Of a stretch of 64,000 bases of DNA, positions 1-64,000 are shown piece after piece (position 1 is the first letter of the stretch; each line of letters begins with the position of its first letter). The notes beneath the pieces were generated by a model, which had not been told where the DNA came from, searched no databases, and was given only the letters and a program-made list of their open reading frames with translations. The position numbers were made by a program, and so were the translations under genes. The DNA is from an uncultured Verrucomicrobiae bacterium (GTDB taxonomy: Bacteria > Verrucomicrobiota > Verrucomicrobiia > Chthoniobacterales > JAFAMB01): positions 672,001 through 736,000 of the forward strand of contig CAVXLD010000003.1 of assembly GCA_963762565.1 (NCBI GenBank). Reading direction: 5' to 3'.

Positions 1-584
1 GACTTTTGCCAGATTGGAGTCACTACCGCGCCAGGGCCAATGATAATTACATCGACCCCAAACAGAATAAGTTCGCGCCGAAGGCTCTCGGAAAATCCTT
101 CCAGACCAAACTTCGATGCGGCATAGGCGCCTCCAAACGGACCGGCAATCTTGCCACTGGCCGACGAAATATTAACAATCCTCCCAGGCTTCCCCTTCCT
201 TGCAGGATCCGCGCCCAGGAGTGGCAGAAACGCCTTCGTCACAATAAACGGACCGACAAGGTTGACCTCGAGTTGGCGCCGAAACTGATCGGTCGGAAGA
301 TAGCCCAGAGGACCTGCAACCTCGATCCCGGCATTGTTAACTAAGCCGTCCAGAGTACCCACCCCCAAACACTCGCTCACCTTTGCCGCCGCAGCGTGCA
401 CCGCGGCTTCGTCCGTCACGTCAAAAAGCAGTGGAACAAATCTATCCCCAAAGTCTCGCTGCAAACGTTCTGCATTGAGTTGACTCCGCACGTTGCCATA
501 CACTCGGAATTCGCGACTGAGCAGCTCTTTGACGCAGGCATATCCGATCCCGGTAGAGACTCCAGTTATGACAACGTGTTTCAT
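1..584 (-). CDS. Short-chain dehydrogenase/reductase (SDR), runs off the window edge
   Basis: Not in the ORF track. Manual translation from ATG at 584 gives MKHVVITGVSTGIG...LVNNAG...IVNISS...YAASK, containing the TGxxxGIG, NNAG and YxxxK motifs. Confidence 0.92.
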   Translation of the reverse strand, partial: MKHVVITGVSTGIGYACVKELLSREFRVYGNVRSQLNAERLQRDFGDRFVPLLFDVTDEAAVHAAAAKVSECLGVGTLDGLVNNAGIEVAGPLGYLPTDQFRRQLEVNLVGPFIVTKAFLPLLGADPARKGKPGRIVNISSASGKIAGPFGGAYAASKFGLEGFSESLRRELILFGVDVIIIGPGAVVTPIWQK

Positions 585-792
585 TTCGAGGGAAGAGGCT
601 TGACAGTCAGAAACGTTATCAATAGCGCGGCAGTTACTATCTTCAAATCTTCGAGGCGGATCCCAATAAAAAAAGCCGCCCCGGATAGTGCCGCTTGACT
701 AGTTAATCATTGAAACGTCAGAGCAAAAATGTCATTTTGGTTAGGTTTCCGGATGCTTTAACCGACCCCTTTACAATTCACAAGGAGTTTAG

Positions 793-1749
793 ATGAAGAT
801 TCTAATGTATTCAAAATGGGATGCGATCCCTGTCGTAGGCGGAGCGCTTCACTTTGCGTACGTCCTCACGTTTTTCTTGGTGTTTCCGCACGCGCCCTGG
901 TGGCTGCTAATTTGTATGGGGCTCATCTACTCGATGAGCGTTTCCTGGAACATCAATGGGATATCGCACAACCAAATTCACAATCCGTATTTTACTTCCA
1001 GAATTGTTAACCGGTTGTTTAACATCATGGAGTCGGTGACTCTGGGGATTTCTCAAACGTTTTATAAACATGTGCATCATCGTCATCACATGGGGAACAG
1101 CGATAGACCTGACGAGAACGGGGAATGCCATGACTGGATTTCCATCTATCGGCACGGACACGATGGCGAGCCGGAAAATCCCTGGAGCTACATTTTCCTC
1201 AGTTATCTTCGAGAAGATCCAAAGGCGATTTACAGGGAAATGATTAGGAAAAACCGGGTCGATGCCCGGTGGGGAATTGCCGAAATCGCGATTTTAGGAG
1301 CGACTATTGCTATCGGCTTGGTTTTAGACTGGAAATTCTGGCTCTTCTTTTTGCCGTTCTATTATTTGGGGCACTGTTGCACGTATCTTAACGGCTATTT
1401 CCTCCATTACGGGGGCAATCCTGACAAGCCGATCGCATGGGGTGTAAGCTCTTACCACCAGCTCTACAACTGGCTCTTCTTTAACAACGGTTACCACGCC
1501 GAACACCATTTTAGGCCAAAGTTACATTGGACCAAAATGCATCGGCTCCACGAGGAAATTGGCGAGCTGCAGCGGCAGGAGGGTGTTCGGGTAATAACGC
1601 CGCCACACGCGTTAGGATTCCTCGACCCAGATCTCCCCTGGTGCAAACCGAAGGAATCGCCAACGCTCCTTACCTCGTCTGAGGAAGCATCTACTGTTAG
1701 ACAGCTAGAGTCAGCCGTAACCGAACCAGCTCCACAATCGAAAGGTTAA
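793..1749 (+). CDS. Membrane fatty acid desaturase-family protein (copy 1)
   Basis: Three His boxes (HNQIH, HHRHH, HAEHH), hydrophobic segments, AGGAG RBS before the ATG. Confidence 0.88.
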   Translation: MKILMYSKWDAIPVVGGALHFAYVLTFFLVFPHAPWWLLICMGLIYSMSVSWNINGISHNQIHNPYFTSRIVNRLFNIMESVTLGISQTFYKHVHHRHHMGNSDRPDENGECHDWISIYRHGHDGEPENPWSYIFLSYLREDPKAIYREMIRKNRVDARWGIAEIAILGATIAIGLVLDWKFWLFFLPFYYLGHCCTYLNGYFLHYGGNPDKPIAWGVSSYHQLYNWLFFNNGYHAEHHFRPKLHWTKMHRLHEEIGELQRQEGVRVITPPHALGFLDPDLPWCKPKESPTLLTSSEEASTVRQLESAVTEPAPQSKG

Positions 1750-2187
1750 AGGGTAGGAGGCTGTTGAAGAACCGATCGGCTGTCGCGCCGCGCTATGACC
1801 ACTTTTTGGTCTGACGTGATCCGTCACCCAGAACGGAGGGGAGCCGCATTCCGTCCTCTACTGCCGCCGGCATTGTCGCAAACTCGGCGCTCTCCGTCCC
1901 AGCCGCGTATTAGCTGCGGCTCCCTGATCGCGTGAACAGACCACAAACGTGCGACCTCAAGCGGCGTGGTACGGTTCCGCCTCCGCAGACTACGGCGCGA
2001 CAGGTTTTCGGGGCGTCGCGGTTGTGGCACAGGAAAAACCGCTGCGCTCATTTTTAGATCGCGGATGCAGTCGGCATAGCAACCCTGAATGCGACGCCCC
2101 TCCGTTGGTCCTCTGGTAAAGCCCAGGATCCAAAAATTTCGCCTGTACTGTTGTTCAAAACTCACAGAAATGATTAGAAATACCCGA

Positions 2188-2598
2188 ATGACTACAAGGA
2201 AGAATTTCCCCCTAAAACTGGCGGTGGGGCTATTCGTAGCGATCCTAATCGATACAGTTCTGCAGCTGGTTTGGAAATCTGCGGTGGTGTCTTTACCTAG
2301 CGATGGATCGCCTTGGCTGAACGTGCAGGCCGCTTTGCACAGCCCTCTTTTTATGTTCGTCGTGTTGTTGATGCCGTGCCAATTTTTTAATTGGTTGATG
2401 GTTCTCGGCAACGCAGATTTGAGTTTTGCTCAACCCGTTACCGCGCTGAGTTATGTTTCGGTTTTTTGTCTGTCTGTCTTTCTGTTAAAGGAACCACCGG
2501 ATCTGGTTCAGATAGCAGGTATCTTATGCGTGCTTGCCGGTGTTTGGTTCATCAGTCAGACGGATCACGTCACACCGCCCCAGGAACGCGAGGCATGA
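2188..2598 (+). CDS. SMR/EamA-like small membrane transporter subunit (ArnF-like)
   Basis: About four TM helices; pattern ADLSFAQP...LLKE...GILCVLAGV. Start could also be 2170. Confidence 0.75.
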   Translation: MTTRKNFPLKLAVGLFVAILIDTVLQLVWKSAVVSLPSDGSPWLNVQAALHSPLFMFVVLLMPCQFFNWLMVLGNADLSFAQPVTALSYVSVFCLSVFLLKEPPDLVQIAGILCVLAGVWFISQTDHVTPPQEREA

Positions 2599-2930
2599 TT
2601 GGCCAAGCCGCAGTTGGTGTGCTTCTAGTGGTCATTTGCGCGCTGCTTGAAGGCGTGGCTCAGGTGTTCTTGAAGAAATCGGTTTTGAGAGCTGTCGGTT
2701 GGTATCTTTGGATTTCATTGGGCGTTGTGATTCTGCTGGTGGAAAAAGCAATCTATTCTGAAGCCTTGCTCTTTCTCGATGTCGGCGCCGCCTATGCGAT
2801 CAGCAGCCTGAACCTGATTTCGATCACGTTCATGTCGCGCTTTCTCCTTCGGGAAAGGGTGACGCGAACCCGCTGGATGGGGGTTTGCTTGATTTTTGTC
2901 GGCGTTGGTCTTGTGGCAGCGCGCGCGTGA
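2595..2930 (+). CDS. SMR/EamA-like small membrane transporter subunit (ArnE-like)
   Basis: ATGA overlap with the upstream gene; EGVAQVFLKK...FLLRERVTRTRWMGVCLIFVGV. Confidence 0.78.
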   Translation: MIGQAAVGVLLVVICALLEGVAQVFLKKSVLRAVGWYLWISLGVVILLVEKAIYSEALLFLDVGAAYAISSLNLISITFMSRFLLRERVTRTRWMGVCLIFVGVGLVAARA

Positions 2931-2932
2931 AG

Positions 2933-4066
2933 ATGGAAGCTTACGAGGTTGAGTTCCTGAGCAAGGCCTCGCAGATTTCAGCTGACCTGTGGGACACCTG
3001 CTTTCAGCCCCCAGTAGAGGGTCGCTGGTGGTATGAGGCCCTGGAACAATCCGGCATCGATGACCAGTTTACGTTCCTTTATGGCTTGATCAAGCATCTC
3101 GGTTCTCCGGTTGGAATAGCGCCGGTTTTCGTTATGGATATGCCGGTCGAAGAAGTTGCTCCGCAGGAATTCTTGCAGCTCTTGCGACTCATTGGGACGA
3201 TCGTGCCGTCCGTGCTGCGCCAGCGGACCTTATTTCTCGGATCTCCGATCCTCGATGAAGGCAGAGTTGGTCTCATTTCCGAGGCTAACCGGCGTACTGC
3301 CCTTCTTGCTCTGCAAATGGCGCTGGAAGCGAAAGCCGCCGAGCTTCGTGCTTCTCTGATTGTGTGGAAAGATCTTCCTGAGAGCGCTTCTGCCGATATG
3401 CGCTGGCTCTCCCAAAGGCGAAGGCTTTTTCGCGTAGTTAGCCTGCCAAACACGCTCTTAGAATTGCCTTCACATCGCAAAGAGGACTATTTCGCGGCCC
3501 TGAAGAGGTCCAGACGGTACAACCTGAAGAGCAAGCTTAAGCGTAGTAGGGAGCAGGTAGCGCTTAGTGTAGAAGTCGTCCAGCGTCCAGACGCAAAGAC
3601 GCTCGACAAAATTTTTGGCTTATTTTCGCAAACCTATGAAAAAGCGACTTCAAAATTTGAAAGACTTAGTCGTAAGTTTTTTGAAGTCTTCGCTGAGAAA
3701 GAGGCCGCACTTTTTATCATCCTCCGGGAAGAAGCCACCGGCGAGATGGTGGCATTCAGGCTCTGTTTCGCCAAGGGTGAGCGGCTGGTCAATTTGTACA
3801 TTGGCATGGACTACGGCCGGCCGAAAGAGTGGATGCTTTTTTTCCGCTTATGGGAAGCCGCGGTCGATGTCGCTTTAGACCGCGGTTTTACAGCCATTGT
3901 CAGCGGTCGATCGTCTTATGACGTGAAAATTGAAACGGGCCATAAGCTGGTTCCGCTCAACAACTATTGCCACCACACCAACGTTATTTTACACGCGATC
4001 TACCGTGTGGTCGCGCAGAGAGTCGACTGGGCCTCGCTCGACGAGGCCCTTGCTCGCGTCATGTAG
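2933..4066 (+). CDS. GNAT/FemAB-like acyltransferase
   Basis: EDYFAALKRSRRYNLKSKL and YIGMDY...GRSSYDVK resemble FemAB-like GNAT proteins; immediately follows the SMR pair. Confidence 0.72.
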   Translation: MEAYEVEFLSKASQISADLWDTCFQPPVEGRWWYEALEQSGIDDQFTFLYGLIKHLGSPVGIAPVFVMDMPVEEVAPQEFLQLLRLIGTIVPSVLRQRTLFLGSPILDEGRVGLISEANRRTALLALQMALEAKAAELRASLIVWKDLPESASADMRWLSQRRRLFRVVSLPNTLLELPSHRKEDYFAALKRSRRYNLKSKLKRSREQVALSVEVVQRPDAKTLDKIFGLFSQTYEKATSKFERLSRKFFEVFAEKEAALFIILREEATGEMVAFRLCFAKGERLVNLYIGMDYGRPKEWMLFFRLWEAAVDVALDRGFTAIVSGRSSYDVKIETGHKLVPLNNYCHHTNVILHAIYRVVAQRVDWASLDEALARVM

Positions 4067-4078
4067 GGGCGGCGGGTT

Positions 4079-4206
4079 CGCCTGAGGCTCGCCCGCAATA
4101 GCAAATAGAAAATCGCAAATAGCAAATCGGGGATACACGCTACCCACCGTTGTGTTGCTGGAATTTTTGCTATTTGCTATCTGCTATCCTGGGCGAGCCT
4201 CAGGCG
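4079..4206. repeat. Palindromic element, family C, with AATAGCA heptamer arms
   Basis: CGCCTGAGGCTCGCCC ... GGGCGAGCCTCAGGCG termini enclosing (A)AATAGCA / TGCTATT arrays; lies between convergent genes. Confidence 0.85.
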
Positions 4207-4219
4207 AGCCCGCCATGCC

Positions 4220-5110
4220 CTACGCCGTCGGTGCTCCCTGCGTCTCTACTTCGGCGTCAGGCTTCGGCTGATTGGAATCGAGGAAACCGAGAGCGTGGGG
4301 CGGCTTAATCACGTGGACGCCGGCCTTAACTTGTTCTACTCGGATCTGCTCGTGCAGCTGATGCATCTTCGTCCAATGCACTTTCGGCTTGTAATGGTGC
4401 TCAGCGTGATAGCCGTTGTTAAACCAGATCGCGTTATACAGTTTGCCGTAGCTGCTCACGCCCCAAGCGATCGGTTCTTCCGGATTCCCACCGAAATGGC
4501 GGTAGTACCCATTAAGATACGAGAGGCAATGACCTAAATAATAGAACGGCACGTAAAAGAGCAAAAATTTCCAGTTTAAGATCCCGGCAATCACCGCCAG
4601 CGCGACCCAAGAAGCGATCTCAAAAACTCCGAAGTAGGCATTGAACGGTTTCCGCTTTTTGATCTCGCTATAAATCTGTTTTGGATCATCGCGGAAGAAG
4701 CTTAGGAAAACATAAGTCCAGACATTTTCCGGCAGTTCGTCATGCCCGTGCCGGTAAATTGAGATTGGATCAACGGTCTCACCAGTGTCATCCGGGCGAT
4801 CACTGTTTCCCTGATGATGTTTATGATGCACCAGATCGTAAAATTGTTGGGAGAATCCCATGGTAACGGAAAGCAACCAACTGAAAGCATAGTTTAGCGG
4901 CTTCCATTTAAAGTACGGGTTATGGATGAAGTTGTGTGAAATCCCGTTGATATTCCATGAGATGCTGAGGGAATAAATGAATCCCAATATCAGCATGATC
5001 CACAGGGGGGTATGCGGAAATAAGAGAAACAGCGTAACCAAATACCCCGCGTGAGCTATCGCGCTAAGCACGGGAATGGCGTCATACTTCGTGAATGCCA
5101 AAATCTTCAT
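4220..5110 (-). CDS. Membrane fatty acid desaturase-family protein (copy 2)
   Basis: HNFIH, HHKHH and HAEHH boxes. Shares SWNINGISHN, ISIYRHGHD, PIAWGVSSY and PPHALGFLD with 793..1749. Start MKIL matches the paralog. Confidence 0.88.
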   Translation of the reverse strand: MKILAFTKYDAIPVLSAIAHAGYLVTLFLLFPHTPLWIMLILGFIYSLSISWNINGISHNFIHNPYFKWKPLNYAFSWLLSVTMGFSQQFYDLVHHKHHQGNSDRPDDTGETVDPISIYRHGHDELPENVWTYVFLSFFRDDPKQIYSEIKKRKPFNAYFGVFEIASWVALAVIAGILNWKFLLFYVPFYYLGHCLSYLNGYYRHFGGNPEEPIAWGVSSYGKLYNAIWFNNGYHAEHHYKPKVHWTKMHQLHEQIRVEQVKAGVHVIKPPHALGFLDSNQPKPDAEVETQGAPTA

Positions 5111-5181
5111 ATAGCCGTTGACAGGCTTAACATAAGCGAGAACACTTGCAACTGCTTCCTCGCAGGAGGTTGCATTCCACA

Positions 5182-5625
5182 ATGCCTTCCCTTACATCCG
5201 AACCGGATCGCGCCGCTCTGAACGCCGAGCAAATCGTCCGAAAATCCGCCTGGTACGTCAATCCTTACGTGCACATTGGTCTGAACGTGATTTTCTGTTC
5301 GATTGCGCAAATCCTGTTCAAGGTGGGCAGCGACGCGACGCCCGGCGGATCGCTGCTAGGGTTCGCCAGCTTTGGTTCTTTGGCCGTGTGTTTGGGGATC
5401 GGATGCATGATAGCCGGACTGTTTACCTGGCTGCAAGCGCTACGTTTTGTGCCGTTGATCATCGCTTATAGTCTGGCAGCGGCGCAACAAGTCCTCATCC
5501 CACTTGGTTGCTGGTTTTTCTTGGGAGAGCAAATCTCGCTCGTGCGTTGGGTGGGAATTTTGGTGGTTACGTTTGGGATCGTCATCATCGCGCGGCCTTT
5601 GGCGCGGCTCGAGGAGAGGTTATGA
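5182..5625 (+). CDS. SMR/EamA-like small membrane transporter subunit
   Basis: AQILFKVG...PLIIAYSL...FLGEQISLVRWVGILVV; about four TM helices. Confidence 0.78.
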   Translation: MPSLTSEPDRAALNAEQIVRKSAWYVNPYVHIGLNVIFCSIAQILFKVGSDATPGGSLLGFASFGSLAVCLGIGCMIAGLFTWLQALRFVPLIIAYSLAAAQQVLIPLGCWFFLGEQISLVRWVGILVVTFGIVIIARPLARLEERL

Positions 5626-5957
5626 CCCTATTTTTCTTTTTGTTGCTGCTTATCTCAAACAGCAGCTCAATTGGCGGTCAGCTCTGTTTCAAGCGGGCAA
5701 TGGGCCATCCCGACGTGGTTGGTTGGGGGCGAGCTGGGTGGATCGGCGCCGGCTTGGTCGGTGGAGCGATCGGTTTCTTTTTCTGGTTGGCGCTGCTACC
5801 GCACTTTCCGTTAAGCAAAATTTTTCCAATCGAAGCAATCGACCGGCCGATGATGGCCGTGGCCGCTTCCTTCTTTTTGCGAGAGAAACTGACGCCACAG
5901 CTTATGCTGGGAATCGCCGTGATTACGGTCGGCGCGGTGCTCGTTTCCACAACGTAG
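5622..5957 (+). CDS. SMR/EamA-like small membrane transporter subunit
   Basis: ATGA overlap; GQLCFKRAM...PLSKIFP...FLREKLT...GIAVITVG. Confidence 0.78.
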   Translation: MTLFFFLLLLISNSSSIGGQLCFKRAMGHPDVVGWGRAGWIGAGLVGGAIGFFFWLALLPHFPLSKIFPIEAIDRPMMAVAASFFLREKLTPQLMLGIAVITVGAVLVSTT

Positions 5958-6098
5958 TTGCTCTGAGGCTTTCTTGGCTTCACGCTTCGGGAACACGTCG
6001 GGTGCAGACTCGGATGGGACTTATAGGACCAATGGGACTTATATGATCACGAACGCTGACTGTTGACCGCCCAGGAGCTTCGCCAAACCAATCACCAA

Positions 6099-6974
6099 TC
6101 ACGAATCTCCAATCACTTCCGCTACCAGCGCCGGCCAGATTTGTGCGGCTGCCGCTAAATTTAGACGCTGAGAGTTTTCCGTATCGGGCGCCGGTTTCTT
6201 CGGATGATCGATGAGCGCTGTCTGGCGTTGCGTCCAGCGAGTGAATTGGGCCGGCGAATGGGCTCCGCACAGATCACCTCCAAGAACGGCGGTGAACTCG
6301 CGAAGCTTGCTTAACGCCCAACGGATATCTTCGGGTGTGAAAAGGCCTTGTTCCCAGTCCGTGATAGCGGTCTCTGGTTTGAGGCAATCCATGTCGATAG
6401 TGACATAGATCGGGGTATTGATGAGCCCGGCGGCGAACTCAGCGAATCGGTCTTGCCAATTCTGGGGCTTGATACCTTCCCACCGCTTGTGAGCCGAGCA
6501 TCCGAACCGATCGATCCAGGGCCATACTTCTAGTCTGCCCGATCGTAGAGCCGTGTGATTGGCAAACCACCGATGAGGCGGATTAAGCTCAAAGTTAGCG
6601 CAACCCCAGATGGCGACTCTTTTTAGAAGCGATGATTCTAAAGCGCGATTCATCCAGGTACCGCAACACCAATGCGGTGGGCGTGTATCCCAATCGGGAT
6701 GATTATCGAAAGAGATCAGTACGAACGGTTGCTTGATCTGCCGTAGCCAGAGAGCCGTTAAATGATGGAAATCGCCGGATCCATAAAGGGTGAAGGGGAC
6801 TAGATCCTCACGGACGGTTTCGAAAAATTTCTCGACGATACTTGTGGGTGCACAGTAACGCAGCCTTGGGCCCCAGATGCGATAACTCAAGGTCCGATCT
6901 AATGTGACAGAGTTCGAGGGCCAAGCGCCGTCGAGATCGATATGTTGCGTGCGGGGGGCCGGGGTATCGTGCAT
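6099..6974 (-). CDS. Arginase/ureohydrolase-fold protein
   Basis: GSGDFHH, FDNHPD and YVTIDMDCL metal-binding motifs. Confidence 0.75.
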   Translation of the reverse strand: MHDTPAPRTQHIDLDGAWPSNSVTLDRTLSYRIWGPRLRYCAPTSIVEKFFETVREDLVPFTLYGSGDFHHLTALWLRQIKQPFVLISFDNHPDWDTRPPHWCCGTWMNRALESSLLKRVAIWGCANFELNPPHRWFANHTALRSGRLEVWPWIDRFGCSAHKRWEGIKPQNWQDRFAEFAAGLINTPIYVTIDMDCLKPETAITDWEQGLFTPEDIRWALSKLREFTAVLGGDLCGAHSPAQFTRWTQRQTALIDHPKKPAPDTENSQRLNLAAAAQIWPALVAEVIGDS

Positions 6975-6989
6975 CCTTGGCCAGCATTG

Positions 6990-7280
6990 TATAGGAGCCA
7001 GGAGTCAGAATCCAGGAGCCAGAAGAAGCGTATCGGCGTATGGGCGTATCGGCGTATCGGCGCGAGAGTGCGCTGGGTCAACCGGTAGCGTTTGAGAGGA
7101 CAAAGGGAATAGATCAAAGGACAAAATGCTGGGGTATCGGGGGCAGTCCCACTAGTCGCATAGGTCCCATAAGTCCCATCCGTGCCTGCGCCTGAATGCA
7201 TCCAGTTACCCATCGCGCTCTCACGCCCATACGCCAACACGCTTGTCCTCGCTCCTAGATTCTAGCTCCTAGCTCCTGTA
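6990..7280. repeat. Cluster of short tandem 7-9 nt repeats arranged as nested inverted arms
   Basis: AGGAGCC/GCTCCT arrays, GGCGTATC x4, GTCCCAT units. Confidence 0.7.
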
Positions 7281-7294
7281 TCTTTAGTGCCCAG

Positions 7295-8497
7295 ATGCTC
7301 TCCCTCTCAGACATTCAAGCGGCAAAACGGCGTATCAAGGGTGGGATTTACTATTCGCCCTGTCCCCACTCGGAACCATTATCCGAGGCGGTTGGCGCCG
7401 ATATCTTTTGCAAACTGGATCACTTGCAGAGGACCGGAAGTTTTAAGGAACGAGGGGCACGAAATGCGCTTTTGCTTTTAAATGACGAGCGTCGCGGGCT
7501 TGGAGTGGTTGCCGCGTCCGCGGGGAATCACGCGCTGGGGCTCGCCTATCACGGGAAACTACTGGGCATCCCCGTGACGGTCGTAATGCCTCAGTACGCG
7601 CCGTTGATTAAGATCACCACTTGCCAACGTTTGAGCGCCAATGTCGTGGTAGCGGGGAACAGCTTTGCCGAAGCTCGCGAGAAAGCCGATCAATTGGCCC
7701 AGGAAAAGGAGCTTACCTACATCCATGGCTATGATGATTGGAACATTATCGCCGGGCAAGGGACGATGGCATTGGAAATCCTCGATCAAGTGCCGGAACT
7801 AGATGCGATTCTCGTACCCATAGGTGGAGGAGGATTGATCGCGGGAGTCGGCCTCGCCATAAAAGCACTGAAACCGACAGTAAAAGTCATTGGGGTTTCT
7901 GCCGAAAACACGCCGAGTTTCGCGGCTGCTCTGGCCGCCGGGAAACCGGTTAGCGTAAAAAACGGGGCGACTCTGGCCGATGGTCTAGCCGTGCCGGCGG
8001 TAGGCGTTAACGCTTTCGAAATCGCTCGAGAAGTGGTTGATCAGTTCGTCGTGGTGTCAGAGAATGAAATCGCTCTGGCGATCCTCCGGATCTTGGAACT
8101 AGAGAAAAGCGTAGTTGAAGGGGCCGCCGCTTCGACATTGGCCGCATTACTCGGCGGTAAATTACCGGAGCTTGCGGGCAAACGTGTGGTCTTACCTTTT
8201 TGCGGAGGCAACATCGATCCGGGTGTCCTGAATCGAGTGATCGAACGTGGTCTGGTCGCTGATGGCCGGCTATTCCGGTTCATTGCCACAATTAGCGACC
8301 GCCCCGGGGGTTTAGCCGCCCTCACAAAGGTGATTGCGTCGGTGGGCGCAAGCGTGAAAGAGATCACGCACGATCGCACCTTCTGCGCCGCCGACGTATC
8401 GGCCGTGCAGGTGAGTTGTGTGGTGGAGACGAGGGATCAAGCGCATATCGAAGCCCTGCAGCGTGCATTGCGCGAGGGGGGCATTAAGTGTCTGTAG
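7295..8497 (+). CDS. ilvA: Threonine ammonia-lyase with a single C-terminal ACT domain
   Basis: SFKERG PLP lysine, SAGNHA, PIGGGGLI, GGNID, and DRPGGL in the ACT domain. Confidence 0.92.
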   Translation: MLSLSDIQAAKRRIKGGIYYSPCPHSEPLSEAVGADIFCKLDHLQRTGSFKERGARNALLLLNDERRGLGVVAASAGNHALGLAYHGKLLGIPVTVVMPQYAPLIKITTCQRLSANVVVAGNSFAEAREKADQLAQEKELTYIHGYDDWNIIAGQGTMALEILDQVPELDAILVPIGGGGLIAGVGLAIKALKPTVKVIGVSAENTPSFAAALAAGKPVSVKNGATLADGLAVPAVGVNAFEIAREVVDQFVVVSENEIALAILRILELEKSVVEGAAASTLAALLGGKLPELAGKRVVLPFCGGNIDPGVLNRVIERGLVADGRLFRFIATISDRPGGLAALTKVIASVGASVKEITHDRTFCAADVSAVQVSCVVETRDQAHIEALQRALREGGIKCL

Positions 8498-8534
8498 GGA
8501 AAGAGCTAGGAGAGGCGAACGCAGCTCTATCGCA

Positions 8535-8917
8535 ATCGTCCTCTTCCTCCAAGAGCGTGGCGGGCTGATGCGACGTGCGATCGCCCAGCGCCCGGAGGGG
8601 AGCCGCTTTGGCGTGTATTAGGTGACCTCGCGATATTTGTTTCAGCGCTCCCTTCGGCCAAAGAATATCGCAACAGGCGGCTCCCGCGCATAATCCAGCG
8701 GTTCGCAGCTTTCCGGGCTTAAACGAATCGAAAGTCACAGGCAAATGTTTCACGCTGGGTTATTCCCGGGAGCCGCCTGTTTTCACACGCCCTGGCCGGA
8801 CTAGCATTGCGACGAAATGTGCTAGGGCGGCGAGATACACGCCAAAGCGGCTCCCCTCCAGGCGCTGGGTGATCGCACATCGCATCGACCCGCGCCACTA
8901 TCGAGGACGAGGACGAT
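8535..8917. repeat. Nested palindromic dispersed element, family A, copy 1
   Basis: GGAGGGGAGCCGCTTTGGCG...CGCCAAAGCGGCTCCCCTCC arms with an inner CAGGCGGCTCCC...GGGAGCCGCCTG pair; inverted near-copy at 54198-54600. Confidence 0.88.
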
Positions 8918-8974
8918 GACCGATCCGCGCACACCCTCCTGGCTCCTAGATTCTGGCTCCTGGCTCCTTCTTCA

Positions 8975-9002
8975 TTGACCCCACTCCGGCGCATTCTATA
9001 TT
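8975..9002 (+). promoter_or_regulatory. Putative sigma70 promoter of the peroxiredoxin-acnA operon
   Basis: TTGACC-16 nt-TATATT ending 9 nt before the ATG. Confidence 0.4.
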
Positions 9003-9011
9003 TCAACAAAT

Positions 9012-9506
9012 ATGGCACTTCCAGTCGGTTCTAAAGCCCCTGACTTCGAACTCAGCAGCAAGAATGCCGAGGGTATTAAGCTGGTTAAGCTCAGCGACAA
9101 TTTTGGTAAGAACAATACGCTTTTACTCTTTGTTCCGATGGCTTTTACCAGCGTCTGTACATCGGAGTTCTGCAGTGTGTCCGAAGGGCTTGTGACCTAC
9201 GAAGGTCTCGACACGGTCGTTTACGGTATCAGCGGTGATAGTCCGTTTTCTCAAGAGGCCTGGGCCCAGGAAGAGAAGATTACGGTCACTCTGCTCAGCG
9301 ACTACGAGCACTCGGTGGCGAAAGCCTACGATGTGGCGTACACGAGCTTTTTCCCAAGCAAAAATCTCCCATTCGGCGGCGTAGCCAAACGCTCAGCGTT
9401 TGTGATCGATCGTAACGGTGTAATCCAATATTCCGAGAGCTCAGATGACCCCAGAGTCCTTCCGGACTTTGATGCGATCGGGCTGAAATTGAAGGAGTTA
9501 GTATAG
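9012..9506 (+). CDS. Peroxiredoxin, AhpC/TSA family
   Basis: [17 protein letters not shown] (PxxxTxxC); [14 protein letters not shown]. Confidence 0.88.
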
Positions 9507-9508
9507 AG

Positions 9509-12253
9509 ATGTTATCCTCCCAGACGGTCCGCTCATTCAGATATCATCAGGGGAAAACGGCGAAATTTTATTCATTGCCAGCGCTAGAAGAGGCCGGCCT
9601 TGCGGCGATCTCCCGCTTGCCCGTGAGCATCCGGATTGTCTTAGAATCCGTGCTCCGGAATTGCGACGGCAAAAAGATCGCGGAAAAGGATGTGCTTAAT
9701 TTGGCGCGCTGGAACGCCAAGAACCCGGCTAATGAAGAGATTCCCTTCATTGTAGCGCGGATTGTGCTTCAAGACTTTACCGGTGTGCCGCTGCTGGTGG
9801 ATCTAGCCGCGATGCGGGACGCAGTAGCGGCGCTGGGCAAAGATCCAAAATTGATCGAGCCGCTGGTGCCGGTAGATCTGGTGGTCGATCACTCTGTGCA
9901 GGTCGATTTCGCCGGATCGGCAGAAGCGTTAAGCTTGAACCTGGATTACGAGTTCAAACGTAACCGGGAACGTTACGAATTTCTGAAGTGGGGCCAACAG
10001 GCCTTTGAAACCTTCAAGGTGGTGCCGCCGGGCATCGGCATCGTGCACCAAGTGAATCTGGAATACCTGGCTAAGGGAGTGCTGAGTTCGACCGCGGGAG
10101 GTGAGGAAGTCTGTTATCCGGATACGCTGGTCGGCACGGATTCGCATACCACGATGATCAATGGCCTAGGGATCGTCGGTTGGGGAGTCGGGGGGATCGA
10201 GGCGGAAGCCGGGATGCTCGGTCAACCGGTCTATTTTCTAACCCCGGAAGTCGTCGGCGTTCATCTCTCTGGCAAATTGAGAGAAGGGGTAACCGCGACC
10301 GATCTGGCGTTGCGCGTGACCCAAATGTTGCGGGCCGCCAAGGTGGTCGGGAAATTCGTGGAATTCTACGGCGAAGGCGCTTCTTCATTGCCACTACCGG
10401 ACCGGGCAACGATAGCGAATATGGCCCCCGAGTATGGGGCTACCATGGGCTTTTTCCCGGTGGACGCAGAATCGATAAACTATTTTCGGCTAACCGGACG
10501 CTCCGAGGAAACGGTCGACCGATTCGAACAATACTTTCGGGCGCAACAATTGTTCGGGATGCCGCCGAAAGGCCAAATCGACTACAGCGTCGATCTGGAG
10601 CTGGATCTGGGTACGGTGCAGCCGAGTGTAGCCGGTCCCAAGCGGCCGCAAGATCGGATCGACCTGGAGCATCTCGGGTCCAATTTTCATGAGCTTTTCA
10701 GCAAGCCCGCGAAAGAGGGCGGCTACGGGAAAACAGCGGATGCATTGAGTGAGAGGGTGACCGTATCGGTCAATGGTGAGCAACAACCGGCGCCTGGTCC
10801 CGGCCGGACTGGCTCAGTGGGCCACGGCAGCGTCCTGATCGCCGCGATCACCAGTTGCACTAATACCAGCAACCCGAGTGTCATGCTGGCCGCAGGTTTA
10901 CTCGCCAAGAAGGCGGTCGAGCGCGGGCTAAAGGTTAATCCGACGGTGAAGACGTCGCTCGCGCCGGGCTCACGAGTGGTAACCGACTATCTGGCAAAGA
11001 CTGGGTTACAGCCTTACCTTGATAGGCTGGGCTTCAATATCGTGGGGTACGGCTGTACTACCTGCATCGGCAATTCCGGGCCGCTGCATCCCAATATTGA
11101 ACGCGCTATTACCGAGAAGGATTTGGTGGCGGCTTCAGTGCTTTCGGGGAACCGGAATTTCGAAGCCCGCGTTCATCAGAGCATCAAAGCCAATTTCTTG
11201 ATGTCGCCCCCGTTAGTAGTGGCTTTTGCCTTGGCGGGAAAGGTGGATATCGATCTCACTCACGAACCTGTGGGACGAGACGCCGATGGCAAAGAGGTCT
11301 ATCTCCGCGAACTTTGGCCGAGCCTGGCCGAAGTTAGGGACGCCATGATATCGGCCCTTTCTCCGGAAGTTTTTCGACAGCTCTACCGAGATTTTGCCGA
11401 TCAGAACCCGAAATGGAACGAAGTCCCGGCGACAACTGGAGTGACGTACAAGTGGGATGAAAAGAGCGACTACATCCATAGCCCGCCCTATTTTGCCGAA
11501 TTCTCCCTAGGGATTGACGATATTGCTGATATTACCGGGGCGCGGCCTTTGGGAATTTTTGGCGACTCGGTGACGACGGATCATATTTCGCCGGCCGGGG
11601 CTATCAAACAGAGTTCTCCCGCGGGCCAATACTTGGTCGGCCGGGGCATTAAGCCTGTCGATTTCAACAGTTACGGGAGCCGGCGTGGGAACGATCTCGT
11701 GATGACCCGAGGTACCTTTGCCAATGTGCGGATCAAAAACCTGATGGTTCCCGGGGTCGAAGGGGGCGTAACGATCTACCATCCGGAGGGGGAACAACTG
11801 CCGATCTATGATGCGGCAGTGCGCTATCGCGAAAACGGCGTACCGTTGGTAGTGATAGCCGGGCACGAGTATGGGACAGGTTCCAGTCGCGACTGGGCGG
11901 CCAAAGGCACGTTGCTGCTAGGGGTCAAGGCCGTGATCGCTCAGAGCTTCGAGAGGATCCATCGATCGAATCTGGTGGGGATGGGGATTTTACCGCTGCA
12001 GTTTGTTGATGGAACAAGCGCGCAATCGCTGGGACTGGATGGCTCTGAGGTGTATCACATTACGTCACTAGACAATCAGATTCGCCCGAGGCAGAAGGTG
12101 CCCTTAAGGATTGAACGCAAGGACGGCTCAACTGAAACCTTAGAGGTAATCCTGCGCATCGACACTCCGGTCGAAATCGATTACTATCGGCACGGTGGTA
12201 TTCTCGCCTATGTGCTTAGAGGATTGCTCGGACTCACTCGCTCAAGCCCTTGA
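9509..12253 (+). CDS. acnA: Aconitate hydratase A
   Basis: [54 protein letters not shown]. Confidence 0.98.
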
Positions 12254-12288
12254 ACCACTGAAGCCGCGATGAAAGCTTGGTTGTCACG

Positions 12289-12483
12289 ATGAGAAAGGTC
12301 TTACGGGTTCTGTGCTATCTACCGGTGATCCTGCTTGGTATCGCCGGAGTGGTAATATTGATTCACATGTACGACATCACCGAAATCGGAAGACCGAAGG
12401 CTACCGTTGTCGACAATGCTGACGCCCCGGGTAAATCCAAGAAACCCACTCCTCGCGGCCCGTTTTCGAACCCGACACCTTAG
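12289..12483 (+). CDS. Small single-TM hypothetical protein
   Basis: MRKVLR followed by a hydrophobic helix and a polar tail. Confidence 0.5.
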   Translation: MRKVLRVLCYLPVILLGIAGVVILIHMYDITEIGRPKATVVDNADAPGKSKKPTPRGPFSNPTP

Positions 12484-12675
12484 CGATCTTGCTTTTGCAT
12501 TTTTGAGCGTCCCGGCTCGGGCGAGCTTTTCTGCTCGATCCAGAGTTGGTCTGCCCTGAGAGTAGTGCCGAAGTCCTGTTCGGCGAGATGAGAAATTTCA
12601 ATTTTTTACCTAGTACTCTCAACAGAATTGCACTACAAAGGGTGGCTCCCGCCTTCAGGGGATATTCGTAGGGAC

Positions 12676-14388
12676 ATGGAACATCCAAAGATTGTAATCA
12701 TTGGGCTGGACTCCGCGACGTGGGATTTACTCGGGCCATGGGCAGCGAAAGGCTTATTACCTAACCTTGGGTTGCTAACGTCGAATGGCGCCAGCGGTGA
12801 ATTGGAATCGGCAATACCGCCTCTAACACCGCCGGCGTGGACGTCATTTATGACCGGGAAGAACCCCGGCAAACATGGGATCTTTTATTTTCTGGAACCG
12901 CAGCCAGGAAGCTACGCGATGCGTTATGCCAACGCCGGGTCGCGGCGTTCGAGGACCTTCTTTGGTCTGCTTTCCGATGCCGGAATCAAGGTAGGCTCAG
13001 TCAATATTCCGTTTACGTACCCACCGGAACCGCTGAACGGCTTCCAAATCTCCGGTATGGATACGCCAACCGAGAAAAGTGCTTTCATTTATCCGCCCGA
13101 ACTTCGGGAGGAGTTAGATAAGGCGGTGGGCAAGCTGCGCTTCGACATTACCCACCTGGGCTTTATGTCGACGGATGCGCGGCGGGCCCAAGTACTGGCG
13201 GAGATGGAACAGGTCGATGACCAATGGACGAAGCTCGGTCTCTACCTGCTGGAAAAGCATCCCGCCGAAGTCATGATGTTCACGTTCATGTCGATAGACA
13301 CCGTGCAGCACCATTTCTGGCAGTACATGGATCCGGGGCATTTTATGTACGATGCATCCCGGGCCCAGCAGTTCGGCGAGGCTGTTCTTCGCGTCTATCA
13401 ACGATTGGACCGGGCAGTGGGAAAGTTCCTGGAGCATTTGTCAGAGGATACGACGGTAATAGTGGTGTCTGACCACGGAGGCGGCCCGGTGTCCGATCGG
13501 GTGATCCACTTGAATCGGTTTCTGGCTCAGCTCGGGCTCTTGAAGTACCGGGAACAGAAACAGTCAGCCCTGGGTAAGGTAAAGCAGCAAGTCATCAAGA
13601 GCCTCTATAAGCTGCTTTACGGAACGCTCAGTCCAGATCAAAAAAAGTTTCTAGCTGGTCTGCTGCCGGGGTTACGCGAACGATTCGAGGGCGCCTACAC
13701 TTCGTTTGCCAATATCGATTGGTCGGGAACTAAGGCCTATTGCAGCGAGATCTTGGCCTCGCCACCTAGCATTTGGATCAACAAGAAAAGCGAAAAGCCG
13801 GCCGGAATCGTTTCCGAAGAAGAATACGAACCGCTATTGACGCTTATTACTCAGAAGCTAAGCGAGTTGAAAGATCCGAGGACCGGGCAATCGTTAGTTC
13901 CTCGAATTTATCGGCGCGACGAGCTGTTTCATGGGCCGTATGCGAAAGAAGCTCCCGATCTCATTCTGGACTGGTGGAGCGAAAACGCATTTTCAATAAA
14001 GCCTAGCTTTCCGGAAGATGGCGATCAGCCGGTTATACAGATCAAACCCCGCGCACCGGTACAGGAACCGGAATGGGGCGGTACTCATCGGAAGTCCGGT
14101 ATCCTGATCATGCGAGGTAAAGCATTCAAAACGGGAGCCTGTATCGAGGGCGCCAGGTTGGTGGATATGGCGCCAACCATTCTTCACCTGATGGGCCAGA
14201 GAATTCCCGAAGACATGGATGGACGGGTGCTGGTGGACGCGTTCAATCCCGAATTTGCGCAGCAGCGCACCGCTGAATTCGTGGCCTCAACTGCGGATAC
14301 CAGCGGAGAGGGCGGAGACAAATCTTACTCCGCGGAAGAAGCCTCTCAAATCGAGGCTCGCCTAAAGGCGCTTGGATATATCGACTGA
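12676..14388 (+). CDS. Alkaline phosphatase superfamily, type I phosphodiesterase/NPP-like enzyme
   Basis: IIGLDSA, PPLTPPAWTSFMTGKNPGKHG, VVSDHG, GTH, C-terminal RLKALGYI. Confidence 0.85.
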   Translation: MEHPKIVIIGLDSATWDLLGPWAAKGLLPNLGLLTSNGASGELESAIPPLTPPAWTSFMTGKNPGKHGIFYFLEPQPGSYAMRYANAGSRRSRTFFGLLSDAGIKVGSVNIPFTYPPEPLNGFQISGMDTPTEKSAFIYPPELREELDKAVGKLRFDITHLGFMSTDARRAQVLAEMEQVDDQWTKLGLYLLEKHPAEVMMFTFMSIDTVQHHFWQYMDPGHFMYDASRAQQFGEAVLRVYQRLDRAVGKFLEHLSEDTTVIVVSDHGGGPVSDRVIHLNRFLAQLGLLKYREQKQSALGKVKQQVIKSLYKLLYGTLSPDQKKFLAGLLPGLRERFEGAYTSFANIDWSGTKAYCSEILASPPSIWINKKSEKPAGIVSEEEYEPLLTLITQKLSELKDPRTGQSLVPRIYRRDELFHGPYAKEAPDLILDWWSENAFSIKPSFPEDGDQPVIQIKPRAPVQEPEWGGTHRKSGILIMRGKAFKTGACIEGARLVDMAPTILHLMGQRIPEDMDGRVLVDAFNPEFAQQRTAEFVASTADTSGEGGDKSYSAEEASQIEARLKALGYID

Positions 14389-14398
14389 TTTTCGCCAA

Positions 14399-15589
14399 AT
14401 GAGATCGTATTCGATTGCGATGGTGGCTGCATGCCCTTTTCCAGTGAACTATGGGTCACCGGGAGCGATTCGTGAACTGGCAGAAACGCTCTCTGAAATG
14501 GGGCACGACATCCATATAGTTACGTATCCGGAGGGTGATGATCTGCCGGTAGGCAATGCCCGGTTGCATCGGGCGGGGCGAGTCCAAGAGAAGAGTGGAC
14601 CGCAAGTCGGTCCCAATGCACGAAAACTCTGGATCGACGTTCTGTTGGTCATCAAGTTGTGCCAAGTCATTTGGCACGAAAAGATCGAGATTATTCACGC
14701 TCACAATTACGAGGGCGGCCTGGCGGGAATCATTGGCAAACTCTGTACTTGGAAACCTCTGGTCTACAATGCCGTCAATTTGATGTTGGACGAACTGCAT
14801 ACCTATGGGTTCATAAAGCCGGCTTTCCTTGCTAAATTCTTGGCGACCATGCTCGATAGTCTGATGCCGCTGTTTCCCGATCACATCATTACGGTCACCC
14901 CGGAGCTAAATGATTGGTACGTCCGGAGGGGAGTTAAAAAGGAGCGGCTCACCATGATTCCATGCGGGGTGAAGCCGGCCATGTTTGCGGGGGCGGATCC
15001 CAGTGAGTTCCTACAGAGATACTCGGTAGGATCCCGGCCAGTTGTGATGTACACCGGTATCAACAGCGCGTTTCAACGGGTGGATTACCTGCTGCGCGCA
15101 TTTAGTATCGTCCTCAAGTCGGAGCCGGCCGCGCTTTTAATGATTGTAAGCCCGCTAAGTGGTGAACCGAATTATCAAACGAATGTTGACCTGGCGAAGG
15201 CGCTCGGCATTTCCGAAAGCGTGCTTTTCGTCGGTCCCCACGAGCTGCAAGAATTGCCAAATTATCTGGCGATGGCCTCAGTCACAGTGGTACCGCGCCC
15301 AGAATGCCCAGGGCATCCAATTAAGCTTTTGAACTATATGATGTCAGCGAAGGCCATCGTCTGCTTCGCCGGGTCCGCAAAAGGAGTCCGTCATCTCCAT
15401 GACGCCGTGATTGTGCCTGATCACGATTGGGAAAAAATGGGGGAGGCAATCGTCACCCTGATAAAAGATCCGGCGTTGGCAAAAATGCTGGGCAAAAACG
15501 CGCGGGAAACGGTTTTAAACAATTTCGATTGGAAAATCTTGGCGAAAAAAGTCGAGCTCATATATGCCGGGCTGCGCCCTGTGAAATAG
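14399..15589 (+). CDS. Glycosyltransferase family 4
   Basis: GHDIHIVT, IIHAHNY, IPCGV, PIKLLNYM, ARETVLNNFDW (GT-B fold). Confidence 0.88.
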   Translation: MRSYSIAMVAACPFPVNYGSPGAIRELAETLSEMGHDIHIVTYPEGDDLPVGNARLHRAGRVQEKSGPQVGPNARKLWIDVLLVIKLCQVIWHEKIEIIHAHNYEGGLAGIIGKLCTWKPLVYNAVNLMLDELHTYGFIKPAFLAKFLATMLDSLMPLFPDHIITVTPELNDWYVRRGVKKERLTMIPCGVKPAMFAGADPSEFLQRYSVGSRPVVMYTGINSAFQRVDYLLRAFSIVLKSEPAALLMIVSPLSGEPNYQTNVDLAKALGISESVLFVGPHELQELPNYLAMASVTVVPRPECPGHPIKLLNYMMSAKAIVCFAGSAKGVRHLHDAVIVPDHDWEKMGEAIVTLIKDPALAKMLGKNARETVLNNFDWKILAKKVELIYAGLRPVK

Positions 15590-15590
15590 G

Positions 15591-16664
15591 ATGATCAGCA
15601 TGAGCTTGAAAATGCCCAGATGCCGCGCCGCGCTTCTTGTGACAGGTTCTGTGCTGTTGGGGTTGCCTGCTTCCTATTTGTTTGCTGCGGATGCTGGCGG
15701 CATTCCCAGGGGAGTCTTTAGCTTGGCTAGAGAGAGCGAGCCGGCTGATCCCGCCGTACTCCGCGATGCCGATGTCGATGGCATCAGTATTCGACAACCG
15801 TGGCGAGAGCTGGAAAAGTCGCCGGGGGTTTTTGACTGGAGCTATTTGGATTCCGAGGTAAGGCGGGCCGCGGATGCAGACAAGGTTGTGCTCTTGCGCA
15901 TTTTGTCGGAGGGACCAGGGACTCCATCGTGGATTTTTGAGAAAGGCGTGCAAACTCTTTCCTACGAAAACCAGAACCGTTTCCAGGAGGGCGGTTCCGG
16001 TAGGATTGCAGTGTATTGGGATCCTACCTATCTAGCGCAGAAAAAGGCGATGATTGCGGCGGTGGGGAAGCATTTCGCGGACAATTCTGCGGTCCGAGTA
16101 GTCGCGGCGATCTGCGCCAGTTCACACAGCGGGGATTGGGCGGTTCCGCACAGCCGAGTTGATGTTGCGAATTGGTATTCGATCGGATACACGCCGGAAA
16201 AACTGATCGACGTTTGCAAGGAAATCATCGACACCACGATGCAGAGTTTCCCAAAACAATGCGTTACGCTGGCGGTGGGGAGAAATGGGCGGCTCGACCC
16301 GAATCCGAACTATGTGGCACGCGCCGTGGTCCAATACGCACGGAAACGGTATCCTGGACGCTTCATCGTACAGAAAAATTCTCTGGCCGCAACGACTCCA
16401 CCGCCGGGATCCCCGAACCTAAAGCACTTTGAGCTTCTTTGGGAAAGCCGCCCAGACGTGGCCGGCCAGATGTTGTGGTTTTCTTACGGAGACCCGACTT
16501 GCCGCAACAACGGACGGCAAGCGCCGTGCGACCCGGAAGCGACCTTGCGGCGATCGATCGATATCGGTTTAGCCTACGGAATGAAATACATCGAAATTTA
16601 CCAAGCGGATGTACTTCACTTGCCTACGGTCATTCATTATACACATGACGCGCTCACAAAGTAG
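15591..16664 (+). CDS. Secreted glycoside hydrolase-like TIM-barrel protein
   Basis: Signal peptide; WRELEKSPGVFDWSYLD...PSWI...YWDPTY is typical of GH42/GH14-like N-termini. Confidence 0.65.
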   Translation: MISMSLKMPRCRAALLVTGSVLLGLPASYLFAADAGGIPRGVFSLARESEPADPAVLRDADVDGISIRQPWRELEKSPGVFDWSYLDSEVRRAADADKVVLLRILSEGPGTPSWIFEKGVQTLSYENQNRFQEGGSGRIAVYWDPTYLAQKKAMIAAVGKHFADNSAVRVVAAICASSHSGDWAVPHSRVDVANWYSIGYTPEKLIDVCKEIIDTTMQSFPKQCVTLAVGRNGRLDPNPNYVARAVVQYARKRYPGRFIVQKNSLAATTPPPGSPNLKHFELLWESRPDVAGQMLWFSYGDPTCRNNGRQAPCDPEATLRRSIDIGLAYGMKYIEIYQADVLHLPTVIHYTHDALTK

Positions 16665-16721
16665 CTTGTGGAAGGCAGTAAAGATGTAGTAAGCCTTGGC
16701 CGCGTTTAGCCGTTCACTTTC

Positions 16722-17828
16722 ATGATTGATTCACAAGAAGTACGACACAACCTAGGTCGGCGATGGTTCGATATCGTTTTGGGTATACTCCTCACCTTGA
16801 TCGTTTTGGTAGCGGCCGCGGTGATGTTAAAATATTTGGTTTTTACCGATGCAACCAAGGCGCGACCGGTTGGCTTACCCATACCGGTACAAACACTTCC
16901 AGCAGCGGTTACCACGTTGCGAGAAGTGGTTGGCGCGAGCGGCACGATGGGTGAGAGCACCGATGCTTTCTTAACCAATCGGGTGGTTGCGAGAGTGTTG
17001 AGCGTCCCGGTCGACGTGGGCAATGTCGTCCAGAAAGGGGCGTTACTGGCGCAATTGGATGACACGTATTTCTTGTCGGCCGTAGAACACGCGCGGACCA
17101 ATCACGACCACACTAGTGCGCAGCTCCAACGAATGTTGGCCATGCAGGCGAAAGGGTACGCTTCCGCCGTAGAAGTAGAACAAGCCCGGACCGCAGACAC
17201 GGCTGCGCAAGAGGCCTTGGTTGAAGCCCAGTTCAATTTGACTACCACCAAAATCAGTAGCCCGGCTCCAGCGATTGTTCTGCAGCGTAACGTCAATCCT
17301 GGGGAGATAACCTCCGTCGGCAGCGCCGGCTTCAAACTTGGCATAATTGCTCCGATCTACATGGTGGCGCAGGTCTCAGAGGAAAAAATCGGGTCTGTCC
17401 ATTTGGGTATGGAAGGCGACGTGAGCACCGATGGTTTCCCCGGGGTCATCTTCAAAGGCAAAGTCGTAAAAGTCGACGGTGCGGTTAACGATACTACGAG
17501 GACGTTCGGGGTTTACATCAGCATCCCGAATGAAGATGTACGTCTGATTCCCGGTATAACTGGTTACGCCCGGCTGCAGAATGAGCATATGGGTTTGGCT
17601 GTGCCAAGCACGGCAGTGATCGACCCGGTGGGAGACAGAGCGACTGTCTTTGTGGTTAGTGATAATCAGGCCCATATCCGAAATGTTCGACGAGGTTTGA
17701 TGGCGGACGGAATGACCGAGATACTCGATGGGGTGGAGGAAGGCGAGAAGGTTGTCACGGTTGGTATGCAAGAGCTGCACGACAAGGACAAGGTCATCGT
17801 TAACCAGTCAGGTCCGTGGAATAAATGA
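16722..17828 (+). CDS. Periplasmic adaptor (membrane fusion protein)
   Basis: N-terminal TM; VDVGNVVQKGALLAQLD and ISSP lipoyl halves; EILDGVEEGEKVV. Confidence 0.9.
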   Translation: MIDSQEVRHNLGRRWFDIVLGILLTLIVLVAAAVMLKYLVFTDATKARPVGLPIPVQTLPAAVTTLREVVGASGTMGESTDAFLTNRVVARVLSVPVDVGNVVQKGALLAQLDDTYFLSAVEHARTNHDHTSAQLQRMLAMQAKGYASAVEVEQARTADTAAQEALVEAQFNLTTTKISSPAPAIVLQRNVNPGEITSVGSAGFKLGIIAPIYMVAQVSEEKIGSVHLGMEGDVSTDGFPGVIFKGKVVKVDGAVNDTTRTFGVYISIPNEDVRLIPGITGYARLQNEHMGLAVPSTAVIDPVGDRATVFVVSDNQAHIRNVRRGLMADGMTEILDGVEEGEKVVTVGMQELHDKDKVIVNQSGPWNK

Positions 17829-19219
17829 AAATAGCCGTCCCGCTATTGCTGATGTTTTGGGTCTTGGTTTGCACTGCGAAACGGGGCGCAAGCGAGAGTG
17901 TGCATGGTGGGGTCCTCACCTTGCACGAATGCATCGCCGAATGCCTCAAGGAAAATCCGAAACTTCTGTCAGAACAGTATACCTTATCGGCCGACAAAGA
18001 GAATATCTGGAACGCCCGGTCGAATTATCTGCCTACTCTCACCGGTCACGCAAGTTTCGGGGGCTTGTCCGGCAGCCCGTCTGGCCCCTGGGCGCTTCTT
18101 GGGATCAACGATCCTGATGTTACTGGGATCGTCACCCGCGGTGCGTCGCGGCAATCAACAAGTCGGGGTCCTTACCGGATAAGCTGGGGATGGGTCGGCA
18201 CTGGGGAATTGAGGCTGGAATATCCGCTCTATGCGAACGGCAGTATCTTCGGATTGAACAATTTTCCGGCATTGGCGACAGCCAAAGCGAAGTTCGACAA
18301 ACAAAGCTGGGAGACTCGTCTAGCAGCCCAGGATGTCACCGCGAACTTGGTTAGTGTCTATTACAATACGACAGCCTATCTCGCGAAGGTGGATCTCGAC
18401 CAACAAACGGTAGACTATTCGAAGAAGCGGCTAGAGATCATTCAGGAAGAACTGAGGCTGAACCTGATTTTGCCGCAGCAGGTGGACGTCGCAAAGGAGC
18501 AATTAGAGGCCAACGAGCAGGCTCTGACGGCAAGCCAGGAGCGGGCTGCAGATAGCGAGCGCATGTTAGCCGAACTGATGCGACGGCCTACGACACAAAA
18601 GCTCCGGATCGATACTTCCGATCCCTTACTTCCGACGCTGCCTCCGGTCGAGAAGCTTCTCAGCCAGGTGAGCGAGAAGCATCCAGCGGTTGCGATTCAA
18701 CGAGCGACTATTGTGGAGGCGAAACAAACCTACCATCTGGCGGAGACCGCGCTCTATCCGTCGGTGCACTTTGAATCCACCTACGGTGGTGGAACGGGTT
18801 TCGGCGCGATCCCTTTGGACCAATTCTATGCCGGGATCGGCGTCGAAGTTCCGATATTTGATTTTGGCCATAAGCTTTCGGGTGAGCATGAAGCTTTGGA
18901 TCTGTTGAAGGCGGCTCAGGCGCAATTGGAACAAGTGCAGCTATCCTTGCGGGATGCAATCCTGACTGAAATCAGCACGATTCATACGACGGAAGCCAAC
19001 CTTGCGGATCTCGAGCGCAACTATGTTGAGGCTAAAACGCAAGTTGATCTCATTCAGTCCGAGCATGACCAGGGGATCGCGACCCAGCTCGCACTGGTTG
19101 ATGCGCAGCTGGGTTTATTAGAGGTCAAAGATCAACTGCTCCTGCTCCGGCTTGAGGAACGGGTGCAGTACGCGAATCTCCAGCGGTTGACCGGCGGGGT
19201 GTGGGTGTGGAACCGATGA
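17825..19219 (+). CDS. TolC-family outer membrane protein
   Basis: Signal peptide; LTLHECIAECLKENP, YLPTL, LYPSV, VPIFDFG, GIATQLALVDAQ. Confidence 0.9.
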   Translation: MKIAVPLLLMFWVLVCTAKRGASESVHGGVLTLHECIAECLKENPKLLSEQYTLSADKENIWNARSNYLPTLTGHASFGGLSGSPSGPWALLGINDPDVTGIVTRGASRQSTSRGPYRISWGWVGTGELRLEYPLYANGSIFGLNNFPALATAKAKFDKQSWETRLAAQDVTANLVSVYYNTTAYLAKVDLDQQTVDYSKKRLEIIQEELRLNLILPQQVDVAKEQLEANEQALTASQERAADSERMLAELMRRPTTQKLRIDTSDPLLPTLPPVEKLLSQVSEKHPAVAIQRATIVEAKQTYHLAETALYPSVHFESTYGGGTGFGAIPLDQFYAGIGVEVPIFDFGHKLSGEHEALDLLKAAQAQLEQVQLSLRDAILTEISTIHTTEANLADLERNYVEAKTQVDLIQSEHDQGIATQLALVDAQLGLLEVKDQLLLLRLEERVQYANLQRLTGGVWVWNR

Positions 19220-20703
19220 AGCAATCACAACGCATCGTTAAGAATGTGTTGGCTGGCGGCTTCGCCGTCGGCGCCGGCGGTTTGCTGCAGTTAACGGCGG
19301 TCGTGCTCATCGCTCGTTCGGTGAGCGTAAACGATTTCGGGATCTATTCTTTTATTCTAGCCTTCGCGGTTTTCTTTCAGCTCTTAGCCGATACCGGTTT
19401 GAGCAACATTTTGATGCGCGAACTGGCTAAGACGCCGGAGAAGATGGCGGAGATTTTGGGAGCAGCGCTGTCGCTTATTTGGGTGTTATCGATCGCGGTT
19501 GAGCTCATTATCATCGCGATCGTTCCGTTTCTCCATTTTAGTTTGGAGATCAAACTGCTGACGGTGGCGATGGGAGCAGCTACGCTTTCGCTCTTCCACT
19601 GCGCCGGGTACGGATCCGCCTTGCGCTCACAAGAAGATAATGAAGTTCACGCACTCGGCTTCCTCGTCCACAAGATTGTCTTTTGCGGATTCATATTTAT
19701 CGGCTTGAAAATGGGTCTGGCGCTTGTGGGTATTGTGTTTGCGCACCTGATTCCGAATATCTTGCTCTGTTGTTACTATCGTTGGATGGTCGTGCGCCGG
19801 TACGCAGTGCCGAAAATGCGAATCGATCTGCCGATGTGGAAGTATTTGCTGACCAATTCCATTCCGGTGGGTGGAGCAACCATGGTGCGCCTCTTGGCCC
19901 AGCAAGTCGATGTAATGATTCTTTCCTGGCTTACCAATCTGCGCACCGTAGGGCTGTTTAGCGGTCCGTACCGGATATCGATGGCGTTGCGCTTCATTCC
20001 ACAGACTTTGGCGATTCCGCTCTATCCGATGTACTCCCGGCTAGCGGTTAATCCGGAAGCAAAACAGGCCTTACACAGTGCCTATGAACGGAGCGTTAAA
20101 TTTTTTGTGCTGGCAGGTTTTCCGGTAGCGACGCTCTTCCTGATTTTCTCGAGCAAATTAATCACCTTATTGCTTGGCGAGAAGTATCAGGTGGCTTTAC
20201 CTGCAATGCAGCTGTTAGGAGTGGCGTTTCTTCCCTTTTTCGTTTCCAGTCCTTTTCCGTTCCTTTTAACGGCATTGGACAAACAGCGATTCCTAATGGT
20301 TAGTTCGCTGTTGTCGCTCGGAATCCGGATCGGGCTGAATTTTTTGTTAATCCCTATGTTCGGCTATTTGGGGCCGTGCATTGCTTTTTTCGTCAGCGAA
20401 GCGGCCACTCTGATTATTTGGTGGAACAAGCTGAGCCAGCTGGGGTTTTCGATAGGATTTGCCAAGATTGTGTGGCGACCAACGCTGGCGAGTGCTTGTA
20501 TCGGCGCCGGCCTCTATTTCATCCAGGGCGCGGCCGTGATCTGGCTAATTCCGGCTACCTTGCTCGCGATGGTAGTTTACATACTCATTCTGCTTTTATT
20601 GGGTGTATTTACTCCGAGCGATCTGAGACTCGCCAAGGAAGGCTTGGGATTTGTTAAACCGTTTCTGGCAAAATGGACTGGCCAGGCCCCGGCCCTGAAA
20701 TGA
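19216..20703 (+). CDS. Wzx-like polysaccharide flippase (MOP superfamily)
   Basis: Many TM helices; DFGIYSF, DTGL...RE, VGLFS, LNFLLIPMFGYLG. Confidence 0.88.
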   Translation: MKQSQRIVKNVLAGGFAVGAGGLLQLTAVVLIARSVSVNDFGIYSFILAFAVFFQLLADTGLSNILMRELAKTPEKMAEILGAALSLIWVLSIAVELIIIAIVPFLHFSLEIKLLTVAMGAATLSLFHCAGYGSALRSQEDNEVHALGFLVHKIVFCGFIFIGLKMGLALVGIVFAHLIPNILLCCYYRWMVVRRYAVPKMRIDLPMWKYLLTNSIPVGGATMVRLLAQQVDVMILSWLTNLRTVGLFSGPYRISMALRFIPQTLAIPLYPMYSRLAVNPEAKQALHSAYERSVKFFVLAGFPVATLFLIFSSKLITLLLGEKYQVALPAMQLLGVAFLPFFVSSPFPFLLTALDKQRFLMVSSLLSLGIRIGLNFLLIPMFGYLGPCIAFFVSEAATLIIWWNKLSQLGFSIGFAKIVWRPTLASACIGAGLYFIQGAAVIWLIPATLLAMVVYILILLLLGVFTPSDLRLAKEGLGFVKPFLAKWTGQAPALK

Positions 20704-22088
20704 AGAAGGTAGTAGACTCGCTTATAGGGATCGGGTTGTGGTTCGCGCGGTTAGCGGAAAAAATCCTATTCTTTTTCTTACACAACTGGGCCTATTTTTT
20801 CGGCCTGGGCGCGGCTGGACTGGTACTAATCTCGCACTGGGTTGCGCTTACCATTACCGACCGGCTCAGCGGTCTACATGCGCCATTGCTCGGCTACGTA
20901 ACTGGCAAGCCAGGGAGTCCACTCCTTTCGTTTGGGGTGGCGGCGGCGGTCTTGATCCTGGCTGGAGCGGTGGCCTATTCGCGGAAGTACTGGCGGTGCT
21001 TTGCCATCGTAGCCGCCGGTTTGTTGTTGCTCTGTTTCGGCGGTCTTTTACAGCTTGCCTTCGGGGAAGCGGATTTGCTCAAAGAACTGGCCGATGAGGA
21101 GGCGCAGTTTGTCGGCATTCAACAATTTGAGAATCAGTTTCTGCCAACCAATTTTGGTAAAGAGGCGAGCAATGCGCAAGGACCGCAGCTATCCAATTCG
21201 ATTGTCACGGCTTGGGACAGATTGGTGACGGCCCGTTTCTTCATGGGGCGAGGCTGGTATCTGACGTTAACGGTGGGTATAGCGGCCTTCTTCTACGCAA
21301 AGAAACGATTAAAAACCAGACTGCAGCGGGCTTTACTAGTAAAGGTGACCCTGCTCGCCGCCATCGGGTTGGCGATTGGGTTTTCTTTACGACCGGTCAT
21401 TGCCCAGATCACCGTCGCGCGCGGGCAGGATGCAGAGGCCAAAGGTGAACTGGATCTGGCCATTTCCAGGTATCGGAGCGCTATGCGACTCGATAAATGG
21501 TTCGCTATCCACACCGATCTCTATCAGCGGATTGGCGCGATCGACTACAGTTTTGGCCGGAATGATACCGTCGAATACGGAATCTATTTTGCAGAGCTGC
21601 TGGTTTCGCAAAACAACTTTTCCGGAGCCGTCCAACAATTGGAAAGAATTCTTCCCAAAGCGCAACAGATCTCTCCGCAACTAGAGGAGTTGGTCAGAAC
21701 AACCGAAGCAGATATTTGGAATGCGTATGGCAAGGAGCTCTATCACCAGGGAGCCATTGGTGCGGCGGCGGCGTCGTGGGCCAATGCATTCGCTAAAGAC
21801 CAGGGGCAGTTTTTGGCTGCGTTCTGTCTTTCGCGAGCTTATTTCCAAACCGGGCGTTATCAGCAGTCAGTCACGTTGATTGAGAGTCTCATCAAACGAG
21901 TTCGCGATCCCGAGACGCGAGCGAATCTGGATTCGAATCTCGGGGATGCCTACATGCGGCTTAATGAGCGCGCTTTGGCAAAGCTTGCCTACCGGCATTC
22001 GTACCTAATCGACTATGTGTTGAATTGGCGCGGGCTTAGCGACTTGATCGGCGCCCAGAACGAGATCTCGTTGCAAGAGAATAATTAA
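20700..22088 (+). CDS. Multi-TM protein with C-terminal TPR repeats
   Basis: Several TM helices, then TPR-like helices (GELDLAISRYRSA, NLGDAY). Confidence 0.7.
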   Translation: MKKVVDSLIGIGLWFARLAEKILFFFLHNWAYFFGLGAAGLVLISHWVALTITDRLSGLHAPLLGYVTGKPGSPLLSFGVAAAVLILAGAVAYSRKYWRCFAIVAAGLLLLCFGGLLQLAFGEADLLKELADEEAQFVGIQQFENQFLPTNFGKEASNAQGPQLSNSIVTAWDRLVTARFFMGRGWYLTLTVGIAAFFYAKKRLKTRLQRALLVKVTLLAAIGLAIGFSLRPVIAQITVARGQDAEAKGELDLAISRYRSAMRLDKWFAIHTDLYQRIGAIDYSFGRNDTVEYGIYFAELLVSQNNFSGAVQQLERILPKAQQISPQLEELVRTTEADIWNAYGKELYHQGAIGAAAASWANAFAKDQGQFLAAFCLSRAYFQTGRYQQSVTLIESLIKRVRDPETRANLDSNLGDAYMRLNERALAKLAYRHSYLIDYVLNWRGLSDLIGAQNEISLQENN

Positions 22089-22163
22089 TGAAAAGAAGTG
22101 AACAGCAATACCTTCGTGGGCCTGTAATCGAAGGTAAGTAATGCTAGTTGGATCGGACTAATA

Positions 22164-25100
22164 ATGTTTAAAGAGTCCAGATTTTCCAGATACATCAAAA
22201 CTCGGCAGGGCGGCTTTTCCTTGTTTTTGGTGATCGCTTGCGGGCTAATGCTAGCCTTTTTTTGCATTGTTACTTTCTATGATCTGCCTCAGAATCTTTA
22301 CCGGCTGAACTTCGGTAAAGCCAAATGGATCCAGGCAACGGTTCCGTCGCAACACAACTTTTTCCGCAAGACGCTTTACCTGCCGGCTGCCGTAGATCGG
22401 GCCTGGATTCAGGTCGCGGCCACCGACAACTACACGATTTACGTTAACAATCAGCAAGTTGGTACCCGCACTTTCTACAGTACGTGCGTCGCTCGGCTCT
22501 ACGATCTTAAGAAGGTATTAAAGCCGGGGAAGAACGTCATTGCTATCGAAGTTGATCGCTACTCTTTTCCCGGCTCCGGTCAACTGCTGGTGCGCGGCTT
22601 TTATGGTTTGGTGGGTTCACCCGTCCAGGAGTTCGTCTCAGATCCCACCGATCAGAGCTGGCGAGCATCGAGTACACCGGACGGAATTCTAAACGGTTAT
22701 GTCTGGAGCGCTGTCCTGCTGGATGATTCATTTTGGAAACTGGCGGAGATCGCTCCAGCTAGTGAACGTTTTCCTGTCATCGAGTCTGTGCCAATCGATC
22801 CAAAGCAGTACGAAAGGCGACCTACCGCCAAATGGATTGCGCCCCTGAATGGTTCACCACGGCAAGCATCGTTTAGTTATGAATGGCAGGCGCCAAACGA
22901 CCGCTTGGAGACATGGATTCAGATCGCCGCTACGGGGAACTATGATTTAATTGTTAACGGACGCCTGATTACCACCGAGATTGCAACTACCGGGACCGGT
23001 CCGGTACAGGTGGCGGTGGTCCAGCCGACGCTACTGGCTTATAATATTACCCGATGGATGCGCGACGGCACCAATTCGATCACAATCCGGGTTAGCTCCC
23101 AGACCCTACAACCGGCTTTGTTGTTGGTGGACGGTTACACGGTTCTAGGAACCGCGCGATTGCAACGCTTTGAAAGCGATGCGACCTGGAAGACCAGGCT
23201 GTTTAGCCCGGATGCGCAACCAGCTGTGGTGGTAGCTCAATACGGAGATCAGCCCTGGGGCACATTAGAGCAAACTATCGCTCTGCCGTCTGTCACCCCA
23301 GTTTACGATGTGCAAAAGGTCACCACCTGGGGGCCAGTGGCGGTCGGGGTTTTGGCGGCGACGCTAGTTTTGTGGATCCTGGCCTCCGTCTTGGTCGCGC
23401 CGCTGGTCCGACAGCCGGTGGAAAAGCTTTGGACCTGCGACGCGCTGTTCCATCTTTGCGTCCTGATTTTGATGCTTTTCCTTTGGCTGCTTACTTTCGA
23501 TGTTCGGTTTCAAAACAACTGGTGTTTTAAACCACGAATTGCAGAGGGGCTGATTTTTCTTTTAGCGGCCGGAAAGCTCTTGTTGTTGTTGCCTCGTAGT
23601 AAACCGCGTTCGGCGGAAGCAGAGACCGCGGCGGCGGCGCCCTCGCTCCGGCCTCCCCGAGCAAGCTGGGTACGGACCTATTGGAAGGCGCTAGTTCTCG
23701 TTTGTATTGTCCTGTTGGGCTTCTCTCTCCGCGTACGTCAACTTACGACCATGTCGCTCGATGTGGATGAATTCGGCGTGATCCAGTTCTCGCATGGAGT
23801 GCAAAAGAAGGGGTATCCGTTCATTCAACTCGGCAGTTTCGAGAAGGAGGTTACGACTTACGAGCTGGTCTCCTATTCGATCTCGGTGGCCAGGCAATTT
23901 CTCGGTGAAAGTGAATCAGCTTACCGAACCGCGGCTTTGATCTATTCAACGATCACTATTGCGCTCATTGGGATAGTCGGCATTCGGATGATGGGTTGGA
24001 GAGTCGGGTTAACGGCGTCGCTCATTTTCGCGACGTTCCCGACCGGAATATTTTGGGGTCATAACGCCTTTTGGCCCTCGCAGGAGCAGATGTTTTCGTT
24101 GGCCACATTTTGGTGCTTTTATGAAGGTATCAAAAATCGCGGTGCGCACTTGCGGGCCGGCTTTATTACCGCTGCCAGCGTCTGCTTTATTCTGGCCTAT
24201 CTGACCTGGGAGGGGTCCGGCTTTATCCTGCCAACTTTGTTCGCCTGTATATTCGCTATGCAGTGGGCCCGGTACGAATGGATGAAGAACTGGCACCTCT
24301 GGCGATGTTGCGTGGTTATGTCGTTTGCGGTTGGAATGCAGTTGGCCCATCGGCAGGTAGCCTCCTTGCCCGCCTACATGCAGACGGGCATCAGTTTATC
24401 AGACGTCACCACGCCAGTACCGGTGTGGTTCGACGTCACACACTACGACCCGCAGTACTACCTGAACTATTGTCTTTTTGCTGAGAACTACGTTTTAATG
24501 ACGTTGTTCGTGATCTTTGGGATCGCGTTTTGTTGGAAGGATCGCGCGCTGCGCTATTTATTCTTGTCGATTGTCTTAATGCTGATGTGGTACACGGAGT
24601 TTCTGCCGGCCTACGCCGTGCGGTATTCTTACGATTACCAGTCTCTGCTCATACTGGCTGCCGTTGGGATCATGTTTAAACTGTGCGACCGGATCGTTAG
24701 GCAGGGAGCGTCGGTTCTCCGGTGGGGTGCAGCTGCCGCTGTATTCACTATCTTTGTGTTAAGCACCAACGGGTTTATTCTTCATATTTACCGGCTTTCT
24801 CGTTCAGCCCCCACACCCTATTACGGTGAGCGCATGGGAATCTATCGAACCGACTATCGCGGGGCAGCGCAGTACGTGGTCCAGCATTTTGAACCGGGAG
24901 ATGGTCTTATCGTCGCTATTCCCCACATTTTTGAGTTCTACACCGGAATGAATGTGGACTACTCAATAAACACGATGCTGGACAAGAAAATCACTTATAG
25001 CGGCGCGTTGGAGATCCCGCATTTTCTGGACAAATTCCGAGGATACCCCTGTATTCGCAGTCTGGAAGAATTGGAGGACTTAAGGAGCCGGTTTAAGCGT

Positions 25101-25262
25101 CTTTGGATCGTGCAAGTACCGTTGGGACCGGCGGACAATCAGAATCCTCCTGTGATTCAATATCTCGCTCGAAACGCGAAAGTGGTGTATCTGAGTTACA
25201 AGGCCGAAGTTGACCTTCTGGTGGCGACTCCTAACGTGGCGCAGCAAATACAAACACAGTAG
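22164..25262 (+). CDS. GT-C (ArnT/PMT-like) glycosyltransferase fused to two sugar-binding-like beta-sandwich domains
   Basis: Two AKWI...IQxAAT.NY.IxVN...Y(D/N)(L/I) repeats resembling rhamnosidase N-terminal domains; LGFSLRV...SLDVDE motif followed by many TMs. Confidence 0.75.
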   Translation: MFKESRFSRYIKTRQGGFSLFLVIACGLMLAFFCIVTFYDLPQNLYRLNFGKAKWIQATVPSQHNFFRKTLYLPAAVDRAWIQVAATDNYTIYVNNQQVGTRTFYSTCVARLYDLKKVLKPGKNVIAIEVDRYSFPGSGQLLVRGFYGLVGSPVQEFVSDPTDQSWRASSTPDGILNGYVWSAVLLDDSFWKLAEIAPASERFPVIESVPIDPKQYERRPTAKWIAPLNGSPRQASFSYEWQAPNDRLETWIQIAATGNYDLIVNGRLITTEIATTGTGPVQVAVVQPTLLAYNITRWMRDGTNSITIRVSSQTLQPALLLVDGYTVLGTARLQRFESDATWKTRLFSPDAQPAVVVAQYGDQPWGTLEQTIALPSVTPVYDVQKVTTWGPVAVGVLAATLVLWILASVLVAPLVRQPVEKLWTCDALFHLCVLILMLFLWLLTFDVRFQNNWCFKPRIAEGLIFLLAAGKLLLLLPRSKPRSAEAETAAAAPSLRPPRASWVRTYWKALVLVCIVLLGFSLRVRQLTTMSLDVDEFGVIQFSHGVQKKGYPFIQLGSFEKEVTTYELVSYSISVARQFLGESESAYRTAALIYSTITIALIGIVGIRMMGWRVGLTASLIFATFPTGIFWGHNAFWPSQEQMFSLATFWCFYEGIKNRGAHLRAGFITAASVCFILAYLTWEGSGFILPTLFACIFAMQWARYEWMKNWHLWRCCVVMSFAVGMQLAHRQVASLPAYMQTGISLSDVTTPVPVWFDVTHYDPQYYLNYCLFAENYVLMTLFVIFGIAFCWKDRALRYLFLSIVLMLMWYTEFLPAYAVRYSYDYQSLLILAAVGIMFKLCDRIVRQGASVLRWGAAAAVFTIFVLSTNGFILHIYRLSRSAPTPYYGERMGIYRTDYRGAAQYVVQHFEPGDGLIVAIPHIFEFYTGMNVDYSINTMLDKKITYSGALEIPHFLDKFRGYPCIRSLEELEDLRSRFKRLWIVQVPLGPADNQNPPVIQYLARNAKVVYLSYKAEVDLLVATPNVAQQIQTQ

Positions 25263-25312
25263 TTGCTTACAGCAAACAGAAAGACGATCACGGGTTAAAT
25301 CGGAAGGGGTCA

Positions 25313-26245
25313 ATGCATAATTCGGATTCGGAGAAGAACTCACCTCAGCAGCCGGCAGTTCTTTTTCTGCATATCCACAAGACGGCAGGAACTACTCTCA
25401 ACCGTATTATCGAACGCGAATACAATCCGTTCCTGGTGTATACGATAGAAGGTAAGCGAATCGACTGGTCCATTGATCACTTTAAGCGATTATCAGAAGC
25501 CAGAAGGGCCGGGTTGCGCGTGGTTAAGGGGCACATGAGTTTTGGCCTACATAAGTTCCTACCTCAACCTTCCACCTATATTACCTTTTTACGCGATCCG
25601 ATTGAGCGCTGTATTTCTTCCTACTCTTACTCGAAAGCGAACCGGTTTAATCCTTTTTATCGGCGGATTAACGAGGAGAACCTCGATTTGGCGCGGTTCC
25701 TTGAAATCGCTCCTTGGAACAACAATCTGCAATGCAAGACAATCGCGGGTATCGATCGACGCGAGTACCGGCCAGTAGCGCTTTTCCGCGAGATGACACG
25801 GTCCGGAGCGGCAGCGCCTGATCCCAGCGTGGATAGGTGCAGCAACGCGCAGACGCTGCAACGGGCGCGAGAAAACCTGTGCCGCTATTTTAGTTTTGTT
25901 GGGCTAACAGAACGTTTCACCCAGAGTCTGGTTTTGTTGAAACATCTCTTTGGCTGGAAACTATCGTCCTACTCAAGCTATAGAAAATCACGCAACCGGC
26001 CGAAACGAGAGAGTTTCGATCCCGCGCTGATTGCGATTGCGGAGGAGCGCAATCGATTCGACCGGGAGCTCTATGAATTTGGAATGGTGATGTTCAATGA
26101 TTTAGTGAATCGATTGGGAGTCGATTTGGAACAAGAGGCCGCTAGCTTCCAAACTGGCGGCGAAAGGAATCCATTGAGTGTGGCGGTTGAGACGGGATCG
26201 ATGGCGCTTCGGGCTGCCGCCAGCCGATTAGTCTCTTTGTTGTGA
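25313..26245 (+). CDS. Sulfotransferase (family 2-like)
   Basis: FLHIHKTAGTT (5'-PSB loop), TFLRDPIERCIS (3'-PB), VGLTERF. Confidence 0.9.
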   Translation: MHNSDSEKNSPQQPAVLFLHIHKTAGTTLNRIIEREYNPFLVYTIEGKRIDWSIDHFKRLSEARRAGLRVVKGHMSFGLHKFLPQPSTYITFLRDPIERCISSYSYSKANRFNPFYRRINEENLDLARFLEIAPWNNNLQCKTIAGIDRREYRPVALFREMTRSGAAAPDPSVDRCSNAQTLQRARENLCRYFSFVGLTERFTQSLVLLKHLFGWKLSSYSSYRKSRNRPKRESFDPALIAIAEERNRFDRELYEFGMVMFNDLVNRLGVDLEQEAASFQTGGERNPLSVAVETGSMALRAAASRLVSLL

Positions 26246-26252
26246 GGCACTA

Positions 26253-27119
26253 ATGAAAGTAACGAGCGGGCAAAAAGTTGTGGATAACGATAACACGCTC
26301 ATTTTCCTTCACTTGCCAAAATGCGGGGGCACGACGCTGAATCGGATTATTGAATGGGAGTACGATCCGTTACGCATTTTCAGCATTGATCCGATATTTT
26401 TTCTTTGGTCTTACCAAAAGTTAAATCGTTGGCCCGCCAGCCGGCTGGCCCGGATGCAAGTCCTTAAAGGTCACATGCCTTTCGGCATTCACACTCGGCT
26501 GCCGCAACCGTCCACTTATATCACTTTTTTGCGTGACCCGGTTGAACGGGTGATCTCAGCCTATTACTTTGCTCGAAACTATTTCCTGCATCCCAAGCAT
26601 CGGTGGGTGAGTAAATTGACTCTTGAGGAGTACGTTCGGCAGTCTCCCAATCACAACGTGCAATGCAAATATCTCTCGGGCCGACCGTTTGTGGGCGACT
26701 ATCATGCGGGAGATTGCACGAGCGAAATGCTGGAAACGGCCAAGGCGAATCTCGACCAGCACTTTTCGCTAGTGGGACTGACAGAGCGTTTCGACGAAGG
26801 TCTGGCCATTCTGAAAATCATTTTTGGGTGGCAGATCGCCAAATACGCGAAGTTTAACGTTACGAAGACCCGGCTTAAAAAGACCAGTTTGCCAGCCAGT
26901 ACGGTGGATTTAGTCAGCGAACGGAATCAGTTCGACGTGGCGCTGTATGAGTACGGCGTCCCGATTTTTAACGAGACTCGGGCGCACTATGGAGACGAGG
27001 TTCAAAAGCAAATCGATCTGATCTCTCAAGCGAAAGCGTTAAGTAAATTGGAGTCGATGTATTATTTCGGCGCTTCCGCGGCTCGCAAGGCGATCAGTCG
27101 GGTCCACTCCGCGCTGTAG
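26253..27119 (+). CDS. Sulfotransferase (family 2-like), paralog
   Basis: FLHLPKCGGTT, TFLRDPVERVIS, VGLTERF. Confidence 0.9.
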   Translation: MKVTSGQKVVDNDNTLIFLHLPKCGGTTLNRIIEWEYDPLRIFSIDPIFFLWSYQKLNRWPASRLARMQVLKGHMPFGIHTRLPQPSTYITFLRDPVERVISAYYFARNYFLHPKHRWVSKLTLEEYVRQSPNHNVQCKYLSGRPFVGDYHAGDCTSEMLETAKANLDQHFSLVGLTERFDEGLAILKIIFGWQIAKYAKFNVTKTRLKKTSLPASTVDLVSERNQFDVALYEYGVPIFNETRAHYGDEVQKQIDLISQAKALSKLESMYYFGASAARKAISRVHSAL

Positions 27120-27331
27120 TATGGTTCGCATGCTTAACTAGTGCAGTAAGTTCGTGACTTGTATAGCAAACCGCTAAGGAACAAGTTCAAAAGCTCGATG
27201 AGCGGGACGAGGAACAAGATCCGCCATCTCAGGGGGGCAGCGGAGGTTCTGCTATTGGCAAATACTCCAAGAATCGGGTCAAGTTCGGTTGTTGTGCTTG
27301 ATAGTATTCAGAGCATTTGGAATCTGTCTTA

Positions 27332-28642
27332 ATGCCAAATAGGACTTCGAAGTTTGCATTTGCCTTTTTGTTCAGTTCCTTTTTTGCCTTCATTGCTGTA
27401 CTCGCGGATCGTGCTCAATCCCAGCAGGTTCTCCTGTGGTTCCCAATGAATGGCAAGAGCTATTTCGTGTTGGGAGCGAATTATCCTTGGTACAATGGCT
27501 TTCGCGGCCTAGATCTCGGCCCTTATTTGGGTACGAAGACGATTGCCACCGTCGCTTACGCTACGCCGAAGGAGGGAAAAAGGGGTAATGCCGAGGTCTG
27601 GGAAAACGGGCACGATCTTCAACGGCCCTCAATTCCTATCCGCACCGGCACAACTGGCTTTAACGCCGACGGCATTAAGGCGCAGCTTCAGGACGCGCGC
27701 TCTGTGGGTATTCATGCGTTACGGTGGTTCTTTGGCGATGATGGTAGGTCGTTCATAATTTTCGACGGGCATGACAATTGCACGGGAATCGATAAGACGG
27801 CTCTCCAAAATGTCGATCGCGTCCTTGCTCTGGCCCAAAGCAACCAGGTCTATATCGTGCCGGTGCTGTTTGATTTCAGATTCATTTGCGGTGACCACTG
27901 GCTGAGATATGAGGACGGATCGTCCGGGCTAGGTCAAGGTCATGCAGAAGTGATCCGCGACTCCGCAAAAAGAAGATTATTGATCGAGAACTTTATTAAG
28001 CCTCTGGTGAAACGGTGCGCAAGTTCGAGCGCCGTTTTGTATTGGGAGATTATGAATGAAGCCGGCAACGTTGTTCAGGGGACCGATCCGGTAACGGGCT
28101 TTACGATGGGTGGACCCGGAAAGGTCTCGAATCATCCCAATGTTTCCGTCGTGGAGATGCAGACCTTTATGAACGAAGTTTATGATGCCATCAAGAGTGT
28201 CGATCAAGCGCATCTCGTTATGCCTTCGGGCCTTGGAAGGCCTTGGCAGCTACCCCTAGTCGTGGGCCGAGTCAAAGCCGATCTTTTTGGGGCCCACTAC
28301 AATGATGATGGGAATACAGACTATGGGACAGTCCAATCGGTGGCAAATATCAAGAGCAACCTGTTCAGAAAATTCGGGCTTGTATTGGATAAGCCGCTCA
28401 TCATGACAGAGGGGACTTCGCAAATGGAGGGGCATCTCGATTACTATGTAAGAAGCGCTTTTGACGGGGGTTGGGCTGGCTATCTTGCATGGTCCTACTA
28501 CAGTCTTGTCGGTCTTAATAACTTTAACCGGTACCCGCGTATCGTTGTATCCAAGGATGGCCGGGCCGGGTCTTCGGTAAATATCGATTTTTACCGTATG
28601 TTCAACCGGGATCACGAGAGCGCAGTTAGGATCGGACAGTGA
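27332..28642 (+). CDS. Secreted GH5-like glycoside hydrolase
   Basis: Signal peptide; GANYPW, GIHALRWF, WEIMNE (acid/base), HY, PLIMTEG (nucleophile), GYLAW. Confidence 0.75.
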   Translation: MPNRTSKFAFAFLFSSFFAFIAVLADRAQSQQVLLWFPMNGKSYFVLGANYPWYNGFRGLDLGPYLGTKTIATVAYATPKEGKRGNAEVWENGHDLQRPSIPIRTGTTGFNADGIKAQLQDARSVGIHALRWFFGDDGRSFIIFDGHDNCTGIDKTALQNVDRVLALAQSNQVYIVPVLFDFRFICGDHWLRYEDGSSGLGQGHAEVIRDSAKRRLLIENFIKPLVKRCASSSAVLYWEIMNEAGNVVQGTDPVTGFTMGGPGKVSNHPNVSVVEMQTFMNEVYDAIKSVDQAHLVMPSGLGRPWQLPLVVGRVKADLFGAHYNDDGNTDYGTVQSVANIKSNLFRKFGLVLDKPLIMTEGTSQMEGHLDYYVRSAFDGGWAGYLAWSYYSLVGLNNFNRYPRIVVSKDGRAGSSVNIDFYRMFNRDHESAVRIGQ

Positions 28643-28710
28643 CAGACGAGAATTCGCGGGGACGCGGCCAAGTAGGTCACACTGTCCGCTCACGTACGTA
28701 AGAATGCGTA

Positions 28711-28919
28711 TCCTCGACCATCCCGAATTACTGGGAGTACGCGAGCAAGTTCACGCTATGTGACGCTTTCTTTTCGGCATTAACGGGTCCAAGTTTCCCG
28801 AACCACATGTGATGCAAAGCAGCTTTGGCAGAATTGCGCGATCATCGTGATGTGGGACGACTATGGTGGTTTCTACGATCATGTGCCGCCGGTTCAAATC
28901 GATGAGTGTGGCTTCGGCA
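28711..28919 (+). pseudogene. Collapsed remnant of a phosphoesterase paralog
   Basis: Aligns by eye to 29725-29824 (STIPNYWEYA.KFTLCD) and, directly fused to that, 30184-30295 (WDD.GGFYDHVPPV). Confidence 0.85.
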
Positions 28920-29061
28920 AGATGGCAGCCAGGAAGCCCTGAAACTCAAATAGAATTAGAAACTGGATTTTCTTGTGACTGAAAGAGAAGCCCCTCGCCG
29001 ACCCCTGTCGATTCGGCTTTGATCATGTCTTCACCAATTTTGACGGAGGATGTTGGAGACT

Positions 29062-30540
29062 ATGCGTTCCTATTTATTGCGAACAGCGCGGGGCCTCGTG
29101 AGTGGAACAGAACATTGCTGGTGCGGAAGGCTGGCCGCCTTAGTTGTTGTCGGATTGCTGTTTCTACTTCCGCGCGTGAATGCGCAGAGCTCGGCTATCC
29201 CGATCGAACACTTCATCTATATCATTCAGGAGAATCATTCGTTCGATAATTATTTCGGCACCTTTCCCGGTGCGAACGGAATTCCCGCCGGTACTCTGCT
29301 TCCGGATTATCCAGGAGGCCCCCTCACGAGAAAGCCTTTTCTTACCCATCTAACGAGCGTCCCCCACGATCTTACGCATTCCTGGGTAGCGGGAAAAATT
29401 GCGTATGATAATGGCGCTATGGATGGGTTTCTTTGGGCGGAATGGCCGTTGGGTTTACGATATTATGGACAAGGCGTCCCCACGCCGGCGCCCGATCCTA
29501 ATCTGGTCCGTATTCGACCTAAACCGAGAAATCAGGCGCGGGCGGCGACAGGAGCGATGCAGGAGGTTCTTTCTCCTCTCGGTTTTGCTGATGATGAGGA
29601 CGATGATGCTCCTCAGGTAGAAGAGCAGAACGAGGCCATACTGGCGTCCGAGCCCTATCGGAGCGGCCCACCCAATGTTAACGAGCGGCCTAGCTGGGTG
29701 ATCTATTCAATCAGCTACTTGGATTCCTCGACCATCCCGAATTATTGGGAGTATGCCCGCAAGTTCACGTTGTGTGACCGATTTTTTACTTCACTAGCGG
29801 GTCCAAGCGCACCGAACCACTTGTATGCTGTCGCCGCGCAATCCGGAGGGCTGGTCACAGATTTCGGGCATGGAAATATTGCGGATTTCAGCTTTCCAAG
29901 CATCATTGAGCTGCTGAGGCAATCCAGCGTGACTTGGAAGTACTACTCAGGGTCGGGTAGTCCATATGAGGTGGGTATTTGGAAACCAATGCCGGGGTTC
30001 AAAAAGTTTGCCAATGACTCGACCTTGAACTCGCATCTTGGTCGAACGGAGAAGTTCTACGAAGACCTGAAAAACGGTACCCTTCCCCAGGTTTGCTGGC
30101 TGGTGCCTCCAGGAGCCCTCAGCGAACACCCACCCCGTGATGTTCAGAAAGGGATGTGGTATGTTACAGAGTTAATCAACGCAGTGATGCGAAGCCGTTA
30201 CTGGAAGAACTGCACGATCATAGTGACCTGGGACGATTCAGGCGGCTTCTATGATCATGTGCCGCCGGTTCAAACCGATGAGTACGGCTTCGGCATTCGC
30301 GTCCCCGCGCTGGTGATCTCTCCCTATTCTAACAGGGGGGTGGTTCATACCCATTACGATCTGACGTCTCCCCTGAAATTAATCGAGACGAAATTTGGGC
30401 TTCCCCCGCTGACCGCACGGGACGCGATGTCTAACACAATGCTGGAATGCTTCGATTTCACGCAAACACCGTTACCTCCGGTTATCATCACGCGAGAGAC
30501 TCAACTTGACTTTAGCGACATGGTAACCACGAAGCCATAA
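29062..30540 (+). CDS. Phospholipase C / acid phosphatase (phosphoesterase family)
   Basis: IQENHSFDNYFG, GPSAPNH, SEHPP, WDDSGGFYDHVPP, GIRVPALVISP. Confidence 0.9.
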   Translation: MRSYLLRTARGLVSGTEHCWCGRLAALVVVGLLFLLPRVNAQSSAIPIEHFIYIIQENHSFDNYFGTFPGANGIPAGTLLPDYPGGPLTRKPFLTHLTSVPHDLTHSWVAGKIAYDNGAMDGFLWAEWPLGLRYYGQGVPTPAPDPNLVRIRPKPRNQARAATGAMQEVLSPLGFADDEDDDAPQVEEQNEAILASEPYRSGPPNVNERPSWVIYSISYLDSSTIPNYWEYARKFTLCDRFFTSLAGPSAPNHLYAVAAQSGGLVTDFGHGNIADFSFPSIIELLRQSSVTWKYYSGSGSPYEVGIWKPMPGFKKFANDSTLNSHLGRTEKFYEDLKNGTLPQVCWLVPPGALSEHPPRDVQKGMWYVTELINAVMRSRYWKNCTIIVTWDDSGGFYDHVPPVQTDEYGFGIRVPALVISPYSNRGVVHTHYDLTSPLKLIETKFGLPPLTARDAMSNTMLECFDFTQTPLPPVIITRETQLDFSDMVTTKP

Positions 30541-30597
30541 GTAGGGGCGAACGCGCCGATGTTTTGATTTTGCGCAGACTCGGCGGGAGCAAGGGGT

Positions 30598-31331
30598 TGG
30601 AGTAGCTATCGACTGGCCAAAGCTGTCGGAGTAAGTTAGTCGACGGTGAGCAATTCGGGCTGCAGCCATACCGCTCGCGCTTTTACATGGCTAGTTATGA
30701 CCCGGAATTTGAAGAAAAAGCCGCCGACATTATTGGCTTATACCTTCAGCCACCGCAGCATGCGGCAGTCTTCTGCGTCGATGAGAAAAGCGCTATCCAG
30801 GCCCTTGATCGGTTGGATCCAGTCCTGCCGCTTTCGCCCGGACGGGCCGAACGCCACGGTTTCGAGTACTATCGGCATGGCACTCTTTCACTCTATGCCG
30901 CGCTCAACGTTCAACCCGGAGAAGTACTCGGCAAGGCCAGCCCGCGCCATACCAGCGCCGAGTTCGTTGACTTCCTCGGCCAAATCGTTTGCTAGTCAAC
31001 CTTCCGATCGCGCAATCCACGTGATCGCCGACAATTTAGGCGCCCATAAAACCAAGCAAGTCTTTAGCTTCCTAGAGGCTCATCCCAACCTCCGCCTTCA
31101 CTACACCCCAACCTATTCCTCTTGGCTCAATCAAGTCGAAATCTGGTTTTCCAAGATTCAACGCCACGTCATCACCGGAGGGGTCTTCACTTCGGTCAAT
31201 GACCTGGCGCGCAAGCTCATGCGCTACATCCGCACCTATAATCAGACTTCTACACCGATCCGCTGGATCTACAAGACCTCACAAAAAGAATCGAGCCAGC
31301 TGCTATATGAGCATTAAACTTACTGCACTAG
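30598..31331 (+). pseudogene. Degraded IS630-family transposase
   Basis: HTH remnant WSSYRLAKAVGVS*STVS with an in-frame TAG at 30637. DDE motifs VDEKSAIQ / ADNL / SSWLNQVEIWF are split by a frameshift near 30990. Ends in ACTAG. Confidence 0.9.
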
Positions 31332-31397
31332 GGCCTACGAAAAACTGGCCGGGCTGCCAAACTTTTGCAAATAAAGATGTTCTTTCGTGGTTACTTC

Positions 31398-31427
31398 TTG
31401 ACCCCGGGAACCGCTCTTTTTTATTCT
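31398..31427 (+). promoter_or_regulatory. Putative sigma70 promoter
   Basis: TTGACC-18 nt-TATTCT upstream of 31548. Confidence 0.35.
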
Positions 31428-31547
31428 CCCGGGGACAGTTTAAGTTTCAGATATGCGCGGAACGAGATTAGAAGGACTCGAGGTTGCTGAACGGAACACC
31501 GGTCGGCCGAGGATGGCGCCGAACCGGCACTCAACATCAGGAATTGA

Positions 31548-33017
31548 GTGGATGAATCTGTGCTCATCGACCAACGAAAACGACTTCGACCATCGGACAA
31601 TCACGTGGCCGTGAAATGGTGGAACCGGGGCCGCCGCCGAGCCATGGTTATCGGCCTGGACTGTGCCGAGCCAGAGCTAGTATTTGAGCGTTGGTTGGAT
31701 CGGCTCCCCAACATTCGTTCTGTCATTCAGCAAGGCGCATACGGGCCGCTGCGGTCATGCGACCCGCCGATCACCGTACCGGCATGGGCCGTCATGACGT
31801 CTTCCAAGAAGCCCGGTACGCTCGGCGTCTATGGCTTTCGTAATCGAGCCGACCATTCTTACGATAAGCACTTAATCGCTAACTCCACGGCTATCAAAGT
31901 CGATCGGGTTTGGGATATACTTTCGCGGCACGGCAAAAAAGTCATTCTGATAGGGATACCGCAGACCTTTCCGCCCATGGCGGTCAACGGAATACTGGTT
32001 GGAGATTTCTTAACGCCCGATATTAAGGCTGACTATACCTATCCGAGCGAATTCAAGCATGAAATTGCGAAGGTCGTTGGGGAATACTTATTGGATGTTC
32101 GAGAATTCAGGTCGGACAAAAAGGAAGCCATTCTGAAAGAGATCTTCGAAATGACGCGCAAGCGATTCGAGTTGGCGCGTTATCTTCTGGCGGAAAAGGA
32201 ATGGGACTTTTTCATGATGGTCGAGATTGGGGTAGACCGCATTCAACACGCTTTTTGGGCTTACATGGATAAGACCCATCGCAACTATTGTCCGGGTAAC
32301 CCTTACGAAAACGCTATTTTTGACTACTACCAATTTGTCGATGCTCAGATCGGCGAGTTATTAAAGCTGGCAGACAAAGATACTACCGTATTCATCGTTT
32401 CTGACCACGGAGCTCAAAAGATGGAGGGCTCGATTTGTATCAATGAGTGGTTAATTCGAGAGGGCTATCTTACGTTGCTGGAATCTCCGACGACGTTGAC
32501 TCCATTTGCCAAGTTGAAGATCGATTGGTCTAAAACAAGCGCTTGGGGTGATGGTGGCTACTATTCTCGGATCTTCTTAAACGTGCGTGGACGAGAGCCT
32601 CAAGGGATAGTTGACGCCGCCCAGTACGAGAGTCTGCGGACAGAACTAGCTGCGAAAATTGAGGCGATCCCAGATCCGAACGGAGCCTCGATTGGAACCA
32701 GAGTGTTGCGGCCTGAAGATCTTTACAAATTCCGAAATGGGGTTGCGCCGGACCTAATGGCCTATTTCGGCAATCTAGCTTGGCGATCAGCCGGTACGGT
32801 TGGTCGGAGCTCGATCTATACTTTTGAGAACGACACCGGTCCCGATGATGCCAATCACGGACAGTACGGAATCTTTATCGTCAGGCCGACCGCGTCGATG
32901 GCAGGCCATAAGCTGTCGGGTTTGGAAATCCAAGATGTTGCGCCTACGGTTCTGAGGACCTTGGATGTTCCGATTCCCGACGACATGGAAGGTAAGGTTA
33001 TTCAAGAGGTGTGTTAG
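31548..33017 (+). CDS. Alkaline phosphatase superfamily, type I phosphodiesterase/NPP-like enzyme (second)
   Basis: VIGLDCA, PPITVPAW, IVSDHG, NDTGPDDANH, DVAPTVL, DMEGK. Confidence 0.85.
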   Translation: MDESVLIDQRKRLRPSDNHVAVKWWNRGRRRAMVIGLDCAEPELVFERWLDRLPNIRSVIQQGAYGPLRSCDPPITVPAWAVMTSSKKPGTLGVYGFRNRADHSYDKHLIANSTAIKVDRVWDILSRHGKKVILIGIPQTFPPMAVNGILVGDFLTPDIKADYTYPSEFKHEIAKVVGEYLLDVREFRSDKKEAILKEIFEMTRKRFELARYLLAEKEWDFFMMVEIGVDRIQHAFWAYMDKTHRNYCPGNPYENAIFDYYQFVDAQIGELLKLADKDTTVFIVSDHGAQKMEGSICINEWLIREGYLTLLESPTTLTPFAKLKIDWSKTSAWGDGGYYSRIFLNVRGREPQGIVDAAQYESLRTELAAKIEAIPDPNGASIGTRVLRPEDLYKFRNGVAPDLMAYFGNLAWRSAGTVGRSSIYTFENDTGPDDANHGQYGIFIVRPTASMAGHKLSGLEIQDVAPTVLRTLDVPIPDDMEGKVIQEVC

Positions 33018-33077
33018 GTTTGTGTAAGGCCCAATTCCGCACTGGAGGAATTGAGACTCTCTCGTTATAATCTGCGG

Positions 33078-33632
33078 ATGCGTTGCTGGTTTACCACCAT
33101 GGTCGCACTTTTCGTAGCTAGCGCGGTGCAGGCGGCGCTGTTGTTCCAGGATCGTCATGCCAGCGTAAATGGGCAAGAGACGGTCTATCGTTTCGAGGCG
33201 AACCCTGTGTCCACTACTGCTAGCATCGACCAATCGAAGGCGGTTAAAGTCGCAAAACTCTGGGCAGATGAATATTACGGGATTGGAGGCCTTGTCGTTG
33301 CTAACGCGCAAGAGCGAGCAATGCCGATGCGCTACTGGTTGATCGCTTTCAGGGCGCCCGGACAACCGAGGGACAGTACCTACTACTCTATTGTGTTGCC
33401 GGACGGTTCGGTGGTTGAGCCAAAGGTTTCACGACAAGGACTCACGGCGAGCCGTGGTCCGGTGGATGTCGCCAAAGCTAGCGACTTGATTGAGCCGCCG
33501 CCCAAGGGGGTCGAGATCCACGGCGAGATGATTTTTACCTATAGCTGGGGAAGAGGGTTAAGATGCAATGGCCCCTATGCCCCCGACCCGCTCTGGGACG
33601 CTCCATCTGTGGTTGCCCGGCCAGCGCCGTAG
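33078..33632 (+). CDS. Secreted hypothetical protein
   Basis: Signal peptide ending in VQA; no family recognised. Confidence 0.6.
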   Translation: MRCWFTTMVALFVASAVQAALLFQDRHASVNGQETVYRFEANPVSTTASIDQSKAVKVAKLWADEYYGIGGLVVANAQERAMPMRYWLIAFRAPGQPRDSTYYSIVLPDGSVVEPKVSRQGLTASRGPVDVAKASDLIEPPPKGVEIHGEMIFTYSWGRGLRCNGPYAPDPLWDAPSVVARPAP

Positions 33633-33671
33633 CCTAGTGAGGCTTGGTTCTCGTCGTCGTCCTTCCGACGT

Positions 33672-33760
33672 CGCCAACGTCCCGGGTGTGGAGCGCGCCT
33701 CGCTTGCGAGGTCGACTTCCAGCGGTTAGCAACATAGACCATGGGCTTCGTCGGACAGGA
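33672..33760 (+). repeat. Dispersed repeat (single-arm variant of family B)
   Basis: Near-identical, same orientation, to 61968-62055 (GTGGAGCGCGCCTCGCTTGCGAGG...CATGGGCTTCGTCGGACAGG). Confidence 0.85.
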
Positions 33761-33941
33761 CTTCGGCGAGCTCAGTCGAGTCGCTGTCCTCGAATCCGGG
33801 CACGCGGACTGGTGGAACACTGGAGTGCCGGAGTATTGCGCTTGTTCCGGATCGCGGACACGGGGCTGGGGATGCTTTAGGCTGCACCATCGTTCGGGAC
33901 TGGAAAGTTGCCTGCCGAGCGTTTTAAAAACGGCGCCCCTA

Positions 33942-34334
33942 TTAGTCCGCTCTCTCTCCGACCTCGCGGCCCAGGGGTATATTTCGATTCAAGAAGTAGA
34001 CCCACGCCCAGAGTCGCGGCCTTACGAGAGGAACTTGGCGGCGAATAAAGAGGGACGCTCGTGGATTCGCCGGATCGAATCCTTCGTAGAAGTCCAGTGT
34101 GCGGATCACATCCGGATCGATAACCCGAAATATCTCGATCGCAGTCATTCCCGGACCCTCGACTAACCCGGGAAAGGCCCTCTGCCAGAAGAGCCGGCCT
34201 CTGATCAAACCGCAACCGAAGAATTGAATCCGTGAGGCCGCCCCGGGGAGTTTCTGAAACAGAGATCGACGCCGGAGCGTGCCATAGACGGCCAGGAAAT
34301 TGTAGTAATCAGTAGTCAGTGGGTCAGTATCCAG
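33942..34334 (-). CDS. Gamma-glutamylcyclotransferase-family protein (no canonical start codon)
   Basis: The frame extends upstream of the listed TTG to FLAVYGTLRR; also LDFYEG and AWVY. Only CTG-type starts precede the motif. Confidence 0.72.
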   Translation of the reverse strand: MDTDPLTTDYYNFLAVYGTLRRRSLFQKLPGAASRIQFFGCGLIRGRLFWQRAFPGLVEGPGMTAIEIFRVIDPDVIRTLDFYEGFDPANPRASLFIRRQVPLVRPRLWAWVYFLNRNIPLGREVGERAD

Positions 34335-34392
34335 TTTAGGAGCTAGGATCTAGGAGCTAGGATCTAGGAGCGGGCGCCAAAGGGGGCGCTAC

Positions 34393-34579
34393 CCGTGGAG
34401 CGCTGCCTCGCTTGCGAGGCCGTGGTGAGCAGGGATGAATCACGACACATACGTATCTCGGTCAGCGCTCTGTATCGCAAAGTTTGCCTCTTCACACAAA
34501 AAAGCGTGGGCCGACGATGGGCATGTCAAGTAATAAGCGTTGCTCACCACGGTCTCGCAAGCGAGGCAGCGCTCCACGG
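34393..34579. repeat. Palindromic element, family B
   Basis: CCGTGGAGCGCTGCCTCGCTTGCGAG...CTCGCAAGCGAGGCAGCGCTCCACGG; second copy at 47146-47347. Confidence 0.9.
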
Positions 34580-34624
34580 CGGCGCCGCCTCCTAGCTCCT
34601 AAACTGATTACTGGACAAGCCTCC

Positions 34625-34951
34625 TCAGAACAGCGGCGCCGCAACAATAGCCGGCCGGCCTGGTCTGTTGGTGGTAGTTGGCGCGTTCTGCGTCGCTGGC
34701 ACGTTCTGCGAGGGGCCAGCATTTGGTTGCTGATCTGCCGGAGAAACCGTTTGGGCCGGATCGTGGGCCGGATTGTCGTTCGGTGCTTCCTTGGCGTCTT
34801 TCGGATGAGCCGGGTGATGATGAACGGCATGAGATTGCGGTTGTGGCCGCACAAAAAAATTCTTGAGTGCATCGAACGGACCGGCACTCGCCGGTTGCGC
34901 CAGAATACTTGCCGATAACAGCAGGACGGTGGTTAACTGAGCCACTTTCAT
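34625..34951 (-). CDS. Small secreted low-complexity protein
   Basis: Signal peptide ending in ASA; Pro/Gln/His-rich tail. Confidence 0.55.
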   Translation of the reverse strand: MKVAQLTTVLLLSASILAQPASAGPFDALKNFFVRPQPQSHAVHHHPAHPKDAKEAPNDNPAHDPAQTVSPADQQPNAGPSQNVPATQNAPTTTNRPGRPAIVAAPLF

Positions 34952-35022
34952 ATTTCAGGATCTTTCTTTTAAGGACACAGAAGCCAGGAAGATAAAAGCC
35001 TAACCGCAGATGTACGCAGATT

Positions 35023-35163
35023 AAGAATCGAACCGCGGCTTCGCCGAACAAGCCGCGAAGGATGCGAACAAGTCGGGCCCAATTTGCAATGATCAGTGTT
35101 CATTCCCGATACGGGTTTTAGCGAGCTGACCTTATCTGCGTCAATCTGCGTTCATCTGCGGTT
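35023..35163. repeat. Palindromic element, family E (CGCAGAT units)
   Basis: ACCGCAGATGTACGCAGAT ... ATCTGCGTCAATCTGCGTTCATCTGCGGTT; related copy near 46053-46212. Confidence 0.8.
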
Positions 35164-35199
35164 GGTTTTCTCCGCTTCGTGTCTTTGCGTTAAGTCTGT

Positions 35200-36192
35200 T
35201 TAGCCGGACGGCACCACCACGACCTCGCCGGCTTCATTGGCTTCAAGAGCAACCTCGTGTGCTCCTTGATCTTTCGCCTGCAACAATTGGTTAGCCAGCA
35301 TCTCATCGAGGATTCGTTCCAACTCACGAATACCGAATCGGCTGACCTTCTCGTTAGCGGCTAACGCCTGGAGCAATAGCTCGGGAGCCACGAAATGTAC
35401 TTTTAGCCGGTATTGTTCAGCTAACTTGGCGATCTTGAGCAGAGCGATCTCGGCGATGACCATACCGCTCAAAGGCTGGAAGACGTATACCCGGTCAATT
35501 CGTCCCACGATCTCCGGGCGGAACACTTTTGATTCAGCCAGATAGGTTTTAATCGAGTTTACCATTTCATGGTAATCCGTCACTTCCCGTTGGATCTGCC
35601 CAATCTGCTCTGCATTAGCATTACTCGTTAAAACGATAATGGTTTGCGAAAAATCGACTGCTTTTCCGCTCCCTTGTTCGGTGAGACGTGCTTCACCCAT
35701 GAGTTGCAGGAACAGATCAAACACCGGTGGGTAGGCTTTTTCGATCTCATCAAAAAGGATCAAGCGTCTTGGGCTGGCCATGACCGGACGGGTGAGCTGT
35801 CCGCCTTGTTCGGAAGAGATGTAGCCGGCGGGGACACCAATTAGCCGGTCTTTAGAGTGGGAGCCATTCAACTCGGAGCAATCGAAACGGAGCATGGCCT
35901 TTTCCTCTTTGAAAAGGAAAGTGGCGATCGCTTTTGCTAACTCGGTCTTGCCGGTGCCGGTCGGGCCCAGGAACAGCAGATTCGCAATTGGACGAGTCTT
36001 TTGTTGTTTGGCCGCCTGTAGCCGAATCAACCTGGCCACATCTTTTATAATGACATCCTGACCTTTAACCCGCGCCTGGAGATGCTCCAATAGCGCCGGC
36101 TCGTCGATCCTCATGGTCTTGCCGTCATCATCCTGATTTTCGAGCAACCGCTTGAGCTGCTCCCAATCTGTCATGCCACGGATGTCAGCCAT
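35200..36192 (-). CDS. Stand-alone ClpA/ClpB D2-type AAA+ ATPase (soluble)
   Basis: RVKGQD, GPTGTGKTELAK, RLIGVPAGYIS, LFDEIEKA, VDFSQTIIVLTSN, FRPEIVGRID, GIRELER. No N-domain or D1. Confidence 0.9.
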   Translation of the reverse strand: MADIRGMTDWEQLKRLLENQDDDGKTMRIDEPALLEHLQARVKGQDVIIKDVARLIRLQAAKQQKTRPIANLLFLGPTGTGKTELAKAIATFLFKEEKAMLRFDCSELNGSHSKDRLIGVPAGYISSEQGGQLTRPVMASPRRLILFDEIEKAYPPVFDLFLQLMGEARLTEQGSGKAVDFSQTIIVLTSNANAEQIGQIQREVTDYHEMVNSIKTYLAESKVFRPEIVGRIDRVYVFQPLSGMVIAEIALLKIAKLAEQYRLKVHFVAPELLLQALAANEKVSRFGIRELERILDEMLANQLLQAKDQGAHEVALEANEAGEVVVVPSG

Positions 36193-36254
36193 TGTTAGTA
36201 CTTCTATTTCACCACAAAGGCGCGGAGAACACAAAGATTAACCTTGAAAGCCTT

Positions 36255-38105
36255 TTATTCGGCGCGCTCATTTGAGGTCACCGCTTGTTTGTCGGAAATC
36301 CGAACTGTGGAAAAACCGTCCTTGTTGCTCTGGGTCGGTTGATCGCTGAAGGTGGTGTTGGTGAGGCTGACATAACCGCGGTTGAGCGCCGAAACTCCGT
36401 AGGTCCGGTTAGATCCGATCGTGGAGTTTTCCAGGGTGATCATGGAGCTTTCAGTGGCCTGAGCACCGATATCGTTCTGTTCCAACGTGCAACTGGTGAG
36501 TGCGATTTTTGCCTCATTCCTGGCTACGACTCCCGTACCCTGGAAGCTCAGGAACTGACATTGCTGGCCGTGCACCTGTGAATTCGAACCCACGGTTTCT
36601 AACCCGTTTCCTTTTCCGCCTTTGACATCGCAGCCGGCCATTTCGAGCATCGATCCGGTATCGACATAGATCGAGCTATCCCAGGCGTCGCCATTGATAT
36701 GGCAATTGAATAGCTTCAGATAGCTGGCCCGGGTTAGCCGCGCCGCCTGTCCGGCTTGGCCGGACAAGGTGACATTCTCTAGTTGAGCAGATCCGCCCTT
36801 TGCCACGTTGGCTGCACTTACACCCAAATCGACGCCGTATTGGCCCCCCTGAATGGTGATATCCTTCAAACTAGCCTGCGCCTGATCAGCGACTAAGACG
36901 CCGGCGAATTGCACATCAGTGAAGGTCGTATTTGTCACGGTAGCAACCGAACCCTGACCGATAACCAGGAGATTCGCGAAATTTGCCGCTGAATCGCCAC
37001 CTTTCGGAATTTGGCCGCAGCCTTGGAATTTGCAGCCGTCCATCGTAAGCTGACCTCCGTTCCAAACCAGCACCGCTCTTGGATTGGAAACGAACTCGCA
37101 GCCGGTTAAGGTGAGCTTTCCAGGAGTATTCTGCTCAGAAGTACTTGCTGCCACCGTATACTTCCAGTAGCCCTCGCGGCTCTTTTCAAAACGGCAGTTT
37201 GTTAACATCATTATCCCCTGGGCATCCGTGACTACGCCCGTGTTTTCCGTAAAGGTACAGCGATTGAACTCAGCAGATCCCGTACTGGTGAAATAGACCA
37301 GGGAGGCGTCTTTAGAGTCGCTAATATTATTATCGAATTTGGAGTCGTTTATGACCACGGAACCCTGTTCAGTACAATCGACGCACCTTAGGTTTTCTTC
37401 GAAAGTACAACCTTGGATAGTGGCCTTAGCGTATCCTTTGACGGTACAGGCAAACCCCTTGCCTACCGAGCGCAGGGAACTGTCCTGCAAGGTCAACTGA
37501 GCATTGTCTGACAGCGCAATGCAATTGCTTCCCCGGGAAACGAAATTGCAGTTTTTGATTTGCACAACTGATTGCGAAATGGCTGAGATGAGGACGGATC
37601 CGCCTTCTGATGTTTCGCCGAAATCGAGATTCTGAAGTGTCACCTGGCCGCCAGTGATCACACAGCCGGTGCCGGAATAGTGGATTGAAGCCCGGACGCC
37701 AGTCTTTTGATCGGTGTCGCCGGTGATAACGACTGACTTCGCTAGAGCTAGCGGGCCGTTATAACTGCCGGGTTTTACCTGAACGGTGTCACCGTCCTGT
37801 AGGCTGTTTACAATTTGGGCAAAATCCTTAGCGTCGGAATCTGCCGCTCCGGTAGAATCGAGCACCCACTGCCGTCCATGCTTCGGGTTACTGAGGACTT
37901 GCGATTGCGAGGTTACCTGGTTGTTGGTCGTCGTCTGGTTGTTATTGGTGGTCTGAGTGCTGCTCGTGGTCTGGGTGCTGGTACTCGAAACGAATTTACC
38001 CGTGAACATATCCACCACCGTGGTACACAGCGCGACTAACCCGACCAGCGAGCAAACGATGACCCACTGGTTTTTGATTAACAGTCGAAAATCAAGTCCT
38101 CTCAC
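36255..38105 (-). CDS. Membrane-anchored right-handed parallel beta-helix protein
   Basis: N-terminal TM, T/Q/N-rich linker, GDTVQVKPGSY, many xxCxF/I..N..G coil repeats; GTGA overlap with the upstream gene. Confidence 0.82.
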   Translation of the reverse strand: MRGLDFRLLIKNQWVIVCSLVGLVALCTTVVDMFTGKFVSSTSTQTTSSTQTTNNNQTTTNNQVTSQSQVLSNPKHGRQWVLDSTGAADSDAKDFAQIVNSLQDGDTVQVKPGSYNGPLALAKSVVITGDTDQKTGVRASIHYSGTGCVITGGQVTLQNLDFGETSEGGSVLISAISQSVVQIKNCNFVSRGSNCIALSDNAQLTLQDSSLRSVGKGFACTVKGYAKATIQGCTFEENLRCVDCTEQGSVVINDSKFDNNISDSKDASLVYFTSTGSAEFNRCTFTENTGVVTDAQGIMMLTNCRFEKSREGYWKYTVAASTSEQNTPGKLTLTGCEFVSNPRAVLVWNGGQLTMDGCKFQGCGQIPKGGDSAANFANLLVIGQGSVATVTNTTFTDVQFAGVLVADQAQASLKDITIQGGQYGVDLGVSAANVAKGGSAQLENVTLSGQAGQAARLTRASYLKLFNCHINGDAWDSSIYVDTGSMLEMAGCDVKGGKGNGLETVGSNSQVHGQQCQFLSFQGTGVVARNEAKIALTSCTLEQNDIGAQATESSMITLENSTIGSNRTYGVSALNRGYVSLTNTTFSDQPTQSNKDGFSTVRISDKQAVTSNERAE

Positions 38106-39301
38106 TGCATTGACACTCCCGATGCACCCAATTCTTCTTCCAGAACGGGTTGGATTAACAGCTCGTTATTCGGCCCGGCCTCTAGCCGAACCTTAGTAAA
38201 ACCCGAAGTTCGCGCCTGCACGATGGCGGAATTGGTCGTTTGCTTAAGATAATTCTCAAGCTGGCGGACGCCGTACTGTTTGAACTCGACATTCTTGGCG
38301 ACGGTATCGAGCAGGATTTCGGGAGAAGTATAGGTCAACTCGATCCCATAGTCGCGCCAGTACCGAGCCAACTGGAGGCAAGCGACTTCGGCGACATGGT
38401 ACGCAGAGAGCTCGTCCATGAGAATGATATGAGCCCAACGGGCAAGAAAAGCGCGATCGAATCCCGCATTGTCGACTAGCGCATCGCGGCTCTGTCCAAG
38501 CCATAGAGCTTGATCTTTGGTTGGGTTGATTTCTTGGCGCAATTTTCTCAGTGCCTCTACGCCGGCGTTGCTGGTCCCAAAGAAGACGCACTGGCTGAAA
38601 TCGACTTCTTTTCCGCTGCTTTTCTCGCGGCAAGTGCCGGCGTCCAATATGTCGAACAAGCAATGATGCAAATCGGGGTGAGCCTTCTCTAGCTCATCCA
38701 AAATGACCACCCGTTTCGGATTAATCAGCACCGGTCTGGTGAGAGAGCCTCCCACCTCATATCCAGGCATACCCGGGGGCGGCCCGAGCAGCGTCTGAAC
38801 ATCGTTAGGCGTCTTGTATTGATTCATCCGCAGGATTACCGGATCGCTGTCGGGGTACAAAGCTTGGGCCAGCAACTGTGGCAGGAAGGTTTTTCCCGTA
38901 CCAGTTGGACCGACTAACAAGAAGGATCCTAAGAGTTGTCCTGGCTGAGCAATGGCAACCTGACTGCGTAAACTTGAGCTCACGATCTCGATCGCCTCGT
39001 CCTGTCCGCGAACATTGGTCTTTAGCCACTGTTCGGTTTGGGCAAAATCGATGTTGCCCAGCCTGGAGAAGTTCTCTTCTCGCGCTCGAGACGGAGTAGG
39101 AACCCCAGCGCCCATCTGCCGAATTGCGACGTAGACCAGGCCGCCAATTGCCAGGAGAAGAAGAACTGGGGAGAACCAGGCGCTGACTTGGTTCAAAGCA
39201 ATGACGGCGCCTGACAGCGTAACAATCAAGCCGGCCAGCATAGCGGGCGCTAGAGGCTGTTCCGAGCTGCGCTCGAACCAGGAATGCGTCGGGGAACTCA
39301 T
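38102..39301 (-). CDS. Stand-alone ClpA/ClpB D2-type AAA+ ATPase with two N-terminal TM helices
   Basis: Two hydrophobic helices, then VRGQDEAI, GPTGTGKT, LLGPPPGMPGYEVGG, ILDELEKAHPD, VDFSQCVFFGTSNAG, YGVRQL. Confidence 0.88.
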   Translation of the reverse strand: MSSPTHSWFERSSEQPLAPAMLAGLIVTLSGAVIALNQVSAWFSPVLLLLAIGGLVYVAIRQMGAGVPTPSRAREENFSRLGNIDFAQTEQWLKTNVRGQDEAIEIVSSSLRSQVAIAQPGQLLGSFLLVGPTGTGKTFLPQLLAQALYPDSDPVILRMNQYKTPNDVQTLLGPPPGMPGYEVGGSLTRPVLINPKRVVILDELEKAHPDLHHCLFDILDAGTCREKSSGKEVDFSQCVFFGTSNAGVEALRKLRQEINPTKDQALWLGQSRDALVDNAGFDRAFLARWAHIILMDELSAYHVAEVACLQLARYWRDYGIELTYTSPEILLDTVAKNVEFKQYGVRQLENYLKQTTNSAIVQARTSGFTKVRLEAGPNNELLIQPVLEEELGASGVSMQ

Positions 39302-39321
39302 TTGATTTAGCCCTAAGGCGC

Positions 39322-40086
39322 TTACCGGCGTTGCATCTCTAAATTAGCCTGACCGCCGGTAGCGAGGGGAGGGGTGTGAAGAACAATGCCCTCATTCGAT
39401 GGAACGAAGCAAGTCACCGTTCCTTGAGGACCGGCAGAATCGACCACGAAGTGGAAATTAGTGACCGATTTCCGGCTGACTGGGACAATAGTAGTTTTTG
39501 GATGTTCCTCGGTTAAGACGTCCGTAAGCGCTAGCTGCCCATCGATGCTCACATAAACGTGGACCATGATTCCGCTTGCCTTGGCCGGGTCGAACAACTG
39601 TTTCCGGGTTAGGTCCATCTCCCCGTTCTTGATCTTCTCCAGCGCCTGTTGGCTTGTGTTCCTGAGATAGGAAGGAACTTCGCCGCGTTGCAGTGAATCC
39701 CGAGCCTGTTGGGTCAGTTGTTGATCAATGTCGCCGTCCGACAACATCAGGACCTGAGAAGTGGATGTGGCTCCGGCGTGCTGCCACGCGTAGTAGCCGC
39801 CTCCGGCGATGCCTGCGGCGGCCATCAGCACCAACAAATAAATGAGCGCTGATTTTCGCCAGTCCTTTTTCACCGGGTGACCGTTTTGCGGCTGATCCGA
39901 CATACCAGAGGCCGCTGTTTGGGGGACATAGGCTCGTCCCGAGCGCGAACCGCGGCGATCGGATTGATCCTGGCCCACCTTTGGCCCTAAGCGTTTGATC
40001 GCTCGCTGATCGCCCTGGGTCGTATCATATCCAGGTACGGTCGTCTTTCGTATCGCGGGATCGGATCTCTCTGGCACCGGTTCCAT
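39322..40086 (-). CDS. Bitopic membrane hypothetical protein
   Basis: Disordered N-terminus, TM LIYLLVLMAAAGIAGGGYYAW, beta-rich C-terminal domain; 20 nt from the next gene. Confidence 0.7.
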   Translation of the reverse strand: MEPVPERSDPAIRKTTVPGYDTTQGDQRAIKRLGPKVGQDQSDRRGSRSGRAYVPQTAASGMSDQPQNGHPVKKDWRKSALIYLLVLMAAAGIAGGGYYAWQHAGATSTSQVLMLSDGDIDQQLTQQARDSLQRGEVPSYLRNTSQQALEKIKNGEMDLTRKQLFDPAKASGIMVHVYVSIDGQLALTDVLTEEHPKTTIVPVSRKSVTNFHFVVDSAGPQGTVTCFVPSNEGIVLHTPPLATGGQANLEMQRR

Positions 40087-40343
40087 AAGAAGTATTGGTA
40101 TCTTGACGTCGGCCTCCCCGAATTACTCCATACCCTAGAGAGTAAAAATCGGCCCCGAGTGTACCAAGAATTCGACAAATGTCGATGCGTTAGGCGCTTT
40201 CATGGAATCTGCGCTCTATTTTCCGCACCTCTGGGTGATGTGGGTTGGGGGAATGATCGTTTGGGCGGGCTTCGTCTCGCAGGGACTCGAGGACCATCCC
40301 AAAGAGACTGGACTCAGCCCGAGGTCAAGAGACGTGTGTCTCT

Positions 40344-41183
40344 CGTCCCGAAGGGACTGAACGATGGTAGCCTGGCATGAAATGCCTGGGAAAGGCCCCA
40401 AACCGACCCGTCCCGTAGGGTACGGTATGATCGGGGCGGCTAGCCCCAGAGATATTTTTCGTCAAGATTGCCGCCGTGCCCCTTGAGAAAAGCTAGATAC
40501 TCTTCTTTAAACGTCCGGGTTCGGTGATGTTCGAGCTGCCGTTCGATGTAACAGACGGTTTCAGGTATTTGCGATATGCCAACGCTAAAGGCGCCGTACC
40601 CCTGCTGCCAGGCAAAGTTCCGCAAATGCGGATAGGTCTGATGTATCCAGCCTGACGAACCTGTTTTGATCAATTGAACTGCTTTTGCTATTCCCATGGT
40701 GGTCGGGAGCGCGAGGAGGAGGTGAACATGATCTGCGGCGCCGCCGATGCATTTTGGAACAATTCCATTCTGTTTGGCAATGCCACCTATGTAAGGCCAA
40801 AGACGTTCTCTAATATCGGGAGTCAAAACGGGAACGCGCTCTTTTGTGCTAAAGACACAATGGATGTGCAGGCACGAGAAGGTATTCGCCATAGAGCGTA
40901 TGATCCAAAAAATCGCTAATAGTGATAACACTAAGGAGTGATGTTATGTGTTACCTATCCGATTTCGCCAGGTGTCATCGCATGAGGGTGAGGAATGCGT
41001 GAGGGCATTGCGCTACGGGCAGGACCTCTATCATACCGTCCCTCTGGGACGGGTCGCATAGGGGGCTATTTTCCAGGCATTTCATGCCAGGCTACCATCG
41101 TTCGGTCCCTCCGGGACGGCTCGCATAGGGGGCCATTTTCCAGCATCTCATGCCAGGCTACTTTCATTCAGTCCCTACGGGAC
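40344..41183 (-). mobile_element. IS200-like/RAYT element flanked by inverted REP-like arrays
   Basis: Left arm 40344-40431 and right arm 41030-41118 are inverted copies containing GTCCC-NNN-GGGAC hairpins; an extra tandem unit lies at 41119-41183. Confidence 0.85.
40440..40892 (-). CDS. tnpA: IS200/IS605-family Y1 HUH transposase (REP-associated type)
   Basis: HCVFSTKER, DHVHLL (HUH), FAWQQGYGAFSV, YIERQLEHH. Confidence 0.93.
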   Translation of the reverse strand: MANTFSCLHIHCVFSTKERVPVLTPDIRERLWPYIGGIAKQNGIVPKCIGGAADHVHLLLALPTTMGIAKAVQLIKTGSSGWIHQTYPHLRNFAWQQGYGAFSVGISQIPETVCYIERQLEHHRTRTFKEEYLAFLKGHGGNLDEKYLWG

Positions 41184-41512
41184 AAACCTACCCCTCAAAC
41201 TCCGCGTTTGTTCCCCGGTCTTGTGCTGAGACTGACGGCAAGCGCATGTCGCTGCGAATAAGTTTCTCCGCTGCAGGACATGCGCTCGGACTCGGGCCAA
41301 ATCTGGGCTACGCATTCTTGAATCAATGCGATTGCCAGTTTTTCTAGAGGTAGGCCGAACGGGTGAATCAGTTTCAAGCCCAGGAGAAGAAACCTGAGCC
41401 GCCTGGCAAAGCGATGTCTTCTCTTGGCTAGCTGGTTGTAGTAGCGCTGCTGGCAGCGCCTTATTGACGGAGGCGATTCCATGGCAAGAGCAGAGCCAAG
41501 CCCTTCAGAACC

Positions 41513-42115
41513 TCAGCGCTTAGCGGCATCATTGACAATCGGCGTCGAATCTTTGTCGGGTGCTGGGTCGATTCGCAGTGCCTGCTGCAGCATATCGTTT
41601 ACCATCTCCGCAGCAGAACCGAAGGCATGAACCGGCGCTAACGTAACCCGCGACAGAACCACGTACTGTTTAGCCCCTAAGTCGAAACCGAAATACCAAA
41701 GATCCGAGTCACCAATAAAAAGGTATTTTCCAGCGGTTTCCGGCATAACGGACCAAAGGGAAAGATTTTCGGCCACGATCGTTGGGCCGTAAGCCTGTTC
41801 GTCGGGAAGATCTTGGTCGGTACCAAAGAGGCTGACCCCATTTTCCGAGAAACCATCTACTGCGGCGAAGATCTCCCGAAGTTCGACCGGCAGCTCGATT
41901 CCCAGCTCGTCGTACGCTGCCTGCTCTGTTTGCTCGATGTCTTCGGGCAGGGCTCCAGGAAGGAGCGGCCGGTTGCCTCGGGCTGCATCGCGGGCCAGAC
42001 GGTGTTCCAGGTTGGTTCGCTCGTCTGACGATAATTGCAGGTAGTATTGGGACGCTCGGAGATCGTTGAGAAATAGCTCGCTGAGCTCGCTTAATAAGTC
42101 GGTGTTGAGGTTCAT
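41513..42115 (-). CDS. SMI1/KNR4 (SUKH, YrhA-like) immunity protein
   Basis: IEQTEQ...LGIELPVELREIF..VDG..NGVSLFG, YLFIGDSD, FGSAAEMV; acidic; 2 nt after the nuclease stop. Confidence 0.8.
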   Translation of the reverse strand: MNLNTDLLSELSELFLNDLRASQYYLQLSSDERTNLEHRLARDAARGNRPLLPGALPEDIEQTEQAAYDELGIELPVELREIFAAVDGFSENGVSLFGTDQDLPDEQAYGPTIVAENLSLWSVMPETAGKYLFIGDSDLWYFGFDLGAKQYVVLSRVTLAPVHAFGSAAEMVNDMLQQALRIDPAPDKDSTPIVNDAAKR

Positions 42116-42117
42116 AG

Positions 42118-43200
42118 CTAGACTTTAATGGTAGTGCCAGCGTTTACTTTCGGTCCGGCGGCGATTCTGGTTTGACTTCGTTTTCGACTAGATTTTGTTT
42201 TTGCCAGAGGCGGTGTTTCCGGAGTGGCTGTAAGGTTGGAATCGACGATCGGCAGCTTGTTTTTCGGCACATGGTCGGGGCCAAGTTGGTGCCCGTTCAC
42301 GTAGGCGTCGCCTGGAAGCCATTCTGCGGTTAAACCCTCCACCTTGCGAGCGAGTTCATCGCGCGCCGTCAATTTAGCTGATTCGTCTTTGTTCTTCTTA
42401 CTGTAGAACTCGCCGAACGCCCGAGTAATGTCGTGGAACTCTTTGGGGACGGAGTAGGCGCGGTGCCCGGTCGCTTTCGAGAATTCTAGTATGCGCTTTT
42501 CCCAGACTTCCGGTAATGGAGGCGCTCCTAGATTCTTGAGATGTTCCCGAAGCTGTTCCGGGGTCTTGAACCCCTGGGTGACAGGAGGATAAAAGGGAAA
42601 CAATGGTCGCACTACGTAGATGGGAATCTCAGCGTTCGGTGCGTTATGGGTTTGGGCATGGAGTAATAAGCTGTGCCAGAGATGGTGCGGATTTTGTGAC
42701 TGATCACGGCCCCGGCGAGTGGTATTCGCAATTACAAAATTGCGGGGATGGTTAACCGCGGCGTCGCCTCCAGCGACAGCGACACTTTTGGGGATCACGT
42801 GATGGCAGTTGTAAGTGACCTGGCGGCCACGCACCGCCCGCTCGGGTGGCGCGGTGGAGTCGATCAACGTAGACGGGCTCCGGCCTGCTTCCATCAGTTT
42901 CACCCCATCCGGGCCGACGGCGAGTAGGGCCAAGGTCCGGCCAATTGGATGATTGACTAGAGCTTGGAAGTATTCTTCCCGGATGTGGTTGTAGTCTTTG
43001 ATGACGGTCTTGTATTCTTCGCCTTGGCGATCCAGGGCTCTGCCGAGGATACGGTCCAAAACGACGCCGGGAAGCTCTGGACATGCGCCCACAATTTCCG
43101 GGTCAGGCGCCAATTTCTCGAAATCACGAATCGCTTCAGCGACGGCATCGATCATCTCCTGACGCGGAGGAGCAGGAGGTTGTTTTTTTGAAGAGCTCAT
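42118..43200 (-). CDS. Putative HNH-fold nuclease toxin
   Basis: LMEAGRSP...YNCHHVIP...GG...NHPRNF...HHLWH is an HH-N-N-H pattern; lies directly upstream of a SUKH gene. Confidence 0.7.
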   Translation of the reverse strand: MSSSKKQPPAPPRQEMIDAVAEAIRDFEKLAPDPEIVGACPELPGVVLDRILGRALDRQGEEYKTVIKDYNHIREEYFQALVNHPIGRTLALLAVGPDGVKLMEAGRSPSTLIDSTAPPERAVRGRQVTYNCHHVIPKSVAVAGGDAAVNHPRNFVIANTTRRGRDQSQNPHHLWHSLLLHAQTHNAPNAEIPIYVVRPLFPFYPPVTQGFKTPEQLREHLKNLGAPPLPEVWEKRILEFSKATGHRAYSVPKEFHDITRAFGEFYSKKNKDESAKLTARDELARKVEGLTAEWLPGDAYVNGHQLGPDHVPKNKLPIVDSNLTATPETPPLAKTKSSRKRSQTRIAAGPKVNAGTTIKV

Positions 43201-43366
43201 GGTTTGGGAACGAGGTGGGGATGGGTAGGGGAGAGGCTATCGCTCGGGAGTTGAGGCATGCCGTAATAACATCTGTAAGACATGTTGTGATATATGCAGG
43301 ATGTTCTACGGCTTTGCAAGAACAAACCGTAATCATGTTATTAATTTCGGCCGGAGGAAGTTTTAG

Positions 43367-43690
43367 GGCGCGAAGCGCTGGTAGATTTTAGCCTAGGCTG
43401 AGTCTGCGAGGCCTAGGTAGCCATTTCCCCCAAAGCGAGAGCGCTGAAGGCGAGGAAGAAACAGGGTTGCATATATAATAACTATTATCCTATATGTTAT
43501 GGTCATGCCCCAATCGCTCTCCTGCCTTCTTCTCCGGTTGCTTTCGACGAACGATACGTCTGGGATTGAACTCCGGTTCTTTCGCGCCTTCAGCGCTTCG
43601 TCGCTGGGGGGCCGTTACCTAGGCCTCGCAGACTCAGCCTAGGCTAAAATCTTGCAGCCCCGAAATGCTTCGGGGTAAACGCTTCGCGCC
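43367..43690 (+). mobile_element. Non-autonomous, internally deleted IS200/RAYT derivative
   Basis: Perfect 37-bp inverted repeat (43383-43419 / 43616-43652) around 43505-43569, which encodes MPQSLSCLL and, in another frame, VAFDERYVWD*. Confidence 0.8.
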
Positions 43691-43761
43691 TAGTTCTCCG
43701 GAGTGGACAGTAACCGGAAGGCTCAACTAGTCCTCACTCACGCAGCGCTGCATTGACCCCT

Positions 43762-45408
43762 TCACAACAACATAAACGCCAGCCCCACGATAACGGTCGG
43801 AACAAGCGCGCCCAGGAATAGACCGAGAGGGGAAATTCCGGCTTCGCCAAAACGGGAAGCTAGAATGCTCTGGCCAGCCGGGTTGGGGGCATTGGCGATC
43901 ACGGTTAAACCGCCCCCGGTCACGGCGCCGGCCATTACGGCATAACGCGAAGAGTCAGGGAATCCAGGGACAAGGGTAGCCAGGTAGGTGATGGCGGCAT
44001 TGTCATTAAGTGCCGTGAGAGCGGTGGCGCAGATCATCAGCGGCCATTGGCTAAGCGATTTGAGAACGGGGCCGATCCACCAGGATTGACAGCCGCCATG
44101 GATGACTAGGGAGGCCAAGAAAAATCCCACTAACAGAGGAGGCCGCAAAGCGATGCCTTGCTGGTTATGCCGAGTGGCTGAGACAAAGGCGAGAAAGAAA
44201 AGGAAACCGAGAACCACTAGCACCGGATAATGCGCACTAATAACGGTCCAGACGAGGAACAACAGGTGAATCAGCGTGATAGACCAAGGCACTCTTCTTC
44301 GATCCTCTTCATCTCCAAATTCGCGCCGTTCTTGATTAAGCCGGCTGAACTCTTTTCGAAACGCGAGCCAATATAGAATATTCGAGATAATGATCGCGAT
44401 GACCGCTTTCCAGCCAAAGTTAGCCATCATGAAAGGCATGTCCCATTTCCAAGCGCTGGCGGCGAGTACCACGGGCGGAGCTGCGAAATGAGTTAGCGTG
44501 CCGCCGACCGAAATATTGACGAATAGCAATCCCAACGTGGCGTATTTCAACCGGCTGCTGGAATGCAAATTGTAAAAACGATGCCGGAGCAATAGGGCGC
44601 AAATGGTCATGGCTGCGGGCTCGGTGATAAAAGACCCCAAGATCGGTCCGATGGTTAGGATCGACATCCACCAGGCGGCAGGCGAACTTCGGCCGAGTTT
44701 AGCGACTTGCGAGATCGCGGTTTCCGCCGATCGCAGGATAGGTAACGATCCGGCGATCGCCATGATCACAACGACGAAGACCGGGTCCGCGACGTTGACA
44801 TGCCCGACGTAATCTACCATAGCGTCCCAGCCTTTGAATAGGATGATGGCGAGGAAAAGGGGAATCAACCAGATCCCGAAGACGGCTTCGATCTCTCCCA
44901 TGAAATGGTAGAACTGAGCCCAGAAAACCAGATGATCCCGTTTCCCTTCCGCAACTACCAGGTTCGGGTCAGCCTGTTCTTCCTCGAGCCGCAACAATCG
45001 ATGTTCAAAACTCCGTGAACGTTTCTGGAATTGGGCGGCCAAAAAAGTGTGCGTAATCGCCAATGCGAAAATGACGGTGGCGATCAGGTTAAGTGGATCA
45101 CTCTGAACCCGCCCCCAGAGCTGCGCCGGGATAAAAGTCACGTCGTCATCGTGATAGCTAGCCGGGTCCGCCGGGTATGCGCCGGCGCTGACTGATGCCG
45201 CGTGAAGGGAAGGCGACGCTAGGAGCAAAAAGCCGAGCAATAGAAGGAGTCGCTTGGTGAAAGGTGAAAGGTGAAAAGTGAAAGGTGAAAAGCGACTTAT
45301 ACCCAGGGGTCGGGGACGATGCCCGATAGTCCCGCAGGTCTTCTGGGCCGTAGAAGTTCCTTCTAAGCCAGCGCGTTCAGGATCCCTGGAGCACCTTTCA
45401 CTTTTCAC
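43762..45408 (-). CDS. Putative Na+/H+ antiporter (DUF1504-like); true start uncertain
   Basis: Many TMs; GEIEAVFGIW, GSFITEPAAMT, FVNISVGGTLT, DNAAITYL, GGGLTVIANAPNPAG. Confidence 0.82.
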   Translation of the reverse strand: MKSERCSRDPERAGLEGTSTAQKTCGTIGHRPRPLGISRFSPFTFHLSPFTKRLLLLLGFLLLASPSLHAASVSAGAYPADPASYHDDDVTFIPAQLWGRVQSDPLNLIATVIFALAITHTFLAAQFQKRSRSFEHRLLRLEEEQADPNLVVAEGKRDHLVFWAQFYHFMGEIEAVFGIWLIPLFLAIILFKGWDAMVDYVGHVNVADPVFVVVIMAIAGSLPILRSAETAISQVAKLGRSSPAAWWMSILTIGPILGSFITEPAAMTICALLLRHRFYNLHSSSRLKYATLGLLFVNISVGGTLTHFAAPPVVLAASAWKWDMPFMMANFGWKAVIAIIISNILYWLAFRKEFSRLNQERREFGDEEDRRRVPWSITLIHLLFLVWTVISAHYPVLVVLGFLFFLAFVSATRHNQQGIALRPPLLVGFFLASLVIHGGCQSWWIGPVLKSLSQWPLMICATALTALNDNAAITYLATLVPGFPDSSRYAVMAGAVTGGGLTVIANAPNPAGQSILASRFGEAGISPLGLFLGALVPTVIVGLAFMLL

Positions 45409-45431
45409 GTTTCACCTTTCACTTTTTCCAA

Positions 45432-45731
45432 TCACAGCCCTTTCTTCGACAACTCGGAAAGGCACTTCTCGATGGCATCCAAGGCGTGATCGGCATCCGA
45501 ACCTTCGGCGGTAACCAAAATTTCCGCACCACTACGAATATCAGCGGTCATGATATCCATGATGCTGATGGCAGAACAAAGACGTCCGTTTGCTTCCACC
45601 GTAATCACGCTCTTAAAACGCATCGCGCAGCGAACGAGCTCACTGGTGGGGCGAGCATGCAAGCCAGTAGGATTGGTTACCTGTATCTTCCGGCTTAGCT
45701 TGACAGAGTTCGGCCGCGGTTTCCCTGACAT
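45432..45731 (-). CDS. ptsH: HPr-family phosphocarrier protein
   Basis: NPTGLHARP (His15) and AISIMDIM (Ser46 region). Confidence 0.88.
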   Translation of the reverse strand: MSGKPRPNSVKLSRKIQVTNPTGLHARPTSELVRCAMRFKSVITVEANGRLCSAISIMDIMTADIRSGAEILVTAEGSDADHALDAIEKCLSELSKKGL

Positions 45732-45743
45732 GGTCCAATTTGG

Positions 45744-46010
45744 TTAAATGGCTTGCGATGGGGTTGCAGTGAACTCGTCCTCACTGATTTCTTCGATCTT
45801 GAGAACATGTGGATTTTCGCAGCAAAGTTCCAAAAATCGATAGCGATCTTCTTCCTCCTGCAACTCCACCAGAATCAATTGAGTGCTGGCATTTCGTTTG
45901 CGTGCCCAGCCAGAGACCCAGGGAATATGTACAACCGGCGGGAACACGTGAAACTGATAAAACGCCGCGTCTTCGTTTTGGAATGTGATTCGAAAACAGA
46001 ATCGATTCAT
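45744..46010 (-). CDS. Small hypothetical protein
   Basis: ATG start, 12 nt upstream of HPr, acidic C-terminus. Confidence 0.55.
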   Translation of the reverse strand: MNRFCFRITFQNEDAAFYQFHVFPPVVHIPWVSGWARKRNASTQLILVELQEEEDRYRFLELCCENPHVLKIEEISEDEFTATPSQAI

Positions 46011-46265
46011 CAGAAATCTAGTAATCGCTGCGATCTAGAGACGCAAAGGAGAACCGCAGATTGACGCAGATGTACGCAGATAAGAATGGTCCGCGGAATA
46101 CATTTTAGCGGCGATCATGACGAGCGGGTCAGAGACATTATCGAGCGGCGTGTTCCAACTGATGAGGCCGGTAGTCGAAGCCCAGATCAAAATCTGCGTA
46201 AATCTGCGTCCATTTCACCCCGGAGAATTTCGGGGCTGCGGTTCGTTTTCTGTCTTCGCTTCGGC

Positions 46266-47051
46266 CTAGGCGCCCGATGTTTGCGTCTCGAAAAACGCGA
46301 AGAAAGCGCCTTGCGGGTCTTGTACGACAGCGTATCGCCCCGCCTTCTCGATCTCAGTTGCGGGAACCAGGACTTTACCGCCGCCCTGCTTCAATTGCTC
46401 AAGGGTGGGCTCCAATTTCGCCACTAGGAAATAAGGCAACCAGTGAGGCGGCGCACCAGCAAACGAATTGGCCGGCGGAATACCACCGATGAATTCACCG
46501 CGGTTAACGATGTGAAGATAGCCGGTATAGATCTCGCCCGGTTTAAGTTCCCAACCGAAAAGAGAGCCGTAGAAAGCCTCGGCTGCAGCCTGATCTGGAG
46601 TCGCTAAGTCCGCCCAACAGAGTGTACCGGCAACCCCGGTTAAACGGATCCCGATACTGGTTTTGGCTTGCCAAATAGAAAATACGGCACCGGTGGGATC
46701 TTGGATAACCGCCATCCGCCCGGCGTCAAACACATCGAATGGCGCCGCTAGAACGCGTGCGCCCAGCGATTCGGCTTTCCCGCTTGTAGCGTCGGCATTC
46801 TCTACCGCCACGTATAACATCCAATGGGGAATGACACCGTGCTCTATTTGGTCCTGCCTCAGTGTGCAGGCAGCGCCGACCTCGCGCTGTTCGAGCTGGA
46901 ACATCGAATAGAACTGGTCTGGTCCGATCGGCAAATCCACAGCCGTCCAACCAAAGACCTTACTATAGAACGCTTTCGCTCCTTGCTGATCGTTGGTGCT
47001 GAGTTCAGGCCAGCAGAAGCTACCGATTCTGAATTCGTCGATTTGCGGCAT
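46266..47051 (-). CDS. VOC/glyoxalase family protein, two domains
   Basis: FCWPEL...AFYSKVFGW...GRMAVIQDPTGA, repeated in the second half. Confidence 0.9.
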   Translation of the reverse strand: MPQIDEFRIGSFCWPELSTNDQQGAKAFYSKVFGWTAVDLPIGPDQFYSMFQLEQREVGAACTLRQDQIEHGVIPHWMLYVAVENADATSGKAESLGARVLAAPFDVFDAGRMAVIQDPTGAVFSIWQAKTSIGIRLTGVAGTLCWADLATPDQAAAEAFYGSLFGWELKPGEIYTGYLHIVNRGEFIGGIPPANSFAGAPPHWLPYFLVAKLEPTLEQLKQGGGKVLVPATEIEKAGRYAVVQDPQGAFFAFFETQTSGA

Positions 47052-47095
47052 GGATGACCTTATGGATTTATTAGAAAGCGCCAACGGGAATCTGC

Positions 47096-47407
47096 GGCTC
47101 GCTTAGGCTCGCCGCAGGAGCCATGAGAGGGCGTGTCGCAGGGGTCGCCACCCGTGGAGCGCTGCCTCGCTTGCGAGGCCGTTGGTGAGCAAGGGCGAAG
47201 ATTGGACACGACTTTCGTCTATCCGCGCACTTGACGTAGCCAGGCGGACCTAACGACACAGGGCATCGACGGCAATGGGTGATCCGCCCACGATTTTCCT
47301 TTGCTCACCACGGCCTCGCAAGCGAGGCAGCGCTCCACGGGGTGGCGCCTCCTCCTAGCTCCTAGATTCTAGCTCCTAACTCCTTCGGCGAGCCTAAGGC
47401 GAGCCGC
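47096..47407. repeat. Family B element nested inside family C termini
   Basis: GGCTCGCTTAGGCTCGCCG ... [family B IR 47146-47347] ... CGGCGAGCCTAAGGCGAGCC. Confidence 0.85.
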
Positions 47408-48984
47408 TAAAACGGCTGCCGCAATTGCATATCTGCTTCGTGCAACCAATTGACTCCCTCTTCATCGAGTTGGCCGGTTTCACGAAGGCGAAACAGGATC
47501 TGGCTGCATTGCTCGAAGGCAAGGCGGGCATCCTTTGATTCGCCGTGGTCCCGAAGAAGTTTTCCCAGGGTGAGCTCGGTACCGGCAAAGGTCTCGTCAA
47601 GCTCATGGTTGTCGGGGTGTAGTTGTCGCAGCTTTTCCAAAATGGAGCTGGCCTCTTTATACGAGCTTAAGGCTTGGATTGCCATTTGCTGGGCGGAAAA
47701 TACGTAACCGATGGCTTCGAGATTGACGGTTAGTTGGACGCCCCAATTCGGGTCGGCAGGGTTCGCATGGTACGCAGCGGTCAGAACGTTGTGCGCGCGT
47801 TCGTATACGCTAAGTGCGTCCGGGTAACGGTGGTTGGTCACCAGGAGAGAGCCAAACCGCGACAAGACCCGGCATAGTTCCTTTTTAACGTCAGGGTCGG
47901 AAGTCAGCTTCTCATGGGCTTGCTCCAGAATGGTTGCGCTCTGGTTGAAGTGATCCAGCGCCTCGTCATATCGATTCAACTGTTCGGCGGCCAGCCCGTA
48001 TTGCTCGAGAATATGCCCTAGTGCGAGCTGAGCCCTGCTGCCGTTGTCAACAGCCGCGTTGATTGCATTCAGGAGATCAACCGCTTCTTGGCACACTGGC
48101 AATGCTTCCAGAGGTTCACTCCGTGCGACTAACAAAGAAGCGATGTTTCCCAAACCGACGGCAAGGTCTCGCTTGAAATCCTTATTGGCCTGGTCGCGTT
48201 CCACCATTTGCTGCCGCAGATCCCTGGATACCTCTAAGATTCGTATTGCTTGCTCTGGTTTTCCCTTAGTTACAATCAACGCGGCGGCATCATCCAGATT
48301 GACCGCTAGCTCCGCCAACCAACTAAGATTTGCGTTTGCGGCATCAGGCATTGTTTTGACAGTGTCAACGATCAGCCCATAGGCGTCGGCGGCTTCGTCA
48401 TAACTGCTCAGCAAAAGCAAAATCTCTCCCACCCAATCTTGATTTATTGCCTGTTCACTGGCCCAGTCATAGCTCTCCGGGTTCTGTCTTACTAAGCGAT
48501 CGCCGGCGGCACACGCTTTTTGATAGAATTGGAGGCTATTTGATAGTTGATGTCGTAAAAGGGAAACTCTACCCATCCGGGCCAGGCTCTTTGCTAAGTC
48601 GTGCAACCGGACGGGATCCTCAGAATCTTGATCAGCCAACGCCTGCCGGATTTCCAAGCTTTCCTGATAGTTGGCCAGTCCGCGGTCCAAATGGTTATTA
48701 GCTACCAACATGTCGCCGAACTTTTCATAGCAAGACGCTAAACCTTGGCGGACCGGAATATCGCCGGGATTTTGATCCGCCAGTGTTTGATAGAGAGTGC
48801 TTGCTTGTTGGAACGCAGCGCTGGCGTCGTCGACCTTCTGTTCAAGACCGAGATTCTCGCCTTGGTTGGTTAGCTCGGTCGCATGATTGAGCGACGAAAC
48901 TAGAGGATCCGCCAGGGCGGCAATAGGGGCGAAGAGGACCAGCAGGCAGGTACCGAGTAAGACGCGCCGGTCGTGGGAAAACAT
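47407..48984 (-). CDS. Secreted TPR-repeat protein
   Basis: Signal peptide ending in ALA; repeated A...YQ.SL.I...L...DP helices. Confidence 0.8.
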   Translation of the reverse strand: MFSHDRRVLLGTCLLVLFAPIAALADPLVSSLNHATELTNQGENLGLEQKVDDASAAFQQASTLYQTLADQNPGDIPVRQGLASCYEKFGDMLVANNHLDRGLANYQESLEIRQALADQDSEDPVRLHDLAKSLARMGRVSLLRHQLSNSLQFYQKACAAGDRLVRQNPESYDWASEQAINQDWVGEILLLLSSYDEAADAYGLIVDTVKTMPDAANANLSWLAELAVNLDDAAALIVTKGKPEQAIRILEVSRDLRQQMVERDQANKDFKRDLAVGLGNIASLLVARSEPLEALPVCQEAVDLLNAINAAVDNGSRAQLALGHILEQYGLAAEQLNRYDEALDHFNQSATILEQAHEKLTSDPDVKKELCRVLSRFGSLLVTNHRYPDALSVYERAHNVLTAAYHANPADPNWGVQLTVNLEAIGYVFSAQQMAIQALSSYKEASSILEKLRQLHPDNHELDETFAGTELTLGKLLRDHGESKDARLAFEQCSQILFRLRETGQLDEEGVNWLHEADMQLRQPF

Positions 48985-49174
48985 GGAAGAAACTAAGTAA
49001 TCCTGTGTCCGAGTATCTGAGCGCTGGTGTAGTGGGTTATTGTTTGGGTGGTACTGCTTAGCCGGTGATTGTAATACAAGTCGCCGAGAAACTCACGCAC
49101 AAAGGAAGGGGAGGGGGTGAGGGGTGAGGTGTGAAAGGTGATTAGTGATTGGTGATTAGTGGGCTGTCGCCCTT

Positions 49175-49387
49175 TTGGTGGGGCGAGGCTCCCGAAAGGC
49201 TGCACGTTTCATCGGAGCGAACCGGTAAAACCTGCTGGCGTGATGAGTAAGGCCTATAAACGCGCCGAGCCGTGATCCAGCGCTGGGCCACGGCTCGGCG
49301 AGCGTTGGGGCCTAGACAATTCCGTCGTCGGGTGAATATCAATCGCCTGCAAAACCTTGGGGTCCTTCTGGAGCCTCGGCCCGCCAA
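49175..49387. repeat. Palindromic element, family D
   Basis: TTGGTGGGGCGAGGCTCC...GGAGCCTCGGCCCGCCAA inside GTGATT(A/G)/AATCAC heptamer arms; second copy at 51594-51880. Confidence 0.85.
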
Positions 49388-49454
49388 AAAGGCCGCCGGT
49401 CCAACGAATCACCAATCACGAATCACCAATCACCTTTCGCCCTACCAACCCACC

Positions 49455-50573
49455 CTAAACGTTGAATCTGAATTCCATCACGTCTCCGTCCTGAACCACG
49501 TACTCTTTTCCTTCGATTCGCAGCTTGCCTGCTTCACGGGCTTTGGCAAAGGATCCTAGCTGGACTAGGTCGGTGAACCGTACTGTCTCGGCCGCGATAA
49601 AGCCGCGTTCGAAGTCGGAATGAATGACCCCGGCTGCTGCCGGCGCTTTATCTCCGGCATGGATCGTCCAAGCCCGGGTTTCTTTTTCCCCGGTGGTAAA
49701 ATAGGTGCGTAAGCCCAACAAATGATAGACGGAACGAATCAAGTTTTCTATCCCGGTCTCTTTGACACCAAGGCTGGCCAGGTACTCGGCGGCTTCTGCG
49801 GCGTCCAGGTCGACTAGTTCGCTTTCGATCTGGGCGCTGATCACTACAGCCTCCGTATTGAGATGGGTTTGGACGTACTGGTTGACCTGAGCCACGTACC
49901 CGGCCGGCGCCGACGTTTCCGAGGCCATAGCGGCCAGATCGGTTTCTGCCACGTTACAGGCAAAAATCGTCGGCTTGGCGGTTAATAAGAAAAAGGTCCG
50001 CAATAAATCGGTTTCTTCCTGGGACAGCGAGACGGCCGAAGCCGGCAACCCGTCGTTGAGGCTCGGCAGGAGTTTCTCGATCAGAGCCGCCTCGGCCTTG
50101 GCTTGTTTATCCCCGGACCTCACCTGTTTCTGTAATCGTTCCGCTCGCTTTTGCAGAGTACTGAGGTCGGCCAGGATCAATTCCGTGTTGACCACTTCTA
50201 TGTCGCGGAGTGGATCAACCGTGCCGCTGACATGATGGATCTCGCTGCTTTCGAAGCAGCGAACCACCTGAACAATTGCATCAACCTCGCGAATATGACT
50301 GAGAAATTGGTTGCCGAGGCCTTCACCCTGGCTCGCGCCCTTTACCAAGCCGGCAATGTCCACAAATTCCACAACGGCGGGGATGGTCTTCTGCGACTTG
50401 GAAAGAGTCGATAGCCGAGTCAGCCGGTCGTCCGGAACGGTTACGACGCCCTGATTCGGTTCGATGGTGCAGAAGGGATAGTTAGCTGCTTCCGCCTTTC
50501 GAGTACGAGTTACGGCATTAAACAAGGTCGATTTTCCGACATTCGGCAGCCCAACAATACCGGCGCTTAGCAT
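49455..50573 (-). CDS. ychF: Ribosome-binding ATPase YchF
   Basis: GIVGLPNVGKSTLFN, ANYPFCTIEPN, DIAGLVKGASQGEGLGNQFL, TGS domain ending FRFNV. Confidence 0.97.
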   Translation of the reverse strand: MLSAGIVGLPNVGKSTLFNAVTRTRKAEAANYPFCTIEPNQGVVTVPDDRLTRLSTLSKSQKTIPAVVEFVDIAGLVKGASQGEGLGNQFLSHIREVDAIVQVVRCFESSEIHHVSGTVDPLRDIEVVNTELILADLSTLQKRAERLQKQVRSGDKQAKAEAALIEKLLPSLNDGLPASAVSLSQEETDLLRTFFLLTAKPTIFACNVAETDLAAMASETSAPAGYVAQVNQYVQTHLNTEAVVISAQIESELVDLDAAEAAEYLASLGVKETGIENLIRSVYHLLGLRTYFTTGEKETRAWTIHAGDKAPAAAGVIHSDFERGFIAAETVRFTDLVQLGSFAKAREAGKLRIEGKEYVVQDGDVMEFRFNV

Positions 50574-50701
50574 AAGGGCGGGAAACTTAACGATGCGCGA
50601 CAAATCAGCACGCGAAATCTTGACTTTCTATTGGGTCGCCATAGGATCGTGCCGCGAGGTCCTCTTCCACTCTTGCCACCAAGTTCCTAAACCTACGCGC
50701 T

Positions 50702-51085
50702 ATGTCTTCACCCGCATCAAATCCCAGCAGCGACACTGGCCTAGCCTCCAATCTCGGGGCTGGTCTCTGTGCCCTTTTTCCGCTGATCGGCGGAATTGTG
50801 TTCTACTTTATCGAAAAGAAGGACCAGTTGGTCCGGCACTGGGCTGTTCAAGGGATCTTCTTTGGAGGCACCTCAATCGTTGTAGCGATCGTGCTGTCGA
50901 TTGTCACCGGTGTGCTATCAGTGATCCATATCGGCTTTTTAGGCTTTCTTTTACAATTGGCTTGGCAAATTTGCTGGCTGATCCTTTGGATTTTGGGCCT
51001 GATCAACGGATTTCAGGGTAAGCGCTGGGAATACCCGATCATTTCGGAACAGTGTAAGAAACTGTTTCCCAAATTGGTTCCGTAG
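50702..51085 (+). CDS. DUF4870-like membrane protein (copy 1)
   Basis: TGL..N....L, FYFIEKKD..VRHWAVQ, GKRWEYPII. Confidence 0.8.
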   Translation: MSSPASNPSSDTGLASNLGAGLCALFPLIGGIVFYFIEKKDQLVRHWAVQGIFFGGTSIVVAIVLSIVTGVLSVIHIGFLGFLLQLAWQICWLILWILGLINGFQGKRWEYPIISEQCKKLFPKLVP

Positions 51086-51181
51086 CTGGAGAAAACTGTG
51101 CGGTAAGTGTTGGCGATCTTCCCAATGGTCTGCGTTTGATCTCTTAAAGAAAAAGCTTCTTAGATAAACACCAATTCCAAT

Positions 51182-51574
51182 ATGTCTTCTTCACCTTCAT
51201 CGAATCCGAACAGCGATACCGGGCTTGCGTCCCATCTGGCCTCAGGAATTGCCGCCCTGGTCCCGCCCATTACCGGACTGATCTTTTACCTTATTGAGAA
51301 GAAGGACTCGCTGGCTCGGCACTGGGCTGTTCAAAGCATATTTTTCGGTTGTGTCTGGATTGTCCTCTGGATTGCTTATTGGATTGTGGCGGCAATCTTC
51401 GTGCACATTCCGATTCTCGGTCCGTTACTGATGGCACTTGTGTACTTCGTTTTGTGGATCGGCGGCTTTATTCTCTGGCTCCTCGGGGTTATCAACGCGT
51501 TCCAAGCCAAAAAGTGGGAGTACCCGATCGTTTCGGCACAGTGTAAAAAGCTGTTCCCGAAACTGGTGCCGTAG
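51182..51574 (+). CDS. DUF4870-like membrane protein (copy 2)
   Basis: Tandem paralog with the identical C-terminus QCKKLFPKLVP. Confidence 0.8.
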   Translation: MSSSPSSNPNSDTGLASHLASGIAALVPPITGLIFYLIEKKDSLARHWAVQSIFFGCVWIVLWIAYWIVAAIFVHIPILGPLLMALVYFVLWIGGFILWLLGVINAFQAKKWEYPIVSAQCKKLFPKLVP

Positions 51575-51593
51575 GAGGGGACAGGGACCCAAC

Positions 51594-51880
51594 TTGGTGG
51601 GGCGAGGCTCCCGTTCGGCCTTGATGGATTTTCAGGGACTGCAACGTCAAGCGTGAATTGGCGATTTGGGCCGATACGCCGCCGAGCCGCGCCCCTGGCT
51701 CGCCATCGGCCAACGCATGGTTTGGGCCGGGCTTCCTGCCTTGGCCCCTGTTCAGTTCCTAAGAAGCTGGTGCACGCTCGACCACGGCTCGGCAGCTGTT
51801 CGACACCGGCCGTTGCAGATTCGACCGGCGCAGTCTCCCTGCGACAAGTGTGTGGAAGATCCGGAGCCTCGCCCCACCAA
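51594..51880. repeat. Palindromic element, family D, copy 2
   Basis: Perfect TTGGTGGGGCGAGGCTCC / GGAGCCTCGCCCCACCAA between convergent genes. Confidence 0.88.
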
Positions 51881-51897
51881 AGTCTGGGCGAGCAAAG

Positions 51898-52707
51898 CTA
51901 GCGATACCCTTTCACCACCGAATGCACCGCCTCGGCAATTGGGGTGACAAAATCGAGGAGCTTCTGAGATAACCCTGGATCGTCGCCCAGTTCGCCGATT
52001 TTGCGCACAATCGCGCTTCCGACCACGACGCCGTCAGCCCACTCCGCGACCTGAGCGGCTTGCGCAGGGCTGGAGATACCGAAACCGACCACTACCGGAA
52101 GAGAAGTATGTCTTCGAATCTGGGCGAGACGTTCGGGAATCGAACCGGCTAGGTCATCTCGCTCGCCGGTTACGCCCTCTCGAGAAACGTAGTAGACGAA
52201 GCCACTGGCACTCCCGGTGATCGATCGGATCCTTTCTTCTGGCGTAGTGGGCGCGATCAGTCGAATTCGATGCATCTGCTGAACATCAACTGAATCCAGC
52301 GCCTCTTCTGGGGGCAGGTCCAGTAGCAAGAGTCCATCAACACCGGCGGCTAGCGCGTCTTCTTCAAACTGCCGGAACCCATATTGGAAGATTGGGTTGA
52401 GATAGCTGTATAAGACGATCGGCAGGCTGATCTTGCTCCGGATCAGAGAAATCGTATACAAGAGTTTGGGCAGCGTTGTACCGGCCTGAAGCGCCCGTTG
52501 GGCCCCGAGTTGATTGGCCACTCCATCTGCCAACGGGTCTGAGAACGGGACGCCGATCTCCAGAATATCAGCTCCCGCCCTTTCAAGCGTGGCCGCAATC
52601 TCAATGGTTTTCTCCAGGCTTGGGTCGCCGCCCGTAATGTAAACAATAAAAGCGCTTCGATTCTCGCTTTTAAGAGCGGCGAATTTCTCTTCGATCCGGT
52701 TCATCAT
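51898..52707 (-). CDS. trpA: Tryptophan synthase alpha chain
   Basis: YITGGDP, LEIGVPFSDPLADG, YYVSREGVTG, VGFGIS, DGVVVGSAIV. Confidence 0.96.
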   Translation of the reverse strand: MMNRIEEKFAALKSENRSAFIVYITGGDPSLEKTIEIAATLERAGADILEIGVPFSDPLADGVANQLGAQRALQAGTTLPKLLYTISLIRSKISLPIVLYSYLNPIFQYGFRQFEEDALAAGVDGLLLLDLPPEEALDSVDVQQMHRIRLIAPTTPEERIRSITGSASGFVYYVSREGVTGERDDLAGSIPERLAQIRRHTSLPVVVGFGISSPAQAAQVAEWADGVVVGSAIVRKIGELGDDPGLSQKLLDFVTPIAEAVHSVVKGYR

Positions 52708-52714
52708 CCTACTC

Positions 52715-52980
52715 GATAGCAAATAGCAGATAGCAGATAGCAAATCCAGCAGCCGACAGGCGGGGTCCGGGACGCGTTGGGTCCGAAGCAAGTCCAATTC
52801 AAAGTCAGCAGTAAGCAGTTAGCAGTAAGCATTGTCTGCGGAAAAGCAGGTCCGAAAATCAGGAGTAGGGCTTACTGCTTACCGCTTACTTGAAGGACAC
52901 TGTGCTCCCGCAAATACCCAGAGCGTGCCTCACCCAAGGCCCTGCTGGATTTGCTATTTGCTATTTGCTATTTGCTATTC
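52715..52980. repeat. Nested heptamer hairpin between divergent trpA and mobA
   Basis: (A/G)ATAGCA x4 ... TTTGCTA x4, enclosing GCAGTAA / TTACTGC arrays. Confidence 0.8.
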
Positions 52981-52985
52981 TCTCT

Positions 52986-53579
52986 GTGGCCGCGCTTCCT
53001 CATTTCTCAGCCGCTCTTCTGGCCGGGGGACGTTCTCGGCGGATGGGACGCGACAAAAGACTTCTGGTTATCGATTGGGAAGGAGAACCGGTACCGCTCT
53101 GGAAACGGCAGTTGAACGTCCTACGCCAACTCGCACCGGTCGAGTTATTGGTTTCGGGATCGCCCGATCTTGAATATCCGCCCGATGCTAAGGTGGTACC
53201 GGACAGGATCGAAAATGCCGGTCCGCTTGCCGGTATCGTGAGTTGTCTGGAGGCTGCTAAATCCGAGTTGTTGCTAGTTTTGGCCGTCGACCTGCCCAAT
53301 ATGAATTCAGAGTACCTGAAAACACTGGTTCAGGGTTCGGCGCTTGGCTGTGGGGTCGTACCGGCGATTGCGCAGGCGGTTGAACCGGTCGTTGCGGTGT
53401 ATCCTGTGGAAGCGGCTACACTAGCCATCACCTGGTTGGAGCAAGGGGAGCGCAGCGTCCAAACTTTCGCTCGCCGGTTGGAACGGGAAGGTCTCGTAAC
53501 TATCCGAACGATTGCCCCAGCCGAGAAGGCTTTGTTCCGGAACTGGAATTCCCCGGAAGACCTCGCGAACTCGCCTTAG
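52986..53579 (+). CDS. mobA: Molybdenum cofactor guanylyltransferase
   Basis: LLAGGRSRRMGRDK, GPLAGI, AVDLP, EP..AVY, FRNWNSPEDL; GTG start inferred. Confidence 0.88.
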   Translation: MAALPHFSAALLAGGRSRRMGRDKRLLVIDWEGEPVPLWKRQLNVLRQLAPVELLVSGSPDLEYPPDAKVVPDRIENAGPLAGIVSCLEAAKSELLLVLAVDLPNMNSEYLKTLVQGSALGCGVVPAIAQAVEPVVAVYPVEAATLAITWLEQGERSVQTFARRLEREGLVTIRTIAPAEKALFRNWNSPEDLANSP

Positions 53580-53704
53580 GCTCGTTCGCGAATAGCCAAT
53601 AGCCGATAGCCAATAGCCAAGGTGCGGCTGCTGAACCCAATCGGCTATTGGCTTATTGGCTATCGGCTATTGGCTATCGGTCATTCTAGCGAGCCTAAGG
53701 CGAG
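53570..53704. repeat. Palindromic element, family C, with AATAGCC arms
   Basis: CTCGCCTTAGGCTCG ... CGAGCCTAAGGCGAG; the termini contain the stop codons of both flanking genes. Confidence 0.9.
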
Positions 53705-54033
53705 CTAGCGGGGCTCGGGCTGGCATTCGCGTCGGTATCGTCGCCGTCGTCGTTGTCTGCGATGTCTGGGTTTTCGTCGGTGCGCACGACTTGCCCCGTG
53801 TCCGCGATGTGCACCTCGAGGTAAAACTTGCCGTTGAGAGTGATGTTGATCTTATAAATAGTGGCTGGACCCCAGTCGTAAGTGTCAATATTGGCCACTG
53901 TCTCCTCGGGATTTTGCAGAAGTTTCTTTAAACTGGCCTGAACCGCGCCCGGCAGAGAATCAACCGTCAGGGGATTCGCCAACATCGCCGTGGAGAACAA
54001 CACCGTCGCAGCGATCACAAACATCCAACGCAT
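53695..54033 (-). CDS. Small secreted PepSY/BLIP-like protein
   Basis: Signal peptide; LPGAVQA...IYKI...EVHIADTGQVV. Confidence 0.6.
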   Translation of the reverse strand: MRWMFVIAATVLFSTAMLANPLTVDSLPGAVQASLKKLLQNPEETVANIDTYDWGPATIYKINITLNGKFYLEVHIADTGQVVRTDENPDIADNDDGDDTDANASPSPASSP

Positions 54034-54197
54034 GGCCCGAAGCTATTGGTGAAGAGGGTTGATCGCAAGCGGACGTATCAGGAGGGCGAGGCTCCAAAAC
54101 GTGACCAACCTTTGATGGATTCGGTACCCGATCTGGTTGCACCCGAGAACGAAGCAGCATAGCCGAGCCGGGGGGTTGGGCACGCCACGCCACTGGA

Positions 54198-54600
54198 ATC
54201 GTTCTCGTCCTCGTCCTCGAAAGCGGTGTGGGTCGACGCGACGTAAGATCACCCAGCGCCTGGAGGGGAGCCGCTTTGGCGCGTATCTCGCCGCTCTAGC
54301 AGATTCCGTCGCAATGTTAGTCCGGCCAGGGCGTGTGAAAACGGGCGGCTCCCGGGAATAACCCAGCGTGAAGCATTTACCTGTGACTTTCTATTCGTTT
54401 CAAGCCCGGACCGGAAAGCTGCAAACCGCTGGATTATTCGCGGGAGCCGCCTGTTGCGATATTCTTTGGCCGAAGGGAGCGCTGAAACAAATATCGCGAG
54501 GTCACCTAATACACGCCAAAGCGGCTCCCCTCCAGGCCCTGGGCGATCGCACGTCGCGTCAGCCCGCCACGCTTTATCGACGACGAGAACGACGACGATC
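54198..54600. repeat. Nested palindromic element, family A, copy 2
   Basis: Inverted near-copy of 8535-8917. Confidence 0.88.
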
Positions 54601-54693
54601 CAGGCCCACACGCCTCCTCCTGGCTCCTAGATTCTAGCTCCTTTTTTCCCCTTCCCCCCGCACCCAATCCGGGTACTGTTCGGCCAAAAAATC

Positions 54694-55692
54694 ATGCAAA
54701 CTCTCCAGCGACTGGCTTCTTGTTGGAACGTTTTTTATCGACTCCTGGCTTTGGGTACAGCGCTTTGTCCGCTCTCTCTTTTTGCGGCGCCGCTGACTCT
54801 GGGGGAACCCATTGCCGTGCCGGGAACAAAAGGCCGGTTCGATCTTCTAGAAGTCGACCGGCCGTTGCATCGGCTATTAGCAGATCATACCGGCAACAAG
54901 TCTTTGGATGTTTTCAATCTTCCGGACGGAAAATTAATCAAAAGCGTCACGACCGGGGCAGCTCAGGATGTCGCCATTGATGCAGCCCACGACAGCTACT
55001 ACGTCGCGGTCAGCGATCAAAAGAAACTAGTGGAGGTCGATCGAAGAGCGCTGGATGTGAGCGGCTCAGTCGACCTGCCGGGACCACCGGACTCGCTGAC
55101 GTATTTTCCGAAAAACGGGAAGGTGTATGTGGATCATGATGACGGCGAAGATCTGTGGGTAATCGATCCTGCCGCCCAAAAAATTGTGGCTACAATCGCG
55201 ATCCCGACGGCCCCAGAAATCATTTTATACGACCCGGTTTCTGAAGAGCTCTTTCAGAACATCAAGTCCAAACCGGTAATGTTGGTGATTGATCCGACCG
55301 CAAACACTATCGCCCAAACTTTCTCAACTTTACCCGCCGAAAAACCGCACGGGATTGCGATCGACCCGAAAACCCGTCGATTGTTCTCAGCCGGTGGGAA
55401 CGGAAAGTTGGTGGTCATGGATAGCACTACCGGTGTGTGTATACAGTCAGTTGATATCGCGCCGGGCGTCGATCAAATCGCGTTCGATCCAGGAAACCAA
55501 CGGATTTACTGCGCGAGTGGCCAAGGTAAACTGTCCGTTTTAGAAGAGACGGTCGAAGGCGCCAAACCGTTGGGCGAAGTAGAGACACCAAAGGGAACGC
55601 ACTCGGTGGCGGTTGACCCGGATACCCACTCAGTCTGGATTGCGTTTGCCAAGGACAACGTTCCCTATATTGCCGAGCTGAAAGCGCTTTGA
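54694..55692 (+). CDS. Secreted YncE-like beta-propeller protein
   Basis: Signal peptide; repeated PHGIAIDP / DQIAFDP / HSVAVDP blades. Confidence 0.82.
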   Translation: MQTLQRLASCWNVFYRLLALGTALCPLSLFAAPLTLGEPIAVPGTKGRFDLLEVDRPLHRLLADHTGNKSLDVFNLPDGKLIKSVTTGAAQDVAIDAAHDSYYVAVSDQKKLVEVDRRALDVSGSVDLPGPPDSLTYFPKNGKVYVDHDDGEDLWVIDPAAQKIVATIAIPTAPEIILYDPVSEELFQNIKSKPVMLVIDPTANTIAQTFSTLPAEKPHGIAIDPKTRRLFSAGGNGKLVVMDSTTGVCIQSVDIAPGVDQIAFDPGNQRIYCASGQGKLSVLEETVEGAKPLGEVETPKGTHSVAVDPDTHSVWIAFAKDNVPYIAELKAL

Positions 55693-55713
55693 GCCCTGGT
55701 ATGGCGAGGCCCT

Positions 55714-55930
55714 GAATGGCTTGGAGGGGAGCCGCTTTGTTAGTCAGCAGCTCTGTAGGTTTGCAACAGGCGGCTCCCGAGCGCGTTCCAGGGCTACGCA
55801 GTTCTGTCCACGGCTGAGACTCTTAACTGACGTTCCTCCCGCGGGGCTAACGTTGGGTAATTCCCGGGAGCCGCCTGCTGCCATTCCATAGAACTGCCAC
55901 CTTACGAAGCGGCTCCCCTCCAAGCTATTC
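55714..55930. repeat. Family A element, shorter diverged copy 3
   Basis: TTGGAGGGGAGCCGCTT...AAGCGGCTCCCCTCCAA with inner CAGGCGGCTCCC/GGGAGCCGCCTG. Confidence 0.82.
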
Positions 55931-55942
55931 GAAGCCGAGCAC

Positions 55943-56401
55943 TTAGGAAACCGGCGGCATGGCTACCTGGGTGCCTGGGCCTGGCAAGGTTTCGCCCTTG
56001 AAGAGCGCCTTCACGGATGCGCGGCTTAAAACGATCAACGAAAAGATTCCCAGCACGATCCCCGGGATACCTCCGATAACCAACGTGACGATCGCTAAGA
56101 TGAAACAGAACCAGTATCCACCTTGATGCTTCCGATATTTCCCACCTGCCATCAGGGTCAGGACTCCATAGATAACCACAATAATAAAAAGGATAACACC
56201 GACACCAATCATTACCCCGCCCACGACACCGGCGTTGACGTTTTCGTCTGTAGAGCTCGAAGTAGCCGATGGATTAGCCATCAGGACGATACCAATAAAG
56301 AGGAAGTAAGCTCCGATCGCGAGCCCGCCAACAAGGGATAGTGCGCCCCAAATATAGTGGAAAATGCCAAGTAGCTTCAGGTGTTCGAGGTCTTTTTCCA
56401 T
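55943..56401 (-). CDS. Hypothetical membrane protein (about 3 TM)
   Basis: HLKLLGIFHYI...GIVLGIFSLIVL.R.SVKALF. Confidence 0.72.
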   Translation of the reverse strand: MEKDLEHLKLLGIFHYIWGALSLVGGLAIGAYFLFIGIVLMANPSATSSSTDENVNAGVVGGVMIGVGVILFIIVVIYGVLTLMAGGKYRKHQGGYWFCFILAIVTLVIGGIPGIVLGIFSLIVLSRASVKALFKGETLPGPGTQVAMPPVS

Positions 56402-56493
56402 GCGCCGGTTCTCTCAGATTTGAAGTGTTTGGGCGAGAAGAATTTGGAAGTAGCGGTTTAGATGGTAATGAGAGGGGTAAGGGCGGGAATTAA

Positions 56494-56510
56494 TTGCAAA
56501 TGACTTGCAT
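56494..56510. promoter_or_regulatory. Palindromic operator, possibly Fur/Zur-family
   Basis: TGCAA-ATGAC-TTGCA upstream of a His-rich leader and a TonB receptor. Confidence 0.5.
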
Positions 56511-56540
56511 CAAGATTCCTACTCTCCTATCCTCGGGCCG

Positions 56541-56906
56541 GTGATTCGACGTGTGACGAGATTATCGTGGCTTGGTCCGCTGATCCAGACAGGTCAGCGC
56601 TGGACCGGAGCCCTGCTCGTCGTCGCGGTACTGTGGGCTTTAACGCTTTCCGTTTCGCCTCAACTACACGAGTTAGTTCATCCGGACGCCGATCACGAGG
56701 ATCATGATTGCGCGGTTACCCTCTTTCTTGGGGGTGGGCTGTTGCATTCTCCGGTGTTGCCCAGCCTGGTTGCTGGACCGCTATTCACATTCCTTAGGCG
56801 CGCTCCCAGTCTGCCCCCGATTATTCTTGCGGCGCTGTTTACCGGGCAAAGTGTCTTCGAACGTGGACCACCCGCGCTCCGCGGGGCGTGCTTCATTTCT
56901 GCCTGA
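56541..56906 (+). CDS. DUF2946-like leader protein with His/Cys motif and RGPP
   Basis: TM, HELVHPDADHEDHDC, near-terminal ERGPP; upstream of a TonB receptor; GTG start inferred. Confidence 0.7.
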   Translation: MIRRVTRLSWLGPLIQTGQRWTGALLVVAVLWALTLSVSPQLHELVHPDADHEDHDCAVTLFLGGGLLHSPVLPSLVAGPLFTFLRRAPSLPPIILAALFTGQSVFERGPPALRGACFISA

Positions 56907-57125
56907 TCTTAGAGCTCTTTAGGAGCAGAATCTTTATTGCGAGGCACCCTCCGCGAGGAATGACCTGTGGAGCCGGTTGGCATGCACACGTCAACGATCG
57001 CACCGTTCCCAGAGTAGGGGAATGCATTGGGCCTTCACCCGGACATAAAAAGGCTCGTCGCGTCGGCGTTGGCAGAACTCCGGCCACTAACCGCCAGTCG
57101 CAAAACTTTTTTCACGACCAGTCAA

Positions 57126-59342
57126 ATGAACCCTTTTCTTTCAGTGCCTAACCATTGTTCCTATTTACGCCTTTTTTTGGCAATTAGTGCCGCTTCGTTT
57201 CTCCTTCTCAGCTTGACCTTGCCAACCTCCGCACAGCAGGCTCCTTCGACAAGCTCAGCACCGGCGGCGTCCGCGAGCCCGTCTCCTTCGCCCGGTAACC
57301 CAGCCGGCTCTCCCGCAACTCAAGCCATTCAGGGGTTGGACACCGTCACTGTGATCGGCCAACTCAATGAGGCCCGAGACCAAATCGTCCCGGATCTCGG
57401 CGCCACGAAATATTCAATTGGCCAAACGCAGATTCAGGGGGAAGCACAAGGCGATAACGCGACTTTCAACCAAGTGATTCTGCGCGCACCCGGAGTCGCT
57501 CAAGATTCCTACGGGCAACTGCATGTCCGTGATGAACATGCCAATCTCCAATACCGTATCGACGGAGTCGTGATCCCAGAAGGGATCACCGGTTTCGGTC
57601 AAGAGATTGATACCCGCCTGGTTCAGAACGTCGATTTGATTACCGGCTCGTTACCAGCCCAGTTCGGTTTTTACACCACCGGGATCATCGATATTCAGAC
57701 CAAGGAAGGTCCGGATCTGAACGGTGGCGAGGTATCTATGTATGGCGGTTCCCATGATACGATTAACCCAAGTTTCGAATCGGGCGGGTCATATGGAAGA
57801 TTCAACTATTTCGTTGTGGGAAGTTATAATTCCAACAACCTCGGGATTGAAAACACAACTGGTTCACCCTACGCCATTCATGATCGCACCGATCAATATA
57901 AACTGTTTGCGGATCTCTCTTATATCATTGACGACACCAGCCGGATTACATTGCTGCTAAGCGGCACCTACTCCGACTTTCAAATCCCGAATAACCCCAA
58001 CCAAACACCGGCCTTTACGCTGGCGAATGCGGCGCCTGACAAGTTTAACTCGATCAACCTCAACGAGAATCAGCACGAGCAGAACCATTACGCCATCCTT
58101 GCGTATCAAAAGACGATCGATGACCTGACCTTTCAACTGGCTGTGTTTAGCCGGTATAGTGCGACATTATTCACTCCGGACAATCAGGGCGATCTGATCT
58201 TCAACGGGATAGCCAGCCGGGTTGATGACAATATTTTTTCTAATGGGGTTCAATTTGATGCGGCTTGGCGGTTGAATGACTACCATACTATCCGGGGGGG
58301 ATTTCTGGTGACAGTGGAAAAGGCAGTCGCGGATAGCAACAACCTGGTTTTCCCCGGTGGTCCCGGATTTCAAAGCTCGGCTGTGCCTGTCGATATCACC
58401 GATGACAGCAGTAAGACCGGCCTCTATTACGGGTGGTACTTACAAGATGAATGGCGTGTATTTACGCCTTTGACCATTAACTTCGGCGGCCGATTCGACA
58501 TCATTGATGAATACGCACACGAAAATCAGCTTAGTCCGCGGGTTAACATTGTCTTAAAAGCAACCAGTACCCTGACAATGCATGCCGGGTATTCCAAATA
58601 CTTTACCCCGCCGCCGCTGGAACTGGTGGCTAATCGAGATCTGGCGAAGTTCATCGGTACAACCAATCAGGCTGCAGTGAATATAAGTTCTCCGGTCCAG
58701 CCGGAGAAAGCAGATTATTTTGACGCAGGCCTGACTGAGCAGTTCACCAGCGCTTTTTCCATGGGAGTGGACACCTATTATAAAGAAGCGCATGACCTGT
58801 TGGATTTAGGCCAGTTCGGCGCCGCGTTGATTTTTGCCCCTTTCAACTATGTACAGGGTAACCAATACGGCACGGAAGTAACCGCCAATTATACGGAGAA
58901 AGGATTTAACGCGTATTTGAATTTCGGCTTCGAGCGTGGCACCGGCAAAACCCTTGGCTCCGGGCAATTTCAGTTTGGACCGGACGAAGTCGCCTTCATA
59001 CAGAATCACTGGGTTTTTCTCGATCACGATCAACGCTACACAGCTTCGGCCGGCGTCTCGTACTCGTTTATGAACACAACCGTGTACAGTGATATGCTGT
59101 ACGGCAACGGCCTTCGCAGCGGGTTCGCTAGCACGGATGAAGTCCCGGCCTATTGGGTGTTTAACGTAGGCCTGAGCCATACCTTCAATTTGCCGGAATA
59201 CGGCAAGATCCAAGTGCGGTTTGATATCACCAATCTCTTTAATAATGCTTACGAGCTGCGCACCGGGTCCGGCATCGGAGTGTTTGCGCCTCAATATGGC
59301 CCGCGCCGCGGGTTTTTTGGCGGAGTTTCTTGGATATTCTAA
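57126..59342 (+). CDS. TonB-dependent receptor
   Basis: Signal peptide, DTVTVIG TonB box, plug region, NLFN, C-terminal GVSWIF. Confidence 0.93.
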   Translation: MNPFLSVPNHCSYLRLFLAISAASFLLLSLTLPTSAQQAPSTSSAPAASASPSPSPGNPAGSPATQAIQGLDTVTVIGQLNEARDQIVPDLGATKYSIGQTQIQGEAQGDNATFNQVILRAPGVAQDSYGQLHVRDEHANLQYRIDGVVIPEGITGFGQEIDTRLVQNVDLITGSLPAQFGFYTTGIIDIQTKEGPDLNGGEVSMYGGSHDTINPSFESGGSYGRFNYFVVGSYNSNNLGIENTTGSPYAIHDRTDQYKLFADLSYIIDDTSRITLLLSGTYSDFQIPNNPNQTPAFTLANAAPDKFNSINLNENQHEQNHYAILAYQKTIDDLTFQLAVFSRYSATLFTPDNQGDLIFNGIASRVDDNIFSNGVQFDAAWRLNDYHTIRGGFLVTVEKAVADSNNLVFPGGPGFQSSAVPVDITDDSSKTGLYYGWYLQDEWRVFTPLTINFGGRFDIIDEYAHENQLSPRVNIVLKATSTLTMHAGYSKYFTPPPLELVANRDLAKFIGTTNQAAVNISSPVQPEKADYFDAGLTEQFTSAFSMGVDTYYKEAHDLLDLGQFGAALIFAPFNYVQGNQYGTEVTANYTEKGFNAYLNFGFERGTGKTLGSGQFQFGPDEVAFIQNHWVFLDHDQRYTASAGVSYSFMNTTVYSDMLYGNGLRSGFASTDEVPAYWVFNVGLSHTFNLPEYGKIQVRFDITNLFNNAYELRTGSGIGVFAPQYGPRRGFFGGVSWIF

Positions 59343-59384
59343 AGCGGTTGCATGCTGGTGCTGACAGTTGTACACAAATGGGCA

Positions 59385-59888
59385 ATGGACGGCAAACGCT
59401 TGGCTACGGCGCTCGCTTTCATGATGACGCCCATTTCATTCCTGGCTGCTCAGGAAAAGGGTGGCCCATCGAGTGGCGAGCTTGAAGCCATCAAAGCTGA
59501 ATTGAGATCACAGGACGATCGCATCAACAGGTTATCTGCTGAAGTCAATCGTTTGGTGGAGATCTTGAGAGAAAAGGGAATCACGGTTGACAAAGGGACC
59601 ATGTCGGCGCCAAGGGCTTCAGCAGTGCCAAAGGCTTCGGCAGCCAGTCCGAGCGCAACAGTTCCAGGCACGGTCGGTGTCGATAATCCGTCACCGACGG
59701 CAATGGGAGGTGTCCGCACCCACGTTGTAGCCAAAGGCGAAACGTTGATTCAGATCGCAAAACAGTATGGCGTCACCGTCGACGATATTGAGCAGCTCAA
59801 TAAAATACAGGATGCGAAAAAATTGCAGATCGGCCAGACCCTGAAAATTCCTGGATCAGGCAGCCCATCGCCGGCGGAGTCGCCTTAG
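59385..59888 (+). CDS. Secreted coiled-coil + LysM protein
   Basis: HVVAKGETLIQIAKQYGVTVDDIEQLNKI...LQIGQTLKIP. Confidence 0.88.
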   Translation: MDGKRLATALAFMMTPISFLAAQEKGGPSSGELEAIKAELRSQDDRINRLSAEVNRLVEILREKGITVDKGTMSAPRASAVPKASAASPSATVPGTVGVDNPSPTAMGGVRTHVVAKGETLIQIAKQYGVTVDDIEQLNKIQDAKKLQIGQTLKIPGSGSPSPAESP

Positions 59889-60110
59889 GCTCCTCCGCCA
59901 ATGACAAATGACAGATCCCAGATGACAAATGGGCCATGGCTGCGCACTACAATTTGTCATCTGTCATTTGTCATTTGTCATCTGGAGCGAGCATGACTGA
60001 CGGGACTCGCCTGATGTTCGTCCCGAATAGCAAATCGCAAATGAGTTTGGCTGCCAGGCGCAATATTTGCTATCTGCGATTTGCTATGCGGAGCGAGCCT
60101 AAGGCGAGTC
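59879..60110. repeat. Two tandem family C hairpins (AATGACA arms, then AATAGCA arms)
   Basis: TCGCCTTAGGCTC ... GAGCCTAAGGCGA outer termini. Confidence 0.85.
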
Positions 60111-60126
60111 TCCGCACTGCTCCGAG

Positions 60127-60155
60127 TTGCTTTCCAATTTGTAACTAAGTACTGT
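60127..60155 (+). promoter_or_regulatory. Putative promoter giving a leaderless ubact transcript
   Basis: TTGCTT-17 nt-TACTGT, 6 nt before the ATG; no SD visible. Confidence 0.4.
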
Positions 60156-60161
60156 ACGAAT

Positions 60162-60338
60162 ATGCCCGAGAGGACGCAAAAACCACCAGCACCGGCACCT
60201 TGGGAACCTAAGCAAGGAGATGGAGACGGGCCACGGAGTCCCGATGTCTCTAAGCCGGACACGAAAGATTTGTTGAAGCGGATGCGAAAAGTCGATCCGA
60301 ACCAGTCAAAGCGCTATCGGCAGCGGACTGGCCAGTAA
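60162..60338 (+). CDS. ubact: Ubiquitin-like (Pup-analogous) protein UBact
   Basis: 58 aa, disordered, ends LLKRMRKVDP...RYRQRTGQ (R[T/S]G[E/Q]); directly upstream of the proteasome subunits. Confidence 0.9.
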   Translation: MPERTQKPPAPAPWEPKQGDGDGPRSPDVSKPDTKDLLKRMRKVDPNQSKRYRQRTGQ

Positions 60339-60339
60339 A

Positions 60340-61158
60340 ATGGAGTTGTTTGAATCGAATTCCGCGAACGCGGGCGATTTCGTGACCCTGCTGAAGCGCA
60401 CCGGTGTGCTACCAGAGCAAAAGCATCTCAACGAACAGCTTTCGGCTTCGGGCGGACGCCCGGCTGTTGTAGAGACGCAAGCGACCACGGTTCTCGCGTT
60501 CAAGTTTTCCGACGGAGTCCTGGTGGCCGGGGACCGCCGAGCGACCGCCGGCAACATCGTGATGTACGATCGAGCGGACAAAGTCCTTGAGATCGACCGA
60601 CACTCCGTAATGGCCATTGCCGGATCACCGGCTACCGCCTGGGAAATGGCTCGCGTGCTGGAGCATTCGTTCCAGTTTTATCGGCGTAGTCAATTGCAGG
60701 AAATGAGCGTGGAAGGCAAAGTACGCGCGCTTTCCAAACTGCTGAGGGACAACCTCGGGATGGTGTTACAGGGGGTTGGCGTTGTGGTTCCCTTGTTCGC
60801 TACCTACGATCACGGCGCGGACGACCCGGCCAAAGTTTTTTTCTATGACGCGATGGGCGCCCAGTTCGAGGCTACCGATTTTGCCGCAAGCGGTTCCGGC
60901 GGGCCTTCCGTCCGGAGCATTCTGTATTATGAGAACGCCTGGGGAAAGACGCCGTTGCGAGAGCTGGACCAGAAGGACGCGATCACGATCGCGTTGCGAG
61001 CACTGGATACTGCGGCAGAAGCGGATACCGCGACCGGTGGGATCGACCGCCAGGGGAAAATCTTCCCGATCGTGAAGATCGTGAACCAAGACGGTATCAC
61101 GACAGTATCGCATGATGTTCTCTCTTCGTTGTTTCAAGCGGCGCTTCCACCATCATGA
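60340..61158 (+). CDS. prcB: 20S proteasome beta subunit
   Basis: Propeptide, then TTVLA, AGDRRAT.GN, K33-like DKV, SGSG, DTATGG. Confidence 0.92.
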   Translation: MELFESNSANAGDFVTLLKRTGVLPEQKHLNEQLSASGGRPAVVETQATTVLAFKFSDGVLVAGDRRATAGNIVMYDRADKVLEIDRHSVMAIAGSPATAWEMARVLEHSFQFYRRSQLQEMSVEGKVRALSKLLRDNLGMVLQGVGVVVPLFATYDHGADDPAKVFFYDAMGAQFEATDFAASGSGGPSVRSILYYENAWGKTPLRELDQKDAITIALRALDTAAEADTATGGIDRQGKIFPIVKIVNQDGITTVSHDVLSSLFQAALPPS

Positions 61159-61934
61159 TTGAAGAACCGTATCGTTGGGTCGAGGCGATCGCGAATCGGC
61201 GCGAATATATCGAGAGCGAACTCGCCAATGGCAGCCCCACCATTGCATTGAGTTGCCAGGAAGGAGTCTTACTTCTGACCTTCGGCAAAGACCGTAAGAA
61301 AATCTTCGAGGTCTACGATCAAATCGCTCTCGGAGGAATTGGTCACCCCGGAGATATCGAGCGGCTTCGGATGATGGCGATCGAACTGGCTGGTACTGAG
61401 GGATTCGCGCGATCAGTTAGTGACGTGTCTTTGCGTCGCATGGCGACCTACAGTTTCAGCCCGGCGTTAAAACAGGCTTTTGAACAGATTTACGGCGCAC
61501 CCTACCTGGCCCGGTTGTTGTTTGCCGAGGTCGGCGCTACCCCGGCTGACGATCTCTTTGTGGCGCTCGAGTATGACGGTTCTATGAAGGCCAACTCCAT
61601 GGCCGCAGGCAAGGGAAGAGACCACTTTGCGGTAATCTCCGGAACGCGGCGTTCTGCCGAGCAGATCGCGTTGTTTCTCCGCAACGAGGACATTGGACCC
61701 TTAAAAACCGCGCTGGCAGTGGCCGTCAGAGCCTGGGGGGTTGGCCTATATACTCTGGATGAGGACCACGCCAATATTCCGCCACCAGACGAGCTAAAGA
61801 ATTTCCTCAAGACTCAATTGAAAGATTATTCGGTCGAGGCCGCCCTTCTTGAGCGCAAGCCAAAGACGCGCATCGCGTTTACGGAGTTAAGCGAAGAAAA
61901 GCTCGGCGCGGTGTTGTCTGAGTACAAAGAGTAG
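61155..61934 (+). CDS. prcA: 20S proteasome alpha subunit
   Basis: KKIFEVYDQIALGGIG...DIERLR, PYLARLLFAEVG, VEAALLER; ATGA overlap. Confidence 0.88.
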   Translation: MIEEPYRWVEAIANRREYIESELANGSPTIALSCQEGVLLLTFGKDRKKIFEVYDQIALGGIGHPGDIERLRMMAIELAGTEGFARSVSDVSLRRMATYSFSPALKQAFEQIYGAPYLARLLFAEVGATPADDLFVALEYDGSMKANSMAAGKGRDHFAVISGTRRSAEQIALFLRNEDIGPLKTALAVAVRAWGVGLYTLDEDHANIPPPDELKNFLKTQLKDYSVEAALLERKPKTRIAFTELSEEKLGAVLSEYKE

Positions 61935-61967
61935 TATCGCTCGCGAGGCGTTTCGTTCTCCCGACTT

Positions 61968-62200
61968 CGCCAACGCCCCGGTTGTGGAGCGCGCCTCGCT
62001 TGCGAGGCCGACTTCCAGCGGTTGGCAACAAAGACCATGGGCTTCGTCGGACAGGCCGTCCTCGAATCCGGCCGAAAACCCGGGAGGGATCGCGTCCTCG
62101 CGATCCTTCTTTAACGAAGCCCAGGGCAGACCAGGCCGGGCGCTTAACTAGGTTCACGACGCAGCCCTGTTCGCGGCGCGCGGGGACGCGCGCCCTCCCT
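61968..62200. repeat. Family B single arm plus a GGGAGGG..CGCGTCC hairpin element
   Basis: Copy of 33672-33760, then GGGAGGGATCGCGTCCTCGCG ... CGCGGGGACGCGCGCCCTCCC. Confidence 0.78.
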
Positions 62201-62234
62201 GAATCCCACCCCGCATGGCCTGCGAAGCGCTCAC

Positions 62235-62357
62235 CTATTTCGCCGACAAATGCAGTACAATGAGAACTGATCTGATGAGAAGCAGCAACCCGATCCAGGC
62301 CAGAATTTGACCTCCGGCCCGACGGAAAACGCGCAACCCATCGTTCGGTAAAGGCAT
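62235..62357 (-). CDS. Possible 40-aa membrane peptide
   Basis: ATG start and one hydrophobic helix only. Confidence 0.3.
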   Translation of the reverse strand: MPLPNDGLRVFRRAGGQILAWIGLLLLIRSVLIVLHLSAK

Positions 62358-62624
62358 ACCAAAATAACGCGGACATTGAAGTCGCGTGGTCAAATATAGA
62401 TCAGGCCAGGTTTTTGTCCCGAAGGCGAGCAAGCCGTGCGATTCGGACTAGGCGCACTACTCGATTGCTCCAACACTCCATCACTCCGCTCGACCGGATT
62501 CGAGGACGACGACGAGGACGAGAACGATGCCCCTCGCGCGCCCGTGAGAAAGACTCGCTTATGAAACCAAATTCAGTAGTGTGCGTCAGTACGGCTACAC
62601 ACGTTGAAACCAATCCGTTTCGCC

Positions 62625-63524
62625 ATGAAGACTTTATTTCTTATTCTTGCACTGGCTCTGTTTTCGGCCAGCGCCTGGGCCGATGATTTGACCAAAGCGG
62701 TTCAGGAAAAACTGAAGGATCAAGGGTTCTTTTATGGAGAAGCAACCGGGCAACCAGGCTCGGAAACCGATGCTGCGATTCGCCGTTATCAAATACGCTA
62801 CGGTTTGAAGGTCACCGGCGGATTGAACGATGAGACCATGCGGTCCTTGGGCCTAAAGCTCAACGAGTTTCCTCCTCCGCAAAACGCGGTTCGCCACGGA
62901 AACGAAACCGGTGCTAGCACCCCAAGCAGCACGCCGAGGCCGCAGCTCTCAGCGCCGCAAGCACAGCCGCCGCGAGCAATTTCGTCTCCGACTCCTCGCC
63001 CGCATATAGCCACTCCGCGACCTTCACCTTCACCCGAGGTTCACCAGAGAGTGCAGCCTCAACCCCCGACTTATCGGACACCTCAAGAAGCTCCGGACGA
63101 AGAAACGCCGGAAAACGAACCTCCAAGCCAAGGCTATAACCGAGGCCCTTCTGGTGGAGGTGGCTATGGGAACAATTATGGAGGGTCGCCTTACGGTGGA
63201 TCGCCCTATGGACGAGCACCTGCTCAGGGACGACCGCGCCTAGTCGCCAGGGTTCAGATGCAACTCGCTCGAGCCGGCTATTATCACGGACCTGTTGATG
63301 GGGAACTCGGCGGAGGGACGGTGGAAGCAATCGGCAGATTTCAAGCGTCGCGAGGCATTCAACCGACCGGGCGACTTAATGCCCGAACGTTGGTAGCATT
63401 GGGCGTGGTACGAAAAGTTTATCGCGTTTACGGGCCCTATCGACCCTACGGACCTTACGGCCCGGCTCCGTATGGCCCAGGACCTTACGGGCCGTATGGC
63501 CCCTACGCCCGAAACTACTGGTGA
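62625..63524 (+). CDS. Secreted protein with two peptidoglycan-binding domains
   Basis: VQEKLKDQGFF.G...G..T.AAIRRYQ and VQMQLARAGYY.G.VDG...AIGRFQ; Pro-rich linker; YGP-repeat tail. Confidence 0.88.
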   Translation: MKTLFLILALALFSASAWADDLTKAVQEKLKDQGFFYGEATGQPGSETDAAIRRYQIRYGLKVTGGLNDETMRSLGLKLNEFPPPQNAVRHGNETGASTPSSTPRPQLSAPQAQPPRAISSPTPRPHIATPRPSPSPEVHQRVQPQPPTYRTPQEAPDEETPENEPPSQGYNRGPSGGGGYGNNYGGSPYGGSPYGRAPAQGRPRLVARVQMQLARAGYYHGPVDGELGGGTVEAIGRFQASRGIQPTGRLNARTLVALGVVRKVYRVYGPYRPYGPYGPAPYGPGPYGPYGPYARNYW

Positions 63525-63534
63525 GCGAGCGGAG

Positions 63535-63654
63535 CTCGCCTTAGGCTCGCTCCGAATAGCCAATAGCCAATAGCCCATAGCCAATAACTCGGCGTGGCGC
63601 TGCATGCATCGGCTATTGGCTATTGGCTATTTCGGGAGGGAGCCTAAGGCGAGT
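63535..63654. repeat. Palindromic element, family C, with AATAGCC arms
   Basis: CTCGCCTTAGGCTC ... GAGCCTAAGGCGAG. Confidence 0.88.
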
Positions 63655-63709
63655 CCCGATGATCTTTCCGCTTGCGCAGAAGGGCCAGCTGTTTTTGGTA
63701 GGCATCCTC

Positions 63710-64000
63710 ATGGTATGGTCGATTGAGTCGTTGGGAGAGGCGCAATATCTGTCACCCTTGCGTCATGGGCATTCAGAGCGATTCAAAAGCGAAAGCCACC
63801 GAGTCCTCTACGATGACATGCTGCCAGCTTCGCAGGAAGTGTTTGGCCGGGGCGAAATTCCCTTAAGTTTTGAAATAGCCGGGCCGCGCGAGAAAATTTT
63901 CTTCGATCCGCCGAAAGCAACGGCGGCCATTGTTACCTGCGGCGGTCTTTGTCCCGGTCAGAACGATATCATCCGAGGTATCGTTAATGAGCTCTACAAC
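63710..64000 (+). CDS. pfkA: 6-phosphofructokinase (partial, runs off the window)
   Basis: Not in the ORF track. Manual translation gives FEIAGPREKIFFDP...AAIVTCGGLCPGQNDIIRGIV. Confidence 0.9.
   Translation, partial: MVWSIESLGEAQYLSPLRHGHSERFKSESHRVLYDDMLPASQEVFGRGEIPLSFEIAGPREKIFFDPPKATAAIVTCGGLCPGQNDIIRGIVNELYN

Follow-up and report, generated by a model that had tools for sequence, protein, structure and literature searches.

Gene layout and encoded proteins

The window, i.e. the whole 64,000-nucleotide stretch that was analysed, carries four co-oriented genes on the minus strand between positions 35200 and 40086, which the ORF calls place in the order P4, P3, P2, P1. The ORFs of P4, P3 and P2 encode 254, 399 and 616 aa, respectively. 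The longest ORF of P1 spans 35200-36234, and the ATG at 36192 was taken as its start because the orthologues start there, which gives a product of 330 aa. P4 and P3 are separated by 20 nt, the stop codon of P3 and the start codon of P2 overlap in the sequence GTGA, and the P2-P1 gap is 62 nt, as stated in an earlier note on this DNA, with the ATG as start, or only 20 nt with the TTG at 36234. The sequence features listed in that note (ORFs, spacing, Pfam families, motifs, pore loops and TM segments) were all recovered. A candidate promoter (TCGACA, 16 nt, TG-TACACT; 40158..40185, minus strand), which is a consensus match only, lies about 70 nt upstream of P4; the region exhibits five promoter-like sites against a shuffle mean of 3.9, which is not above the shuffles. 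Transposases flank the locus on both sides in the window.

P4 (39322..40086, minus strand) is a bitopic protein for which no Pfam, NCBIfam or PADLOC family was matched. It comprises a disordered cytoplasmic N-terminal tail, one TM helix (residues 79-97; 39796..39852, minus strand; hydropathy 1.87; helix 76-94 in the AF2 model) and a periplasmic part formed by a helical hairpin and a beta-sandwich, with an AF2 pLDDT above 90 at residues 110-254. The tail contains the motif SGRAYVP (39922..39942, minus strand), whose family pattern is G-x-A/G-Y-x-P. Tyr53 is nearly invariant, being present in at least 90% of alignment A2, which comprises 25 sequences from both gene layouts.

P2 (36255..38105, minus strand) is a signal-anchored periplasmic right-handed beta-helix protein, in which Pfam Beta_helix (PF13229) matches five stretches (E 1.8e-44, 151.6 bits). 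In the AF2 model (pLDDT 86.6), the beta-helix spans residues 78-605, and its fold neighbours according to Foldseek are PL6 lyases, AlgG/AlgE epimerases and phage tailspikes. The N-terminal anchor (38001..38105, minus strand) consists of a short basic tail and a single TM helix (residues 8-26, from hydropathy), followed by a linker rich in S, T, Q and N.

With regard to topology, the positive-inside rule and hydropathy predict that the P4 tail and the two ATPase domains are cytoplasmic, and that the repeat solenoid and the P4 sandwich lie outside. The membrane helices of P3 and of the partner anchors contain or adjoin conserved polar residues (N, Q, S).

Two single-module ATPases

P1 (35200..36192, minus strand) is a soluble AAA+ ATPase restricted to the D2 module of ClpB. 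It lies well above the cut-off of Pfam AAA_2 (PF07724; E 4.5e-43, 147.6 bits, cut-off 27), its nearest solved structures are those of ClpB D2 (E about 1e-54), and it aligns over the entire D2, small domain included. The only part outside D2 is a 35-residue N-terminal segment, which shows no equivalent in ClpB D2 in the alignment; its conserved beginning (36133..36192, minus strand) exhibits the consensus start M-x-D-L-x-K-M-T-D-W in alignment A3, with T8, W10 and L13 invariant. P3 (38102..39301, minus strand) is likewise a ClpB-D2-only AAA+ ATPase that aligns with the complete D2 and its small domain (AAA_2: E 7.8e-28, 98 bits, above the cut-off of 27), with NCBIfam matches to the D2 of ClpV/ClpB only, and is membrane-anchored. 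Outside D2, it comprises a linker and an N-terminal TM hairpin (residues 17-64; 39110..39253, minus strand), in which hydropathy delimits two helices at residues 17-35 and 46-64, with a conserved turn L-N-Q-V-S-x-W-F.

Compared with the D2 of the genome's own ClpB and ClpA/C, P1 and P3 both retain Walker A, Walker B, the sensor-1 Asn, the Arg-finger Arg and the sensor-2 Arg. In P3, these include the Walker A GPTGTGKT (38888..38911, minus strand), the Walker B at residues 201-208, Arg288 at the Arg-finger position and Arg346 as sensor 2. P1 thus carries all the catalytic motifs of ClpB D2, and P3 all of them except the pore-loop tyrosine. The pore loop of P1, GVPAGYISSEQGG (35800..35838, minus strand), reads GYIS and keeps the tyrosine, Gly123-Tyr124 being invariant in all 18 sequences of alignment A3. 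The pore loop of P3, GPPPGMPGYEVGG (38747..38785, minus strand), is degenerate and reads GMPG, with a methionine where GYVG of ClpB has the tyrosine. Among 11 aligned P3 rows, the tyrosine is kept in one (L070) and replaced by M, S, V or R in seven, and the loop is deleted in three (L083, L097, L099). Only P1 of the two ATPases retains a threading-type pore loop.

Full-length ClpB and ClpA/C are still present in the genome and share 38-40% identity with P1, and in the phylogenetic tree P1 and P3 each form their own clade (69 rows, SH-aLRT 99, and 76 rows, SH-aLRT 100, respectively). Together, these observations rule out that the ATPases are recent clpB fragments. By this tree, P1 and P3 are old, distinct families, apart from the canonical D2s of this genome and its relatives.

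Membership of P1 and P3 in several known families was considered and rejected. Against the ClpB/Hsp104 model (TIGR03346), they reach 227 and 149 bits, the cut-off being 1232, and their alignment is confined to positions of about 560-840 out of 853, i.e. to the D2 part, so that they possess no N-domain, D1 or M-domain. Against ClpV/TssH (TIGR03345), they score 169 and 152 bits (cut-off 885), in the D2 only, and T6SS families were found neither among the scanned window ORFs nor among 71 ORFs neighbouring related loci. Unlike ClpB, ClpA, ClpC and ClpV, which have two modules, P1 and P3 have one AAA module each; moreover, P3 is membrane-anchored and without the pore tyrosine, and both ATPases are accompanied by conserved partners, namely P4 and an anchored solenoid protein. 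The insertion with LGF that forms the ClpP-docking loop ([LIV]-G-[FL]) in the D2 of the genome's ClpA/C is missing from both proteins in the alignment. Torsin (Pfam PF06309) is matched with 24.1 and 21.8 bits, under the cut-off of 27. The torsins with LAP1/LULL1 are similar in placing a single Clp-D2-like module at a membrane with bitopic partners. However, torsins are not known to carry an Arg finger of their own and borrow it from their cofactor, whereas P1 and P3 each keep their own Arg at that position, and the ATPase domains here are predicted to face the cytoplasm, not the lumen-equivalent side.

Skd3 (human CLPB) also combines one D2-like AAA+ module with a repeat domain, and its PDB entries match P1 with E values of 1e-33 to 1e-35, covering only P1 residues about 35-200. 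The repeat domain of Skd3 is, however, ankyrin, whereas the repeat protein here is a separate gene product, periplasmic, membrane-anchored and not ankyrin. DolB of Dodola, which consists of DolA and DolB, and PDC-M37B are likewise stand-alone ClpB-like ATPases, and the PADLOC profiles PDC-M37B and DolB match P1 with 100 and 72 bits and P3 with 59 and 42 bits, respectively. Membership in Dodola or PDC-M37 was rejected, as the profiles match only positions about 130-300 (the AAA core), DolA and M37A are absent, and the locus context does not look like a defence island. PADLOC gave no match for P2, P4 and two upstream proteins. A described system for this gene set was not found in Pfam, NCBIfam, PADLOC or the literature searched, in agreement with the earlier note.

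Conservation of the module and exchange of the repeat protein

A search among proteins of 219-699 aa yields 536 homologues of P3 at E<=1e-10, and P3 is present in 79 of the 80 fetched loci. P1 is found in the same locus in 68 of these 79; the 11 others comprise nine loci cut by a contig end and two decayed copies. The loci come from bacteria that live in soil or freshwater and belong to at least six phyla, including Verrucomicrobiota, Elusimicrobiota, Gemmatimonadota, Planctomycetota and Bdellovibrionota, across which P1 is 52-80% identical. As the same genes recur together in 68/79 P3-bearing loci, the arrangement is far beyond chance. The P1/P3 pairing recurs in two different gene orders, and the subtrees of the two proteins show the same lineage groups, which indicates that the pair travels together. 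In all five relatives' loci, the four-gene order is identical, with identities down to 25-59%. The neighbourhoods in relatives and across phyla support the four genes as one conserved functional module.

The profile search with P4 recovered 747 50%-identity clusters at E<=1e-3, and among the 79 P3-bearing loci a full-length P4 is present in 56, a mini form or a weak match in 11, and no P4 was detected in 12. Some Elusimicrobiota have only a 105-aa mini-P4, made of the tail and the TM helix, with the Tyr motif retained. Two of the three Bacteriovoracaceae loci are among the 12 with no detected P4, and the third shows only an 18-bit match on the opposite strand.

The gene following P3 encodes a beta-helix protein in the window; of 37 other loci examined, it encodes a beta-helix protein in 15, a Sel1 protein in 10 and a BNR protein in 5. 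An alignment of the anchor family comprises 31 proteins from all three kinds of partner. Among 4,583 ORFs, an HMM trained only on the anchors of beta-helix partners picks up those of the Sel1 and BNR kinds with E values of 1e-9 to 1e-6, and its top 78 matches are nearly all partner genes. The clade of the window scores 14.5-18.9 bits in this set (E 3e-4 to 7e-3), and P2 itself scores 12.2 bits genome-wide (E 0.22) with an anchor HMM built without that clade; P2 lines up with the anchor family by eye, and its N-terminal segment is a candidate divergent copy of the anchor. Judged from these comparisons, the beta-helix protein is not a fixed component, but one of three interchangeable, predicted periplasmic repeat proteins (beta-helix, Sel1 and BNR-propeller) with a common N-terminal membrane anchor. 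This swappability is newly found. The earlier interpretation is thus partly supported: it stands as to the conserved module, the distinct ATPases and the lack of a described match, and it is refined by the exchangeable repeat protein, the threading-type pore loop of P1 only, and flanks that do not resemble a defence island. The genes of P3 and of the repeat protein show a stop-start overlap here and in many other loci, and one natural fusion joins P3, a TM segment and Sel1 in 716 aa; as a single protein on one 2.9-kb contig, it may stem from an error in assembly or from a frameshift. In several loci, between two and five repeat genes encode the anchor (three Sel1 genes in L059, up to five genes in L062 and two in L052), as would be expected of alternative subunits and equally of proteins that a sorting machine handles as cargo.

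The spread of the module is patchy: it is carried by seven of the 24 genomes of the family, and was found in none of 16 genomes from other families of the order and in none of 400 sampled across the phylum. Such a distribution is typical of accessory, transferable functions, defence included. Decayed copies occur in L052, L095 and L096. The 71 neighbouring ORFs, taken from 21 loci, are metabolic, housekeeping or without match (32 have no Pfam match), and none belongs to a defence-type family; the flanks look like housekeeping regions, not defence islands. Orthologues were not found on plasmids or phages, where every match is below 35% identity and of ClpB/TssH type.

Possible mechanism and competing explanations

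We tentatively favour a membrane-tethered AAA+ remodelling complex, which we regard as plausible and somewhat short of probable, in which P3, P1, P4 and the repeat protein would couple periplasmic binding to ATP-driven threading. P3 would be seated in the inner membrane via its TM hairpin and would pair through its membrane helices with the anchored periplasmic repeat protein, here P2 and elsewhere a Sel1 or BNR-propeller protein. P3 is read as a tethering and regulatory ATPase, because its ATP hydrolysis motifs look intact but the threading tyrosine is lost. The soluble P1, with its invariant pore-loop tyrosine, would do the threading, either mixed with P3 in one ring or forming another ring stacked on that of P3. 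Polypeptide handles in the cytoplasm may be provided by the disordered P4 tail, which carries the Tyr motif, and by the anchor proteins with their short tails, although P4, which is undetected or reduced in some loci, cannot be a universal substrate. The analysis shows which genes belong to the set, how far they are conserved, which motifs they retain, how the proteins are predicted to be oriented and that the partners have an anchor in common, whereas the association of the proteins, the way in which coupling runs and the nature of the substrate are inferred. Such a complex may resemble FtsEX-EnvC and MacB-type mechanotransmission in coupling a cytoplasmic ATPase across the membrane to a periplasmic binding protein; no homology is implied, and the FtsEX ATPase is of the ABC class, different from AAA+. 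It may also resemble Pex1/Pex6 with Pex15/Pex26, Msp1 and FtsH, which are membrane-tethered AAA+ extraction machines, as a paralogous AAA+ pair acting at a membrane on cytoplasmic tails. In contrast to these, there is no sequence kinship beyond AAA+, P1 and P3 are not double-ring polypeptides, and neither has the protease domain of FtsH.

AAA+ threading motors draw polypeptide toward themselves, and it is conceivable, though unlikely, that the ATPase pair pulls damaged or surplus envelope proteins from or through the inner membrane to the cytoplasmic side, with the solenoid as receptor or client. Such dislocation or quality control would follow the logic of FtsH, Msp1, Pex1/Pex6 or ERAD, where the single-TM Sel1-repeat receptor Hrd3/SEL1L acts with the AAA+ motor Cdc48, a likeness for which no homology is claimed. 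It would agree with the threading tyrosine of P1, with the periplasm-facing Sel1 proteins that adjoin cytoplasmic AAA+ domains through one TM helix, with the conserved polar residues at the membrane helices, and with the missing docking loop, which speaks against unfoldases that dock to ClpP. Nevertheless, the set comprises no channel-like polytopic protein (such as the Hrd1/Der1-like channel of ERAD), protease, ubiquitin system or ubiquitin-like tagging gene, the cytoplasmic tails of the anchor proteins (about 8-12 residues) are short threading handles, and translational coupling and the P3 fusion point to a lasting component of the complex and not to a client.

An anti-phage or conflict system, in which the variable periplasmic repeat would detect invaders or damage to the envelope, with the ATPases as effector, appears quite improbable. 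An effector role has been proposed for DolB, whose PADLOC model, like that of PDC-M37B, matches both ATPases; these matches, however, span the AAA core only and reach lower scores than the one to ClpB (227 bits), and neither of the partners DolA and M37A is present. Conflict systems typically combine a constant core with exchangeable repeat sensors, and passages in PMC7159879 describe TM-preceded Sel1 domains in such systems. The patchy distribution, the decayed copies and the transposases on either side of the locus would also fit. Against this, no nuclease, protease, pore or NADase effector was found, none of the 71 neighbours in the 21 loci carries a defence-type family, although unrecognised defence genes are possible among the 32 without Pfam match, and plasmids and phages yielded no orthologue.

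It is very doubtful that the ATPases serve dedicated biogenesis or sorting, unfolding, holding or inserting the solenoids as cargo with the N-terminal segment as signal, comparable to Bcs1 or a private SecA/SecB-like chaperone. Cargo families are characterised by a conserved N-terminal signal joined to a variable passenger, large solenoids fold slowly, and the loci with two to five anchor-bearing genes would be accommodated. However, every anchor-bearing gene was seen inside the loci, a genome-wide anchor scan of G000, low-powered for the clade of the window, yielding no further candidate; the P3 fusion and translational coupling argue for a subunit, and ordinary signal-anchors, to our knowledge, require no dedicated ATPase. 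Finally, that the two ATPases are stand-alone cytoplasmic chaperones beside unrelated membrane proteins, as the completeness of each D2 module, small domain included, might suggest, is strongly disfavoured by their co-occurrence in 68/79 loci from at least six phyla and in two gene orders, the GTGA overlap, the membrane hairpin of P3 and the loss of its pore loop.

In the remodelling complex that we favour, binding of a ligand, probably an envelope glycan or protein, by the swappable periplasmic domain would be translated into pulling or remodelling at the membrane, powered by ATP. The function of the module would lie in the envelope, rather than in phage defence.

Operon layout and motifs of the two ATPases

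The operon comprises four minus-strand ORFs arranged head to tail between positions 35200 and 40086: P4, a bitopic protein (39322-40086, 254 aa); P3, an ATPase limited to the ClpB D2 module and anchored by a TM hairpin (38102-39301, 399 aa); P2, a TM-anchored beta-helix protein (36255-38105, 616 aa); and P1, a soluble ClpB-D2-only ATPase (35200-36234). The 20-nt gap between P4 and P3 and the GTGA overlap shared by the P3 stop and the P2 start are both present, as reported in an earlier note on this DNA, and the 62-nt gap that it placed before P1 holds when P1 starts at the Met at 36192, the start indicated by the orthologues, which gives a protein of 330 aa. Pfam identifies AAA_2 in P1 (E 4.5e-43) and P3 (E 7.8e-28) and five Beta_helix stretches in P2 (E 1.8e-44), with no significant match in P4. 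Both ATPases align solely to the last third of the NCBIfam ClpB, ClpA and ClpV models, far under the cut-offs. Hydropathy places a two-helix N-terminal hairpin in P3, in line with the two N-terminal TM helices previously noticed in one ATPase, as well as one helix each in P2 and P4 and none in P1. A search of positions 30000-46000 against Rfam gave no match.

The motifs were aligned with the D2 regions of the genome's own ClpB and ClpA/C. P1 retains the Walker A (GPTGTGKT) and Walker B motifs, the sensor-1 Asn, the Arg at the Arg-finger position, the sensor-2 Arg and the pore-loop tyrosine, and all 18 P1 sequences compared, which range from 52 to 80% identity, share its Gly123-Tyr124 pair. P3 also retains every nucleotide-handling motif, invariantly in 12 of 12 sequences. 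At the position of the ClpB pore tyrosine, P3 exhibits M, S, V or R in seven of 11 rows and Tyr in one, the loop being deleted in the remaining three, which are distant members. The Walker A/B motifs and the two arginines that the earlier note had called intact are thus kept in both ATPases, and the ClpP-docking loop that it found lacking is indeed missing: the LGF insertion of ClpA/C is absent from P1 and P3 in the alignment to the genome's own ClpA/C. P1 further exhibits a conserved N-terminal segment (consensus M-x-D-L-x-K-M-T-D-W) with no counterpart in ClpB D2. P3 carries three cysteines, C214, C224 and C308 (window positions 38378-38662), and two histidines, H208 and H302, all of which are invariant in 12 of 12 P3 sequences and missing from ClpB D2 and from P1; C224 starts a C-R-E-K-S-S-G hairpin, and a metal or redox site is conceivable.

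With regard to origin, two longer Clp frames are present in the genome as well, a full-length one resembling ClpB (862 aa) and one resembling ClpA/C (841 aa); their D2 regions are 40% and 38% identical to P1, respectively, and P3 and P1 share 31% identity. A tree of 153 rows was inferred by maximum likelihood (quick IQ-TREE with SH-aLRT support; the midpoint root serves the drawing only). It separates P3-type proteins (76 rows, support 100) from P1-type proteins (69 rows, support 99), and both from a third clade of eight canonical D2s (support 99) that includes the genome's own ClpB and ClpA/C. A phylogeny had been proposed earlier as a check; with full-length ClpB and ClpA/C present alongside them and P1 and P3 in clades of their own, the ATPases are not fragments of a clpB gene. 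The same lineage groups recur inside the P1 and P3 clades, which indicates that the two travelled together. Membership tests place neither P1 nor P3 in ClpB, ClpA/C, ClpV, torsin or DolB, and the cluster-member names of eight homologues read just 'ClpA' or 'hypothetical protein'. As judged from their sequences, P1 and P3 each constitute a new and distinct family of the Clp/Hsp100 D2 lineage. The third clade also includes, on a long branch, a 767-aa protein of G016, the most distant of the five relatives whose operon loci were fetched; its divergently oriented gene adjoins the operon (L018 5391-7694, also L055 12584-14887), and its C-terminus is a third Clp-D2-like module, 39% identical to P1.

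Distribution and surroundings of the module

Among 40 relatives, P3 orthologues (E<=1e-125) were found in four of five genomes of the same genus, two of three of genus g8 and one of three of genus g4, amounting to 7 of 24 in the whole family, and in none of 16 genomes from other families of the order. All seven P3-bearing relatives exhibit a P1-type match a few kb from P3, and the order P4-P3-P2-P1 is retained in all five relatives' loci that were fetched, including G016, where identities are 31, 50, 25 and 59% for P4, P3, P2 and P1. Across the phylum, none of 400 other sampled genomes holds a P3 orthologue at E<=1e-70. Metagenomes, in contrast, contribute 536 proteins (219-699 aa) with a P3 match at E<=1e-10, and identities are 52-99% among the 120 matches listed.

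When one genome per species was scanned, 536 stretches gave a match; 239 of these encode a relative, and the best 80 of the 239 were kept as loci. By record title, these 80 comprise 32 Elusimicrobiota, 28 Verrucomicrobiota, six Gemmatimonadota, six Planctomycetota, four Bdellovibrionota, two unclassified, one Binataceae and one 'Proteobacteria'. When HMMs of the four proteins were run against all locus ORFs, P3 was found in 79 of 80 loci, the remaining one being a full-length Clp, and P1 shares the locus with P3 in 68 of 79. Of the eleven loci without P1, nine end <=3.2 kb from P3 and two (L052 and L095) hold fragments only. The order is P4-P3-repeat-P1 in 57 loci, "repeat" being the gene that follows P3, and P1-P4-P3-repeat in 11 (Planctomycetota, Gemmatimonadota and the proteobacterial record). 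The gene-neighbourhood search suggested in the earlier note thus finds that the set recurs, and the module is a self-contained, ancient and laterally patchy set around two specialised D2-only ATPases, with a conserved bitopic protein beside them. Signs of module decay or rearrangement are visible in four loci: an IS110 transposase lies between the repeat gene and an inverted P1 in L043, P1 is reduced to a 67-aa fragment in L052, both ATPases are fragmented in L095, and P3 is fragmented at a contig end in L096.

DNA of the window organism was found in 20 sequencing runs from 17 studies, 18 of the 20 being labelled soil metagenome and none being listed as RNA; the organism is a soil bacterium. 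Pfam, NCBIfam and PADLOC yielded no curated family for P4 or the whole set, and full-text searches of the open-access literature found no description of the gene set. The earlier note had known of no described system, and we could likewise find no precedent for the set.

The flanking genes vary between loci. Among 71 neighbouring ORFs from 21 loci, 39 have a Pfam match at E<=1e-12 and 32 do not; the families include ribosomal protein L1, NusG, Cys-tRNA synthetase, GAR synthetase, an ammonium transporter, ABC and MlaD proteins, dehydrogenases, extra Sel1/TPR proteins and one IS110 transposase. In the window, inverted repeats of 50-55 nt (40344-40399 vs 41069-41183, 82-94% complementary) enclose a minus-strand gene for an IS200-like Y1 transposase (40440-40931; Y1_Tnp E 7.6e-26), and tandem copies lie on one side (41030-41183). 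This element (40344-41183), immediately upstream of the operon, resembles a REP-associated tyrosine transposase accompanied by its REP elements. Together with a DDE_3 transposase-like ORF (30646-31317, E 3.8e-15), it brackets a stretch of ~9 kb containing the operon. In a poorly coding stretch downstream of P1, nested inverted repeats (34325-34613), 39 nt at 97% complementarity (34393-34431 / 34541-34579) inside 24 nt at 92% (34325-34348 / 34590-34613), form a palindromic element of ~290 bp. At 41513-43200, two minus-strand genes 2 nt apart, encoding a 360-aa protein without family match and, directly after it, a YrhA-family protein (200 aa; NCBIfam 65.8 bits, cut-off 55), are a possible two-gene cassette. 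A plus-strand cluster at 12628-28642 resembles sulfated exopolysaccharide synthesis and export, with a phosphodiesterase, a GT4 glycosyltransferase, HlyD-like and outer-membrane efflux proteins, a Wzx-like flippase, two sulfotransferases and three large ORFs without Pfam match, one of 1032 aa. Membership of the operon in this polysaccharide cluster (12.6-28.6 kb) was dropped because the operon lies on the other strand and >6 kb away, and because glycosyltransferases neighbour the module in just two of 21 other loci.

Partner and bitopic proteins

The partner gene directly follows P3, often with a stop/start overlap, and its type varies between loci. According to Pfam scans of the downstream gene in 37 other loci, the partner is a Beta_helix protein, as is the window's own P2, in 15 (Verrucomicrobiota, Elusimicrobiota and Oligoflexia), a Sel1-repeat protein in 10 (Planctomycetota, two Spartobacteria-type loci, Binataceae, the proteobacterial record and one Gemmatimonadetes) and a BNR/Ycf48-like propeller in five (Gemmatimonadota), with no family at E<=1e-8 in seven. 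All three kinds exhibit the same N-terminal anchor, a short basic tail followed by a TM helix, with a pattern of roughly L-L-x-N/D-x-W-F-Q-L ... A-x-x-S-G ... Y-N, and a low-complexity linker. As a control, the full ORF set of the 80 loci (4,583 ORFs) was screened with an HMM built from 14 anchors of the beta-helix class alone; the HMM retrieved Sel1 partners at 36.3, 30.0 and 29.0 bits and BNR partners at 26.4-30.8 bits (E 1e-9 to 1e-6), and nearly all of its top 78 matches are genes downstream of P3. The candidate anchor of the window clade is divergent, its relatives scoring 14.5-18.9 bits in this search. Genome-wide in the window's own genome, the first anchor HMM had P2 as its sole match, but P2 was in the training set; an HMM built without the window clade gave P2 12.2 bits (E 0.22), under an unrelated segment, and the scan has no power for this clade. 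Across the loci, the partner ectodomain has been exchanged while the membrane anchor was retained. Multiple anchored repeat genes occur in several loci: L059 has three Sel1 genes with near-identical anchors, L062 up to five anchored genes, and L052, L061, L067 and L071 two each. A single fusion was found among the longer proteins, P0169 (716 aa, on one 2.9-kb contig), in which P3 is followed by a TM helix and Sel1 repeats. An additional conserved gene of ~302 aa lies downstream of Sel1 in both verrucomicrobial loci of this partner type (L050 9623-10531 and L052 10739-11653); it has no TM helix and, in L050, precedes P1 and has no Pfam match at E<=1e-3.

The structural model of P2 (pLDDT 86.6) exhibits a TM helix at residues 13-35, a disordered linker and a long beta-helix at 78-605. 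The closest structural neighbours (E 3e-8 to 1e-3, TM-score <=0.52) are PL6 alginate lyases, AlgG/AlgE epimerases, glucanases and phage tailspikes. As modelled, the P2 fold is of the glycan-handling beta-helix class, and the fold alone supports no claim of enzyme activity.

P4 is modelled with a disordered N-terminal tail, a TM helix, and a periplasmic helical hairpin and beta-sandwich (pLDDT >90 at residues 110-254). Foldseek found nothing in the PDB at E<=1e-3, the ESM Atlas gave no usable match, and the best hits of the VIA wide search (Z 5.1) are Ig/FN3-like sandwiches, which show a common arrangement only; the predicted periplasmic domain thus has generic fold neighbours only. With an improved profile, P4 is full-length in 56 of the 79 P3-bearing loci, weak or short in 11 and not found in 12, at least four of which lie at a contig edge. 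A record labelled Bacteriovorax stolpii (L101) holds a distant variant lacking P4. Nine of the 11 short matches come from Elusimicrobiota; these genes, 81-106 aa long and located just upstream of P3, match the N-terminal part of the profile only. The two of these mini-P4 sequences that were read (L069 and L070) exhibit the TM helix and the P4 tail motif, G-x-A/G-Y-x-P, in which the Tyr is nearly invariant. The 305-aa gene upstream in L070-type Elusimicrobiota loci was rejected as P4 (hhalign probability 4.9%), and the 305-aa gene of L083 is P4 (99.8%). Among 1.84 billion representatives, the P4 profile matches 747 clusters of 50% identity at E<=1e-3, 333 at E<=1e-10 and 79 at E<=1e-30.

Models of function

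Our general model, held tentatively and at somewhat less than even chances, is a single inner-membrane complex of the four proteins. P3 would be the tether, with the anchored repeat protein as its pairing partner; the coupling of their genes, the single fusion and the shared anchor suggest this pairing. P1 would be the threading motor because its pore tyrosine is invariant, and the tails that P4 and the anchor proteins have in the cytoplasm would be available as handles. A complex prediction of P3, P1 and P4(1-110) scored 0.00 in two runs without controls, a result that speaks neither for nor against the complex. All three partner folds (beta-helix, Sel1 and propeller) are common glycan or protein binders, and the exchangeable ectodomain most likely determines the periplasmic ligand. 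In at least one published account, TM-preceded Sel1 domains are treated as cell-wall-associating (PMC7159879). Three directions of flow would be compatible with the sequence data: outside-in, where binding controls the ATPases; inside-out, where ATP moves the ectodomain; and extraction toward the cytoplasm.

A role in dislocation or quality control is unlikely. A defence role, which the ATPase matches to PDC-M37B and DolB in PADLOC might evoke, is quite unlikely: these matches cover the AAA core only, the partner genes of the PDC-M37 and Dodola systems are absent, no defence-type family occurs among the 39 Pfam-matched neighbours (71 ORFs, 21 loci), and tblastn with P3 against plasmids and phages found no orthologue, just ClpB/TssH-level matches of <35% identity. 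A two-piece Runella plasmid match was rejected as a relative, being a split ClpV within a type VI secretion locus. Dedication of the module to biogenesis is very unlikely. Likewise very unlikely, taken whole with its receptor, ATPase pair and membrane path, is a bacterial counterpart of the eukaryotic membrane-extraction or retro-translocation machinery. The single-TM periplasmic receptor (Sel1, beta-helix or propeller) would here take the position of Hrd3/SEL1L in ERAD and hand envelope proteins to the membrane-tethered Clp-D2 pair, which would pull them into the cytoplasm via a path of P3 hairpins, anchors and P4 helices. We know of no dedicated bacterial pathway for ATP-driven protein traffic from periplasm to cytoplasm, and such traffic is what this reading, if true, would bring.

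Returning to the general model, the complex would resemble membrane-tethered AAA+ remodelling machines in its working mode. The textbook picture of Clp/Hsp100 ATPases is that of cytoplasmic unfoldases; here, two relatives with one AAA+ module apiece, each an ancient family of its own, are tied to the inner membrane and a periplasmic binding protein swapped like a cassette. The carriers are abundant but little-studied lineages of soil and freshwater (Udaeobacter-like Verrucomicrobiota, Elusimicrobiota, Gemmatimonadota and Planctomycetota), and the module, at four genes and ~4.9 kb, is small enough for reconstruction and testing in a laboratory host. If the complex is real, it would be a prokaryotic analogue of torsin-cofactor, Pex1/Pex6 or ERAD logic, and a new link between cytoplasmic ATP and envelope events in bacteria, in addition to ABC-type mechanotransmission and the proton-driven Ton/Tol motors.
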